In this document: piece after piece, positions 1-64,000 of the stretch
Layout of the letters: each line of letters begins with the position of its first letter
How positions within the stretch are numbered: position 1 is the first letter of the stretch
NCBI GenBank assembly: GCA_054600435.1
Contig: BAAIJX010000008.1
Coordinates: 434,001-498,000, forward strand
Source: Neophaeotheca triangularis
Lineage: Eukaryota
DNA length: 64,000 nt
Direction of reading: 5' to 3'
Position numbers and translations under genes: made by a program
The notes under the pieces: model-generated
Seen by the model: the letters and a program-made list of their open reading frames with translations, nothing else
Told to the model about the DNA's origin: nothing
The model's database searches: none

Positions 1-1
1 T

Positions 2-3000
2 CAAAAACAGCGCCTGCAGAGGCTAGTTGACGATTCGAAGTCCGCGTATGAGAGAGAAGTCGAAGACATCAAGTCCGCTCACGGTAGCGAAGTAGAGCGC
101 CTCAAGAGCGAGCACAGCAGCGAGGCAGAGCGTCTCACAATCGAACTTCAGAGCCTCAGGGCCGATCGTGGCGCCCAGGTCCAGCGTCTTGTGGAAGAGC
201 ACAAAGCCGAAACCGAACAAGCTTCTGCTGTAGGCGAGCAAAAGCTCAGAGATCAAATCAACGAACATCAACGCCTACTCGCAGAGCAGGATGCATCCCA
301 CCAAAAGCGCTTGCAAGACCTGCAGAATGAGCACGAGCGTGCCCGTTCGGACCTTGACCGCCAACTGCAAGAAAGCAAGCAGGCCGCCTCTGATGCCGAC
401 ACCAGCCATAACGATCGTGTGCAAGCGCTTCAAAGAGAATTCGATCAAGTTCGATCAGACTCGGAACGCCAATTGCAGGAAAGCAAGCAAGCCGCTTCGG
501 AAGCCGATACTAAATCCAAGACTAAGCTCGCTGACCTGGCTGGACGCTTGGGTAAGGAGTCCAAGGCCCAGCGTGCTTTGCAAGAACAATTGCAGGAGAA
601 GGATCGCTTGCATGAAGATCGAGTACAAGGCTTGCAGGCCTCGTTGGCAGAGGTGCAGGGCGAACTCGGTACTTCTGCCAAGAAGGTGCGAGAGATGCAA
701 GATTCGATCGATCGCAGTAAGACCGAGTTCGAGGCCGCGTTGTCGTCGAGAGACGAGGCTGTGCGAAACGCCCAGAAGAATGTGGAAGATGCTCATGAAG
801 CTTCGTCCAAGCGGATTGCTGATCTTCAGGCGGCTGTGTCTTCGAAAGATGAGGCTATCAAGAACAGCCGGAAGGAGGTCGAGGATGCCTGTGAGATTTC
901 CTCCAAGAAGATTGCTGATCTCGAGGCTGCATTGTCGTCGAAAGACGAAGTTGTTCGGGAGGTTCGGAAGGAACTCGAAGACGCTCGAGAGTCTGCATCG
1001 AGGCAGGTCGCTGATCTTGAGACGAAAATCAGCGAGCAAGTGCAAACAACCAAAGCTGCCCGGGCCGAGCTCGAAAATGCCAGGTCTGTCAACCAAATTG
1101 CCGTTGACGAAGCTGCTGATGAGCATACCAAAGATCTGGAACGCCTACGGATCTCCCATGCTGAGGAATTGGAGCGTGTCAAGCAGCAATTGCAAGAAGC
1201 TACCCGTACTCACGGCCAGGAAGTCGAACAATCCAATTCATCTCATTCCGAAGAGCTAAAGAAACTTAACTCGCTGATGGAGGGTCAAATCGAGTCGTTG
1301 AAGCAAGAGCATGCGCGTGCGATCGAACAGACGTCGACTTACCACCGCGAAGCTTTGCAAAAAGCAGAAGCAGAGGCCGAAGCGAAAAGCACGTCCAACC
1401 TCAAGGCTGTCCGAGATGCCGAGGCCTCTCATGCGAACGACCTCGAGATGTTGCGAAAAGAGCATGGTACTGTGTTGGAACGGCTTCGAACGGAACATGA
1501 GTCTGCTAAGTCAGAGTCCGACCACGCGCATCAAAGTGCCTTGAACGAACTCAAGGAACAACAGTCGCTCTCCGACAAAGCAAAGGCAGAAGCTGAGAAG
1601 AGGGAAACGGTTGCGCGCAAGATCTTCGAAAGTGCAAAGAGCACTCATCAGCAAGACATGGAGCGTCTTAAGTCCGAACACCAGGCTGAAGTGGACCGCC
1701 TCCGACAGGAAGCCGCCGATGCTTCAGCTGAAGCGAAGCAAGGCCACGGTGGTGCACTCGAGAGGCTCAAAGTAGAGCACCAGCGCTCTGTCGATGAGGC
1801 GAATGCTGCACACGAGCGATCTATGACCGAGCTCAAGAACGCTCACGAAGAAGAGAGCAAGCGTTCTGCATCGACGTATGAGAGCAAGATACAGAGCTTA
1901 CAAGAGGCGCTGTCTTCTGAAACAACGACTCTTCGGCAAGAACATGAAAGGGCTGTGGATGGGACAAATCAAACGCACGAGAAAATTATCGCAGAGCTGA
2001 AGGCTGCCCATGATATTGAGAAGAAGGATGCAGCAGCTGGTCTCGAGCATAGCCTTCAGGATCTCCGAAAGGCTCACGCCTCTGAAGTGGCTCAACTCAC
2101 AGAAGGGCACACTCAGAAGGAGCAAGAGAACGTCGGCAGGCATCGTGAGGAAGTTGAAGGTCTTCAGAGCAAGCACAGCAAGGTGCAACAATCCTTGGAC
2201 GACTGTTTGCGCCAGTTGGAGGTGCTAAAATCCGGCCAAGCTGATGAAACCAAAGGCCTACGCGAAACTCACGCAAAGGAAATATCTTCGATGAAAATTG
2301 CTCACGAGGAAAACGTCAAGATCATCGAAAGCCGCTACAACGCTGAGATCGAGACGCAACGATCGACGCAAGCTGGGCTCCAAGCGCGGATTGAGGAGCT
2401 GCGTTCCAAATATTCTTCCGAGTACGAAGCCTTATCCCAATCTTACACGGACAAACATGGTGCCGTTGCGATTTCGCACAAGCAAGCGCTGGAGCAGGCG
2501 CTGCGCGAGAAGGAGCAACTTGAGCAAAGCCACCGTACCATCGTTTCCGAAGCAGAGTTGAAGTACGCGAAGCTTCAGGACGGTCAGAAGAATATTCTTT
2601 CGGCAATCCGTGATCGGTACGAAGAGAAGGCCAAGCAGGCGTCAGAGGATCAGTCGGTCAAAGAAGAGACTTCTCGCAAGGCACACCAAGAAGAGCTGGC
2701 CAAACTGCAGGGGCAACTTACGCAGGCCACAGCTGCGCGGGAGACCGAAATCACAGCTCTGCGAAACAACCACTCCACCGCACTAACCTCGCTCAAAGAT
2801 GAGATGTTGAATCTAACCAACACACACAAAGCCGAGCTAGAAACACGCGACTCGGAGAACGCCCGAGCCCGCCTTGAGCTTGAGCAAGCTTCCGAAAAGC
2901 TGCGCGATACCAAAAACTCGCACAAGAATGCATACCAAGAGTTCGACGCTCGCTCGCAGAAGCTGCAATCTGACTTCGACGAGAAGCTCAACAAAGCCCA

Positions 3001-6000
3001 TTCGGAGCACGAAGCTGCTTTCTCAAGCCTCCGAGAACAGCATCGCACTGCCGAAACCCAACGGGAGCTTGCAGAAGCCAACCTCACTAGCGCTGTTGAG
3101 GCAGTCAAGTCCGAGCAGTCTGCAGCATTGGAGAGCGCACGTAACGAGTTTGAAATGATCAATAACAAACGCCTAGCCAACATCACAACGCTGGAGAGCG
3201 AGCTATCCCAACTACGCAGCGACCATGACGCCGAGCTCGCCAACATGAAAGTTGACTTTCAAACGCAGCTTGAAAGCGCTAACAATGCGCTTACTGCCGG
3301 CAGTGCGGAGGTCCAGCAGAGGCATCAAGACGAAATGCGCGTACAGCAAGAGAACTCGGAGGCGGCTCTGACAAACTTGCGGCAATCACATGCGAGCGCG
3401 ATTGACGTGGCGAAGCGGGAGTTTGAAGAGACGCTGCAAAAATCGAAGGTGGAGCATGAGTCTCAACTTAAAGAACTCCAAGCTAGCCAAAAGGCGACTG
3501 CGGACGACCACGATCGCCTTCAGGCCGAGCAACGGACAACGTTGTCCAAGGTGCTTGACTCGGCCAAGGCAGACCATGCTAGGGAGGTCAACGAATTGAG
3601 GGGCCAGCTTGAAGGCCGTTTGAAGGAGCTGGAAACAACCCACGAGACGCTCCGAGCTACTCACGAAGCAGAGAAAGGTCAATTTACCGCGCAGCTCCAA
3701 GGAGCAAAGTCCGCTAGTGAACAGACCAGTGCCGAGAACGAGCAGCAAAGAGGGGCGCTCGAATCCCGCCTCCGCGACGCCGAACTGAGCCAGGAGAAGC
3801 TCCGGACGACGCACGACGCAGATCTCAAAGAACTTCAAATGCAAATGCGTAGTGCAGAGGTTGCCAGGGATGAGGCCAAGGCTGAGCATGAGCAACAGAA
3901 GGGCCTCTTTGAGACTCTTCTTCGGGAGGAAGACACAGCGCATGTTAATGCGTTGAACGAGCGCCAGCAGCTAATCACAAGATTGGAGTCCACCATTGAA
4001 CAGCTACAGTCTTCACAGAATACATCACAAGCTGATCATCAGACGCAAATCACTCAGCTGGAGTCAAGGCTACGAGAGGGAGAGACCGAAAACGAAAAGG
4101 CCCGATCTGCCAGCCAACAAGATCTCGAAGAGCTACGCTCGCAGTTGCAGAAGGCTCAGAGCAACCATCAACAAGCCCAAGCCGAGCTACAACTAACAAG
4201 GGAGAAGTTCGAATTGAAGCAACAAGAGCTTCGCTCGGGTCACGAGCGAGCCATAGCTGACCTTGAAGAGACTTGGGCTGCCAGAATGGCAGAATTGAGA
4301 GGTGACCACGATAAAGCGATTACTGACGCAGTAGCTGGTAGCGAGGATGGCTACTCCGAAAAGCTCCGGCTCACAGAGGACAAGTACAAGGATCTCCTGG
4401 CCAAAGCGAACAAGGACCGTCGTCATACTGACGGTAGTTTGCAGGCACAGGTCGTTAAGCAAGCGAAGCCCGGCGAATCTCTTCCGATCCCTGACCAAGA
4501 AGCACAGTCGACCGGACTTGACCAGACCGGAAACAAGCAGTTCGAGGTCACCAATCGCCGAGTCGAGCAACCTGACCAGACCACAAACGAGCAGCTCGCC
4601 ATCGCCGAAGCCGGGGTCGACAAAGAAACGCGTTTCGCAGCTCTTCGGCAGGAAACAGAGTTTTTGAAGCAACAACTTGATTCCGTCAAGCATGGTCGCA
4701 AGTCCAGCCAGAAAGACGCTTCGATCCAGACTGAGGCTGTCATCTCTTTGCCAAGTAGTCATTATTCCGCACGTAGTCCCGCAACATCGTCCACCGCGGT
4801 GCTTCCTACTGAATTGGACTTCAACCCGGCAACAGCTTCAACTATCAATGATTCAGACGTTGCAACTCGTGACTGGGGCACAAATCGTTCCTTGGCGAGC
4901 AACCCTCAGAGAACAGCAGAACCGCTTGGGTCGGCCGAGAGAAGGGACAGCCGCGAGCAGAAAGCCGACATTGCTACAGCTCAGGCTGCGAAGGCGAGCA
5001 GAGCCGGGGGCACATCCGCCATACGTCAACCCAAACGGCAAAGTAGAGGCAGTGTCGCCAGTGCAGGCACCTCGCGGTCTTTCGAACAATATCTGGAAAA
5101 TGCCGAGGCCGAGCTTTCCGAGCTTGGTAGTGTCATTACCGCCAACGAAGCTTTATTTGCACAGAAGATACAAGAGCACGTTGGAGACCTTCAAAACGCC
5201 AAAGACCAACTCGCTCAAGAGTACAGGGAGAAGTTCGAGGCCTTATCGATTGAAAGGCAGCGTCTGGAGAAGCATGTCACCACCAATCACGCCACCGAGT
5301 TCGTCAAGGAGCGGAATCAACTGATGGCGGAGTACGGCGGAGACCACCCCGAGCCAGACGCACAAGCAATCATGCTGAGCACCCTCCCTGTTCACCAAGC
5401 CCAAGCTTTGCGATCTGCCGAAGAGAGACTCGTCACAGATTTCAATAGACGCATCGCCAAACGCAAGTCCCAGATCGCACTCAAGCATGCCGAGGACTTC
5501 CAAGGACTTACGCAGGACTACGACAAAAGAATTGCCGATCTCATGACGAACCGAGAGAAGCTCGAGGGTGACTTGTCTGTCCAGCCCGATCGCTTCGAGC
5601 AAGACATTAGCGACTTTGAAACGCGATCTGTTCGTTTACAGTCTGAGCGGGCCTCCAGCGTCCAAAGCACCCCCCTGTCTGCCCGTATGATGGGCAGTCC
5701 CGCGCCAGAGACGCCTTCCCGAAACCCCGCAAGAACGTCTAATTTCGGGGGCACACCAGGTACAGACACTTCGCTACCCAAAGGCATAACCGTCCCTCAA
5801 CGCGTCTCGAGCAAGCAAATCTCCAGCGAGCATAGCCCTCAGAGCCCTGCGCAAGAGGGCCGCAGATCCACGTCCGAGCGCTTCTTACCTGAACCATCCA
5901 GATCCCTGATGCGCGAGCTCAGTCCCGCAGACGGCCCGTTGCAACGGCGCGTAGTGACCGAGCCCCGAACCAGCGAACTCTGGGCCACCCCCGAGTCGAC

Positions 6001-6307
6001 CAGAGGCAACACCTCTCTCGACTTCGGCACGGACCCCGTGGCTTTCGAACGCAAGCAATCCGCCAGGAAGAGGATGTCGGTGGACGAGACGCCCATGACA
6101 CCTGTCACCAGGGCTGTAGGCAGTCAGAGAACGGCCGAGCCTATGAGTCCTAGGACTAGAGGCCGAACTTTGCTCGATTATTCGCCCATCAAGCCGAAGA
6201 GACGCTCGATTGATCAGCAGCAGGGCGCCGCTGCTGGGCCGAGTACGCCTAGAGGTTTGCGGCATTCGAGTGGCGTTATCTATAGACAAACGCCGGAGGA
6301 GAAGTAG
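2..6307 (+). CDS. Very large coiled-coil protein (5'-truncated by window edge), with a Ser/Pro/Arg-rich disordered C-terminal tail
   Basis: The frame is open from base 2 to TAG at 6307; the track start at 191 is a GTG, so the real start lies upstream. More than 2000 aa of E/Q/K/A/H-rich heptad sequence, a short second coiled-coil block near 5080-5650, then a low-complexity tail. Confidence 0.85.
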   Translation, partial: QKQRLQRLVDDSKSAYEREVEDIKSAHGSEVERLKSEHSSEAERLTIELQSLRADRGAQVQRLVEEHKAETEQASAVGEQKLRDQINEHQRLLAEQDASHQKRLQDLQNEHERARSDLDRQLQESKQAASDADTSHNDRVQALQREFDQVRSDSERQLQESKQAASEADTKSKTKLADLAGRLGKESKAQRALQEQLQEKDRLHEDRVQGLQASLAEVQGELGTSAKKVREMQDSIDRSKTEFEAALSSRDEAVRNAQKNVEDAHEASSKRIADLQAAVSSKDEAIKNSRKEVEDACEISSKKIADLEAALSSKDEVVREVRKELEDARESASRQVADLETKISEQVQTTKAARAELENARSVNQIAVDEAADEHTKDLERLRISHAEELERVKQQLQEATRTHGQEVEQSNSSHSEELKKLNSLMEGQIESLKQEHARAIEQTSTYHREALQKAEAEAEAKSTSNLKAVRDAEASHANDLEMLRKEHGTVLERLRTEHESAKSESDHAHQSALNELKEQQSLSDKAKAEAEKRETVARKIFESAKSTHQQDMERLKSEHQAEVDRLRQEAADASAEAKQGHGGALERLKVEHQRSVDEANAAHERSMTELKNAHEEESKRSASTYESKIQSLQEALSSETTTLRQEHERAVDGTNQTHEKIIAELKAAHDIEKKDAAAGLEHSLQDLRKAHASEVAQLTEGHTQKEQENVGRHREEVEGLQSKHSKVQQSLDDCLRQLEVLKSGQADETKGLRETHAKEISSMKIAHEENVKIIESRYNAEIETQRSTQAGLQARIEELRSKYSSEYEALSQSYTDKHGAVAISHKQALEQALREKEQLEQSHRTIVSEAELKYAKLQDGQKNILSAIRDRYEEKAKQASEDQSVKEETSRKAHQEELAKLQGQLTQATAARETEITALRNNHSTALTSLKDEMLNLTNTHKAELETRDSENARARLELEQASEKLRDTKNSHKNAYQEFDARSQKLQSDFDEKLNKAHSEHEAAFSSLREQHRTAETQRELAEANLTSAVEAVKSEQSAALESARNEFEMINNKRLANITTLESELSQLRSDHDAELANMKVDFQTQLESANNALTAGSAEVQQRHQDEMRVQQENSEAALTNLRQSHASAIDVAKREFEETLQKSKVEHESQLKELQASQKATADDHDRLQAEQRTTLSKVLDSAKADHAREVNELRGQLEGRLKELETTHETLRATHEAEKGQFTAQLQGAKSASEQTSAENEQQRGALESRLRDAELSQEKLRTTHDADLKELQMQMRSAEVARDEAKAEHEQQKGLFETLLREEDTAHVNALNERQQLITRLESTIEQLQSSQNTSQADHQTQITQLESRLREGETENEKARSASQQDLEELRSQLQKAQSNHQQAQAELQLTREKFELKQQELRSGHERAIADLEETWAARMAELRGDHDKAITDAVAGSEDGYSEKLRLTEDKYKDLLAKANKDRRHTDGSLQAQVVKQAKPGESLPIPDQEAQSTGLDQTGNKQFEVTNRRVEQPDQTTNEQLAIAEAGVDKETRFAALRQETEFLKQQLDSVKHGRKSSQKDASIQTEAVISLPSSHYSARSPATSSTAVLPTELDFNPATASTINDSDVATRDWGTNRSLASNPQRTAEPLGSAERRDSREQKADIATAQAAKASRAGGTSAIRQPKRQSRGSVASAGTSRSFEQYLENAEAELSELGSVITANEALFAQKIQEHVGDLQNAKDQLAQEYREKFEALSIERQRLEKHVTTNHATEFVKERNQLMAEYGGDHPEPDAQAIMLSTLPVHQAQALRSAEERLVTDFNRRIAKRKSQIALKHAEDFQGLTQDYDKRIADLMTNREKLEGDLSVQPDRFEQDISDFETRSVRLQSERASSVQSTPLSARMMGSPAPETPSRNPARTSNFGGTPGTDTSLPKGITVPQRVSSKQISSEHSPQSPAQEGRRSTSERFLPEPSRSLMRELSPADGPLQRRVVTEPRTSELWATPESTRGNTSLDFGTDPVAFERKQSARKRMSVDETPMTPVTRAVGSQRTAEPMSPRTRGRTLLDYSPIKPKRRSIDQQQGAAAGPSTPRGLRHSSGVIYRQTPEEK

Positions 6308-6735
6308 GATGGCGGCGCGGGTTTTGTACATAGTGGCCCGGCAGTTGGGGGTTGCTGTTAGCATTTGTGCGGTATACGGAGATTTGCATGCATTCTGATA
6401 AGTGGAGTTTGGAAGAGTATATAAATGGTTTGATTGGGTTGCTGGGGATTAATTGACGATGTAATTATACTGTTAATAGCCACCCCCCAACATATGTAAG
6501 GTTTGATTCTTGATGTCGACAACTTGGAAAAAGGTCTTTTGAGGTCATAAGCGAACTGGTACGTTCGATTGCTTGTTCTATGTCGTAATCTTGCACATGA
6601 TCGTCTCAGCGGCTCCTATCTATCGTTTGTACGATTCATGATGAACTCAGACGTGTCGTGGGTATATTGTGTCTCATGAAGCACACCTAAGAGCCCGAAA
6701 GAACAGTCATGACTAGGTGCATATATTCCTCGATG

Positions 6736-7728
6736 CTATAGCTTCGAAGACGGTGGTGCCACCCGCGAAACCCCTTGCGGCGCTTCTCGCCGTTCAAAAG
6801 CCTCAATAGCCTTCTTCGCAACCTCTTCACCCCACTCTTGCACAAAATGCCCACCCTCAGCAACCTCGAACCAAAAACACCCATTCCCCCAAACCTGCGC
6901 CAACTTCCTCATAACCGGCGGTCCCAACACGGGATCCTTCATCCCACACGCGACAAAAACATCATCCTTTCCAAACACCTCCCCATTCCCATACATCTCC
7001 CTACTCCGCTTGGAAACCTCCACGCCCTCCATACCCGCATCCGTCATCACCAAGTTCGGAAACCGCCGCACGCCGCCTTTATACTCCACACTCGGGAAGG
7101 GGGCATTGTACGCCTCCGTCTCGGCAGGCGCGAGATGCTTCGTGCCCCTCCCGATCAGCGCGCCGACGTCCATGTCCGGCGACCGGTTGTTGTAAGCGCG
7201 CCAGTCGTCGAAGCCCTTGGTCGAGGGCTGGCCCGTGGCGATGGAAGTGTTCATGACCAGCAAGCGCTTGAAACGCGTGGGTTCCGCGAGCGGCAGGGTG
7301 AGGCCTAGCAGGCCGCCCCAGTCTTGGACTACTAGGGTTATGTTTTGGAGGTCGAGGGTGCGGAGGAGGTGGAGCAGCGAGTCGCGGTGGAAGTTGTAGG
7401 TGTAGGTTGCGTCGAGGGTGGGCTTGTCGCTGCGGCCGAAGCCTAGGAGGTCTGGGGCGATTACGCGGCGGGGAGGGGGGGTGTTGTGGGTGGTGTGGGT
7501 GAGGAAGTGGGGGATCATGCGGCGGTAGAGGAAGGACCAGGTTGGTTGGCCGTGGAGGCAGAGGAAGGTCTCGGGCTGTTGGTTTGGGGATGGTGTGTCG
7601 TTGCGTTCGTCGATGTAGGCCATTCGGAGGTTGCCATGGTTGAGGTATTTAGGGGTATAGGGGAAGTCTGGGATATTTTTAAATCGGTAGTCAGGCGTTC
7701 GTAACGCTTCTACGTTTGATGGTGCCAT
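6736..7728 (-). CDS. Haloalkane dehalogenase-like alpha/beta hydrolase (DhlA/HLD-I type)
   Basis: ATG at 7728 (MAPSNVEALRTPDYRF). Motifs LCLHGQPTWSFLYR, APDLLGFGRSDKP, nucleophile elbow VVQDWGG, acid KDPVLG and catalytic His GGHFVQE. No intron needed. Confidence 0.88.
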   Translation of the reverse strand: MAPSNVEALRTPDYRFKNIPDFPYTPKYLNHGNLRMAYIDERNDTPSPNQQPETFLCLHGQPTWSFLYRRMIPHFLTHTTHNTPPPRRVIAPDLLGFGRSDKPTLDATYTYNFHRDSLLHLLRTLDLQNITLVVQDWGGLLGLTLPLAEPTRFKRLLVMNTSIATGQPSTKGFDDWRAYNNRSPDMDVGALIGRGTKHLAPAETEAYNAPFPSVEYKGGVRRFPNLVMTDAGMEGVEVSKRSREMYGNGEVFGKDDVFVACGMKDPVLGPPVMRKLAQVWGNGCFWFEVAEGGHFVQEWGEEVAKKAIEAFERREAPQGVSRVAPPSSKL

Positions 7729-8135
7729 TTTGTAAGACTGTTGAATCTGTGTAGAGTTACTTGGGTAGGTAGGTAGATAGATAAATACATATAGCTCTCT
7801 CAACTTCACCTCGGCTGGGAACTCCGCGCTAGAGAGAAAAGAGTTAGCTCCAAGCTTTAAAACCGAGGCTTAAAACCGAACATGTAAATCATGCTAGGAG
7901 TGTAGTTATAAGTTAAATTGATTTTATGGTTCGTGTTCCTGATTAATAAGTAGGATGAAGAGTGCGCGGTGTAGCAGACGACACGTAGGGAGGATGCCTC
8001 GAGCAAGAGTTGCGCTAAGCTGCGACAAGATGCTGTTCACTTGTCTGAATGAGTGACCCATCATGCAAACTTCAGTCGAACGCAGTTTCAAGATATAAAC
8101 AACTTCTACAAATCAGTCCTTCGGTAATCGTCTCA

Positions 8136-9119
8136 TCACCTAGCATTCTCGCTGTTAACCCAGGCTTGACAACGTCTCAAAGCACCATCACACCACTCAA
8201 AATACGGCGCCAGATTGCCACCGCCAGATTGATGATGCAAAGCGTGCTTCTTCGCTCCACCACCCCATCCCTCAGGTAAAATCTTATCATACCCCCAAGG
8301 CAAGTCCAATCCCGAATGAATCTCGACCAACAACCACACAAACAACGGCACGAACAACGTCCGTGTCAGCACATGGCTGCCGATGATATTCAGACTGAAA
8401 TTGGCCAGAAGGACTAGCCCCAACCGCTCAAAGACGTGCAGTTGGTTGGTGATTTGCGGGTGCATTTCCGCGTGCGTATGGTGCGGTGCGTGCCAGCTGC
8501 GGAGAACGGGGAGGTGGTGCATGCTCAGGTGGAAGAGGAAGAAGAGGGCATCGTAAAGGACAATGCTGGTCACGAGCTCGAGGGCTAGGCGACGGCTAGT
8601 GGGTGCCACTGTGGGAAGCGCTCGCTCAGTCTGGAGAGGCGATGAGGGCGTGAAATTGTGAAGGCTTGGGACTAGGAAGGTTGACTGATGCGAGCGATTC
8701 AAGTCCTCGAGGTCGTAGTTGCCGGACCGTAGCATGTCTTCCAGCGGTACGTTGGCGAATTTCTTGATCATGAGAAGATCGAGGGCGAGGAGAGGTGCAA
8801 TGTAGGTCAAGCCTTCTACAAGACGTCTGCTGGGTCGCCTCATGCCTTTAGGTTTCTTGGGTGGTTCATCGTGGCCGTTCTTTCGATGCGCAAGTCTCCA
8901 GGAGGGGTTGTTGATAAACGCCACCGTTACTGGCACCTCGATTGCAGCGTAGCAGAAGACTGTCCAGAACGTTTCGAATGTCGATGCACGGTAGATGGTC
9001 GAATGTCTCAGGAAAGTCCATAGTGGCGTCAGTAGGGGTTGGTAGATTGATGGGAAGACGACGGCAGTGGTGAATAGCGTTGCGAAAGCAATACGAGCCT
9101 GCTGGACGGAAAAGGACAT
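8136..9119 (-). CDS. Fatty-acid hydroxylase/sterol desaturase superfamily membrane di-iron enzyme (cholesterol 25-hydroxylase-like)
   Basis: His boxes HLSMHH, HAPHH, EIHSG and HALHH, several TM segments, terminal NLAPYF-x2-D. Single exon. Confidence 0.85.
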   Translation of the reverse strand: MSFSVQQARIAFATLFTTAVVFPSIYQPLLTPLWTFLRHSTIYRASTFETFWTVFCYAAIEVPVTVAFINNPSWRLAHRKNGHDEPPKKPKGMRRPSRRLVEGLTYIAPLLALDLLMIKKFANVPLEDMLRSGNYDLEDLNRSHQSTFLVPSLHNFTPSSPLQTERALPTVAPTSRRLALELVTSIVLYDALFFLFHLSMHHLPVLRSWHAPHHTHAEMHPQITNQLHVFERLGLVLLANFSLNIIGSHVLTRTLFVPLFVWLLVEIHSGLDLPWGYDKILPEGWGGGAKKHALHHQSGGGNLAPYFEWCDGALRRCQAWVNSENAR

Positions 9120-9299
9120 GGTCGTTGAGCTGTTGAAGCAGTGAAGCTCTGGAGCAGCGTGTTATCGTTCGACCAATGTCAGAGCCATAGATATTACAAA
9201 GGTGTAACTGTTGGTATTACTTATCATTGCAAACATGTTGCATGATATAGTACCTACCTTTCTATCCCGAGGCCCAGCCCTGCCAGAGCAACTTTTGGT

Positions 9300-9307
9300 T
9301 GACGTCA
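9300..9307. promoter_or_regulatory. Perfect TGACGTCA (ATF/CRE-type bZIP) palindrome in divergent promoter
   Basis: TGACGTCAC lies between the divergent ATGs at 9119 (-) and 9432 (+). Confidence 0.4.
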
Positions 9308-9431
9308 CGGATTGTAAAGGCAAGGCACCTCGTACTCGAATGATTGACAACCTGACGATACGTTCTCTTTATGTGACCTCTTACCAAACTTCCTTCCACT
9401 ATAGTCAAAGTCTTTACAGTACCTGCTTAAC

Positions 9432-9863
9432 ATGGCGGTCACAAGAGGCGACCTAATAATCATCTACAACGCAGACTCCAGCCTCCGTGGCAAGCTCAAC
9501 TACGCTTACCGCAAGCTCTCATCCTCGACACCCGAAGACCCAGCCTGCGCCGCCTGCGACATAACTCACGGCGGCCTATCATTAAAAGAAGTCCCCAACT
9601 GGTCTAAAACGAAAAGCAGCATAGAAACGCAGGGCTGGAATGTGCTGCAGTGGCATCGAGACGAGGTCGAACCCCATGTCAAAAGCTGGATCCAAGAGCA
9701 GGGCCTGAGGTATCCGACCGTGGTGGCTAGGAGGGAGGATGCTACTCTCGAGCAGGTGGCGGATACTGCTGAGCTGGCAGATTGCGCGGGTGATGCTTCG
9801 AAATTGACCGGGATATTGAGTAAGAAGGGATTAATTCGCGGCACGGAGCAAGCGTCGATGTGA
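9432..9863 (+). CDS. Small conserved hypothetical protein with CxxC (CAACDITHG), possibly a thioredoxin-like fold
   Basis: 143-aa ORF with IIIYNADS...CAACDITHG...YPTV (candidate cis-Pro loop). Good start context. The fold is inferred. Confidence 0.7.
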   Translation: MAVTRGDLIIIYNADSSLRGKLNYAYRKLSSSTPEDPACAACDITHGGLSLKEVPNWSKTKSSIETQGWNVLQWHRDEVEPHVKSWIQEQGLRYPTVVARREDATLEQVADTAELADCAGDASKLTGILSKKGLIRGTEQASM

Positions 9864-9907
9864 TGGGATAAAGTATTAACGATTACGACCGTCGCATGTA
9901 TATATGA

Positions 9908-10579
9908 TCAGAGTGCCCGTGTTACCCAAAAGACTCGCTGCACTATTCCAATGACGACTCCGATTATCAAGACCCAACACAACGACTCCGTCCAACGAGG
10001 CGCAGCGAGCATAACGGTGAAAATCGCACCACTCTCAGCCCCCTCGACAAGCGCAGGCCTCATAGAAACACTGGTCAACTCCCTAACAGCGTCTTCGACC
10101 ACACGCTTCCCGCTCTCTTTGGCGTCGGCAGCAACAGCCTTCCGCTTCTCAACCACGGCTCCGACGAAAAACAAAACGAAATTATTAATATGAAAGCTCA
10201 ACTCGGCCAGAGCAACGGAAAACCATAGCCTCCGAACCTCTTCCGTAGAACCAGCTCCACCGCTTTCCAGACCCCAGGCGCAGCAAATGGGTATGGCAGA
10301 GTAGTAGACGAAATCCGACAGCAAGTCGAGGAAGCCGCCCAAATCGCTCGCCAGGCCTCTCTGGCGTGCGACCGCGCCGTCGAGGCAGTCTAGGATGCGG
10401 TTGAGAAGCCAGAAGGAGAGGGCGTAGCTCGGTTGCTTGCTCGCGGCGGCTATGGAGGATATGAGACCGGCGACTGCTGCTAGGCCTGTGATTTGGAGCG
10501 GGGTGATGCTTTTGGGTATCGTTTTGCAGACGGGGTCGAAGAGGGAGTCTTTGAGTGGTCTGAGGGTGATGTCAAACAT
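9908..10579 (-). CDS. CDP-alcohol phosphatidyltransferase family protein (YnjF-like)
   Basis: Signature D-x2-DG-x2-AR...G-x3-D-x3-D is present as DCLDGAVARQRGLASDLGGFLDLLSD. Also TPLQIT helix, LVEGAE motif and multiple TMs. Confidence 0.9.
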   Translation of the reverse strand: MFDITLRPLKDSLFDPVCKTIPKSITPLQITGLAAVAGLISSIAAASKQPSYALSFWLLNRILDCLDGAVARQRGLASDLGGFLDLLSDFVYYSAIPICCAWGLESGGAGSTEEVRRLWFSVALAELSFHINNFVLFFVGAVVEKRKAVAADAKESGKRVVEDAVRELTSVSMRPALVEGAESGAIFTVMLAAPRWTESLCWVLIIGVVIGIVQRVFWVTRAL

Positions 10580-10883
10580 GGTTTGACAAACGCTCTCGAA
10601 AGGGGGGAGGTTTTTATTTTATTCTATAGTTGCCTTTGTGACTGTAGAGATTTGCGAGTGTTCCAAGGTAAAAGCTGGTTTTCTTTCGACGTATCGATAC
10701 CGTCGTTCACGTTGCAGTGTCCTTGCTCAACCCTTTGTTCGCAAGTATGGTTATGATTTCGGTCTTTCAAGGTCGCGCGCCATGGGTTTGCTGCACATGT
10801 TCTAATGCTCGGGATGTCAGACGGCCTTCGAGGTACCTGAGGTAAGGTATTATCAGCAACGGATGCTTACATATTGGTAGTCC

Positions 10884-10891
10884 TGACGTCA
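10884..10891. promoter_or_regulatory. Second perfect TGACGTCA palindrome in divergent promoter
   Basis: TGACGTCAC lies between the divergent ATGs at 10579 (-) and 11243 (+). Confidence 0.4.
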
Positions 10892-11242
10892 CCCCTGCAG
10901 CTGTATTCATATTGAAATCCTCCGTGTTGTGCTATGAACTCAATCGCATGTGTATATATTAAGAGGATCGTTGATAGGTTGTCCTTCCACAATTGCGTTG
11001 AACTTGGTGTCATCGCAGCAGGAACCCAGCAGGAACCCGATCATCTGTGACTAGGTACTAGCAACTGTCAAGGGTGTGGTCCTCTTCATTCAGAACTACG
11101 CAATCCATACTAGTGTCCAGTTGCCATCGACTCCCGCATCAGGCATAAACACACACATCAACTCGAACCAGCCCCATATTCTCCACGAATCGACCATCTC
11201 CACCAACAAGACTAACTTCAACCCGGGACACCACTCCCGACC

Positions 11243-12694
11243 ATGGCAGCCAACAAACCACCACCGCAGCTGCCCCCGGGAACCTCAAGCATGCTAGCAG
11301 GCATGTCCGAGAACCTCTCCTTCCACGCCTCACCCGAAACCTTCATCGCAAACCGCGCTCTCCAGTACCAACAGCAAAACCCCGAAGCCGTCGACAAGCG
11401 GACAACGATCCGCGCCAAAATCCTCAACCGCAACGTCGCAATCGTATCGTCCTACTCACAAGTGCAGCAGGTTTTGGATGCGCCTGACAACTGCGCAGCA
11501 AACGAAAGGGACCAGAAGAAGGAAGACCCTTTCGTAGCGACGGCTCCTTACCGACGCTTGATGGTCGATTTCTTCCCGCCTCCGAACCTGCTATTGAACG
11601 ATGGCTGTCCGCATCGTTCCTCGAAACGGCGGTGGAAAGAGGCGTCGGCGCCGCTCAGTTCAGCATCAGTGAGCCAGCGCATCACCGCGCGAGCAGGGCA
11701 GTTGTTTCAAGAGTTACTGCAGGCTTCGACCGAGGCGCGGGTCGATTTGTACAGTTTTCTCAAAGACATGGCGTGGGAGATCCACCTCGATGCTTTCCTC
11801 GACATGCAGCCGGACGATCCCGAGTACAGCGATTTCGTGCGTTTGCAGGAGGATTTGCTGCGCGGTCAGTTCTCGTTGTTTCCCGTCACTGTCAATACGG
11901 GGTTTTGGCATTCACCGCGGAAGGTTGGGATTGATGCTCGGAAGAAGCTGCAGGGTATTATTGCTAAAAGGCTTGAGAAGGGGTTTCCTGCTTGGCTGAA
12001 GGAGGCGGGATTGCAGGATTGTCGAGAGGAGACTGTGAATCATTTGCTCATGTCGACGAGTAGTCTCGCGGTGAAGGGGTTTGCTTCGCTGATGACTGCT
12101 TTTCTGTTGAACGTTTTTGTGTATAGATCGGAGTCGATAAGCAGTGATGTTTCGTTGTCAGTATTGCTTGATGGAGAGGAGAATGAGGATGCCAGAGGCA
12201 TGAAACTTCGATCGATATATCAAGAGACTTTACGCCTCAGTCCGCCTATAGTCGGCGTAATGAGGCGTAGTGCTCAAGACCGAACGCTGACGGTGGCTGA
12301 CAAGATCGAGCCGGACATCAAGCTACCCAGTGGATGGGATACATGGACGTATTTCCCAGGTGCTAATAGAGACAAGCATGCCTTTGGGGAGACGGCTGAC
12401 TTGTTCGATCCGTGGCGGTACATGCCTGGCAGTGAACAGCCGCCTCCTCCGATCGCGTTTGGTCTTGGGCCGAAACAATGCCTCGGGGTTGACTTCGTCG
12501 AGACAGCATGCTTAGCTGTACTTTCCGCTTGTCGGCAGGCAAAACTGTCAGTTGACGGAGTGATTGAATCGGCCGGGGTGAAAGGGTTCTTAGGTTGGGA
12601 AGTCGTCAATGGGCAAGCCTGGGCAAGAGACATGAAGCAGCTCCCAACCCAGCATCCAACCTCACCAATCTGGGTGATGCTTAGAAAACATTAG
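11243..12694 (+). CDS. Cytochrome P450 (atypical: no N-terminal TM anchor, no AGxDT threonine)
   Basis: ExxR (QETLRLSPP), meander FDPWRY and heme motif FGLGPKQCLG. Single exon, 483 aa. Confidence 0.9.
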   Translation: MAANKPPPQLPPGTSSMLAGMSENLSFHASPETFIANRALQYQQQNPEAVDKRTTIRAKILNRNVAIVSSYSQVQQVLDAPDNCAANERDQKKEDPFVATAPYRRLMVDFFPPPNLLLNDGCPHRSSKRRWKEASAPLSSASVSQRITARAGQLFQELLQASTEARVDLYSFLKDMAWEIHLDAFLDMQPDDPEYSDFVRLQEDLLRGQFSLFPVTVNTGFWHSPRKVGIDARKKLQGIIAKRLEKGFPAWLKEAGLQDCREETVNHLLMSTSSLAVKGFASLMTAFLLNVFVYRSESISSDVSLSVLLDGEENEDARGMKLRSIYQETLRLSPPIVGVMRRSAQDRTLTVADKIEPDIKLPSGWDTWTYFPGANRDKHAFGETADLFDPWRYMPGSEQPPPPIAFGLGPKQCLGVDFVETACLAVLSACRQAKLSVDGVIESAGVKGFLGWEVVNGQAWARDMKQLPTQHPTSPIWVMLRKH

Positions 12695-12723
12695 TAATCT
12701 TCACCAAACACCAACATTACATC

Positions 12724-13545
12724 TCACTCCCTCTTCACCGCTCTCTTCCCCTGCTTCAGAACCATACTCCGAACAAGCCCCAACCACCACAACCCATTCA
12801 ACCCCACCAACGCTCCAGTCCCCATCTGACAAACCCACCTCTGCATCCTCATCGCTCTCCACGCCCCTAGCCCATGAAACTCTCCATACCGCCGCAAAAC
12901 CCACACGACACTCCCAAACCGCGCCAAAGCAAACGTAAAAGCAAGCAAAGCATCCCACTGCCACTCAGCCCTCCCTGTACGCTTCCTCCGCCACCACCGC
13001 AAGTGCAGAAACGGCGTACTGGCATTCATCAAAATGAACGCGTCGATGATCCAGACCCCACGTTCGCGGCCCTGCGCGATGTAGGTTTGCAGATACCCCA
13101 GCGCGGCTACGAGAGCGGCGTGGTGGCCCAGTAGCACGGTGTCGGAGGCTTCGGCTTTGCGCGTGGTGTTGGTGTGATTGCGTCCCGGTTGGCGGAGAGG
13201 TCGGGACACGCCGCTTAAGGCCAGGATGGCGACGGTGTCGAAGATGAGGTATCCCGTTTCCCAGGCCGTGAGGGCGTTGCCGAAGGCCGAGCGCCCAGTG
13301 ATTAGAGGGTTGTGCGTGTCGTCTAGGCCTTGGGGGCCGATGCGGAAGGGTAGGTTTTCGAGAGTGCCGCTGCTCCAGGGTTGCGAGAGGATGTAGATGG
13401 TTGCTGCGCTGGAGACGAGGGAGTGGGCGCCGGAGATGAGTTTAGTGATCGTTGATGGGTCTGATGAGGTTGTGGTTTTGGTCACGGCATAGGAGGCGAA
13501 GTAGGTCAGGGCTGAGAGGCCTACTACGGCGTATGGGTGAGGCAT
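12724..13545 (-). CDS. TLC (TRAM/LAG1/CLN8) domain membrane protein
   Basis: Motifs ISGAHS, GYLIFD, LGHH, MNASTPFLHLRW, FALARF and LNGLWW; 5-6 TM segments. Single exon. Confidence 0.82.
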   Translation of the reverse strand: MPHPYAVVGLSALTYFASYAVTKTTTSSDPSTITKLISGAHSLVSSAATIYILSQPWSSGTLENLPFRIGPQGLDDTHNPLITGRSAFGNALTAWETGYLIFDTVAILALSGVSRPLRQPGRNHTNTTRKAEASDTVLLGHHAALVAALGYLQTYIAQGRERGVWIIDAFILMNASTPFLHLRWWRRKRTGRAEWQWDALLAFTFALARFGSVVWVLRRYGEFHGLGAWRAMRMQRWVCQMGTGALVGLNGLWWLGLVRSMVLKQGKRAVKRE

Positions 13546-13861
13546 CTTCAGTGATTACTCGTAGCGCCCACACTATGGATTACGATGCTCAAGACAACCC
13601 TTGTTTTGGCATATATTGAAGTGAAATACAACGCTGAGGATGCAGTAGTAATTGGAAGCGGGCCAAAGCAGGGTCAAGTGGAGAAATATGTGCTGCTATT
13701 GGTCAGCTGGTGCATGCGCTAGCCAATGGACACATGTCGGTGAATGGAGTACCAATTGCTAATATAGTAGCTCTCTCCTATATGTACTTTATGTTGCCTG
13801 ACAGCTGATCCGACTTGACTTGGCCTTCCAGTCAACGAAAAATAACGACCCTCATCCGCCA

Positions 13862-16121
13862 TTACAATAAGAAACCAAGCAAAGCAACAGCAGCGCCCAC
13901 AGCCAACCCCACCGGCCTCAAACCCCCAGCACCACCAGTATACGCCGAAGGAGTCGGGCTAACAGGCATCGTCCCATTCGACGTAGCATTCCCCGAGGCT
14001 TTCCCAGTACCCACAACGTCTGGAAACAATTTCGTCGAGTTTGCATCAACAAGAATGTACCTCTCCACCTCCGCCGTGCCGTCAAGCAAGCTCTCAATCT
14101 GCTCCGCAGAACACGTCGCGCCAGGATCAAGGACGTAACAAAACTCCAACGGCTGCGGCGGGTCCTCGTTCATGATGGAACGTGTATCAGAAGGGCCTTG
14201 AGTAGCGTACTCGCCCTCGGCCGTATTAATTTGACCGGTGGCGATGTCCTTATTGAATAGCGCTCGCATGAAGATGGCGTAAGCAGTCTCGGGCTGGTAC
14301 GAGGGGACCTCGTGACCGGCTTCGTAGACTCGCGTGAAGGAGAGGTTGCCGTATTGACGTACTTGGCCGCCGATGTAGGAGGCGTTGGTTTGGATGCCTT
14401 CGTAGCCGGCCGCGGCGAATTGTTCCGTGTTGGTGTAGTTGATTGCGAGACTTACCGCTTCGCCGCCAAGCCAGTTGCTAATTGGTAGAGGTCAGCTAGA
14501 GGTGCTTCGATGGAGAAGTTGTGAGTCTTACCAAGCAAAGTCCCTGTCGCCGTACATCAGGTTGACCTTAATGCCGCTCTCTAGAAGATAAGCCAGGTCC
14601 TCGAGCCATCCGGGTCTGGGATAGTCACCAATGCCTCTGAACGCTGCTGCGACTGTTCCAGAAGACTGCGTCCAGTTCAGAGGCACTCCCATGGCGGCCT
14701 GAACGTGCGGTTGATTGAGGAAACCCTGGTAGAAAGGTGCCGGGAACGGGTCGGGGTCGAAAGTGGCAATGTCGTAGTAATTTCGGCCACTGTATAGCAA
14801 GTACGGATCACGCACTCCCTCGGAGCAGAATGATTCAGCAGCTTCACAAACCTCGTTCACCGTCTCGTTGATCCCGCGGTTCTCGGGGTCGAATTCACGA
14901 GCAAGGGCTCGGCAGTCGTTGATCTGGTCTCTACAACCACCGTCCATGTAGTATGCCTCGTTCATCTGATTGAAAACGGTCTCGTTGACCGCCTCAATGC
15001 CGTAGGTATTGTTGAAAGCAATTTGAGGGTAAGAAGGCCACTGAACCTGACGATCGAGACATCCATTAACGATCATAAGTGTATCGAGGTTAAGGATATA
15101 CATTTCACCCTCGGTGCCATCCCAAGTACCGTTCTGGATCTTCATGTCTTGCTCCTCGAAAAACGCAGCAAAGGCCGGACCGTACCTACCGCCGTACGAC
15201 TCGGTGGCAATGCTGATGCGGGAGTCGTTGGGGGAGTATCCCGGGAATTCTTGGAACCAGACTTGTGCAAAATGCCAAAGGGCTATGGCTGCGTTTACGG
15301 AGCCTTCCGCGGTCTGATTGCCATCCTGGCTAGGATATGTACCGACAAGGAAGGTCGCATTCTGCTCTGGGATAGGGTCCGTTGCATTGAGCACGGTAAC
15401 TTCGCCAGTCAAGAGGTTCGTGGTGACGTTTTGAAGCGTGTCGTACGACAGACCCACCTGTACCGGTTGATCGAGGTATAGCATGTTGACTGCAACTGTT
15501 AGCCGCGAGCAAAGTAGGACACCCACTTGGCTTGCAAACCTTCATTATTCTGTCCTTTGTTAGCAAAAACGTCTCGCCTTGCAGATTACGAGTACCTACC
15601 CAAGACCACTCATTCAAATACGTGGAATTCGAATCAGCATTCACAAAACAAGGTCCATTCTCAACAAGCAAACCCAGCATCGACGACGAGCCCGGACCGC
15701 CATTCATCTACACAAGGGTCAGCTCTACCTTCAATCTCAACCGTCTACATTCTTACCCAAATCGAGAGCGGAGCATTGGTGGGATCGCTACGAGCCTCAA
15801 AGAACCAGAAGAAAGTGTTGATGGGATACTGTTGCGGTTCGCCCAGATCCGACAATGTTCCCGGTGGGAGATGGACGTGGCCGGAGTAGGAGCGAACGCC
15901 GGGCGTGGTTTCGCAGATCTCGGTCTATTAATGGGTCAACATTGTGCTAAGGAGCGCTATTGTGGCATGGGCAGGCTGACTTCTTTGTATGAGATGGTAA
16001 CTTCGCTATCGAACTGCGATCGGAGGACGGTGATGCCTTCTGGCTCAGGCGGGAACTGCGCAAAAGCAAAGGGACTGGTGGCCGCGAGCAGCAGCGCTGC
16101 GTTCTTGAAAGTACCTAGCAT
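13862..16121 (-). CDS. Secreted, probably GPI-anchored serine carboxypeptidase (peptidase S10), multi-exon
   Basis: Signal peptide [21 protein letters not shown] from ATG 16121. Motifs [27 protein letters not shown], catalytic TESYGG, GDRD and AGHEVP; hydrophobic C-terminus. Introns at about 15980-15925, several in 15700-15490, and about 14531-14478. Confidence 0.92.
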
Positions 16122-16570
16122 GATCAAAGACTCAACGATTGTTGTAACAATTAGGACTCTTGATCGAACGAGAGGAAGTGGGAGGGGGGGAGCGACCTGC
16201 CATGATATACCTACCGCCAAGGACGAGCAGTCGGAAACGGAACAAGACTTTGGCTTTGCAAGATCCAAGCAGTGCTCCACAAATGCTTGTTACCATCCAA
16301 TGCTTCTCAGCGTAAGCTAGAGCTCACATGGGGAAGCCGGTAAGATAGAAGTGGATGGCCAAGACACAAGTGGCGCTGAAACAGGAAGGTAAAGTGAGAT
16401 GTGAGACGCGGAGAGGCTGGTGATAAGTGCGGGGCAGCTTTACTGTATGCAGGGAGGCAGGCTTGATTTTTTTGCCAGTTTGGTCGGTCCATCGATAAAG
16501 TGAGTAGAAGCGTTTCATGTAACATATTTCAATCGCCGAGTGAAGCGTTCGGGGAGCCGCTGCAGTAATG

Positions 16571-18592
16571 TTACTTTCCTTGCATGCGCTTAATCCTCTC
16601 TTCAGCGGCTCTGGCTCGCCTTTCTCGCTCCAATTTCATCCTCATCTCATCTGTCATCCCTCTCGCCTCCTCCGCCCGCCTCTCTTCGGCAGTCATGATG
16701 TTCGACTTGAGGACATTGCCTTGTCCAAACTTCTTTTCCTTGTTCTGTTCCACTCTTTCGACGTCTTCCTTCCGCAGCCTTTCGCGCTCACGCTCCTTCC
16801 GGGCTTTTTCGCCAGCTTCTTCGGCAGCTTTTTCTTCTTTCTCTCGAGCTGTTCGGGCGCCTGCTTCTGCTTGAGACAAGGGCGCAGGTACGCGTGCATC
16901 GTCCCAGTTGCAGTGGGCCTCCCCAAGCTGAGAGCGGGCGAGACGGAAGGCATCGCGAGTTGCGCGGTCGCCGGAGATGTCAAAGGGCGTTTTGCCTTCT
17001 TCGTTGCGGACAGTGGGGTCTGCTTTGATTTTAACAAGTAGTGCTGAGGCGCAAGCCGGACTATTCGAGGAAGCGGCAAGGTGGAGGGGGGTGGGCGCAT
17101 GATGGTTCTGCTCGGCTGGGAAAAAGCGGAAGTTCGGGTCTAGCGAGGACGACTGTATGTACGAGACCAGTCCTGGGGCTTTTGAACGCCTGATTAGTGC
17201 CTGGAGCTGTGTTGTATGGAGCGAGGCCTCTTCCTCTGCTTTTGAGGGCTTGCTTGGCTTCACAGCGGTTTGTTTGGTGCTGTTAGCCGCTGCTTCGGCC
17301 TTTGCTGCAGCTACCGCGGCGGCTTGCTCTCGTTGCTTTGCTTCAGCCGCCTCGTCGACTACCTTGACTTTGACTCTTGTCAGTTCCACAAAGGCACGCA
17401 TCAGCTCGGACTGCGTTGCTCGGCGAGTGTTGAAGGGGAAACCCCGAATTCTCTCATCCTTCTGGCTTAGTATTTGATCGTCGTAGGGTCCAAAAAGAGT
17501 GCGTCGGTTCGTGCTTCCAGTCGCGCGGATGAAAATAAGCTCCGAGGTGTCAATCAAGGGCTTCCACTCCGCCAGTAGATTCCGAACGTCTTGGACTAAA
17601 GCCGTCTCGTTATATCGGCGGAGACTCGAGCCTGCAGAATGCGCATTCCCTTTCGCGCTGTCCATGGCAGACTGCGAACCACCCTGTTTCCGCCGCGTGG
17701 TATACCTGTGGAACGTCTTGTGCGCTATCACCGTTGCCGTTCTGTCTTCCACACCAGACTTCTTTGTCAACTTTGGTGTCAGCGATACAATCATACCGGC
17801 AAAGTGACCGCCACCAATCATGCAAAGAAAGTAGTGTGGGCCTGCCGCGCTGGTGCCTTGTGGTATCATCGACTCGGGCAGAGGCACGCCTCCATCTTCT
17901 TCCTGCTCTTCTTTGGACTTTGGGCCTGGAGGCGGTTTGGCAGCCAGTTGTTTGCTCTGTATAGTCTTCACTAGCTTGTCGTCCGACTCTAGCTCGTCAT
18001 CACCGAATATACCACGATACATCCCAAGCGAGGTGTCAGAAGGCAGCTTTGTACTGTTAAACCAAATCATGCCACCCTTGCCTCCACCTCTCTTCCGTTT
18101 CTTGACAGGCGCATCCTCGGCATCGCCATCCGTTACTTTGGCTTGTCTTTTGAGTAGCGCGCTAAGTGTGGTGTCCTTGCCCTTCGCTCCATTTACTTCT
18201 TCCTCATCCTCGCTCGACTCGGAGCTGTCCGACCCAGAGATACTCTCATCCAACTGCCCGACCAAACGCTCGAATTCTGCCTCATTCACCGCTTTCCTCC
18301 CTCGCATCTTCTGCTTGATATTGTAGCCGTGGAAATCCGACCGCACATGGCTCCGTTGGTCGAGCAGATTGGCGAAGGTCATATTACAAAGCGCGCAAGA
18401 AGTCGCTTTCGCTGGCCCATCATGCTGCTTTTCTTCGCCATTCTGGCTTAATGCTGCTCCATCTACGCCATATGTTTCCTCTTCCGCAGCCTCAGTCGGC
18501 TGGACCTTGAGCTGCAACGAGTACAGCAACTCCTCTGGCAAGTCGAAAATGTACAGCGGTCGCTGAATTAGCTTGTCCACTGGTTGCGCCAT
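16571..18592 (-). CDS. VMS1: Vms1/ANKZF1 ribosome-quality-control release factor
   Basis: ATG 18592 (MAQPVDK). C2H2 finger CALC...H...H, VLRF1 motifs GGGHFAG and HKTFHRYTTRRKQGGSQS, SSLRRYNE, ankyrin TPLHLAA, and C-terminal VIM (RRARAAEER). Confidence 0.95.
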   Translation of the reverse strand: MAQPVDKLIQRPLYIFDLPEELLYSLQLKVQPTEAAEEETYGVDGAALSQNGEEKQHDGPAKATSCALCNMTFANLLDQRSHVRSDFHGYNIKQKMRGRKAVNEAEFERLVGQLDESISGSDSSESSEDEEEVNGAKGKDTTLSALLKRQAKVTDGDAEDAPVKKRKRGGGKGGMIWFNSTKLPSDTSLGMYRGIFGDDELESDDKLVKTIQSKQLAAKPPPGPKSKEEQEEDGGVPLPESMIPQGTSAAGPHYFLCMIGGGHFAGMIVSLTPKLTKKSGVEDRTATVIAHKTFHRYTTRRKQGGSQSAMDSAKGNAHSAGSSLRRYNETALVQDVRNLLAEWKPLIDTSELIFIRATGSTNRRTLFGPYDDQILSQKDERIRGFPFNTRRATQSELMRAFVELTRVKVKVVDEAAEAKQREQAAAVAAAKAEAAANSTKQTAVKPSKPSKAEEEASLHTTQLQALIRRSKAPGLVSYIQSSSLDPNFRFFPAEQNHHAPTPLHLAASSNSPACASALLVKIKADPTVRNEEGKTPFDISGDRATRDAFRLARSQLGEAHCNWDDARVPAPLSQAEAGARTAREKEEKAAEEAGEKARKERERERLRKEDVERVEQNKEKKFGQGNVLKSNIMTAEERRAEEARGMTDEMRMKLERERRARAAEERIKRMQGK

Positions 18593-19186
18593 ATCTGCGA
18601 AGTCCGATGACAATGAAGGCTTTCTTGTGACATGGATACGGAGGGTTGTAGCGTGCGGAAAAGAGTGGAAAAGATGGATGTCGACGACATAGGGCGAAGA
18701 CGTCACTTCTGAAGGAGTCGAGTTCACCTGAGTCAGTTCAGGCCAGTAGTGCCTAATCCTATCATGCCACGTGACATGCAGAGAACAACCTTAGCCACCC
18801 AACCGCCAGCCAGGGCTTGGAACCACCTTGATGGCGACTACTACCAGACCACCCGTTCAGGCGGCAATGGAAGGTGGAGTCGCGCATATCTAACATCACC
18901 TCAGCATCGTGGACTCAGTACATCTACACCTCTTGGCTATCATATCATATCATTGATCACCCTTTGAACAGGGCCATCTGTCTTGAAAGGGCGAACGTTG
19001 GACGATCTAACTTTTGGCGGTACTGCAAGCCGCTTGTGGCGCTTTCTTTCACCCGTGGCGGTGCAGCGCTGTCTTTTTCATTGTCCCTCGACATCATCTC
19101 TCCCTTCGAAAGCGGCAGATAATAGGATTCGGAGGCCCTTGGACCACGGTATTATTACCCCGGAGCGAGGGTGAACCAGGGCCAAC

Positions 19187-20264
19187 ATGGTTCTCTCCAA
19201 CGATGAACGCGGCTGGATCATGACTTGCCTCAGCGGCGTTGGTAAGTTGTTAGACGGCCCTGTTGGCCAGCAAGAACGAGAGAGCTAAAGTCCGAACAGC
19301 ATGCGTACTTGGTGCCTCGGTAATATGCATCGATATCATCGTTCGACAGTTTCCTGGCAAGAAGAACTTTAGGATCCAAGATAGCGACACCTTCCTATCA
19401 CTATCGCTCAGCCTGAGTTTTGGAGTTATGCTGTTCTCTGCTCTTTACAGCATGCTACCCAACGCGAAGAAGTCTTTGGAGAAGGGCGGTTTTAGCTCCC
19501 GGCAAGCTGCTTGGATCATGATTGCTTGTTTCCTTGGAGGGGTGGTAGGGATTCAATTTGTTTCCAGAGTGCTGCACAAATTCATGCCCTCGCACGTGGT
19601 GGACTGTGAGCATTCTCATGACGAGGAAGCGGCAAAGAACCCTGGCCACGACCACCAACACGAAGGAGGCGGAAGCCAAAAGCAAAAACTTGCAGACGCT
19701 CAATCTAACCCCACCGCTTCAAGGCCAAACAAATCTCGAAAGTCCTCTTTACCCGGACACCTGCCGACGGAATCGCGGAAGCCATCAATGCGACAAACAT
19801 CATACTTTGGATCGGGCGGAGAGGGAGCTTTTGCGCCAACCGTAGAGAGCGAAGCAAATCAGCAAGCAGCTGAAGCTCCTTTGCCTCCGTCAAGACGCCC
19901 GTCGCTACAAGCACGACTGACTGCGGGTATCACCAAAATTACTTCTAACTCAAAACCTGCGTGTGACGGCGACGGACCTTGCGCCGGGTACAGCGACCCG
20001 TGTGGACAAGATTGCTTCAAGGGGGTGCAAGCGAACGGAGGCACAAAGTCGCTTCCGCGTTCGGTGAGCGCAGGCGGTAGACCGACCGTTAGCAAGAGTT
20101 CAACGTTGCGATCGAGTGCACGAGCTGGAGAGTCGACGCCTCTACTTTCCGGTATTACCGAGGAGTCCGGGTCAAACTCAAGGAGAAACAGCTCACCAGG
20201 AGCCGCCAACGCTCAGAACAGCGAAGACTCGCACCAAAAACCATCTAGCACAGACACCCTCGCG

Positions 20265-20299
<35 letters not shown>

Positions 20300-20840
20300 T
20301 AACGACCTCCATAAATCGCAGACCAACACCTCCAACCCCGACCTCCACCACCATCACGTCCCACAGAACGCTTTCCTCTCCATCGGCCTCCAAACGAGCC
20401 TCGCCATCGCCCTACACAAACTCCCCGAAGGCTTCATCACGTACGCCACCAACCATGCAAACCCAACTCTCGGCGTAGCCGTTTTCCTCGCCCTCTTCAT
20501 TCACAACATCACCGAAGGCTTTGCCATGGCCCTACCCCTCTACCTCGCCATCAACTCCCGCGCCAAAGCCATGCTCTGGTCCTTCGTGTTGGGTGGGCTG
20601 TCCCAGCCCATTGGCGCTGGCGTCGCGGCCGCTTGGTTCAAAATTGCCGGGCAGGGTAACTGGGCGCCTAGTGAGGGCGTTTATGGGGGCATGTTTGCGG
20701 TTACTGCGGGTATTATGGCCAGTGTGGCGCTGCAGCTTTTTAGCGAGAGTTTGGATTTGACGCATTCGCGCAATCTTTGTATGATTGGTGCGTTTTGTGG
20801 GATGGGGATTTTGGGTATGAGTAGCGCTTTGACTGCTTGA
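19187..20840 (+). CDS. ZIP-family zinc/metal transporter (Zrt3/Zip2-like)
   Basis: Exon 1 19187-19241 (MVLSNDERGWIMTCLSGV), intron 19242-19299 (GTAAGT...CAG). Motifs LHKLPEG and IHNITEG; His-rich loop. Confidence 0.93.
20265..20300 (+). repeat. (GACCAC)6 hexamer encoding a (DH)6 metal-binding loop
   Basis: GACCAC x5 plus GACCAT, in frame in the ZIP cytosolic loop. Confidence 0.9.
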
Positions 20841-21171
20841 GAGCGAAGGGAGTGGCAATGGTTTTTGGGAGGAAGGGTCGGTCTGGAGTGGTCGGAGTTG
20901 GATTTTCCCGCGGTATTGCAATTCCGGTTCGTCGACGAAAAAGCGAGTGCATAGCGTAGCGTAGCACAATTGAAACGGTTTAATGCAGCCTCCGGGGTAA
21001 GCTCATACAAAGGCGAGTTCATGTTTACCTGGGTATCTCTCAACCCAGAGTATTCGCAAGAACGTCGATAATGTTGGGAATGTGTCGCGAAGCGTCGTGC
21101 CTTCCTCACCCATTATGGAGGTTGCTTAGAAAGAAGGCAGCAGTAACACCCAAGCTCAAATCAAGGTACCG

Positions 21172-21196
21172 ACCTCACCTCACCTCACCTCACCTC
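21172..21196 (+). repeat. (ACCTC)5 pentanucleotide microsatellite
   Basis: Read directly from the sequence. Confidence 0.85.
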
Positions 21197-21423
21197 TTCC
21201 CCCCTTGGCCTGGGCACACCTTTCCAAACCTCGACAGCAGCTCTCCGATTGGACTCCACCGCAAAAGCTACTTTTCGTTTAATCCGCAATCATTCTCCTC
21301 GAGGCCATCTTCTTCGATCTCCCTTCGACTTCCACCCTGAGTCGGCATCTCTTCGTCCACCCTGCCTAGAACAAGCACTACTGGCAGCTACCTGACGACC
21401 ATCACCCGAATGCGAAGCGTGCG

Positions 21424-21795
21424 ATGTACGCGGACTATCGCGGTATACGGGTACTTGACAATCATGCGGTTAACATGCTGTTTCAGCGCCGCGCTGGGAT
21501 GAGGCATTGCATGTTAGGTTCTGTCGTCTCAAAGATCTACAAAGCCACCCCTACCACCAGTGTTCTCCGCAGCGCTGCCATCGACTGCATGTGCCACTCC
21601 GCGCGCTCCGAATACTCGGATGGCACGAGGCACACGAGGGAGTTCTCTGCGCTGCATGATGAAGCATTGCTGGACCTTGCTCTTGCCCTCGAGAAGAAGC
21701 CACCTCGTCTCGGTCATGGCGATTTCGCTCTACTTGACAAGTGCCGACACCACTTACACAGCCAGGATGAGCGCTGCAAAGAGCCGGAAAAATAG
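21424..21795 (+). pseudogene. Possible remnant or 3' exon of a fungal BTB/POZ-type protein
   Basis: Pattern YAD..I..L.N.A...IY..T...S.LR...ID...C.HH.H resembles the helical region after fungal BTB domains. No BTB N-terminus is visible upstream. Confidence 0.35.
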
Positions 21796-22151
21796 TACGA
21801 GACAGGCGACCCCGAGATTGATGCTTTGATGCAAAGGCAACCCATCGAATAATGAGACTGCGTTCAATGGCACTCAAGAAAGGTCGAACGATATCTGTGT
21901 ACATTTCACTTTCGAGACGCCACGCCATGAATACCACGGACGGCAGCTATGCTTTTCCTTCAAGTAGGGACTCGGGATGGAGGACAGCGAATCGATTCAT
22001 CGACTGATGCGAGGTGGATTATCCAAGAAGGGTATGTACCGTGCAGAGAGCCTCTGCATATATGGTGGTAAGGACGAGCAGTCTGAGGTGCTACTGATGA
22101 AGTCGAACGGTCAAAGACCAAGAACCATTCCACATGATCAAGACCGCCCAT

Positions 22152-24327
22152 CTACCAAGTCTCCTGCTTATACCTCCCCTCCTTTTCCATAGCATCCACA
22201 AACGCTTCCGCAGCTTCCGCACCCATCCCCCCACCACCATCACCAACATCCCCCCTCCCAACAACCTCCACCAAAGCCTCCCGAACACTCTTCGGCATAT
22301 TCCCCGAACTCCCACAAACATAAACCTTCCCGTGCCTTTCCACCAAAGCCCTACCAATCAACCCAGCATTCCCGTCCTCCCGTATCAAATCCTGCACATA
22401 CTTCTTCCCGGGCATACTCGCCGGATCACGAGAAAAAGCCGTCAAAACCGTCAACCCCTCCTCCCGCTCCAAACGCATCCACTCCTCCTTAAAAAAGAAG
22501 TCCTTACTCGCGCTCCTGCAACCGAAAACCAGCACGTCGCCCGCGAGCTTGCGGCCCGGCGGGCGGTTGCCGATGCCTTGGTCAGCCCACTGCAAGCGCT
22601 GGTGGATCATGGAGCGCATTGGTGCGAGGCCGGTTCCGGGACCGATCATGATTATGGGGACGGCCATTTCGCTCGCTTGGACGTCCAGGTAGCCCGGTTG
22701 AAGCGTTATGTTCAGCAGTTGGCCGGGTCGCAGGGTCGCGATGTAGCGGGTGCAGACGCCGTGGCGGCGGCGGAATTTGATGATTGGGCTTGGGGGGTCG
22801 GCTATGGCTACTAAGAGCTGCACGCGGGTTTTTGGGTCGTGGGGCCCGCTGGTCGGTGGGCGGATTTGGGCTCCGCCGCTGGCGATGCTGAATTGTCGAC
22901 CCCGCATGTGGGGCAGAGCGGTTAGACAATATTGCCATGGGATGCGGATGGTGGTGAAGTCCATCATGACTTCGAGGATTGTGCGTTTGGGGCGCGTCGT
23001 GTAGTCCCAGAGTTCGTCGATGAGTTCCGGGTTGGCGAGTTCGAGCAGGCGTTCTTTTTGGTAGGCTTCGTCTTCGGTGGCGGTGGAGGCGAAGTAGGCG
23101 AGGTTGGCGAAGAAGGAGCGTCGTGGGATGGACATGATGTCGAGGATGTTTGTACAGAGGTAGCGGAGGGTTAGGGGGGAGGATGGGGAGAGGTTTAAGT
23201 GTCGGAGTGGGGAGGGGGTGCGGGTTGTTGGGTCCGTGGTAGTTAGTTGGAGAGGTTCGTCGGCGAGGGATTGCCAGTCCATAAGGGTGAGGAAGGCGTT
23301 GACGTCTGAGGGGAAGTTTTTTGGGTAGATTACTGCTACTGCTCCTGGGCCGTAGACAAGTTCTTGGTCGATCTCGAGGTCTAGCACGCGGACGTCTTGG
23401 AAATGGTCGGATGTTGTGACCCTCTTGTTGGACAGGATTGTGGAAGTGTGTGAGTCTTTGATTGGCAGCAAGTCGGGGGGCGGCTCTTCAGCACCAGAGT
23501 CTTTGGAATCGGCCCCGCTCGGTCGCTTCTTCGCTTCGACAGAGCCGTGCTCGCCTTTTTCTTCGTTGGCGGCGTTGCCGTTTGTTGCCGGATTTAAAGA
23601 CTTCTCGGACTCATATAATGCCAATTTCCACTTTGGCTCCAGGAAGGTGTCCTCGGCAATTTCCTCCAGCCCATCACTAAGAGGGAATTCCTCATCTAGT
23701 GCTTGCTTCAGCTGTACGATCCACTCGCGAAAGCCAGCACTGTGACCTTCAGGGTGCTGTTCGTTGCCTTCGCCTCTCTGGCAGAAAGATTGGGCTCCAA
23801 GCTGGGTCAGACGACCGCACAACATCCGGTGGGCTACGTTGTACTTTGCGTATGAGCCATCACCAAGGCCGAAGGAAGTAAAACGTACTCGTTTCAGCAA
23901 GCCAGGTCTGAGCGCACTACTCAACAGGGTTTTCCAGAACGATCGAGCGTTTTGCGGCATTTCTCCCTGGCCTGTGGTAGAGAGAGCAAAGATGATAACG
24001 GTAGGCTTGAGGATCTCTTTGAGTTGCGCCGAGTCCATGTCCAGTACGGTCGTCTCGAAACGTAGCCTCTCTGTCAGGCGACCGACTTCTTCGGCTACAT
24101 CTTGAGCGTTGCCAGTTTCTGAGCCATACAAGACTAATGCAGTTCTTGGTCGGGGCAAGTCAGATCTGGTAAAGAGTCTTAGTCAAAGGTCTTGGAGAGA
24201 GAAAAGACAGAATCAAGCACATTTCTAACAAAGAAATGATTGCCACGAGCGAGACATACCGAGCTTTGAGATGCGTGCCGTTGGTGAGTGAATGGCCATT
24301 GATCTGGCCACCGTTTGCTTGGGACAT
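22152..24327 (-). CDS. TAH18: NADPH-dependent diflavin oxidoreductase (Tah18/NDOR1)
   Basis: Exon 1 24327-24260 (MSQANGGQINGHSLTNGTHLKA) and intron 24259-24166 (GTATGT...CAG) join in frame. Motifs YGSETGNA, STTGQG, FGLGD, RQFSIAS, GPGTGLAPMRS, FGCR and terminal QETW. Confidence 0.93.
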
Positions 24328-24998
24328 GAAGAAAGTGAGGCCTGTAGAGTCCTGAAAGTCCTGCCTGCTTGCCTACCTACCCAAACCTTATGAATGTATG
24401 TATATGTTTGGTGCGATCCCTGATGTGTCTTAACGTTATGACCAGGGGTTAAGTTAACGTTTTTATCAGATGCTGTTATGGGTGGCAATCTGTTTCCTTG
24501 GTTGGGCGTGAAGTTACTGAAGTTACTGAAGCCCTGAAGTACTATGCCCGCCAAGTCAAGTCAGGTGCTAGTAGCCACTTCCCCATATTAGAGGGCGGGA
24601 GCAGCCGCCAGCCACGCTAACCGTTTCAGGGTCCTGACTGCCGAAATTCTAACATGCACGTTTTGAGAGCTTCGCGACTTCTGGCCTCCTTTCCCTCTCC
24701 CTCTCTCTCCTCTTCCCCATCAACTTGTCAATCCAGATCAATACCAATCCCCAACCCCCATCCCGTCAAGCAATCTCTCTCTCGGGCACGTAGCTACCCA
24801 TCACCCCCCCAACTCTCCCTCGTCAAGACTCGTTTCCACCAGCCCCGGCGGTCCTGTCAATCCACTCCCAACCACCAAAGCCAACCCCCAAACAAGACCA
24901 GTCACGCTCCATCCAGGACACGTGCAGCTTCCACCACCCAACTTCAAGTCAACCCGTCAAGCACACACCCAAGCTTCACTTCACACCAGTCAATCATC

Positions 24999-26383
24999 AT
25001 GTCCGTCGACGCCGTTACCGCCCAAATGGCAAACACCACCCTCGACAAGCCAAGCGCCACCACCGCTGAAGGCGCCTCCGTCGGCGCCGGCGGTGACAAG
25101 CCCATCAACGCCTCGCAGAATGAGGCTGTCATCGCCAGCGCCGCTGAGGGGAGGAGACTTTACATTGGAAACCTCGCTTATGCGACCACCGAGGGAGAGT
25201 TGAAGGAGTTCTTCAAGGACTACCTTGTGTACGTCTGCTCCTGCCGTGTTTGAGCTTCAGCCTGATTGGGAAGTGGCTAATATTTTTCCTCGCAGTGAGA
25301 CCACCTCTATCCCTACCAACCCCCGCACCACCCGTCCCGTCGGTTATGCCTTCGTTGATGTCTCTACCTCTTCCGAGGCTGAGCGCGCCATCGCTGAGCT
25401 CAACGGCCACACTATCCTCGACCGCAAGGTCTCCGTTCAGCTCGCCAAGAAGCCCGAGCCAGCCGGCGAGAAGACTGAGGGTGATGAGGGTCAGGCCCGC
25501 CGTCGCTCTTCCACCCGCGGACGTAGCGGTCGTGGACGTGGCGGCCGCAACACTCGTGGCGGACGTGGAGTATGTATCTCTCATTCTCGATCTCGGACTT
25601 GATCATGTCTTGCACCGGCCAGCTCAAACAAGCGGCAGCGAAGCTAACGCATACATAGAAGAAGAACAACGCCGAGGGTGTAAACGGCGAGAACGCCGAG
25701 CCTGCCGCTCCTACCAACGTTCCTGGCCAGGCCAACGGACTTACCTCGACCACCAACGAGGCCTTGACCGCCGCCCCCGGCGCCGAGGGCACCATGAACG
25801 TTGACGCCACCAAGAACAGCGGCACCAACGCTCGTCAGCCCCGCAAGCAGCGTGGTCCTCCCGAGGATGGCGTTCCCAGCAAGACCAAGATTATGGTCGC
25901 CAACCTCCCCTACGACCTCCGCGAGGAGAAGGTAAGACATTTTACTCGTTTCATTCGAAGAATCAAACTGACTCTTGTCTTCAGCTTCTCGAGCTTTTCG
26001 CCGACTACTCTCCTTCCTCCGCCAAGATCGCCCTCCGCCCCATCCCGAAGTTCATGGTCCGCAAGCTCCAGGCTCGCAACGAGCCCCGCAAGGGCCGTGG
26101 CTTCGGCTTCGTGACTCTCGGTAGTGAGGAGATGCAACAGAAGGCCTGTTCTGCCATGAACGGCAAGGAGATCGAGGGCCGTGAGATCGCTGTCAAGGTC
26201 GCGATCGATAGGTAGGTGACAGGAATGGATCTGATGGATATCAAACAATATACTGACTTTCATTTCAGCCCTGGCAAGGAGGACGAGGACCCTGCCGCTC
26301 CCATCGAGGGTGCTCCCCAGACCGACGGCAACCCCAGCACTGCCGAGGGCTCCGCCAACACTGCCGCCACCGTTGCTTCTTAA
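24999..26383 (+). CDS. Two-RRM RNA-binding protein with a central RGG box (Sbp1-like), multi-exon
   Basis: RRM1 RLYIGNLAY / GYAFVDV, then RGRSGRGRGG, then RRM2 IMVANLPY / RGFGFV. About four short introns with GT..AG and CTAAC/CTGAC branch sites. Stop TAA 26381-26383. Confidence 0.88.
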
Positions 26384-27149
26384 ATGAAGTGACGAGGTCG
26401 GCCCAGTATGCGGCATCCCAGCCGCGACCTCCACATCACCCATCATCCCGACCAGCTTGCACTCGGACTCGTCTACGTGGTATAGGCTTTCCCGTGGCAA
26501 GCACTCTGTCTTTGCATTTGTACGGACGGGTGGAAGACGGTAATGTGGAGAAAACAAGACAAGCACAGCACAAGCCAAGTTTCATGCAAAACAACCATTA
26601 TCACTACTATCTATGGTTGCAATACTTAGAAATGTATTGTAGCCAAATTCTATTCGGAAGCTGTATTTGATGTACTTCTAAATGAGAGGGTCTTTTTCAA
26701 CCGCTTCATACTGTTGTCTCGTGTTGGTTCCACTATTAAGAACGACCACAGAAAAAAGCAAGAATCACACAAGTGTACCTTACTGTATTGGGTGCAGCTC
26801 TTCCGGAGAGGGAAGTTACCAATTGCTAGGACCCGGCAAAACATTCCAGGTTTACCAGGGCCTTACCACAAAAGCATGGGGATATTGCCGAGAGCAACCC
26901 AAACAAATGCTCAAAAGCCTTTTGCGCTACAAACAAAACCCGAGTCAAGGTCCTGTTCGAACGCAGGAAAGTGTCATTTTCAACTGGCGCTAGGCGAGGC
27001 CCACGAAAATCACACGTCGAAAAAGCGCAGAAGCATGTCTCGGTTCGACCGTATCTTACCTCTTGCCAGTACCAAAAGCAGCTTACTCATCTCTAGTCGC
27101 GAACGTACCTAACTGACGTCTCGACACTCTCTTCCCGGCGCATGCACCC

Positions 27150-28300
27150 CCCCGGTCCCACGCGAGACGAGTTCCGCACGCCTCGAAGAAGCCGGTCGAG
27201 GCCCAAAACGGCCTTTAGCTAGCTCGTACCCGCGAGAGAGCCAATGGCAAGAGCCGGCTTGGAATGGGGTTTGGACATGCTCGCCAGGGACGCGCAGAGG
27301 TGGTGTTTTGAGGCGGGCTGGAGGTTGGGGGTTTTGATTGCCTCTCGGCGGGTTTGGGGCTGTTTTTCTGCACTCTATCGGACGGAGTGTATTTGTGTGC
27401 GGGAGGGACGCAGTTGGCGCGGTAATATGCGTTCTGTTAGCGTGGACTCTGGGAGCCAAATGGTACGAGCCCGTTTGAGGCGGACTGGGGAGCTGCTCGC
27501 CGGGGACACGGAGGTGTGGGTGGCTTTGGGCTTGGGGTTGGAGTTTCGACTGCTCTCGGCGGGTTTGCGGCTGACCCGTGATTCTCTGTCGCTAGAGACC
27601 TAGGTCATGACCAAAATGTCCCTTGGTAAGCGCGCGCCCTTGGAAGCCAGTGGTAGGAGGTTGTCTTGGGGCGGGGTTGGATCTTCTCGCCAGACGCACC
27701 GGGTTGGGATCGACCTTAGGCTTGAGAATGGTGTGCCAGCTCCTCCTCGGCAGACTGTCGCTGTCCCAGGGCTTTCTGCCGCCGTCACCCAAAAATGGCC
27801 GTGTCAAGGCGAAAGCGTCCTTTAGCTAGCGCGGACCTCTCAGAGCCAATAGCGAGAGCTGGTCTCGATCGTTTTTAGTTTTGCTCGCTGGGAGAACTGA
27901 GGTGCGGATCGCTTGAGGCTTGTACTGAAATCGAGGTCTGCTCTCGGCGGAACCGCCCTGTCCCATGACTTTCCGTCGACGGAGACCTGTACAGAGCGGA
28001 AACGTCCCTAAAATAGCGCGGACGAGTAGAGACCAATGAAATGAAACAGCGCGTTTCCGGTTTCGCAGGATGGCTCGCCCGGGACCTATCCTGGCGCTGA
28101 TTTCTGCCTTCAGATGACCATTTCAGCTCTTCCCGGCGATGCATTGCAGTCCCATGACTTTCTGTCACTAGAGACTCAGAGAAGACGAAAACGTCCCGTG
28201 GCTAGCGCGGACCGGTGAGAACCAATGAGAAAGGCCGCTCCGAGTTCGTTGTGAAAGGGCCCGCCAGGGACACGAGCCTGTGCTTCGTGTTCAGCCCGAG
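27150..28300. repeat. Degenerate tandem array, about 6 units of ~190-215 bp
   Basis: A recurring ordered motif set GTCCCATGACTTTC / AAACGTCC..GCTAGCGCGGAC / GAG-CCAAT / GCTCGCCAGGGAC, with CCAAT-like anchors near 27241, 27456, 27647, 27846, 28033 and 28222. Confidence 0.7.
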
Positions 28301-28969
28301 ACGAAGATTTGGGCCCTTCCCCGCGAGCTCCGGATGGAAGTATCTTCTGCTGCAATAATCGAAAGTATCCTTCTCTCAATTGCAATGATTCACTTCCTAG
28401 CCGGGGCTATAGTGATGTATTCGATTTCCGTGAGGGTTCGGACGTATATCTTTGTGGTTAGTGAGCACGCTCCGTCTGGCAGGGTCGTCCTGGCTATTGG
28501 TTTAATGTAACGGAGAGTACTAATAGACAATAACAACGGAATATCCTAATCACGAGGCGGTATATTACCTTAGTAGATCCAGTGACCGACTCGAGGGGAA
28601 ATAGTATTGGAGTCTTGGAGAAGCAGATTCTTGCTTGCTTCCTGAAAGCTGTGAGCGTCTTGTCATGTTGCCCACCTCTCGTCTCGCATCGCATGAGCTT
28701 GAATGCTAGAGTCCACGCCAAGATGCTTGCCTGCGTATTATTGCTCGTGGTTTCAGCAGTCATAAGTTATCCTCACGCAATTGATGGGCAGAAGAGATGT
28801 CGTTGGAATATAGACAGGGGGAAGGTTTAGAAATGAACCGAGGTTATGCGCGGCTTAAGCCGAGACCGAGATCGCATGCATTGTAGATGGGACGAGAGAC
28901 ATCACCACTCGACTCGCAAGCTGCTTCTCCCGTAGCTCTACATCCGTTTCTTTCACAGACGCCGCCACC

Positions 28970-29829
28970 ATGTCTTCAGGCCTTCGGATATTAGTCCCCG
29001 TCAAACGGGTCATCGACTATGCCGTACGCACAGTCCCCAATACTCTCAAAACCACCCACCCCAGCAACAGCCACCCCGAGCTAACCCCCCATGCCTCCAC
29101 CAGGTCAAACCGCGCGTCAACAAAGCCCAGACGGCCGTCGAGACCCAAGGCGTCAAACATAGCATGAATCCTTTCGACGAGCTCTCCATCGAAGAAGCGG
29201 TCCGCATGCGCGAGCGCAAACTCCCCGTCGAGGACATCCTCGCCTTCTCCGCCGGCCCTACCAAGAGCCAGGACATCCTGCGCACCGCCATGGCCATGGG
29301 CGCCGACAGGGGTCTGCACGTCGTTTTCGAGCCCAAGCCCGACCAGAACCAGGATCTGGAACCGCTCGGTGTCGCGAAGATGCTTAAGAAGGTTGTCGAA
29401 GAGGAGAATCGGAATCTCGTCATTTTGGGAAAGCAGAGTATCGATGATGATGCGAATCAGACGGGGCAGATGCTGGCGGGATTGTTGGGCTGGCCGCAAG
29501 CGACGCAGGCGAGCAAGGTGGATATCGAGGGGGAGAGTGTTACGGTTCTCCGTGAGGTGGATGGGGGTGTGGAGACGCTCAAGGCGAAGCTGCCGATGGT
29601 TATTACGACGGATTTGCGCCTCAATGAGCCGAGATATGCCAGTTTGCCGAATATTATGAAGGCTAAGAAGAAGCCGTTGGTTAAGAAGACGGCCGAGGAT
29701 ATGGGCGTGGATCTGAGCGCGAGGCTGAAGACGATGAAGGTTATGGAGCCGCCCCAGAGGCAGGGTGGTGGCAAGGTTGAGGATGTCGATGGCATGGTCA
29801 GCAAGCTCAAGGAGCTGGGCGCTTTATGA
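28970..29829 (+). CDS. ETFB: Electron transfer flavoprotein beta subunit
   Basis: Exon 1 28970-29023 (MSSGLRILVPVKRVIDYA), intron 29024-29103. Motifs SMNPFDE, AMGADR, GKQSIDDD and DLRLNEPRYASLPNIMKAKKKP. Confidence 0.96.
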
Positions 29830-30843
29830 TTTGGGGGCTTTGTGGTATAGAAGCTGGGAAGGAAATGTATCAATGCGCGGAGTTCGAACATCTGGCTTAC
29901 AGGGGTGATTATGTGCAGTCGTGTTGCGGGTGCGCAACTTTTACACGTAGGTGGGTAGACAAGACCGAGATATGAGTGCTGACTGCAATCCTGCAAAGGG
30001 CCATCAGGCTCTGGAAGATCTGGTTGTCATCGTTGCATGTCAAGACTTTCGGGGTGATTTTCTCGAGGCGTCACTATGAGACAATGTCCCAGCTCCGCGC
30101 TGCTGCTTGAAAGAGACGTGACAGATCCGGTTTGCTTGCCCGCTAATCTAGGAGACAAAGACGCTGTACGGTTTGCGCATCATCAGCTTCTTCTGCATGT
30201 CTAAGATGAAAGATGTTGCTTGCTATTGTAGCAATCAAGAGCGCCGAGCTTTATTTCGCAAGGTATATGGGGGTTGCATGGTCTTTCCTTGGTCTGACGT
30301 TCGTGGATTTCGAGGTTGGACATAGTTTCAGGGGAAAGGGCTGGAAAGCTGCGAGCCATGTAGTAAGTCATAACCCAACGCCCTCTTAACACAAAAGAGT
30401 GAAAGCTAATAGTGCTGTCCAGGTTATCGCGAAGACCATGTATATACCCTATCGATGCTGTCGCCTCTCCTATATCCCATATATCGGTCGTCCATTGTTG
30501 GGCAAGAATTTCGTTCGAAGGGCATTCACCTCTTCAGTACGTCGATCGATTCGATCGATCGACCACGACGTCGGTAGTTCGAGGCTTGGCCAAATCGAGC
30601 TTTCACTTCACTTTCACGTCTGGAACGTGACGCGCTAGTTGAAGTCCGAGCTTTGGCTTGCTGTCACGAGCAACCTCGAAGCCTTTCGAGGTCTTCCACT
30701 TCTCTTTGCCTGACCAAACAACAGAACAAGTCTCTTCACAAGCTTAGTCTCGAGACATACTCCTTCTCCACTCTCTGCAACAAAGCAATCCTTTCAGAAC
30801 TACCGAGCTCTGAAAGTGTCAAAGACAAGCACATACAAGCAAC

Positions 30844-32852
30844 ATGGCTGCCCCCGCGCCGCCGCCACGCGAAAGTCCCGAGGACAAAGCGACAAACTCC
30901 ACGCTACTCTCGCTTTTATCGCCTGAGCAGCACGCCGTCGTTTGCAAGCTGCGCGCCGGAGACCTTCTCATCGTCCAACCCACGTACACGCCCCCTACCC
31001 TCGAGCCCGCTACCGGTGGCCTAGAGGAATGGGACAACGTTGACCAGTTGATGGACGAAAGCGCGGATATCCATGGTAACACGGACGCCTCCGCTGAAGG
31101 TGGTGAAGCTGTTGCCGAGGGAGAAGAGGCCGTCGTTGAGGGGCTTTACCAGGAGGATATTGAAGCTGGAGATGAGGACGACGAGGCGGCTCAGGCCGGA
31201 ATGACAGCGACCGTCGCCGACGAGACGCAGGCTGGACACGATATCCCAAGCGTTCGCGACAACCAGGAAGGCAGCGATCCAATTGATACGGACAACCGAA
31301 CCTCGATCGACGGCGGAAACGAGACCGCCACCGCGGGGAACCCAAATTTCCAAATTCCAAGCGTCGAGTCTGCGAGGCGCAGTGATAATCAAGGCGATAT
31401 GCCCAACGACGGCGTGGCTGCCAGCGCTGTCCGGACTGACACAGACGGCTTGGTGGTTGAGGTTGGTGTGGCTGTCCAGCACGGAGATGAGGGTGGGTCT
31501 GGAGAGGAGGAGAAGCACGAAGGTGGTGGGCAGTACGAGGACGAAGACCAGTACGAGGATGAAGAACAGTATGGAGAGGAAGAGCAGTACAATTACGAGG
31601 AGCAGTACGATTATGAGGAGTTGCCTCAAGCCTCGGTCTACATCGTCACCGCCGTCTACGAGGATATGCAGGGCAAGGCTGAGAACATCAAGCTCATGCC
31701 TCTGGAATACCGCAGCGAGCCTATGGAACCCACGCCTTCGTACCAACTGTACGGGGAACTCGTCTCTTTCGACCACTGTCACCTCACTGCTGATGAAGAC
31801 CGAGTTGCGATCTTCACCAACGTGTTGCCTTTCGCCATCGAGTCATCGGACGTCTCGCTCGGCGAAATCGTCGAAAACTGCATTCTCCACCTCGAGCCGG
31901 CGGCTAGCACCATCCGCAACCTCTTGCACAACGGCTTTTGTCCCGCCGAGTGCAGGGCAGGTCGCCTCTACAACACCACGACACTGAAGCAAATGGTCTC
32001 TTCCTACGAGTCTCCCGCCGTGTTGGAGCACGAACCTGTTTGCCCCTGCTGCATGGGTCTCGACTTGATGAAAGAAGAAGAGAACCTACGCGCGCGTGCC
32101 GCAAACTCCACCGTCACAATCGAAGAAGTCGTTGACTTTATGGGTCGCTTCAACATCGTCGCGCAGCAACACGGATATTACACCACGGAGCGTTTGGACG
32201 AGAGGGAGTGGGGTTTCGATTTCGGGGACGAGAACGACGGCGGCCAAGGGGGGGAGCAAGGTCACGGCGATGGGGAATGGGAGGACTGGCCAGAGGCGTT
32301 GGATATGCCTGGTATGAAGCTTGATCCTACTCCAAATCACGTCATTGAGGCGCTGGAGAAGGTCATCTATGGCCCGGCCATGGATGAGGAGACGTGCTTG
32401 ATCTGTTGTTGCGAATTCGGGAAGGGCAGGTGCTTGTGAAGCTGGGCTGTGGGCACCAGTTCTGCGAGGAGTGCACCTCGACTTGGCTGCAGAGCCAGAA
32501 GACCTGTCCCACTTGTAGGTGCAAGGTCTGTGAGGATGGAGAGGCTGAGGAAGATGGTTTGCAGCAGGGTGAGGCGCTAGCAGGAGACGCGGTGGTAGGC
32601 AGTGCGGGTCATGGTGATGCAGAGGATGGGGATGGGGAGGAGGGTGGTGCGGTCGAAGGCAGCGAGGATGAGCCGCTCGTGGAGAATCTCGGCGTGGAGG
32701 ACATCGGCCATGATGGGGTGACGGTGCAAGTGGTGATGGGCTGGGGTGACGATGGAATGGAGAATGAGGAGGAGCGCGAGCTGTTCCGCCTTCCGGAGTG
32801 GGATCTAGGTCGTATCGAGCCGGTCTGGGAGTTGCAGCCCGGTCGCTGGTGA
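30844..32852 (+). pseudogene. RING-finger paralogue 1 (Cys-rich domain plus RING), frameshifted inside the RING
   Basis: ORF 30844-32439 ends CLICCCEFG. The remainder EGQVLVKLGCGHQFCEEC...CPTC lies in the 32394 frame. One extra G in the GGG at 32419-32421 restores it. Confidence 0.7.
31531..31620 (+). repeat. 18-bp coding minisatellite x5 (QYxxEE/D)
   Basis: Units such as CAGTACGAGGACGAAGAC encode QYEDED QYEDEE QYGEEE QYNYEE QYDYEE. Confidence 0.85.
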
Positions 32853-34848
32853 GCGCTACCCGCTTCTTCGGATGGGAGGGCTCTGTTGCGCAGATTGAGA
32901 TGACGTGGAGGCTAAGGCTTCCTTTCTTCCCGTGCAGGCAAGAGCGTGATCTTTAACAACCCATCTGGCGACAGCCCTTAGATACGGTGCAAGGGGCATA
33001 CGGCGTCACACATGATGGCATGGTAGCAGGGGCACAAACCTCTTTCTTTATCAGCTGTCCGTAGTAATACCTTTAAACCCACTTGTTCCCCAAAGTCTCA
33101 ATCAACATGACGACATAAAGGGTCAATTTTGCAGTTGATTCAAGTGGAGATATACCTTGGAGAAAAGGCAAAAGGGCCCATCACGAAGATCGTCGGTAGG
33201 GCCCCTATCACCGACACCTACTGTCTCCAAGCCAAGCATCGAGATTTCGACCATCAGCACCTCTACGCCGTCCGACACGACTTATTTACTAGCCACTACA
33301 CCGGCTACGCGATGGTCAATAGTCGTAACGCCCAACCTAAGTGCAGGGCGACAGGCGCTTATAAAATACGACGAGTTAGAGCAAAACCGCGTCCCCGGTG
33401 AGAGGCGTGGGTGAGTCGAGTATTTCCAGCAGGCGGAGCCGCGTTTTTGTTAGACCGCTCTCACAAAGGGCACAAAAAGCATTACTACGCTTCCATGATG
33501 GGAATGGTAGAAAGGCGAATGGCTTTGTGCTCTTTTCTCTTCGGATCGCTAGCAGCGAGGTGGGCCTGCTTTGTTGACGGTAAGGCGTACAACCTTTGGT
33601 CTGGAGCAAAATAAGAAATGTGATTTGGTCCGTTTCATCGTAAGCTGTTCATAGTGCAGTTTTCTTGACAGTGATACCTCATTCCTTTCCTCCTTTGTTG
33701 TCACGCTTTAGAACTATACACCCGGACCAATTCATGATATAAGGTAGCGAACACACCACCTCTTTCTCAAGCAGCACCAGAGGGGTCTCCGAGGATGCCT
33801 TTGAGCATTGACCCCTGAAAAACTATTCATCCACTACGACCTAGCATCTCTATCTAGCATTCCTAGATTAGGGCCCCGGAGACGGGGCTTCTCTGGCTAC
33901 ATAGCTACCGTAGGCTTGTAAACTCATCTGACCCGCCCTTGGCAACCTGATCATTCCCAGAGTCTCGACTCCAGGAGATGCGCAGACACGAAATCAGGCT
34001 TGAGCGTTCCGACCACCTCATCGAACGTCGTGCACGTCAACCCGGGGTCGGCCGCCGACTCGATTGATCCACTTCGAAACGTCAACTACACACAGGTCTT
34101 GAAAAAAGGATGGACTCGGTGAATGTCTTATATTCGTGTCTGTAGTGTGCTTGACGGCCCATAATCCTGATTGAAAAAGCCGTTCTCATTGGCTTTCTGT
34201 AATGTTCTCTAAATCTTTATCCCTTAGATCACGATCCACACCCGCGAGCGTTCCTTCTTCGGCTTTGCACCCATGTAGCGGACGGAAGACGCTGTTTTCA
34301 AAGGCTGTAGCAAGCAAACTGGGGTATATGTATCCATACCTCTCTCTGTTCCTCCCCTGCCTCCATGACTCTGTCTAACCTCTCTATATCACTGTTTAAT
34401 CATGGTCAAAAGTATAATGCTCTAGCTCGCTGCTGCACCTGTTAAGAGAAATCGCAAGTTTTCTTGTCCATATGCTCTTTTGTTTTGAAACAGTGTGCTA
34501 TTGATCGGCATAGATACCCCAGACGAGCGCCTGTACGGCGACTTGAGACCTCGGGGGGGCTGACGATGGTCGAGGCGCAACGCCCCAAAACTACCGGGGC
34601 CGTTGCCTGAATGATGCCAGTAGACCGAGTCAATCGACCAAACGAATGCTGGCTTCGTGGTAGCTCGTGAAAGCGGAGGCAGCGAGGCAAACGAACATTC
34701 ACTTCGAAAATATTTGCTCGGCCCGAGCCGGGTGCTGCGCCAGGACCATGCCAAAACCTACGCGACCAAGCCTAGCTCTTCTTCGACTTCTCACCTCACT
34801 CCAAACCTTTTCTTGTTGCCCGTCAAGTGCAATGAAAAGTCCAACATC

Positions 34849-36191
34849 ATGATTGACCTCGCCGCCGCCCTTGAGGACAAGCGCACGCCATATGTGTTGC
34901 TTGTCCAACGCCAATCGAACAGCAACAGTCGTCCGTCCAGCCTGCTGGAATATGGTCTAGCTCAAGACGAAGTTGTTAACTACCTAGATGACAACCTCCA
35001 CGGATCAGACCTGGAAAGAAAAATCCACCGTACAAATACGACTGCCTTCGCAAAGGATATCTTCACCAACAGCAACCGTTTCAGAACAACTGATGGTACG
35101 TTCTTCCACGCTTTCGCACCACTCTGGAGCTCTCGACATCCAACGTGGCCGGTGATAGCCGAAATCAATCTGATCAAGCCAAAGGCACCGCCGGGAGTAC
35201 CAACAACTCTCGGCCTGTCTCTACCATCGGCCAAGGCACCGCGCCTTGCGCGGAGCTATATCTCGTGCTCAAGCATTACACAGACAGCAACGACCGCCTG
35301 GATTACCGCCCACACGTCCATTCCGTCAGCGCTCGGAGCGCCCCGTCGTACACAGTCCTGGGCGATCTGATAGTTCCTAGCCACACCACTCGCGCTCGGG
35401 TCCGCAAGCTATTGAAGACTCCGGGAATCCAGTCAACGCTACTCACCGAGGTGCTGAAGGATGATGACATCGTTCACCTGGACCCGGATGGCGATCTCGT
35501 GCGCAAACTCAACAACAACGGCGGCTGTTTGATGGGTTGTGTCAACGGCTGGTTGCCCAACCTAGCGAAGCTCAATTGCGCGATCCCCAACTACACAAGC
35601 CCGGTTTCGCTGGATCACGCCACGATCTGCCCTGGTTGCATCAAACCGAGAGTGAGCAAGGCTCACGAGACCTTGTTGGCCCGGGCCGAGTACGAAGACT
35701 TGCATGTGGACGTTTACCAACAAACGGTCGAACTTTCACGCCTCATGACCGAATTTGAGACCATCCGCAGCGCCAAGGGGTACGCCGGGCATTACTGGAA
35801 CCTTCACGACTATAACTTGCCAAGAGATGCACTCACAGCCTCGAATCCTGCGACAGGGGTCTACTCGGAGGAGAGAGTGTGGGAAGAGTTCTCCGAAGCG
35901 TACGAGCCATCTCCCATCATAACAAGGCATCCAGCAACACAAGAGACGATCAAAAACCTACCACTGGTCAGCTTCTCGCCGTACGCGGAAGCGAAGAGCG
36001 ACAGTTGCCTCATCTGTCTTGTACAGTTCGAGGGCCAGCAAGAGCTTGCGAGGTTGCCGTGTGGGCATCTCTATTGCGCTGATGGGTGCATTCAGAATTG
36101 GCTCGGCGAGCAAAACACTTGTCCAGGATGTCGCGCCAAGGTTGGGCCAGAGGCAGAGGTTGATCGGGTCAAGCAGGGGCTGAGTGACTGA
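34849..36191 (+). CDS. RING-finger paralogue 2 (splice acceptor uncertain; possibly a pseudogene)
   Basis: Exon 1 MIDLAAALEDKRTPYVLLVQ.. with a phase-1 donor GTACGT at 35096. Downstream frame has ELYLVL...CLMGCVNGW...ICPGC... and RING CLIC..CGHLYCADGC..W..CPGC. Confidence 0.65.
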
Positions 36192-37329
36192 ACGGGAGTT
36201 GGAGGCGTTCAAGGCTGGCTATTGGCGAGGAGTTTGGGTTGCTGCGTCAGGGTGCTGTATAGCCATGATACCCCTTTCCGATTCGGTACATATTCTTCAA
36301 TTGCAATGCTTCACTTTTCTTACCGTGTAGCTCGCTCGCCTTCCAACCTAAGATATCATTGACCATCCCCGCTGTACATATTGCTTAGGCTCCCACGAGT
36401 CTTCTACAGCTGCCGCTGCGGCGAGTGGTAGCAGCGCATCTTAGATAGCATGCCCCTGAGCTCGTCGCATGTCGTGGACCAACGGGGCGGAGACTTGAAC
36501 TGTCGTCCCCCGCTTCTCGATATGTTCATGTCCGGAACCTGCTTGGTTGAAAACTAATGCCGGGTTAAAGCCCGAACAAGGCCCTGTTGACATCGTTTCG
36601 ATTAGGTCTTGCGCATTGTCTTCCTTCTGCGTGGCCGACGGAGCATGCCCGAGCGAGCAACTCGTCGCTGCCACAACAATGGATCGCTCTTGTCCTGAAT
36701 AAAGGCGTTCTGGAGTCCTGGCTGCCTGGAAATCTGTTTTCCCTTGTCCGTCTAGACATTGATCTTTGCTTTGCAGGCGTTGTCGATCATTCCGCCGCTC
36801 CGACTTTTAAGGGGGGTCGCTAGTGGTACTTATATCTGTGCCGTACATTCAGAGGTTTCTACGCTCCTTACATCGGTCGACCTATCTTTCAATATTACCG
36901 TTACAGCTTGAATGCAAATATAAAACGTTGGCCTGCTTGATTGTAATGCAGCGCTCACCTACCCTTCGCACACTGCAACCCCTCTTTCCTCTCTTCCTGT
37001 CGTGCTACAGTATGAAGAGCTGCCTCGGATCCATGTCTGCAGAGCAGCATGTCATCTGGAGACCATAGCTGACAATGACAGCACGGAACACCCCGAAGAT
37101 GGCCCTAGCGTGCCCGCATACTACCGGGAGATTAAAGTGAATGTCAGTTCTGCAGCTCTTGGCAGTCCGTGGCTGCTTGTGAGGTCATCCAAAGGATCAT
37201 TCACTTCGGAAATTTCTTCGGCCCGAGCCCGGTGTTACGCCAGGACCGTGAAACACATGTGACCAAGTCCGGCTCTTTTGGCTTCTCCTGGTCCTTTCCT
37301 CGAGTCCTATCGTTGCCAACGTCAGCAGC

Positions 37330-38706
37330 ATGGAGTCCACCGACGACATGGAGCATCTTCTGTCAAGCCTTAACGCTATGGAGGAGTTAGACACGCCTTT
37401 CGTCGTGTTCATTCAACACCCTGCTGCGGACAACGACCACGAGGACTTATCAGAACCCTCAGAGATCGATCGAGCGCCAGATGGTCTCATTGATCGCGCA
37501 GCACAAGATTCTCTCGAGCACAACCTCCAACACGAAGGCGACCAAGCTATCAGCAACATCGTGGCCGCCGCACAAGACCTTTCTCTCGCTACCGACGTTG
37601 CGAGAAACACAATTCACGGTTCGCGCTCTTCCGCCCGCCTGAGCTCGCCCCCTGCCGCTTTAACCGCTGAGCTTACCGCTGCTTGATAACAGCAATCTAA
37701 TTGTGTTTCAGAGAACGCCGGAGACTCCAGCCAGCCCCTAGCTGCCGCCGAAGGAGAGCAGATTGCGACGTTTGTGGGGGAGCTATACCTCGTCCTCAAG
37801 AAGCATAGAAAGGAGCGCTTGATCGACCTGGAGATGGTTCAGCTCCAGTACGAACCTCAGCCGAACTCCGCCGCCGCCCAGGGGCGAATATCGTACTCCA
37901 TCATCGACAGGGCCGTTGTAATTTCCAATCGCCAAGGCGCGGCACAGCAGTTGGAGGACGGGATGGTCGCTACTTGCACGCTTTCTGAGATCCTTGGCCC
38001 TGACGATCTTCTGGACGTCAACCCAACCGCGGAAGTTGTCTGCCACTGCACCTCATGCAACCAATGCCCCCTCGGCTGCGTTGACGGCTGGTTGCCCGAT
38101 CTCGCCACCCTGAACGGCGCCATCCCTCAATACACAAGCCCGGCCATCATCGACCACCCCACCATCTGCCCAACATGCGTAGATATCAAGCTCACGAAGC
38201 AACACGAAGTCATGATGGCTAGGGTCGAGCAGCAGGGAGGTTATATGAGCCGCGACTGGCAGCCCGTCCAACTCGGCAACCTCGTTCATCTGATTCTCGA
38301 TTTCGAAGCGGCCCGCTCGGCCAACGGATACGCCACCACGTCCTGGTGCTGTTTGGATTACGGGCTGCCCTTGGATGCAATGGACCGCGAAATGGCCAGG
38401 ATGGACACGGACGCAACGACCAACGACCAAGAGCACTTTTGGGCTGCGGCACTCGACACGACCGCGCGCGAGCCTCGTAGCAACCCAGCTAGCGAGAAGG
38501 CTATCACCGACCTCAAGCAGGTATCTCGGCAAGGCAGCATGGAGGAACAAGAGGTGTGCTTGGTTTGCAGGAACGAGTTTGAAGCGGGCCAGATTGTGAC
38601 AGAGCTGGGCTGCGGCCATATTTTCTGTGCAGCTGCGGAGGAATGCATCCAGACGTGGCTCCGAAGCCAGAAGACCTGCCCGGCTTGTCGCAAGGCGGTC
38701 GAATAG
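37330..38706 (+). CDS. RING-finger paralogue 3
   Basis: Exon 1 37330-37618 and intron 37619-37711 (GTTCGC..CTAAT..CAG) give an in-frame join. Then ELYLVL, CPLGCVDGW, ICPTC and RING CLVC..CGHIFCAAAEEC..W..CPAC. Confidence 0.8.
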
Positions 38707-39752
38707 CGGCACTTGCCGACTTCAGACTTCAGAGATTCGAGACGGCCCCGGGAGTATAACATATGAAGCAAGCGTTAAATTGGAGTGCCAGGAAAAATAG
38801 TCTGCACGCAAAAGGCAAAGAATTGGTATTTCAGGATCAAGGCTCATGGTAGAAGGCGAAGGAATGGGGATTGGTAGGCGTGACGGCGTTTTATGCTTAC
38901 CTGGAATACCCTACGCTGCTACTTTGCAATTAATAGTCTTGTACTTTACGATCGAGGTGCAACTGCCATGCTCTGGCCTCGCAGGCTGTGAAGATCTTCG
39001 AGGAGCTCTCCAGCCCCCTCTCTTTGCCCTCTCTTGCTTCCCCTCGATTCCCACTCACTTTCGCTTGGTCATGCCAACAGGAGATTCAGCGCCCTGGCAG
39101 CTCGCAGAGATAATTCCGTTGGCTCCACGGTCGCTTCCGCCCAGCTAGACGGTTCCGTTCAAGATATGCAACAGAACTCGCCCGCCACTCATCGCAGGAC
39201 TTAGAGCTCTTTGGGAGCCGGCCGATGTAGTAAGATTGTTTTCAACTTTCTAGTAGGTGGTAGAAAGTCATAGGTGATCTTGGACCCAGGACTAGATTCG
39301 AGCTGCTCCCAGCGAAAGTTTGGCCCGAGATCCGCAGTCGCTGTGCAAGTTGTTTCGTTAATCAGGAGGACACTAGAGCATGAGTAGCCAACCCATTCGC
39401 TAGTCAGGAGCCTGGTTTTGTCGTATGTATCCAATGCACCCCTCCCGAAAGTGTTAACCTGCAACGCAGGCTCCTGAATATTGCCGAACAGGCGATGAGC
39501 TACTAGCAGAATGTGAGCACTCCAGAATATGCCGGCCGGCGAGGTGAGGTTGGAAAGTTCGTGGAAGCCTGCCATTGAGCACCTGCACGAAGGCTCCAGG
39601 CCGAACCTCACCTCTACCTAAAAACCTCACCTTCCCCAACACCTTCAACAACAGTGACGACAGCCCGCACCTCCACAACCTTCAGCTCCTGTCAACCGTT
39701 GCTCAATCATCTTCGCCACAAACAACAGTCCCTGAACATCTTCTCCAAAATC

Positions 39753-40881
39753 ATGTCATCCACCCTCACCATTCCACAGGGTCTCGCCCTCTCGAGTGCA
39801 GGATTGCAGCCGTTCGTCATTCTCGCGGATCAAGACAATCATGCCGCAGAAGACCACGAGACCATACCAAGCGGTAAGAATCAATCATTATCCTCCATCC
39901 CCCGTGCAACGCTAACAGCAAGCAGCAGTCTACCTCGTGCTCGATCTTCTCCACCTCCGCGGCTCATGCTACAACGCACGTGTCCTCGAGCTCCCCTTTT
40001 GCGCCCATCCAGGTCACCAAGCCAGCCGCGGCACGTTCTCTTACACGCTCGTTGACGGCGACGTGAAGAGCAACGTGTTCGCTCCCGGGAACATGGCACG
40101 TGCAAGTGCAGCTGTACACGATCCTCAAACCCCACTGCTCAGCAACCTCGTCGGATGGCAGTGCCGCATCGTCCCGAACCCGAGCGCCGAGGAGGTCCTC
40201 CAGTCTGTCCATGGGGGGCGATGTCCGGTACCATGTGTCGCCGGCTGGGTGCAGGGTTCGCAGGTGGAGACTATGCTGCCCGACTACATACGCCCGGCGC
40301 CCCCGCTCTACCATGTCATGCAGAGAGTCCGCGCAGTTTGTCCCGTTTGTATGGGTCCATCCTTGACCAGAGAGCATCAAAGTCTCCGAGCTGACGCTGA
40401 AGAAGACAACTGGACCGACGCAGAAATGGGCAGGGCGTTCGCACAGTTCCGCATCAACTTCAATCAGATGGCCTCCGTGCGAGGTTATCCTCATTCTCAG
40501 AGAGCCGAGAACGAGTGGATCGACGTTCAAGACGACGTGGACAGCGACGAGGACGAGGACGAGGACGAGAACGAGAACGAGGACGAGGACGATGACGATG
40601 ACGACACCGAGGTCACGGAGATGGTGGATGCCGCAGGCAATCTCACAATCTTGCCAGCTTTGGACGACACAATCGCCGGTGTTGCAGAAGCGCGCTACGC
40701 AGAAGATTCCGATCCTGGTACGGCCTGCCCCATATGCCAGGAGGAAATCAATCGCGGTGACAGAGTCTTTACGCTTGGGTGCAGTCACATTTTCTGCGGC
40801 GGCGATTGCATCCAGAGGTGGCTTGCACAGAAGGCGACGTGCCCCGTATGCCGCAGAGCACTGTGCAAACCAATTCCCTGA
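39753..40881 (+). CDS. RING-finger paralogue 4
   Basis: Exon 1 39753-39873, intron 39874-~39925 (GTAAGA..GCTAAC..CAG) in frame. Then VYLVL, CPVPCVAGW, VCPVC, an acidic run and RING CPIC..CSHIFCGGDC..W..CPVC. Confidence 0.82.
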
Positions 40882-41131
40882 GGTCAGCAGCAAGTGCTTC
40901 GACTGCACTGAAGAGCTCCAATCGGCAATGGCCTGAATCAGGAGCAGCGGGAGGAATGGAAGGCGCAGGAGCGAGATGCAAAGGAGGAATTGGGAGCGTG
41001 AAGAGTACAAAGAATACGGTCATGAATAGGAAAGGTTCGGGTTGCCCCAGGGGAGAGTGGCGAGATGATGACTTGGGATCCCGTAGTTGTACAGTAGCAG
41101 AGACACTTAACTTTGACGAGACGACGCTCAA

Positions 41132-42304
41132 TCACCATCGCGCAAAGTCTGGAACGCTTGACTGGAATTGATTTGCTGGAAGAGAGAGGTTAATCTTGGT
41201 ACTTCAAGCAGCTCACGAGGGAGAACAAAACTCACCGAAGACCGCAGTGCCATGACATTCTGCATCCTGCTGCTTAGCTTTGGCCTCATCCATCCATTCT
41301 CCAATCTTCTGTAACCGGTTGTGGTTGCTTGGGTGCGTGCTTAGGAATTGTGGCGGGGCAGCGTGCTCTTCCTTCTCCATACGTGCCCATAATGCAGCTG
41401 CGGCTTCTGGGTCGTAGCAACTTTCGGCCATCATGAGAAGACCAATATAATCCGCTTCTGACTCCTGAGATCTGGATCCAGGCCGCAAAAATGCAAGATC
41501 TACGATGGTGGACCCAAACCCGGCGTCAATACCCAGTGCGAAAGAGCCCAGGTATGCCAACACAAGAAGGGGGATTACTCGGGAGAGCCGTTCGGCGGAG
41601 TGATGGGCGACATTATGCGCAATCTCGTGGCCAAGAACCGCCGCCATCCCGTCATCGCCTCGGCAGACGTCCATGATGCCGCTAAATACGAAGACCTTAC
41701 CGCCAGGGATGACAAAGGCGTTCTTCTCCGGTGAGTCAATGACATGGACCTCCCACCGCTCGCCGTCAAGGCCAGAATGGGGGATCAAACGATCAAGCAC
41801 ACGCTGTACCATTCGATGCTTCGGGTGATTTGCTGGCAAAATCTGCTGCTGGTACTCCTGCATGGTCTGCTTGTACAGTGACTCTCCCTGCGAAGCTTCG
41901 TACTCTGGGGAGATGATGTTGAAGCGTCGACGGTGAGAAACAGGAACATGCTCGGTGTTGAAGACGACGAAGCCGGCCACAACGATACCTGCGGCCCCGG
42001 CTTCGTAGTATGCGGTTGGCCTAGCCGCCCAACGACGGAGCAGGCTGCTGCTGGCTTGGAAGCGACGGTAGTTGAAGGCCTGGCGCTGATTCGGCTGACT
42101 TGGTGAATAACATCGCTGCTGCTGTTGGCCGTGTCTTTGAAAGAGATTCCGCCATGGATTGTGTTGTGAATCGAAGCGTAACTTGGCGTAACCTCGAGAT
42201 GAGACGAATTTACCCGTGGCAAAGCCTCGACCCGTAATTGTTCTGCGAGGTACAATTTTCCATGATGCCGCGAAGCTCGCGACAAATTCACCTGCTGCAA
42301 ACAT
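41132..42304 (-). CDS. OMA1: Mitochondrial metalloendopeptidase Oma1 (peptidase M48)
   Basis: Motifs NAFVIPGGKVFVFSG, HEIAH, ESEADYIG and LSTHP; Arg-rich presequence. A 3' intron 41235-41176 gives a final exon ANQFQSSVPDFARW*. Confidence 0.93.
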
Positions 42305-42676
42305 TTTGTCTCCCTTCTCATCTGCAGAGTAGTGTCCAGGAGGTGAGGTTGGGTGGCATCACTCTCCCACCGCTGATCGACTTTCACCCTCCCTTCCATC
42401 GGGCCGGAGATTTGCCGCGCTCTCGCGTTCCGTTTTTGGAGTCTAGACTGTTGCCCGTACTTACCTTGGGTCATTTTCAATGATTTTTAAAACTCGAATT
42501 CTTGAAACTCGGATTCCTGAATTTATGTTTTGTAGTTAGAATAATAACGCATCTTACTATAACCTAGGCTTCCTTCTAGATAATATACCTAGGTAGGTAT
42601 AACGGTCGTATACACCTATAAGACTCGGATTCCTATCCTATAGCCCTACTTTAACTTCTATTCTTTCCTTACGATA

Positions 42677-43042
42677 ACCCTCTCGAAACCTCTCGGTATA
42701 ACTATAACCTCTTAAAACGCGATAACGGCCTCTCGAGATGCAGCGACGGCCTCTCGAAATGCGACGACAGCCTCTCGAAATGTAGTAACAGCCTCTTAAA
42801 ATACGACGATGTCTTAAAATGTAATGACGGCCTCTCGAAATGTAGCGACGGCCTCTCGAAATGCGACGACGGCCTCTCGAAAAAGCAGCGACGGCCTCTT
42901 AAATGCGACGATGTCTCGAAATACGACGACGGCCTCTCGAAATGTAGCGACGGCCTCTCGAAATACGACGACGGCCTCTTAAAATGTAGCGACGGCCTCT
43001 TAAAATGTAGCGACAGCCTCTTAAAATGCGACGACGGCCTTA
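42677..43042. repeat. ~21-bp minisatellite (GCGACGGCCTCTCGAAATGTA-like), about 17 degenerate copies
   Basis: Repeated gacggcctctcgaaat[g/a] with variants such as ctcttaaa. Confidence 0.9.
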
Positions 43043-43206
43043 TTACGGTAAGAGGCCTCTCCTCCTCTTTCCTAGCTAAGGAGGGCCTAGCTAGTAGGAG
43101 AGGGCCTACCTAGTAGGTACTACCTCCTTACTTATTTACTACTTATACCCTATAGCGTAGATAGATTAGCTAGACCACTTTACTTCTATTACATATTCTA
43201 ACTAAT

Positions 43207-43590
43207 TGTCTTAGAGCGTGTTATATAGTAGCTGAGAATTGAAAAGATTAACTAGTAAATCACTCTCAACTCAAAAGTCTACCTAACTACCCCTAGTCTA
43301 CCTAACTGTCCCTAGTCTACTCGACTCCTACTAGTCTGTCTACCTACTAGCGGTCTACCTGACTCTCGCTAGTCTATACGACTACTAATAGTCTATATGA
43401 CTCTCGCTAGTCTACTCGACCATTAACAGTCTACCTAACTCGCTCTAGTCTACCCTACTCGCTCTAGTCTACTAGACTTACCGAAGTCTACCTGACTCGC
43501 TAAAGTCTAAGAGACTTGCCGAAGTCTAAGAGACTTGCCGAGGTTTCTCTAATTAGACGAGGTCTATAAGACTAAGGTTAAGACGAGACA
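43207..43590 (+). repeat. Candidate 5' LTR of element A, with internal ~21-bp TAGTCTAC repeats
   Basis: Bounded by TGTCT(T/C)...GAGACA inverted termini (one RIP-type change) and directly upstream of the gag-like region. The partner LTR is not in the window. Confidence 0.45.
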
Positions 43591-46500
43591 GCCCTAAATA
43601 GTTAATACTAAGTCAGACGATAACGATAGGAAGTTAGAAAGAATACCTAGGTAGAGTAAGAATAAGATAGGGAACGAGTACAACTTACTTCAAGCATTAC
43701 TATACGCGCCTAGCGGAAGCTAGTACCCTTATCGCGGTCCTATTACCTTTAAGGAGACCGTAGCTACTTAGTAAGATTTCGATTACATAGCCCTCTAATC
43801 TCACAATAAACTTCCGCATTCTACAAATATCCCCTAACAACACTAAGAGTTCGATCGAATCGATTAAGCTCTAGTTATATAGACATCCTAGATTCGCTCC
43901 TAGACCTTACTAAGTTCTAGATCGAAACTACTCACTAATTGTCAAACTTTTATAGCGATTAACCTAGATCTAAGGCTGTCTACGGAAGATATAAGACTAT
44001 CTAGCGTATTGTAGACATAATCGCTACTAACTACCCCTATACTAGTTCTAAACACTAGGAGTTTAGTTTCCTAATAGCTTAGTGTGTCGATAAGACCTTA
44101 ATTACTCTAGAAGTCAAGGACCTACTTTCTACTTACGAAGGCCTACGACACTACCTAGTCTTATAAATCGAGCCGCCCCCTTCTATAGATCATTTAGGAG
44201 TAGCTACTACTACGTCCGCTCCCTATAGACCTCTGTCTACATTAGTCGCTAGGATCCTGCCTAAGCTAGAGTGGAATGCTCGCTAAAAGCTACTAGTTAC
44301 CCTAGAACAGACTCCTTTACCTAAAGATGACGAGTTAATTAGCCCTACGATTAGCGATGACATAATTAGAACGGAAAACTATGTTTTCCCTAGTTTCTAG
44401 TCGATAAGCAAACCTAACTTTTCCCCTACTTAGTCGATTTCGACCGTGATATTAGAGGGATCTTCATTATTAATTCCGCCATAACTAGCCGAATTCCGTA
44501 AAGCCCCTCATGCCTTTCACGAGCCTCTAAGACTAGCTATTACCCTCTCTAAGGACGTCCCTAGTACTATACTTCTATCTCGACGCTATACTGTGACATT
44601 ACTACTAGCCGCCCTATACTCTCTAATCATAATTATAGCTACTAGATAACTATAGTACTTCGACTACCTTAATGAGAATAGCGAGGAAACTGTTATAGGA
44701 CCTAGTACCCTACTAAACGGTCTATAGGAGGACGGGGAAGATCCTTAAGAAGTAAGAGACGAACCCCTATAGATTATTAACCTCATAATAGTAGCGCTAG
44801 ACGAGATAGTTAATAGAGCTATAGTAGGAGCAATCTAGGAGCTCGACGCCTACGCTAAGACGCGTTTTAAGGCTTTCCGCCGCGGCCTAGAAACGAGAGG
44901 TGATACCGATAGAGGTACTCGTTAGGCCGAGAGATAGGACGCCTAAGCACATAGATATCTCGGCGACGATTACCGCGAGAACGCTTAAAGGCTAAGTAGC
45001 TAGGACGTCCGGAACTACAGGCATTACTACGAGGAATAGCGCCGAGATAGTTAATAATCTAGTAGAGAATAGGCAAGTAATAGTAGGTTCTCCCGCGAGG
45101 ACTGTCTTAGACGAGGGGGTTTTCCCCTAGATAAAGAAACGCGTCCCTCTAACCCCCCTAATCCTAATCCTTCTAGCTCGGACACTAATAGCCGCCCTTA
45201 TAGCCGTTAGGATAGACGCGGTAGAGGCCGGCTATAGTAGCCGTCGAGAAGTTATCAAGACTCCTACTAGCCCGAATCACGCTCCTATTCCTATACCTAT
45301 CACTCCTTTTTTAGAGCTAAGGATGTTAGTTTTTTTGATCTATACCTATCTAACATAGAAGCCCCCCTAGGCGATACCACTATATATTAGAATAAGCCCT
45401 ACTATCGCTCCATCCATTTTTTCATCTAGGTAGCAAGAGACTATGTAATGGTTAATAGCGCTATAGCCATTAGGCTCTAGCTTAGTAAATGTCTCTAGGG
45501 TACTATAAGTTAGTAGTTTATAGCCTAGCTTAGCGAGTTAGAGTATGACAACCTACGAGGTAAGCCTAGCATTAAGCGATAGGAGATAGCTCTCTATAAC
45601 AAATATAGGGTCTTAGTAATAACGGCTATAGTAAACCTCACTACTAAGGCCTATACTAAGGATGATATATGTACCGGACGCCCCCCCTCTAAGTTTATAC
45701 TTAGCTATTACTAATAGGCACTCGAGGCCTATATCGATAGCATAGAAGCACATCTAGCCTAATGTTAGATAAAGATCGACAGTTAGCTCTGTCACGACAT
45801 CATGAAACTAGATAGTAAAAGCACGTAGGAAGAGATGATTAGGGAAATGGAAGACGCTATAGACGTTTAGAGGGATCTTTATCCCCCCTACCCCTATTTT
45901 TCTAACACTAAACGTAAGCCGACCTACATGAATCGCTCTAAGGATAATAGTAGTCATAGAAACTATACTGATAGCTACTAGGAGTCTTAAGACTCGGGTA
46001 GTCGCTACGATTCTAATAACCGCTACGACACTAATAATTACTAATAGCGACAGAATTTTACCCCTAGGCGAGCCGAAAACGCTAGTAACCGAGCTCCCTA
46101 GGGGCCTCCTATGAGAAGAGAGTCCGATTCGAGTGAATAGATAGTAGTTAACTACTAGTCTTAGTAGTATCTAGGATAGAGTAGGTAGAACCGACCTAGA
46201 TAACTAGCTAATAACTACCTCGCTAGTATAGGCGAGGAGGAAAACATCTAGGACGAAGTTACTAAGATAGTAGAAGCCGAGCTACTACGAGGCGATGACT
46301 CTAATAATAAGGCTAGGTAGGAGGTAGTAGTCAATTTTAACGACTTAGTTCGTTATGACTATAGTAATGAGGACGATTTTCTTAATAGTAACGACTTAAC
46401 AGAAGTCTATGTTAACTAAGCGCTACCCCTAAGCCTTTTCGCCCTATCTAATGACTACATACTACGCCCTACCGTAGCCCTAGCACTATGACTAGTTAAA

Positions 46501-49500
46501 ACCCGTTATGTATATTGCTCATAGACTTTTAGATCTAAGAACTCGCTCTATCGGCACCTATATACTAAGTATAGCTCCCCCTAGTCTTTAGGTATAGAGT
46601 CTACCTAACTAGCCGACTCTTCCGCTACCCCGACAGACCTAGTTACTAAGCGCGCTAGGGAATACACTGTCGTCAAATCTATAGCGTAAGTAGTAGACTT
46701 CTAAGGCTATATGTTTAGAAACTACTTTTACCTTAGAATGATGATCTAACTAACCCTAAGTGGTTAAGACTACTCTATCTGTCTAGACACGGGCGCTACC
46801 GTGTCGATAATAGACGCTATATTTCTTTCATAGTAGCTCCCTAATATTCCCCGGTTAAAGTCTAAGGTCCCGTTTTAAGTATAGGGAGTTAGAAAGAAGC
46901 TAGAGACATGTACTAAATACATTATACTTACCTTCTAGACACTCGCTAAGCGTAGTACTAGTCGAGTACTCTATAAGATAACTTACGAAGTTTATGTCAT
47001 CGATAGGTTAAAGCTACTCATACTAATATCGATAGACATTACTATACCCGAGCTATTTAAGATTAATATCCCCTATAAGCTCCTTAAGATAGGGGCATGC
47101 TAATACACGAAGGCCCCCCTCCTCATTAGGCCTTACGACTCTCTAAGAGTAGCTATTACCGTCAAAACACTAAACAAGATTATTATATCTCCGAGATCAC
47201 TAGCTAAGGTCCTAGTTACCCTACCCGAGCTACTAGTTAACTAGGATTTCGGTTTCGCCCCCCTTAACCTACTAGGTAGTCTTATAGGATATAAGTATAT
47301 AGTTAACGTACACCTCACTTTTGTCATGGTACGAAACGACTCCTACTCCCCTATAGCTATCCTAGTAGGCTACTAAATAGGCTAGCTAGCTAAGTAGGAA
47401 GAGGAAGATAGGTATTATATTGACCTAGAAGACTACTACCTAGCTAGACTCCTACCTAAGACTATTTTCAAGGGTCTACTAGATACCGAGTAGAACATGC
47501 TCGATAATAGCATTACGGTCTATAGTAATGAGAACTAGCTCTATAGACTCTAAGCATTAGTGACACAATTTTCAAGCCTTTTCGTTAATAAAGGCTAGAT
47601 AGTAGACATCCCGGAGTCCCATTTTATGCTAATCTATTTAAAAGATAGCTAGGATAAAGAAAAACTCTCCTCTAAAAGCTATAACCTTAGCATGACAGAC
47701 TGCGAGGTCATTAACAAGGTTTTTAATAAGCTCTATATATCGGGCAAAATGGAGTACTCGAGAGGCTATACCGCTTTTAGTTTCCTAGTGTTTGTAGTCT
47801 AGAAGACTATTTACACTAATAGTAAGCTAGTAAGGAAAGGTCGTGCTGTCGTTAATATCCATAGTTTGAACAAGGTTATAGTTAAGGACAGTTACCCCTT
47901 CCTACTATAGGAGGATTTGCTCTAAGTAACTCGAGGAGCCTCCGTTATTTCAGTAATAGACACTATTACTTTTTTCTACTAATAGCTAGTATGCCTAGAA
48001 GACCGCTATAAGCTCGCTGTCAACTCCTACTAAGGACAGGAAATTTTCAAGGTAGCGATTATAGGTTTTAAGAACTCTATAGCCTATGTTTAATAGGAGC
48101 TAGACAATATACTATAGGAGCTTCGCCCATTCTATAGGGCCTATATCGACGACATCATGGTTTTCTCTACCTTATTAGACGAGCACGTTACCTACTTATA
48201 AAGTCTTTTCGAAGTCCTCGCCTAGTACCGAGTCAGTCTTAGCCTAATAAAGACTTTTTTAGGTTTCCCCTCTATGTCGTTACTAGGTCAGCACATTAGT
48301 GGGCTCGGCCTAGCGACCTATGAGGATAAAGTTAGAGCTATTCTCGACCTCCGTTTCCTGAGAATGCTAAAGGAGCTTAAAAAGTACCTTAGATTGACTA
48401 GCTAGTTAAGGTCATCAATCCCCTACTATACGTAAATAACTTAGCCGCTCTAACACCTAAAAACCGAGCTACTTTAGGGAGGCCCCATTAAGGGTAATGC
48501 CTAGCGCTACTATACGGACAAGACGGTAGTGAGCCTAGATAGCGATATGGTCCGCGAACTAGCCTATAAGGCATATTACACGCTCTAAGAAATCTTCCGT
48601 AGGACGCCTTTCCTTTACTACCTAGACCTAGGCTACTAGCTCTATATTAATATAGATATATTGAAGGAGTTCGGTTTTAGTATAGTCGTGTACATAGTAG
48701 CTAGCGACCCTAACCCGGTTATAGAGGGCAATAAGGCTGTCTATTTTATGCATAAAGACATATAACCTATAGCTTTCCTTAGTAAAGGATTGACTACTAT
48801 AGAAGTAAACTACTAGCCTACTAAACTAGAAATGGCTAGGCTAGTGTAAGTACTTAGAAAAGCGAGACATCTTATATAATCCGTGCCCTAGTAGACAGTA
48901 GTGTTTATAGACCACGTAGCGGTAACCGGCATTACTACATAACATAGCCTAACGACTACTATAGCTACTAATAGGCTTAACCTTCGTCTTATTAGAGTAG
49001 GGTAATACCTGTCCTAATTTTCCCTAGATATTAGGTACTGACTAGGCTATATACATATAGTCCTAGATGCCCTAAGTAGACTCCTTAGCGATATGACGAC
49101 CCTAGTAGAGACCCTAGACGCTAACACCCTCGACCCTATAGGTTACGAGGAGGCTTATTATGCTATTTATGACTTCGAGGGTAGGTAGGCTTACTAAATC
49201 CCTACCCATAATACTAATTAGGAACTGCTCGCTTTTTATACCTCCTTAGTTAAGCTTAACGATAACTTTAAGAGCGAACTACTCGACGCTTATAAGTAGG
49301 ACTCTTTCTAGGCCTTACGCTTAGAGTAACTACTTGATTAGGAGAAACGCCATTAATAAGAGGCCGTACACCCTACTACGATAAGCGAGCCCCTCCGGTA
49401 TACTAACACACTACCGGTTTTTCTAGTAGATGTCGAGCCCGTTAACCTAGACGAAGTCGCGGGTAAGCCCGAGTCTATACCCCTCGGGTTAAAATTTTTC

Positions 49501-51614
49501 CTTAGGTAAGGTCTTATATATTTCAAAGATTAAGAGGACGGACGAGAGCGCCTCTATATCCCTAAGGCACTTTTTAAAGAGGTCTTCAAGATAGCCTATA
49601 ACGATTACTACTATATAGGTTTTTTCAGATCCTATACTCGCCTCTAGTCGAGTTTCTACATCCGAAGACTACTAGACGAGCTACGCTATTACATTACCTA
49701 TTGTCCGGACTATAATGTATACTAGACTTTATAGTACTACCTACTAGGGGAGCTCTAACCGACCTAGACAAGGCTAATTCCTTACTATACCTAGATAGCG
49801 GATTAGGTAATTAGCCTTCTACTAACTATAGAAGGTTTCGACGCCATACTAACTATTACCGATCGTTTCTCCAAGAAAATTCTCTTAGTATAGGGCAAGA
49901 ATGAATAGTTAGTAGAGGAGTGGGCTACTATGTAGCTCGACGCACTATAGGTAGTAGAATAGAACATACCTACTATACTAATAGGTAATAGAGATAGGCT
50001 ATAGCTATCTACTTTCTAGAAGGGACTTTTCCGGAAGCTTAGAACGAGATTTTTAGCCTCGACCGCCTATTACCCCTAGACAGACAGGTAATTAGAGCGA
50101 ACTAACTAAACGGTAGAAATAGCTCTACGATTCTTCGTTAATATGAACCTAGACTACCCCTAGGATGTAGTACTATCACACATCTAGTCTACCCTAAACA
50201 ACGTACGGAACGCTATAACTAATAAGATCCCGAACGTTATTATCTAGGGCTTCAAGACAAATCTTAACGCCCTTAACCCCCTAGTCGAGCTCCTACCTTC
50301 TTAGTATGCCGCGCTATAATAGATAACATAGGACTAGGCATTAGACTCGTTAGTACTAGTAGCTACTATAATGAAGGATCGATATGACTACGCGTATAAA
50401 CTAGTCTATTTCTATATAGGGTAGAAAGTTTTGCTTAGACTCTAGAAAGGTTACTCTATACCCGGCCTAATGCCCCAAAAATTAGCTATATAGCGAGTAG
50501 GCCCTTTTAAGGTAACTAAGGTCATGGGGAGACTCGCTTACTAGCTAGACTTACTAAGTAGTTAGAAGATGTACCTAGTGATATCGATCGCCTAACTCGA
50601 GCTAGTACTAGCTATACCGGACCTATATAGGTAAGAGCTAGTAGAGCTAGGGCTAGTATATATAGATAACAATAGCGTTAACGTGTATTAGATCGAACGA
50701 CTCCTTACCTATCGAGTTAGGAAGTAAGGAGGAAAAGACGTCAAATAGTACTTAGTTAAGTAGGAATCTTAGGGACCAGCGCACAATACATAGTATGACG
50801 TAGACGACCTCGCTAACGTAAAAGAGTTAGTTGAGAATTACGAACACAACTACCCCGGGACGTAGGGGGATATAAATGTTCGCCGCTAGAAGACACGCTA
50901 GTAAACCACTATAACATGAACGTCTACGTTAGTCCTAGACCCCGCGGCGTAACCCTTACTAGCTCTAGCGCGGGATTCTATCGTTAGCGTAGCCCGGCCT
51001 ATATACCGTTTAGTACCGTGTCTACCGCGAGTCTTAAGGACAGCTAAGAGTCTACTAGACACGCTAAGACGAGCGCTAAGTCTACTAGTTAGGTAGACTT
51101 TATCAAGTCTCTTAGACTTAGGCTAGACTCCCTCCCTACTAAATGACCGTCGTTAACGGCTACAGCTAGTTCTCTAAAGAATAGGAGACGAGGTATGAAG
51201 GTAAGCTCATAGAGCTACTACTCGTGCCTACTAAGACTCTTAAACACCTATAGGTATTTCTAATACCGAGCGTGTCGACTATCCTTATCTTTTATTAGTA
51301 GCGCGTGGGTCTCTACGGCAATAAGTGACGTGTTACCGATATAGGCTTAGTAGAAGAGTCTAGAAACACCTCTTCACTTCCGCTTTTAGTAGTATTAACA
51401 ACACTTTCTCAGTCTACTTTACTCCGCGCCTATACACCCTCTAACTCCTTTCTTTTCACAGACTAACATCACTAACACCTTTCGACCCTATATAAGAAGT
51501 ATACTAGATTAAACGTGAAGCTCTACCTACTAATACACTACCTCCTATTACCTCCACTTCACCGGTCGTCATTACTAACGACTCGTATAACTCCTAAACG
51601 CTAGAGGTTGTCGA

Positions 51615-52057
51615 TGTTACGGGATTTCCCGAACACAGGATTTCATTGGTTAGTATAGAAGGATCAAGAGCCAAGGAACGCAGCGTCTCGACAAAACGCG
51701 GTCGAGCTGCATCCTGACCACACTTCGGCCGAAGACTCATGCCATGTCTCGCTCAGCTCGCGTCGAGACAGTCGACCTCGCTCGACTACTCGACAGGCGA
51801 GATGGCGAGCAGAAATCGACTATCTCGAGAACGAGACAGTCGAGACACACGAATCTCCTTTATATTTAGGTAGCGACATTTCCTAGATAGAGATTTGTGT
51901 TCAACTCATGTTACAATCTTACTAAAAGGTCTATAGCGATACTTCACGTATCTTTGAAATCCTTACGACAAAGGAAACACCCTTACTAGCCTTCTACGAT
52001 ATCTCTCCTCTTCCGCTACGAGCTCTACCCGTAAGACTACCTTGTAGGATCGTAACA
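51615..52057 (+). repeat. 5' LTR of element B
   Basis: TGTTAC...GTAACA, 443 bp, TATA-like TATATTTA at ~51861. Confidence 0.97.
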
Positions 52058-52098
52058 CTTTAAACACCCTCTAAGAAAGAGAGATCAATAAGGCAAGT

Positions 52099-54318
52099 AT
52101 GTCCCTATCCGATAACCGAGACGTAAGCGTCGCCAGCACTTAACGAGGAGTATCGACTATAACAACTAACAAGGTTACCAAACCGGACTACTTCTATAGC
52201 GAACGCAACAAGCTAGACGACTAGGTTAACCAGATGATGATGTTCTTTCTTATAGAGAGCGTCAGTGAGCAGAAGCAACCTCTCACTACTACTTCTTTCC
52301 TTCGAGGAGAAGCTTAACACTAGATCCGCCCTAAGCTTACGGATTTCCTTATAGAACGAACTGACCCCGAAGGACTATTCTCGAACTAGAAGTCTTTTAT
52401 TAAGGTCATCCGCAACGTCTATAGATTGAGCAACGATCGACAAGTTGCTATCCGAATGATTTAGTACCTCACGTAGAAAACGTCTGCCTCTTAGTATACT
52501 ACCAAGTTTCAGGAGCACTTAGCCAAGACTAACTAGGACGACAACGCTCTCATGACTATGTACTATCGAGGACTTAAGGACAACGTAAAGGACGAACTCA
52601 TGCGCTACGGAGGCGATTAGTTAACTCTCCCCAGTATAATCAAATCAGCGATCGAGGTTAATAACGCTCTCTACGAACGGTTTATAGAAAAACGCCACAC
52701 TGGACAATTTCGCGGACGAACTAGCTATACTACCGGCAGCCGGCCTGTCGGTTAGCAACGTCGCAATCCTAATACGATAGAACTCGACTCCACGTAACAG
52801 CGTCCTAGGAAAAGCAGGGATAGAGGACAGGGCAAACAGAACGCCCTAGGCAAGAAACGGAACGGACCGGAATACTATAACTGCTATAAGATAGGGCACT
52901 ATGCACGAGACTGCCGTGGGAAATAGATATGCCTACGACAGGAGGTTAATGCGATTTTGACCCGACAGGACAATGACTCTCCTACCGATAAGAGCCGTAG
53001 AGCTTATGACATCACCGGAACCCACGAAGAACCGGAGCACGACGAACTTCACTAGAGGTTTTACAAGAGGGATTACTGTTTAGTGCACAAAAGTTAGGGA
53101 CTAGTAACCAATGGAATACCCATCAGACCTTAGAAGGAAGTGAACATCATCGAACGAGTTACCCTAAAGTCTAGAATAGACGCGCTAATCGAGCAATACT
53201 AGAAACTCAGGGAGTTTCACGATAACTTAGTTAGTTATAAGGAGTAGACTGAAGAACACTTTAACCTCATGATCTAAGTAGCCGATTAAATAGCAGATCT
53301 CAACAACAGGATTAAGGCCACAGTAGACAAAGAATCTAAGCAACTACGCAAGCCTTAGAAGGAACTCAACATGATGTCAAGACGCTAACCACTACAGCAG
53401 TCAAGGGACGACGGCAACGCAGCCCGAGGAAGGTCCCCACCTCCATTTACATAGGAGGACGACAAACTACAAGAAAACCAAGCACTATCACCGATGATGG
53501 CACCACTAACACCCGACTCGGACAACGAAGAAATATCTCAGATACCGGAACTCACTACGATCGTACCAACACCGGAGATTAGCCCTTTGAGACTATCGAT
53601 GCCTCTAGAAATTCTAGAATCGCAAGAAGATATGACAGTGACAGATTCCGAAGACGACTCTGAATACGAATACACCGACGACGAAGAACCCGACGACAAC
53701 GATACCTTAGAGTTCATTATAGAAGGACCCGCACTAATCAAGAAGATGGTCACCCACATCGCACGATTGTATGAAGAAGTGTTCCCAAGGATCCAAGGCA
53801 AACGACGCTTGGAACCCAATCAATTCGAAGCCATGCTCACGCGACTACGAGCAATGTTCTAGGACTACCGAAAGGTCGCCGTTAAGTATGACGCTGCCAC
53901 CTTTATCTAGGATAGGCCACTAATGGGAAGCACTTTCCACGGAGAAAACGGCTACATTACGCCAGATGGGATACAGATCCTATACACGATGAGACAACGA
54001 GTCAAGACAGTCAAGAATCGTTACAGAGAATTCTAGCTCATCTAGGAGCAGTGGAGAGAAGAAGAAATTACGCTATAAGAAATGAAGAAACAAGCATAGG
54101 ATTCCTTGGACTAATGGACGATAGTACCACGTGAAAAATTTCTACTACTAGTCGACCGCAAGATGATCCTCGGACACGTTAAAGTAACCACACGAGGACC
54201 CATCACCACACACGCAATCCAAGGAAAAGTCACGATTAAACCTCGGGACAGACCCCTTTACTAGGAAGTCTCTCTCGAGACAGCGGATTCATCCACCTAC
54301 TTCTCAAAAAACGAATAG
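52099..54318 (+). pseudogene. gag of element B (RIP stops), with a long post-knuckle extension
   Basis: ATG 52099; KPDYF.SER..LDD(W), MYYRGLKDNVKDEL and GHYARDC; ends F-S-K-N-E-stop. The 53494-53862 ORF is a surviving piece of this frame. Confidence 0.85.
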
Positions 54319-57300
54319 GACCTATCGCTAAGAGCGAGCGTTAGGAACTGAACAACACAAATGCTCAACACGAAATAGCATCAGGAACGGTCTTCCGAAC
54401 AACATGTACTGTCGACAGATACGAAACCTTTACTATGATAGATTCCGGAGCTAGCGGAAACTTTATCTCGGAAACATTCGTACGTCAGCATAGGCTAGCT
54501 ACCTAGAAGAAAACAGATAGCAGGTACGAACTGATAGCCGTAGATAGCTTATCACTACCCGACGTGGATAGCGAAACAGTACCGCTACCACTTGTCTTCT
54601 AAGAGCATCATGAGCGAATTGTCCTGGACGTTATACCTATAGCTAGACATGACGTCGTTCTAGGCACTCCTTGGTTAGAACGACACAATCCTATAGTAGA
54701 TTGGAGAAAACGAGTACTCACATTCGACAGGTGTAGTTACGTCACTACAACCTACCCTGCGCGCCGGCAGCGATCGACGGCAGATGAGAGAAGGCAGATC
54801 AATGAAACATATCGCCAATCGACCACGATACCAATACGAATTGGATCGGACTCCACAGATACCGAACTAGCCTAAACGGACTAACAAGTAAGAGTTGAGG
54901 AAGGAAGTCACGCACCTTCGGATATCCCTAGAGAATTCAGGAAATAGAAGCGCCTTTTCTAGGAAGAGGAAGGAGCAGCCGCTCTGCCTAGACATCAACT
55001 ATAGGACCACCGAATCGACATTTAGCCCGGTGCGAAAATACCATGGGGGCCACTTTATGCGCTATCCGAAAAAGAGCTCGAAGAGTAACGACAATGGCTA
55101 GATGAAAAAATGAAGAAAGGATAGATTCGACCCTCCACTTCATCAGCCGCTTCACTACCGTTTTTCGTTCCGAAGAAAGGAGGAAAACTACGAATGGTTA
55201 TCGATTTCAGACGACTTAATGCGATCACCACAAAAAACCGTTATCCACTGCCTAACATCGACGAGATAAGAGATCGACTCACCGGTTCACACTAGTTCAC
55301 CAAAATCGATCTCCGAGATGCATTCTATTCAGTCAGAATAGCAAGGGGGGAAGAGTGGAAAACAGCTTTTCGAACGCGCTACGGACTTTACGAATTCCAA
55401 GTCATGCCTATAGGACTTATGAACGCCCTAGCAACCTGTCAACAACTCGTCAACGACATCCTGCGAGACCTACTCGATATTACTGTCATCGCTTACATCG
55501 ACGACATATTAGTCTTCACGAAAGGATCACGAGAACAACATACTAAAGACGTACACGCCGTGTTCGAACGACTCGATAAGGTAGACTTCAGGACAGCACT
55601 AGAGAAGTGCGAGTTCTACAAAAAGGAAGTCGACTTTCTAGGCTTTATGATTAGCACTACCGGGATCTGAATAGACCCGAAGAAAACTCAATCGATCGAG
55701 GAATGGCCGACACCTAAGTCAGTTAAGGACATTCAAGCATTCCTTAGACTAGCTAACTACAATTAGAAATTCGTGCAGGATTATTCAAGGCTCGCTATGC
55801 CTCTAACTAATCTCACGAAGAAAGACACACCATTCGTATAGGGAAAGATTTAACAACAATCCTTCGATAAGCTTAAGGAGTCATACACGACTACCCCTAC
55901 GCTTAGGATGTTTGACCCTAAGAGACCTATCCAAATCGAAACCGATGCCTCCGACAGAGCAATAAGAGCTTACCTCACGTAGGAGGTTGAAAGCAAACGA
56001 CACCCTATCGCCTACTTCTCAAGGAAGATGTCACTAGCGGAACAGAATTACGAGATCTACGACAAAGAACTGCTCGCAATTATTACAGCATTGCGATACT
56101 AGAGAGTGTACTATGAAGGAGCAACCGGACTAACTATTTACTCGGATCATAAGAACCTACAATACTTCATAACTACTAAGGAACTGTTATGCCGACAATG
56201 CAGATAGTTAGAGCTACTCGGACAATATAAGTTCGACATAGTCTACACTCCTGGAAAAGACAATAGGCGCGCTGACGCGTTAAGCAGAAGAAGCGACTAC
56301 ATGGAAGGGCACCTTCTATAGCAACACCGCATACTAAAGGTTAATAAGGACGGAAGCCTAAGCGCTAACCCTTAGGAATTTAACTCAGTACTACGAGTAC
56401 TTAGGGATGATACCGAAGAATTCCCTATCGAGTATAGGAAGTTCAGGGTTCTAAACGAAAAGGAACGCCAGTACATCTAGGACTACCATGATGGACCCAC
56501 TAACGGACATCCAGGAATCGCTAGAACAGTAGAACACATCAGACGCAACTTCGTGTTTCCCGGAATGAGACAGAAGGTCTCAGAGTACATCAAGAAGTGT
56601 ACGAGCTACTAACAAAACAAAGCTTCAAGACACGCTAAATATGGAAACCTACAATTCTAGGAGCTACTAGATCTACTATAGAACGAGGTCACAATAGATT
56701 TTATCGTCAAGTTACCAAGATCTAAGGACCCGTCAACAAGTAAGGACTACGATTCAATTCTAGTCATAGTCGATAGACTCACGAAGTATTCACATTTCGT
56801 TCCCTATAACGAGACAATCACTATAGAGGAACTCGGATACCTCGTTCTCGACAGATTAGTACGATACCACGGCATTCTAACGGTTCTAATTACGGACAGA
56901 GATAAGCTCTTCACATCCAACTACTAGAAGACCTTAATATCAGCGATAGGAGTGAAACACAAGCTCTCTACAGCATTTCACCCCAAAACCGATAGACAGA
57001 CAGAGCGCTCAAACTAATCCCTCGAAACGTATTTACGACATTATGTCAACTACGCTTAGGACAATTGGGTAGCGCTCTTACCTATAGCACAGCTCGCACT
57101 TAACAACAATGCCTTAGAGACAACAGGAATAACTCCGTTCTACGCAAACTTCGGAAAAGATCTAAACATGTTCATAGAACTAAAGCCAGGACCACTCGCG
57201 GAAAGAGCCCTATAAACGTCTTCGTAGCTGTAGGAAGCATACAAACAGGCGAAAGACAAAATCACACAGTCGTAACGGCGACTCGAGTCATAGAGATATA

Positions 57301-57740
57301 AGGACTCCAAAACGGCACCTCAGCTTAAGAAGGGGGATAAGGTGTACTTACTTACGAAAAACCTGAAGACAAGGAGACGAACACGAAAACTAGACCATAT
57401 CAAGGTCGGACCGTTTCTGGTTAAAGAACAAAGAGGAAAAGTCAACTACCTCCTCTAACTCCCGAGAGACGCTAGAGTCTATCCAGTATTCCATATATCC
57501 TTGCTCGAACTAGTAGACGCCAAAACACCTATCTAGGACACCTTCCACCACGATCTACTAGAGGAAGAAGCCGAATACGAGGTCGAAAAGATTCTAGACA
57601 AAGACAGTCAGAACTACCTCGTAAAGTGGAAAGGGTATCCCACAAGCGAAAACACTTAGGAACCTAAGGACAACTTACTTAACTACTAGAAGCTGTTATG
57701 ACAGTATCGCCAGGCAGGAAAGGGTCGGTCGCGTTGTTAA
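54306..57740 (+). pseudogene. pol of element B (PR-RT-RH-IN-chromo), -1 frame relative to gag
   Basis: Slippery A AAA AAC at 54306-54312. The protease-motif ATG at 54435 is in the -1 frame. Domain motifs are interrupted by RIP stops. Confidence 0.9.
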
Positions 57741-58176
57741 TGAAGTCTAGCGACGACTAGACAGTAGGAGAAAGACCTACGGTCGCATCCGTAGCAGGAC
57801 AATCCTCCGACTCCAGCTCTCCTAATACGTCTATCTCCGACATAAGACACTTAGCCTTACGGCGAGCACGCGCCTCAGCCTGATGAAGAATCGCTTTATT
57901 ACGCATCAACCGAGCCATAATACGAGCCAACTCCTCCTTATCCTTATCAACCTTTTTCTAGTATTCCTCCCGAGTACGATCCAGGGAAGCCCACGACAGA
58001 TTGACGCACGCCTTGCCCTAACGAACGCACTCTAAACATTTCAATCTAGAAGAACTCTCTATAGCGATGCAGTCGTGGCCAGAAGAAAAACAGCGATCAT
58101 AAGGGAACAGAACTAGGTGACCATTACGTTGAATCTCTTGAGCAAGACGAAGGCGGTTTTGTTTCGAGCGGGACAT
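57679..58176 (-). pseudogene. Antisense accessory ORF of element B: Zn(II)2Cys6-like cluster plus coiled coil
   Basis: MSRSKQNRLRLAQEIQRNG..P[Y<C]DRCFSSGHDCIA.ESSSRLKC.ECVR[*<Q]GKACVNLSWASLDRTREE...; 166 codons with three RIP-type TAG stops. Confidence 0.75.
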
Positions 58177-58266
58177 CGTAAGATGACGAGAGAAGAGAGA
58201 AGTAGGGAAAGGAGCTATTTACTAAGTTACGGACCGCTTAGGACAAGCGCCCTAAGAGAGGGATAG

Positions 58267-58709
58267 TATTACGGGATTTCCTAAACACAGGATTTCATTA
58301 GTTAGTATAGAAGGATTAAGAGCTAAGGAACGCAGCATCTCGACAAAACGCGGTCGAGCTACATCCTGACTACACTTCGGCCGAAGACTCATGCCATGTC
58401 TCGCTCAGCTCGCGTCGAGACAGTCGACCTCGCTCGACTACTCGACAGGCGAGATGGCGAGCAGAAATCGACTATCTCGAGAACGAGACAGTCGAGACAC
58501 ACGAATCTCCTTTATATTTAGGTAGCGACATTTCCTAGATAGAGATTTGTGTTCAACTCATGTTACAATCTTACTAAAAGGTCTACAGCGACACTTCACG
58601 TATCTTTGAAATCCTTACGACAAAGGAAACACCCTTACTAGCCTTCTACGATATCTCTCCTCTTCCGCTACGAGCTCTACCCGTGAGACTACCTTGTAGG
58701 ATCGCAACA
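58267..58709 (+). repeat. 3' LTR of element B
   Basis: T(A)TTAC...GCAACA, 443 bp, colinear with the 5' LTR; about 13 transition-only differences by eye. Confidence 0.97.
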
Positions 58710-59134
58710 GTCGACTTCGAAGAATAATAGCGTCAGCGAAAGTTCTGGTCACAATTCTAGCTAAACGAACTCGTAACGCTATAGCTTAGTTACCCTAGGT
58801 CGTATGAACTACGCCTAGTAGCCGAACCTTTTACTAAGGGTACTAAGTGGTTAAAGACTAACGTAGCTACCTTACTCTTTATAACTAACCCTAATTATGT
58901 CTTCACTTTCCGTACCTATAAGTATAGACTACATGTCTTAGCTAACAGTTTCACTCCTAAAGGGTAGTTCGATAAGGATTACCGTTTTCACACTCTTACT
59001 ACAGCCCTCTTCCACTCTAATATTTTCTACTAGGTAAAAGACAACGAACTCTACACACTAATAGAGCTCTCTAGTAGTATCCTTTTCTATTACCTCCTTA
59101 TCCTTTAAAGGGCCTCGTAGGCAGTTAAGTACAT

Positions 59135-62100
59135 TGTTATAGCTAAGCTAAGTAGAACTAGAATCCCTAGTCTAAGCTAGGGTCTAACCCTAAAGCTTAC
59201 TAGACACATGATCTTAGAACTAGCTAAGATGTTCGCTTAGACTTTAACTAAGCATGCTCGCTTAGACTTAGACTAAGTCTAAGCTAGGATACTTAGGATT
59301 AGTCTAATCCTAAGCACGATAGATTAGTTAAGGACTAATCTAACATGAATCTCCTATATATATAGCTAGCGATATTTCCTAGGTAGAGATGTGTGTTTAA
59401 CTTATGTTATAATCTTACTAAAAGGTCTATAGCGATACTTCACATATCTTTGAAATCCTTATGACAAAGGAAATACCCTTACTAGCCTTCTTCGATATCT
59501 CTCCTCTTCTACTACGAGCTCTACCCATAAGACTACCTTATAGGATCATAACACTTTAAACACCCTCTAGGAAAGAGAGATTAATAGGCAAGTATATCCC
59601 TATCTGATAACCGAGACATAAGCGTCGCTAGCACTTAATGAGGAGTATTAACTATAACAACTAATAAGGTTACTAAACCAGACTACTTCTATAGCGAATG
59701 TAATAAGCTAGATAACTAGGTCAACTAGATAATGATGTTCTTTCTCATAGAAAGCATTAGTAAGTAGAAGTAACCTCTTACTACTACTTCTTTCCTTCGA
59801 GGAGAAGCTCAACACTAGATCCGCCCTAAGCTTATAGATTTCCTTATAGAACAAATCGACCCTAAAGGACTGTTCTCGAACTAGAAGTCTTTTGTTAAGG
59901 TTATCTATAACGTCTATAGATTGAGTAACGATCGACAAGTTGCTATCTGAATAATTTAGTACCTCATGTAGAAAATATCTACCTCTTAGTATACTACTAA
60001 GTTTTAGGAGTACTTAGCTAAGACTAATTAGGATAATAATGCCCTCATGACTATATACTACTAAGGACTTAAGGATAACATGAAGGACGAACTCATACGC
60101 TATAGAGACGATTAGTTAACTCTCCTAGGAATGATCAAATCAGCGATCGAAGTTAACGACGCGCTCTATGAACGGTTTATGGAAAAACGCTACACTAGAC
60201 AATTTCGTAGACGAACTAGCTATACTACTAGTAGCTAGCCTATTAGTTAGTAATGTCGCGATCCTAATACAATAGAACTCGACTCTACATAATAGTATCC
60301 TAGGAAGGGTAGGGATAGAGGATAGGGTAAACAGAATGCCCTAGGTAAGAAATAGAATGGACTAGAATACTATAACTACTATAAGATAGGGCACTATACA
60401 TAAGACTACTATGGGAAACAGATATGCCTACGATAGGAGGTTAATGCGATTTTGACCTAATAGGATAACGACTCTCCTACTAATAAGAGCCATAGAGCTT
60501 ATGACATCACTAGAACCTATAAAGAACTAGACTACGACGAACTTCACTAGAGGTTTTGTAAGAGGGATTACTATTTAGTATATAAAAGTCAGGGACTAGT
60601 GACTAACAGAATACCTATTAGACCTTAGAAGGAAGTGAATGTCATTAAACGAGTTACCCTAAAGTCCGGAATGGATACGCTAATCGAGTAATACTAGAAG
60701 CTTAGGGAGTTTCACGATAACTTAGTTAGTTATAAGGAGTAGACTAAAGAACACTTTAACCTCATGATCTAAGTAGCTAATCAGATAGTAGATCTTAATA
60801 ATAGGATCAAGGCTATAATAGATAAAGAATCTAAGTAACTACATAAGCCTTAGAAGGAACTCAATATAATGTTAAGACGCTAACCACTATAGTAGTTAAG
60901 GGACGATAGTAATATAGCCTAAGGAAGGTCCCTACCTCTATTTATATAGGAGGACAACAAACTATAAGAAAACCAAGCACTATTACCGATAACGGTACCA
61001 CTAACACCTAACTTAGACAACGAAGAAATATCTTAAACACTAGAACTTACTACGATCGTACTAACACTAGAGGTTAGCCCCTTAAGACTATCGATACCTC
61101 TAGAGATTCTAGAATTATAAGAAGATATGACAGTGATAGATTCCGAAGACGACTCTAAATACGACTATACTGATGATGACGAACTAGATGACAACGATGT
61201 AGTAGAGTTCATTATGTATAGACTAGGACTAATCAAGAAAATGGTCATTTACATTATATAGTTATATGAAGAAGTGTTCCTAGTAATCTAAGGTAAACGA
61301 CGCTTAGAACCTAATCAATTCGAAGCTATACTTACATGACTATGAGTAATGTTCTAGGACTACTAAAAGGTCGCTGTCGAGTATAATGCTACTACCTTTA
61401 TCTAGGATAGGCTACTAATAGGAAGTACTTTCTATAGAGAAAACGGCTACATTACACTAGATAGGATATAGATCCTATACATAATAAGATAATGAGTTAA
61501 GATAGTTAAGAATCGTTATAGAGAATTCTAGCTCATCTAGGAGTAGTAGAGAGAAGAAGAAATCATGCTATAAGAAATGAAGAAACAAGTATAGGATTCC
61601 TTAGACTAATAGACAATAGTACTACATGAAAAATTTCTACTACTAGTCAACCGAAAGATAATTCTTAGATATGTTAAAGTAACTACACGAGGATCTATCA
61701 CTATATACATAATTTAAGGAAAAGTTATAATTAGACCTTAGGACGGACCCCTTTACTAGGAAGTCTCTCTCGAGATAGCGGATTTATCTACCTACTTCTC
61801 AAAAAACGAATAAGACCTATTACTAAGAGCGAGCGTTAGGAACTAAACAACACAAATGCTTAACATGAAATAGTATTAGGAACGGTCTTCCGAACAACAT
61901 GTACTGTTAATAGATATGAAACCCTCGCTATAATAGATTCTAGAGCTAGTAGAAACTTTATCTCGGAAACGTTCGTATATTAGTATAGGCTAGCTACCTA
62001 GAAGAAAACAGATAGTAGGTATGAACTAATAGCTATAGACAGCTCATTACTACCTAACATAGATAGCGAAATAGTACCGCTACTACTTGTCTTCTAGAAG

Positions 62101-64000
62101 TACTACAAGTATGTTATCTTAGATGTCGTGCCTATAGCTAGACATGACATCGTTCTAGGTATACCTTAGCTAGAGCGACATAATCCTATAGTAGATTAGA
62201 GAAAACGAGTACTTATATTCGATAGGTATAGTTATATCACTACAACCTACCCTATATGCTAGTAGCGATCGACGGTAGATAAGAGAAGGTAGATTAACGA
62301 AACATATCGTTAATCGACTATAATACTAATACGAATTAGATCAGACTCTATAGGTACCGAACTAGCCTAAATAGACTAATAAGTAAGAGTTGAGGAAGGA
62401 AGTCATATACCTTTAGATATCCTTAGAGAATTTAGAAAATAGAAGCATCTTTTCTAGGAAGAGGAAGGAGTAGCTACTCTACCTAGACATTAACTATAGG
62501 ACTACTGAATCAACATTTAGCCTAGTGCGAAAATACTATAGGGGCCACTTTACGCGCTATCTGAAAAAGAGCTCGAAGAGTAATGACGATAGCTAGATGA
62601 AAAAATGAAGAAAGGATAGATTCGACTCTCCACTTTATTAGCTACTTCACTACTGTTTTTCGTTCTAAAGAAAGGAGGAAAATTATGAATAGTCATTGAT
62701 TTCAGATGACTTAATGCGATTACTACAAAAAACCGTTATCTACTACCTAACATCGACGAGATAAGAGATCAACTCACCAGTTCACACTAGTTTATTAAAA
62801 TTGATCTCCAAGATGCATTCTATTTAGTTAGAATAGTAAGGGGGGAAGAGTGGGAAACAGCTTTTCGAATGCGCTATAGACTTTATGAATTCTAGGTCAT
62901 GTCTATAGAACTTATGAACGCCCTAGTAACCTATTAGTAACTTATTAACGACATCCTACGAGACCTACTCGATATTACTATTATCGCTTACATCGATAAC
63001 ATATTAGTCTTCATAAAAGGATCACGAGAACAACATACTAAGGACATACATGTAGTATTCGAACGACTCGATAAGGTAGACTTTAGAATAGTACTAGAGA
63101 AATACGAGTTCTATAAGAAGGAAGTCGACTTTCTAGACTTTATGATTAGTACTACTAGGATCTGAATAGACCTGAAGAAAACTCAATCGATTAAGGAATA
63201 GTCGACACCTAAGTTAGTTAAGGACATTTAAGCATTCCTTAGATTAGCTAACTATAATCGGAAATTCATGTAGGACTATTCAAGGCTCGCTATACCTCTA
63301 ACTAATCTCACGAAGAAGGACACACTATTTATATAGGGAAAGATTTAATAACAATCCTTTAATAAGCTTAAGGAGTTATATATAACTATCCCTATACTTA
63401 GGATGTTTAACCTTAAGAGACCTATCTAAATCGAAACTAATATATCTAATAGAGTAATAGGAGCTTACCTTATATAGGAAGTTGAAAGCAAATGACACCT
63501 TATCGCTTACTTCTTAAGGAAGATGTTACTAGCGGAATAGAACTACGAGATCTATGACAAAGAACTACTCGCAATTATTATAGTATTACGATACTAGAGA
63601 GTGTACTGTAAAGGAGTAACTAGACTAACTATTTACTCGGATCATAAGAACCTACAATATTTCATAACTACTAAGGAACTATTATGCTAACAATGTAGAT
63701 AGTTAGAGCTACTCGGACAATATAAGTTCGATATAGTCTACACTCCTAGAAAGGATAATAGGCACGCTAATATGCTAAGTAGAAGAAGCGACTACATAGA
63801 AGGACACCTTCTATAGTAACACTATATACTAAAAGTTAATAAGGATAGAAGCCTAAGCGCTAACCCTTAGGAATTTAACTTAGTACTACGAGTACTACGG
63901 GATAATACTAAAGAATTCCCTATCGAGTATAGGAAGTTTAGGGTTCTAAACGAAAGGGAACACTAGTGTATCTAGGACTACTATAATAGACCTACTAACA
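59135..64000 (+). mobile_element. Element C: second, more heavily RIP-mutated member of the B family (runs off the window)
   Basis: LTR 59135-59553 (TGTTAT...ATAACA). Internal sequence is colinear with B from 52058 on: gag, AAAAAAC site at ~61801, PR, RT, RH and start of IN. Confidence 0.95.

What the first reader, a model, noticed from the sequence alone, without database searches (positions are those of the whole stretch)
6736..13545. Compact, intronless six-gene block that looks like an undescribed lipid-modifying pathway
Seen: a dehalogenase-like hydrolase, a di-iron sterol/fatty-acid hydroxylase, a small CxxC protein, a CDP-alcohol phosphotransferase, a P450 and a TLC protein are packed into 6.8 kb. 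They include two divergent pairs, and all appear single-exon although several neighbours have introns. Known: hydroxylases and P450s oxidise lipids or sterols, CDP-alcohol phosphotransferases make phosphodiester head groups, and TLC proteins act in ceramide/phospholipid acyl chemistry. There is no PKS/NRPS/terpene core, so standard BGC callers would likely miss it. Inference: a cluster that makes or detoxifies an unusual oxidised, phospho-conjugated lipid or sterol. Membership of the hydrolase is the least certain.
Basis: partly seen in the sequence, partly recalled or inferred. Interest (0 to 1): 0.8.

Follow-up and report, generated by a model that had tools for sequence, protein, structure and literature searches.

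The report
Conserved fungal lipid-modifying gene cluster
Five neighbouring genes in this fungus belong to a gene cluster that many unrelated fungi keep together in different orders, and its parts suggest an unknown pathway that oxidises a sterol-like lipid and attaches fatty-acid or phosphate groups to it, using an unusual P450 whose animal relatives have no known job.

Summary
The six genes are real single ORFs at the stated places. Five (hydroxylase, CxxC protein, CDP-alcohol phosphotransferase, P450, TLC) form a conserved cluster; the dehalogenase does not belong. Among 68 loci fetched around P450 relatives, 50 hold the hydroxylase, 50 the TLC, 37 the CxxC gene and 34 the phosphotransferase; four flanking control genes appear in none. 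Order and orientation are reshuffled. Two more members recur elsewhere: a Spinster-type transporter (not found in this genome with two queries) and an FMO (unlinked here). Linkage reaches Dothideomycetes, Eurotiomycetes and Leotiomycetes. The P450 is non-canonical: no membrane anchor, an invariant I-helix lysine, no catalytic acid. It shares that signature with animal CYP16, reported as of unknown function. The hydroxylase is closest to ERG25-type sterol oxidases, the phosphotransferase to bacterial YnjF, and the CxxC protein has a thioredoxin fold. Best reading: a core-less pathway that oxidises a sterol or similar lipid, then acylates and/or phospho-conjugates and transports it. The cluster is shown; substrate, product and co-expression are not. 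Ten paper searches found no description.

The parts
8136..9119 (-). Membrane di-iron hydroxylase, CH25H/ERG25 branch of the fatty acid hydroxylase superfamily (327 aa); core member
   Evidence: PF04116; His residues 197, 201, 210, 213, 214, 216, 268, 292, 295, 296 invariant in 19 of 19 aligned; nearest in-genome paralogue is ERG25-like, 43 bits versus 10.5, 3.6 and 2.7 (paralogue labels recalled); homologues auto-named cholesterol 25-hydroxylase; in 50 of 68 loci
9300..9307 (.). CRE-like palindrome in the hydroxylase/CxxC divergent promoter (weak hint of co-regulation)
   Evidence: One of only two copies in 64 kb; 17 of 100 shuffles give at least 2; enrichment in other lineages not significant for this 8-mer class
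9432..9863 (+). Small thioredoxin-fold CxxC protein of no Pfam family (143 aa); member, travels with the phosphotransferase
   Evidence: C39, C42, C118 invariant in 32 of 32; model pLDDT 80.9; listed structural matches are thioredoxin-fold chains, best Z 7.5, rmsd 2.8, 90 aligned; in 37 of 68 loci
9908..10579 (-). CDP-alcohol phosphotransferase of bacterial YnjF type (223 aa); member
   Evidence: PF01066; D64, D67, G68, A71, R72, G81, D85, D89 invariant in 16 of 16; full-length match to E. coli YnjF, 27% identity, hhalign 99.3%; four other family members elsewhere in the genome; in 34 of 68 loci
10884..10891 (.). CRE-like palindrome in the phosphotransferase/P450 divergent promoter (weak hint)
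   Evidence: Second of two copies in the window
11243..12694 (+). Anchor-less, non-canonical cytochrome P450, CYP16-like (483 aa); core member
   Evidence: E328, R331, C413 and I-helix K278 in 119 of 119 homologues, S282 in 118, no Asp/Glu among the four commonest residues at 270-285; no N-terminal hydrophobic helix in 0 of 119; P450 fold, Z 31 to CYP120A1; full-length match to a Clytia P450 that carries the CYP16D1 I-helix motif
12724..13545 (-). TLC-domain protein, putative acyl-CoA acyltransferase (273 aa); core member
   Evidence: PF03798; D103, H141, H142, R209 invariant in 10 of 10, resembling the Asp/His site of TLCD1 (PMC11838012); three other TLC loci in the genome; in 50 of 68 loci
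6736..7728 (-). Haloalkane dehalogenase (DhlA/DppA type, 330 aa); adjacent but not a cluster member
   Evidence: NF002043 288.8 bits over cut-off 265; best solved relative 2xt0, E 1.9e-87; no strong hit in any of 68 loci, weak partial hit in 3

Best explanation
This is a dedicated, ancient ascomycete gene cluster of up to seven genes (hydroxylase, P450, TLC, phosphotransferase, CxxC protein, Spinster-type transporter, FMO), of which five remain together here. SHOWN: linkage in many gene orders, intact catalytic motifs, and that the hydroxylase, TLC and phosphotransferase are extra copies beside other family members in the genome. INFERRED mechanism: the cluster needs no scaffold enzyme because it draws a sterol (or similar membrane isoprenoid) from primary metabolism. 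(1) The CH25H/ERG25-type di-iron enzyme hydroxylates it. (2) The anchor-less P450, lacking the proton-relay acid and carrying an invariant lysine over the active site, acts on an already oxygenated or anionic intermediate, more probably by peroxide-driven or rearranging chemistry than by ordinary reductase-fed hydroxylation; the FMO adds an optional heteroatom oxidation. (3) The TLC protein esterifies a new hydroxyl with acyl-CoA. (4) The YnjF-type enzyme adds a phosphodiester head group from a housekeeping CDP donor (CDP-diacylglycerol, CDP-choline or CDP-ethanolamine; no cytidylyltransferase recurs in the cluster), helped by the thioredoxin-fold protein. (5) The Spinster transporter moves the amphipathic product or precursor. 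Hydroxylase+P450+TLC look like a minimal module and phosphotransferase+CxxC+Spinster like a second one.
For: Linkage: (16 groups at 90% P450 identity with at least 8 kb on both sides: hydroxylase 15, phosphotransferase 14, CxxC 14, MFS 14, TLC 13, FMO 9; best member of each group counted). Named genomes: Salinomyces B0A50_00922/00925/00926, Exophiala LTR70_010204/010199; 24 shared contig lengths between P450 and hydroxylase hit lists. P450 and hydroxylase trees largely agree. Sterol branch. Spinster: all 7 solved hits of the MFS profile are one bacterial MFS entry (6e8j; Spinster-like by recall), SPNS1 or SPNS2. TLC proteins are acyltransferases (PMC11838012). Two modules: L025, L028 and the L050 group lack phosphotransferase, CxxC and MFS within the DNA held.
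Against: No substrate or product is shown. ERG25-likeness is a family-level argument from recalled paralogue labels, and source names such as cholesterol 25-hydroxylase are automatic. The FMO's solved relatives are amine/sulfur-oxidising FMOs, far above Baeyer-Villiger enzymes, which fits a sterol poorly. Characterised TLC and Spinster proteins handle glycerophospholipids and sphingolipids, not sterols. In this genome the transporter was not found and the FMO is unlinked; in Lecanosticta and Vermiconidia members lie on different contigs. The shared promoter motif is weak.
Confidence: 0.45

Rival explanations
1. An uptake and detoxification or catabolic cluster for an outside lipid (plant or algal sterol, triterpenoid, apocarotenoid, lipid hydroperoxide): Spinster imports it, the oxidases attack it, and acylation or phospho-conjugation neutralises it.
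For: Same parts list; patchy membership and tree conflict with fungal classes (hydroxylase tree rejects one Dothideomycete clade, p-AU 6e-5) are typical of detoxification clusters (own knowledge). A peroxide-using P450 plus a thioredoxin fold would suit lipid hydroperoxides.
Against: The P450 is single-copy in this genome and its tree mostly follows orders; its own test does not reject vertical descent (p-AU 0.08). This genome keeps five genes without the transporter found.
Confidence: 0.22
2. A pathway for an unusual glycerophospholipid or sphingolipid (for example a BMP-like or ceramide-phosphodiester lipid with a hydroxylated chain); no sterol involved.
For: TLCD1 and CLN8 acylate lysophospholipid-type acceptors (PMC11838012); Spinster relatives carry lysolipids or sphingosine-1-phosphate (names; function from own knowledge); nearest solved phosphotransferases make inositol phosphodiesters.
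Against: The hydroxylase scores far closer to the ERG25-like paralogue than to SUR2-like or SCS7-like ones; the TLC profile scores only 11 bits or less against the genome's other TLC loci and hits no solved ceramide synthase.
Confidence: 0.2
3. A pathway for a heteroatom lipid (tertiary-amine N-oxide, thioether or organo-arsenic head group): FMO oxidises the heteroatom, the CxxC protein binds or reduces it, the YnjF-type enzyme fixes it on a lipid.
For: FMO type; three invariant cysteines and ArsD among tied fold matches, Z 6.4; YnjF kinship. That YnjF-like, small CxxC and desaturase genes sit near bacterial arsenosugar genes is recalled, from no call.
Against: No methyltransferase or radical-SAM gene among the recurrent neighbours listed; FMO is the least constant member (9 of 16 groups); the paper search gave 0 occurrences of CDP-alcohol in 8 listed arsenosugar papers; bacterial neighbourhoods could not be fetched (empty).
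Confidence: 0.08
4. Chance neighbourhood kept by mesosynteny; the genes have separate jobs.
For: Dothideomycete genomes keep genes on the same chromosome in shuffled order (own knowledge); some genomes split the set.
Against: Members stay within about 10 kb while flanks change completely; four flanking controls in 0 of 68 loci; linkage spans at least three classes.
Confidence: 0.03

Closest known systems
Animal CYP16 (clan 16), e.g. Nematostella CYP16D1
   Same: No N-terminal anchor; same I-helix signature with lysine (S-x-L-x-x-K-A/G-x-A/S-S); the fungal profile matches a Clytia P450 over its whole length (E 2.9e-32; hhalign 99.8%) that by eye closely resembles CYP16D1 as printed in the supplement of PMC8110760
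   Different: Only 21-25% identity to the non-fungal relatives, below the 40% family rule (recalled); that supplement lists clan 16 as absent from fungi; animal CYP16 has no reported function (PMC11184212 passage) and no known cluster
Core-less fungal sterol-tailoring clusters such as the viridin/demethoxyviridin cluster (recalled, no call)
   Same: Take a sterol from primary metabolism, no PKS/NRPS core, several oxidases clustered
   Different: Those use several canonical P450s and a Baeyer-Villiger enzyme; none known to me has a CDP-alcohol phosphotransferase, TLC acyltransferase, Spinster transporter or CYP16-like P450
TLCD1/ALE2/CLN8 acyltransferases and the BMP pathway (PMC11838012)
   Same: TLC domain with conserved Asp and His pair; pairing with a Spinster-type transporter recalls lysosomal lysolipid handling
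   Different: Those genes are unclustered housekeeping genes; this TLC is a separate, divergent copy tied to oxidases
E. coli YnjF and its ydjXYZ-ynjABCDE neighbourhood
   Same: Full-length phosphotransferase homology; a small redox-type protein nearby in both
   Different: 27% identity; the bacterial neighbours (DedA, ferredoxin, ABC transporter, sulfurtransferase) were not among the recurrent fungal neighbours; YnjF is itself annotated only by domain
Cholesterol 25-hydroxylase / ERG25
   Same: All His boxes intact; nearest in-genome paralogue ERG25-like
   Different: Separate copy beside five other family members in the genome; activity untested

Membership tests
Conserved fungal metabolic gene cluster | Same genes linked in distant genomes, flanks not conserved | tested here: met
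Conserved fungal metabolic gene cluster | Members are dedicated copies beside other family members | tested here: met
   4 other phosphotransferases, 3 other TLC loci, 5 other hydroxylases in the genome
Conserved fungal metabolic gene cluster | Co-expression / co-regulation | tested here: inconclusive
   RNA runs were low-depth contigs; motif ATGACGT 10 of 49 versus 1 of 43 upstream regions, post hoc; hexamer 13 of 49 versus 10 of 43
Conserved fungal metabolic gene cluster | Shared product | not testable with these tools
   Needs lipidomics
Classical PKS/NRPS/terpene biosynthetic cluster | Scaffold-forming core enzyme in the cluster | tested here: not met
   None in the block or flanks scanned; recurrent neighbours across 27 loci are the MFS and FMO
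Canonical microsomal P450 monooxygenase | Heme cysteine and ExxR | tested here: met
   119 of 119
Canonical microsomal P450 monooxygenase | I-helix (A/G)Gx(D/E)T acid-alcohol motif | tested here: not met
   No acid among the commonest residues at 270-285; K278 invariant; S282 may stand for the threonine in the HMMER register
Canonical microsomal P450 monooxygenase | N-terminal membrane anchor | tested here: not met
   0 of 119 homologues pass the hydropathy threshold
CYP16 family / clan 16 | Lysine-bearing I-helix signature and no anchor | tested here: met
CYP16 family / clan 16 | At least 40% identity to a named member (family rule, recalled) | tested here: not met
   21% to the Clytia relative; CYP16D1 itself compared by eye only
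CYP16 family / clan 16 | One clade with named CYP16s against CYP26/CYP120 outgroups (clan rule) | not tested
   Tree held no named CYP16 and no outgroup
CDP-alcohol phosphotransferase (YnjF type) | DxxDGxxAR...GxxxDxxxD motif and full-length YnjF homology | tested here: met
TLC acyltransferase | TLC domain with conserved Asp and His-His | tested here: met
   residue equivalence to TLCD1 D98/H117 judged by motif, not by alignment
Ceramide synthase (Lag1/Lac1) | Similarity to known ceramide synthases | tested here: inconclusive
   No PDB hit for the profile; at most 11 bits to the genome's other TLC loci
Cholesterol 25-hydroxylase | Sterol C25 hydroxylation | not testable with these tools
   His boxes met; names are automatic
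Thioredoxin-fold redox protein | Thioredoxin fold with CxxC | tested here: inconclusive
   Fold matches at Z 7.5 or below, a range common for unrelated models, though the listed rows agree on the fold; CxxC follows an inserted helix

The most novel reading that the evidence does not exclude
The cluster makes a class of fungal membrane or signalling lipid not yet described (an oxidised sterol carrying an acyl chain and a phosphodiester head group), and its P450 is the first CYP16-like enzyme with a pathway context, working by lysine-assisted chemistry without the usual proton relay; this would also point to what the orphan CYP16 does in fish and cnidarians.
Probability: 0.3. Interest if true: 0.9.

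Novelty: new variant of a known kind. Interest (0 to 1): 0.76.

Why it matters
A cluster kept across several ascomycete classes, built from membrane-lipid enzymes with no scaffold core, is invisible to core-based cluster finders and implies a widespread metabolite nobody seems to have tied to genes. It is directly testable: five intronless genes in 5.4 kb can be expressed in yeast and read by lipidomics. It also gives a handle on three orphan families at once: CYP16-like P450s (function reported unknown in vertebrates, PMC11184212), YnjF-type phosphotransferases and an unclassified thioredoxin-fold protein.

Tried and rejected
Dehalogenase as member: rejected (the three weak hits were dropped by my E 1e-20 threshold and their family was not identified). 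Lack of introns as a sign of recent bacterial transfer: not supported; orthologues carry introns, the nearest named P450 relatives are eukaryotic, and no prokaryotic, plasmid or viral locus was found with pattern-based scans, which are insensitive to distant relatives. Co-expression from public RNA: two metatranscriptome runs kept as contigs, 5 pieces each; one 874-base contig spans CxxC and the phosphotransferase, which shows no transcript. Shared promoter motif: top 7-mer against all flanks p 3e-17 fell to 6 of 49 versus 1 of 30 (p 0.17) for the 8-mer class and 10 of 49 versus 1 of 43 (p 0.007, post hoc) for ATGACGT once lineages were thinned and promoters used as control; ATGACGT is not in the window's own promoters. 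Horizontal transfer of the cluster: hydroxylase tree rejects Dothideomycete monophyly, P450 tree does not; the group was chosen after seeing trees, quick trees, no root, so only a hint. Transporter in the own genome: not found with two single-protein queries, not proof of absence. No homologue list exists for the phosphotransferase, and P450-CxxC binding was not modelled and is not claimed. Earlier-findings look-ups returned nothing. Paper searches found no description of the cluster; passages read in PMC11719821, PMC7010643 and PMC5358931 concern other genes.
Full report
OBSERVATION. The window is contig C8:434001-498000 of a 25.4 Mb fungal genome; the best named relatives of its P450 are from Hortaea and Salinomyces at 56-57% identity. 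Pfam and NCBIfam agree with the labels. Gaps are 407, 312, 44, 663 and 29 bp.

IS IT A CLUSTER? I aligned 34 of the P450 hits and fetched 68 metagenome loci around relatives. By tblastn, of 68 loci (many short) 50 hold the hydroxylase, 50 the TLC, 37 the CxxC gene and 34 the phosphotransferase. Four flanking window genes hit 0 of 68; a fifth control, a reductase, hit only L070, a distant P450 locus. The dehalogenase gave weak partial hits in 3 near-identical loci. A search for other recurrent ORFs in 27 of the loci found two more members, an MFS transporter (18 loci) and an FMO (10 loci). Grouping at 90% P450 identity gives 32 groups, 16 with at least 8 kb on both sides: hydroxylase 15, phosphotransferase 14, CxxC 14, MFS 14, TLC 13, FMO 9. 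At 70% identity, 12 such groups: 11, 11, 11, 11, 10, 8 (the best-stocked locus of each group was counted, which leans upward, and the sample is anchored on the P450). Order and orientation differ from lineage to lineage. L008 and L024 fall in 90% clusters with Exophiala xenobiotica and Cadophora malorum proteins. Locus tags are adjacent in Salinomyces (B0A50_00922, 00925, 00926) and Exophiala (LTR70_010204, 010199), and 24 contig lengths are shared between the P450 and hydroxylase hit lists, several from named Pleosporales (a few small ones may be coincidence). So linkage covers Dothideomycetes, Eurotiomycetes and Leotiomycetes (class names from own knowledge), and probably Lecanoromycetes, as the L019 hydroxylase groups with Lecanora. 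P450 and hydroxylase trees for 29 paired rows share their main groups, with exceptions (c5640, L035). Against: Lecanosticta and Vermiconidia have members on different contigs; here the FMO orthologue is on C3 (48%) with no cluster gene within the 20 kb fetched around it, and the MFS was not found with two queries. L025, L028 and the L050 group show only hydroxylase, P450 and TLC (plus FMO in L028, whose flank is short), suggesting two modules.

THE PARTS. Hydroxylase: all His boxes invariant in 19 of 19; among five in-genome paralogues, the profile scores 43 bits on the ERG25-like one, 10.5, 3.6 and 2.7 on ERG3-, SUR2- and SCS7-like ones, and the fifth not at all (labels recalled from motifs). 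Phosphotransferase: signature intact in 16 of 16, homologous over its whole length to E. coli YnjF, nearest solved relatives archaeal and mycobacterial inositol phosphotransferases. TLC: Asp103 and His141-His142 invariant in 10 of 10; TLCD1 uses an Asp and a His for ping-pong acyl transfer, and TLCD1, yeast YPR114w and CLN8 are lysophospholipid acyltransferases (PMC11838012; section 7 and passages read). MFS: the 7 solved hits are SPNS1, SPNS2 and one bacterial MFS entry. FMO: nearest solved relatives are mammalian-type and trimethylamine FMOs; cyclohexanone monooxygenase ranks last. CxxC protein: three invariant cysteines, thioredoxin-like fold at modest Z, look-alike clusters in Ascomycota, archaea and Bacteroidota, all unnamed.

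THE P450. The model is a full P450 fold (pLDDT 88.4; Z 31 to CYP120A1, tied with others). ExxR and the heme cysteine are kept in 119 of 119 homologues, but the I-helix carries an invariant Lys278 and no acid, and 0 of 119 have a membrane anchor. In one HMMER register Lys278 replaces the first Ala/Gly of the canonical motif, Ala281 the acid and Ser282 the threonine; the register is not certain. A profile search of 1.84 billion representatives reached, beyond fungi, P450s from Clytia and Hondaea (3 of 10 looked up had informative names); 24 of 24 aligned keep the lysine. The supplement of PMC8110760 (searched by term) prints Nematostella CYP16D1 with this motif and no anchor, and lists clan 16 as absent from fungi; by eye it closely resembles the Clytia hit, which matches the fungal profile end to end. 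PMC11184212 (passages) states that CYP16 function in vertebrates is unknown; PMC5751882 (passage) that it was lost in mammals. Identity is only about 21-25%, so I call the enzyme CYP16-like, not CYP16; it may already bear a fungal family number that I could not look up.

MECHANISM. Shown: linkage, intact active sites, dedicated copies. Inferred: a sterol-type substrate is hydroxylated by the di-iron enzyme; the P450 acts on an oxygenated or anionic intermediate, by analogy (own knowledge) with CYP74 and CYP152, which also lack the acid-alcohol pair and use peroxides; the TLC protein acylates; the YnjF-type enzyme adds a phosphodiester from a housekeeping CDP donor; Spinster transports. Confidence 0.45 for this chemistry, about 0.95 that the genes share one pathway. 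Rivals: detoxification of an outside lipid (0.22), an unusual glycero- or sphingolipid (0.2), a heteroatom lipid (0.08), chance (0.03).

REGULATION AND HISTORY. The palindrome TGACGTCA occurs twice in 64 kb, once in each divergent promoter, but enrichment in other lineages is weak and post hoc. RNA data were uninformative. Both gene trees place Chaetothyriales beside the window's group and, for the hydroxylase, Clohesyomyces beside Emericellopsis; one Dothideomycete clade is rejected for the hydroxylase (p-AU 6e-5) but not the P450 (0.08).

NOVELTY. Ten searches of open-access papers (listings seen, passages of seven papers read) found no account of this cluster, and four look-ups of earlier scan notes were empty. 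Subscription papers and supplements of genome-wide cluster catalogues such as EvolClust (listing only) were not seen and may list it unnamed. It works, on my best reading, like a core-less sterol-tailoring cluster, but its conjugating and transport parts and its P450 match no cluster known to me. Verdict: real, conserved, product unknown; interest 0.76.

Noticed in passing
window 6736-7728 (-): Intact-looking haloalkane dehalogenase of the DhlA/DppA type in a fungus (NF002043 over cut-off; E 1.9e-87 to 2xt0; motifs at D136, W137, W176, D266, H294, roles recalled). Possibly a bacterial acquisition; origin not tested.
   Followed up: partly
window about 43000-64000: AT-rich, ORF-poor block with a RIP-like signature (TpA/ApT up to 2.14, (CA+TG)/(AC+GT) down to 0.37) and a reverse-transcriptase-like remnant at 55296-55667 (likeness judged by eye): a decayed retrotransposon region.
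   Followed up: partly
window 30844-40881 (+): Three RING-finger genes (35532, 37834, 40093) and a fourth similar ORF (30844, no Pfam hit) share a cysteine-rich middle part: a local paralogue array.
   Followed up: partly
G000:C3:425127-426800 (L071): Orthologue of the cluster FMO (48%), unlinked in this genome.
   Followed up: yes
L003:7040-7771 (-): The phosphotransferase of the closest locus has an 18-residue in-frame insertion that looks like an intron, showing that the window's lack of introns is lineage-specific.
   Followed up: no
proteins P0372, P0375, P0378, P0384, P0385: Divergent unnamed P450s between the ascomycete family and the animal CYP16-like group keep the lysine motif; their organisms and neighbourhoods are unknown and would show how old the cluster is.
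   Followed up: partly
window 42655-43110: Short tandem repeat giving a repetitive open frame at the edge of the AT-rich block.
   Followed up: no
L048, L050, L066: A weak alpha/beta-hydrolase hit lies about 4.6 kb from the hydroxylase in 3 of 16 near-identical loci; family not identified.
   Followed up: no

Follow-up and report, generated by a model that had tools for sequence, protein, structure and literature searches.

Background

LTR retrotransposons may carry extra genes in antisense, whose function is given as unknown in the accessible portion of PMC7264820. The closest described case is brtn of Boty, an antisense gene located between pol and the 3' LTR, whose function is likewise given as unknown in the available parts of the papers that mention it (PMC7264820, PMC8365987, PMC4227169, PMC5987419). 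A second system concerns the U3. In crapaud of Podospora, a family with RIP, many U3 variants are found upstream of the TATA on a common R-U5 and internal region (Westerberg et al. 2024, PMC10787394); in the available part of that paper, template switching is proposed as the origin of the U3 subfamilies, and no settled cause is given for the diversification of U3s inside a single fungal family. Our literature search, with most subscription journals outside its coverage, found no paper that links a zinc-cluster gene to U3 motifs and to the exchange of cassettes, and the words "zinc" and "antisense" are absent from the main text of Muszewska 2011 (PMC3248453).

We analyzed a stretch of 64,000 nucleotides of Neophaeotheca triangularis (contig BAAIJX010000008.1), hereafter the window, which contains a chromodomain Ty3/Gypsy element with an antisense gene between pol and the 3' LTR. 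As a kind, an antisense gene at this site is known; the exchange of the gene together with the U3 on a common backbone is the surprising part.

Structure of the element

The element measures 7.1 kb and lies on the plus strand at 51615-58709; it was identified from its LTRs, target duplication, polypurine tract (PPT) and domain order. The 5' LTR (51615..52057, plus strand) and the 3' LTR (58267..58709, plus strand) are both 443 bp long and have U3s of the same type. About 13 differences, exclusively transitions, separate them, and the target duplication GTCGA is present at 51610-51614 and 58710-58714. Gag and pol (52099..57740, plus strand) are RIP-damaged, with RIP-type dinucleotide indices across the region, and comprise protease, RT, RNase H, integrase, SH3 and chromodomain. 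The order protease-RT-RNase H-integrase-chromodomain in pol is that of chromodomain Ty3/Gypsy elements, and the chromodomain matches PF00385 (E 1.7e-10). The PPT is at 58254..58266 (plus strand).

A preliminary description of this DNA had reported a 166-codon frame on the minus strand, between the chromodomain and the PPT and overlapping the end of pol. This is exact: the frame 58176-57679 is composed of an ATG, 164 codons and a stop (165 residue positions), and it shares 62 nt with the end of pol, whose stop is at 57738-57740. The gene, which belongs to the cassette type called A below (57679..58176, minus strand), is dead in this copy: TAG is found in frame at codons 53, 73 and 140, and a full protein would not be made from it. 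Positions 26, 29, 36, 47, 50 and 57 of the frame read Y, C, C, C, C and C, with the spacing x2-x6-x10-x2-x6. Six cysteines with this spacing had been proposed after reversal of RIP-type changes, and we checked this reading by comparing, unedited, the seven type-A copies of the genome. It holds: the six positions are occupied by 30 Cys and 12 Tyr (42 in total, no other residue), and every position is Cys in at least two of the seven copies. Over the frame these copies show zero indels, each has at least one stop, and 109 of their 114 polymorphic columns are pure transitions.

Other features were seen in and around the element. Just after the 5' LTR, positions 52058-52067 are nearly complementary to GTGTTCAA (58549-58556), downstream of the LTR TATA; such near-complementarity resembles that of self-priming chromoviruses. 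About 490 codons separate the zinc knuckle of Gag from the protease (52950-54420, plus strand); they include an acidic stretch and are without Pfam match. Directly to the left, 43600-51600 (plus strand) is a Ty3/Gypsy element of greater age and with heavy RIP damage (matches to RT, RNase H and SH3), in which no six-Cys gene was found. The window also has several repeats. A tandem array of 19-nt units (43276-43554) has an inverted counterpart at 51085-51130, another of 21-nt units lies at the border of the repeat block (42708-43076), and a 45-nt repeat occurs five times, spaced at about 190 nt (27199-28226). An open frame of more than 2,000 codons starting from the window edge (2-6230, plus strand), rich in E/Q/K/A and coiled-coil-like, gave no Pfam match at E<=0.001 and is probably a host gene.

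Evidence for a conserved gene

Searches with the antisense frame found 18 homologues among 125 candidates, the best being 62% identical (Cercospora kikuchii), and the profile built from these 18 retrieved 434 cluster representatives at E<=0.001. All six Cys are present in 174 of the 204 homologues covering the six columns (288 proteins examined), a share somewhat flattered by cluster duplicates and by matches of a profile made from six-Cys sequences. Departures from Cys are Tyr, the RIP outcome, in 57 cases out of 59.

In metagenome contigs, a relative is encoded in 139 of the 241 candidate stretches. We examined the best 80 of these 139, which include several duplicates and come for 60 of them from one series of assemblies: pol lies directly behind the gene on the opposite strand (tail-to-tail) in 77 loci, the exceptions being L060 (394 bases), L073 and L074. 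No relative was found in the viral contigs searched.

Substitution patterns were then considered. In the part of the gene that is clear of the pol overlap (first 125 codons), pN/pS is 0.08, 0.11, 0.19 and 0.20 in four related pairs (a fifth is nearly identical), and 0.15-0.34 for their pol; the pair L050/L056 gives 0.54. Four of the five other frames over the gene have a pN/pS of 0.67-5.3, and the fifth, frame -1, which has third positions in common, 0.22-0.61. Differences by codon position are 0.33/0.24/0.55 (136 pairs), and the median dN/dS is 0.24 (103 of 435 pairs, those with pS 0.1-0.65). These results make it almost certain that we are dealing with a real gene and not a chance frame. It is the third gene, conserved and in antisense, of one clade of chromodomain Ty3/Gypsy elements in ascomycetes. 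The preliminary description had placed it outside the canonical Ty3/Gypsy set, as a gene borne by the element, and had suggested dN/dS and linkage to Gypsy pol as checks. Both came out in its favor, together with the six Cys: neither their loss among the copies nor a capture in this copy alone, the two outcomes it had named as adverse, was observed.

Co-variation of the gene and the U3

In the genome, the 3' region of the element has 31 matches. Of these, 7 span the whole query and 24 its chromodomain end alone; 30 of the places were taken as loci. Fifteen of the 17 long genomic stretches carry a cassette type other than A. They match the window from 51843-51852 to 57692-57714 at 85-92% (two are 5'-truncated), realign from 58495-58504 to the LTR end, and show no match between. 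The left (57692-57714) and right (58495-58499) junctions vary with the type compared; in the window, the part that is replaced (57693..58498) consists of the antisense gene, a spacer, the PPT and the U3. Within the 3' LTR, 58267-58498 is U3 sequence specific to type A, and 58499-58709 (a TATA-like word at 58511, then R-U5) is common to all types.

The backbone is nearly uniform. Its differences among types are mostly transitions, and transversions per kb amount to 2.7-2.8 within type A, rising to 4.3-7.9 in the 13 stretches that belong to four further types and to 15-16 in type D. It is also a mosaic: leaving aside sites private to type D, there are 119 informative transversion sites, most of which unite copies across types, in shifting sets. 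In the gap between the backbone matches, each type has its own antisense six-Cys gene at the same place. Protein identity between types ranges from 22 to 57%, with no significant match between A and G. Type E, which has a first loop of 14 residues, was left out of this pairwise comparison; it matches the family profile at E 1e-8 to 1e-11 in four copies.

Gene parts and U3 parts were clustered separately and gave the same six groups for 28 loci out of 28 (7, 3, 4, 11, 2 and 1 loci), L015 and L023 being set aside as the PPT pattern failed to divide gene from U3. Wherever a stretch has both a 5' and a 3' U3 (15 stretches), the two agree in type. The gene and the U3 are about 90 bp apart, and the types have only 40-50 nt of common homology between them. 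Six versions are thus present on one nearly uniform gag-pol/R-U5 backbone, and the one-to-one pairing of gene and U3 is new here. That gene, PPT and U3 form a single swappable cassette can be held with high confidence, the six types representing at most five independent swaps. The simplest route for the exchange would be template switching in the course of reverse transcription, both at R and at the end of pol, a switch at R being proposed for crapaud in the available text of PMC10787394.

A second copy of the same backbone, with a type-E cassette, lies about 400 bp downstream of the element (window 59112-64000 and beyond, to about 500300 on the contig; loci L133 and L028). In locus L121 (444-936 and 7730-8181), the type-B 5' LTR is immediately preceded by a type-C U3, and after the 3' LTR comes another R-U5; this reads as tandem or nested LTRs of different types.

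Domain organization of the protein

The predicted protein is organized as follows, all parts being on the minus strand. It starts with a basic helix (58123..58170), in which an R-x-R is recognizable in the family: the residue at C1-18 is K/R in 61 of 76 representatives and that at C1-16 in 65 of 76. The six-Cys cluster comes next (58006..58101, x2-x6-x10-x2-x6), with a first loop that is not basic and a second one that is. In the 77 type-A representatives the second loop is basic in 68 and 64 cases, and loop 1 hardly basic. Family spacing is constant save for the middle spacer (7-16), within the Zn2Cys6 pattern x2-x6-x5..16-x2-x6..8. A coiled-coil-like helix of about 56 residues (57826..57993) begins at a conserved S-W motif and is followed by an acidic tail with an S-P-x-x-W-type motif (57682..57825), whose last ~20 codons overlap the end of pol. 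The median net charge of the tail is -7 (77 representatives).

The AF2 model of the homologue P0001 (pTM 0.35) contains a basic N-terminal helix, two short cluster helices and a 56-residue helix (residues 63-118, pLDDT about 90); the long helix and acidic tail of the preliminary description are recovered in natural homologues. In a domain-only model (pTM 0.55), a hairpin is found where the first helix sits in the full model. The confidence of both models is modest. The top three Foldseek matches of the full model are Pho7, Pho7 and Put3, all at E>1, and Zn2Cys6 chains make up 9 of the 21 matches listed (E 1.2-8.5); VIA-align returned generic long helices and coiled coils (Z about 6.5). For the domain-only model, no Zn2Cys6 chain is among the matches listed (best Foldseek E 2.7, best Z 2.9). 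The family profile, compared to 177,635 PDB sequences, has Gal4 (1aw6) as its best match, with the six Cys in register and an E of 0.1. In the ESM Atlas, P0001 groups with unnamed ascomycete clusters (score 0.92), and the structure matches have a TM <0.5.

PF00172 gave no match for the window protein. Five of the 18 homologues score 11.5-14.4 bits, below the curated cut-off (21 bits), and 8 of 57 family members reach E<=0.1 (best 0.0019). Matches to Bunya_G1 and other Pfam families were below cut-off and were taken as noise. According to the available part of PMC6265462, Gal4 contacts CGG via Lys18, four residues past Cys2, and this C2+4 residue is Lys in Gal4, Ppr1, Hap1, Leu3 and AlcR, His in Put3 and Asn in Pho7. 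In the 77 type-A representatives it is Gly (35), Asn (20), Asp (7), Ser (5) or K/R (2), so that beyond the Pho7-like quarter with Asn the type-A family does not carry the C2+4 residue of these factors; our own cassette types B and D have Lys. The cluster is likely to be of the Zn2Cys6 type. Membership of PF00172 was not found, and assignment to the canonical Gal4 family is unproven. Of the Gal4-like Zn2Cys6 protein initially described, the spacing stands, while the PF00172 cut-off is unreached and the Lys18 equivalent is K/R in just 2 of 77 proteins. If it functions at all, the protein would work like a diverged Zn2Cys6 protein, which would bind zinc and may dimerise via the long helix.

Repeated words and candidate promoters

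Most U3 types carry their own repeated words. The U3 of the window contains 9 TCGA for 3.8 expected, a number reached in 0 of 100 shuffles, and the CTCGAC/GTCGAG repeats pointed out in the preliminary description are therefore real. CGG/CCG, which it proposed as targets as well, occurs 4 times for 5.7 expected and is enriched in none of the 21 LTR starts; this part of the proposal was dropped. 5-mers repeated more often than expected (p<=0.05) occur in 5 of the 8 own U3s tested and in none of 9 control pieces; among relatives, 13 of 15 U3s have one, against 1 of 11 pieces of pol. None was seen in six LTR sequences taken from two Gypsy families in which the gene was not found, these six being few, short and RIP-damaged. 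In this genome, two Gypsy families apart from the studied one (L139:6990-9480 and L145:6790-8350) have 2.5 kb and 1.5 kb between the last pol match and the 3' LTR, stretches in which no six-Cys gene was found. In L139, stops are scarcer in one of the minus frames (39 of 829), which may conceal an extra gene of another kind.

The U3 of the window has three dyads CTCG-N4/5-CTCG-N3/5-CGAG-N4/5-CGAG, at 58400, 58433 and 58467 (58400..58496), which are candidate binding sites. They adjoin the LTR TATA on its upstream side, and their number compares with 0.01 in shuffles. The four-part layout, with half-sites CTCG, CTCA or ATCA altered on both sides, is present in 9 of 16 relatives, for a pattern defined after inspection of the window and five relatives (L046, L061 and L062 are new to the pattern, and L044 is identical to L043); it is present in 0 of 5 other own types. 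A reading of the dyads as RNA hairpins was not favored: by eye, pairing of the N4/5 spacers is seen in only part of the dyads.

Words and proteins were compared in relatives. The pol of L051 is 94-96% identical to that of L056 and L059, and its gene 79% over part of its length. In trees, the L051 integrase groups with L059 and the L051 protein with L053 (weak support, 0.59). The U3s of L051 and L053, alignable over only 56 nt, both repeat GCTCGTC(C/A)ACGAGC, and the U3 of L051 does not repeat the word of L059. In the metagenome relatives, the U3 word appears to track the protein and not the integrase. Similarly, types B, C and D, with proteins 36-57% identical and U3s that are unalignable, have 6-12 copies of CTRAGCA each, counted in at most four copies per type; type E has 3 copies, and A and the badly damaged G have 0. 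The dyads and the words that follow the protein make the repeated CTCG/CGAG motifs plausible targets, as the preliminary description had suggested for CTCGAC/GTCGAG.

The antisense promoter had been placed in the 3' LTR, and this we have revised. A TATA-like word, TAAATA, followed by a pyrimidine tract, is present at 58216..58221 (minus strand), 45 nt upstream of the antisense ATG, and forms a candidate core promoter. Of 16 relatives, 15 also have a TATA-like word 39-56 nt before their ATG, under a loose pattern and without shuffle control. In relatives with a 50-nt spacer it is seen, by eye, inside the LTR instead. The antisense core promoter of this subgroup is thus likely to reside in the 90-bp spacer between PPT and ATG, not inside the LTR. 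In the same spacer, just 5' of the PPT, a hairpin with a GGA-containing loop was noticed by eye (58235..58249, plus strand). The loop is GGA or GAGGA; the stem differs among relatives (L041-L090) and among cassette types, complementarity being kept. The hairpin is possibly a cis signal of reverse transcription, and no description of it was found in the literature search.

Discussion

Our best reading, with a probability of about 0.55, is that the gene encodes a Gal4-like zinc-cluster factor acting on the dyads of its own U3. We infer expression of the factor, dimer formation, binding and activation. The antisense gene would be read from the small promoter between PPT and ATG; its product would dimerise and recognize its own U3 dyads (here CTCG/CGAG, not CGG), and binding at the dyads of the 5' LTR would drive gag-pol. 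The array of the 3' LTR, situated between two outward-facing TATA boxes, could drive the antisense gene itself. Each cassette would then be a matched activator-enhancer pair, self-regulating and interchangeable. That the protein binds its own U3 is in itself somewhat more likely than not and, in this case, an activator is more likely than a repressor or an anti-silencer.

The short distance between gene and U3, and the little homology which the types have there, mean that linkage alone may explain the pairing. Gene and U3 would travel together as neighbors at the RNA 3' end; host factors would read the U3, and the protein would serve particle assembly, integration or exclusion of rival elements via its long helix. 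Many U3s also have a GTCACGTGAC box, loop 1 is without Gal4's basic residues, and crapaud shows U3 subfamilies on a common internal region without a third gene (PMC10787394, available part). Against this stand the related proteins that keep the same word in unalignable U3s (types B, C and D; L051 and L053; the window and L045) and the half-sites that change symmetrically inside dyads, and we regard linkage as an unlikely sole explanation, though one to be taken seriously. A frame arising by chance, the mirror of a sense gene, or a host gene captured by this copy alone would agree with the broken state of the copy and with the 3 of 80 metagenome loci that lack pol behind the match. Sense frames mostly contain stops in the 30 open relatives, selection is seen in the antisense frame, and one-off capture is at odds with the 77 loci where the gene is linked to an opposite-strand pol. 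With the 434 representatives and six related versions at the same place in the genome, these explanations become extremely improbable.

It may also be that the protein binds its own U3 in another capacity than plain activation, as a sequence-specific anti-silencing factor comparable to VANC or as a repressor limiting copy number. Among related elements, VANC proteins have diverged in step with their tandem targets, a situation like that of the six cassettes (PMC5735166, available part). The antisense orientation would moreover give an RNA overlapping the end of pol (62 nt). Yet the candidate sites cluster directly before the LTR TATA and are not spread along the element, and the acidic, Trp-containing tail resembles an activation segment, so that these roles seem to us quite improbable. 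Returning to the self-acting zinc-cluster factor, a wider proposal, advanced tentatively and at somewhat less than even odds, is that fungal chromoviruses bring along a sequence-specific transcription factor together with its enhancer in one exchangeable unit, and that one gag-pol chassis operates under at least six non-cross-reacting factor-enhancer pairs, with a Zn2Cys6 derivative reading non-CGG half-sites. It would explain both brtn-type ORFs and crapaud-like U3 subfamilies.

The same backbone with six gene-U3 cassettes ties the question of antisense genes to that of U3 diversity, and as relatives offer natural swaps, one direct test can address both. Should such specificity be real, fungi would have a transactivator system encoded by a retrotransposon and, with it, a naturally occurring collection of small, orthogonal factor-enhancer pairs. 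The gene also adds noise to annotation: its relatives are recorded as hypothetical proteins of the host or as Zn(2)-C6 proteins.

Comparison with described systems

With the PF00172 factors (Gal4, Put3, Leu3, Hap1, Pho7), the protein shares the cluster C-x2-C-x6-C-x7..16-C-x2-C-x6-C, a long helix after it and an acidic tail, and these factors are the best, if weak, PDB sequence and fold matches of the family. It differs from them in its size of about 170 aa, the absence of a middle homology region and an extra basic N-terminal helix; most type-A members are without a Lys18 equivalent, and the candidate sites without CGG enrichment. Accessory regulators encoded between pol/env and the 3' LTR and acting on the LTR are found in vertebrate retroviruses, namely Tas of foamy viruses and HBZ of HTLV-1, the latter in antisense. 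Their folds are unrelated to that of the present protein, and we know of no exchangeable set of them on one backbone.

VANC of plant VANDAL elements is, like our protein, an element-encoded accessory protein, with repeated targets that differ among related elements; VANDAL is a plant DNA transposon, and binding is shown for VANC and inferred by us here (PMC5735166, available part). No relationship to VANC was suggested by the homology searches run. The brtn-type genes are likened to ours by position and orientation: an extra antisense gene, at the same place of a chromodomain fungal Gypsy element, conserved across copies. A zinc cluster and an exchange with the U3 are absent from what the citing papers describe, as far as their available text goes. 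Crapaud has two ORFs, and the word "zinc" is absent from the available main text (PMC10787394). Compared with crapaud, the variable unit reaches here about 570 bp to the left of the LTR and includes a whole gene, which changes with the U3.
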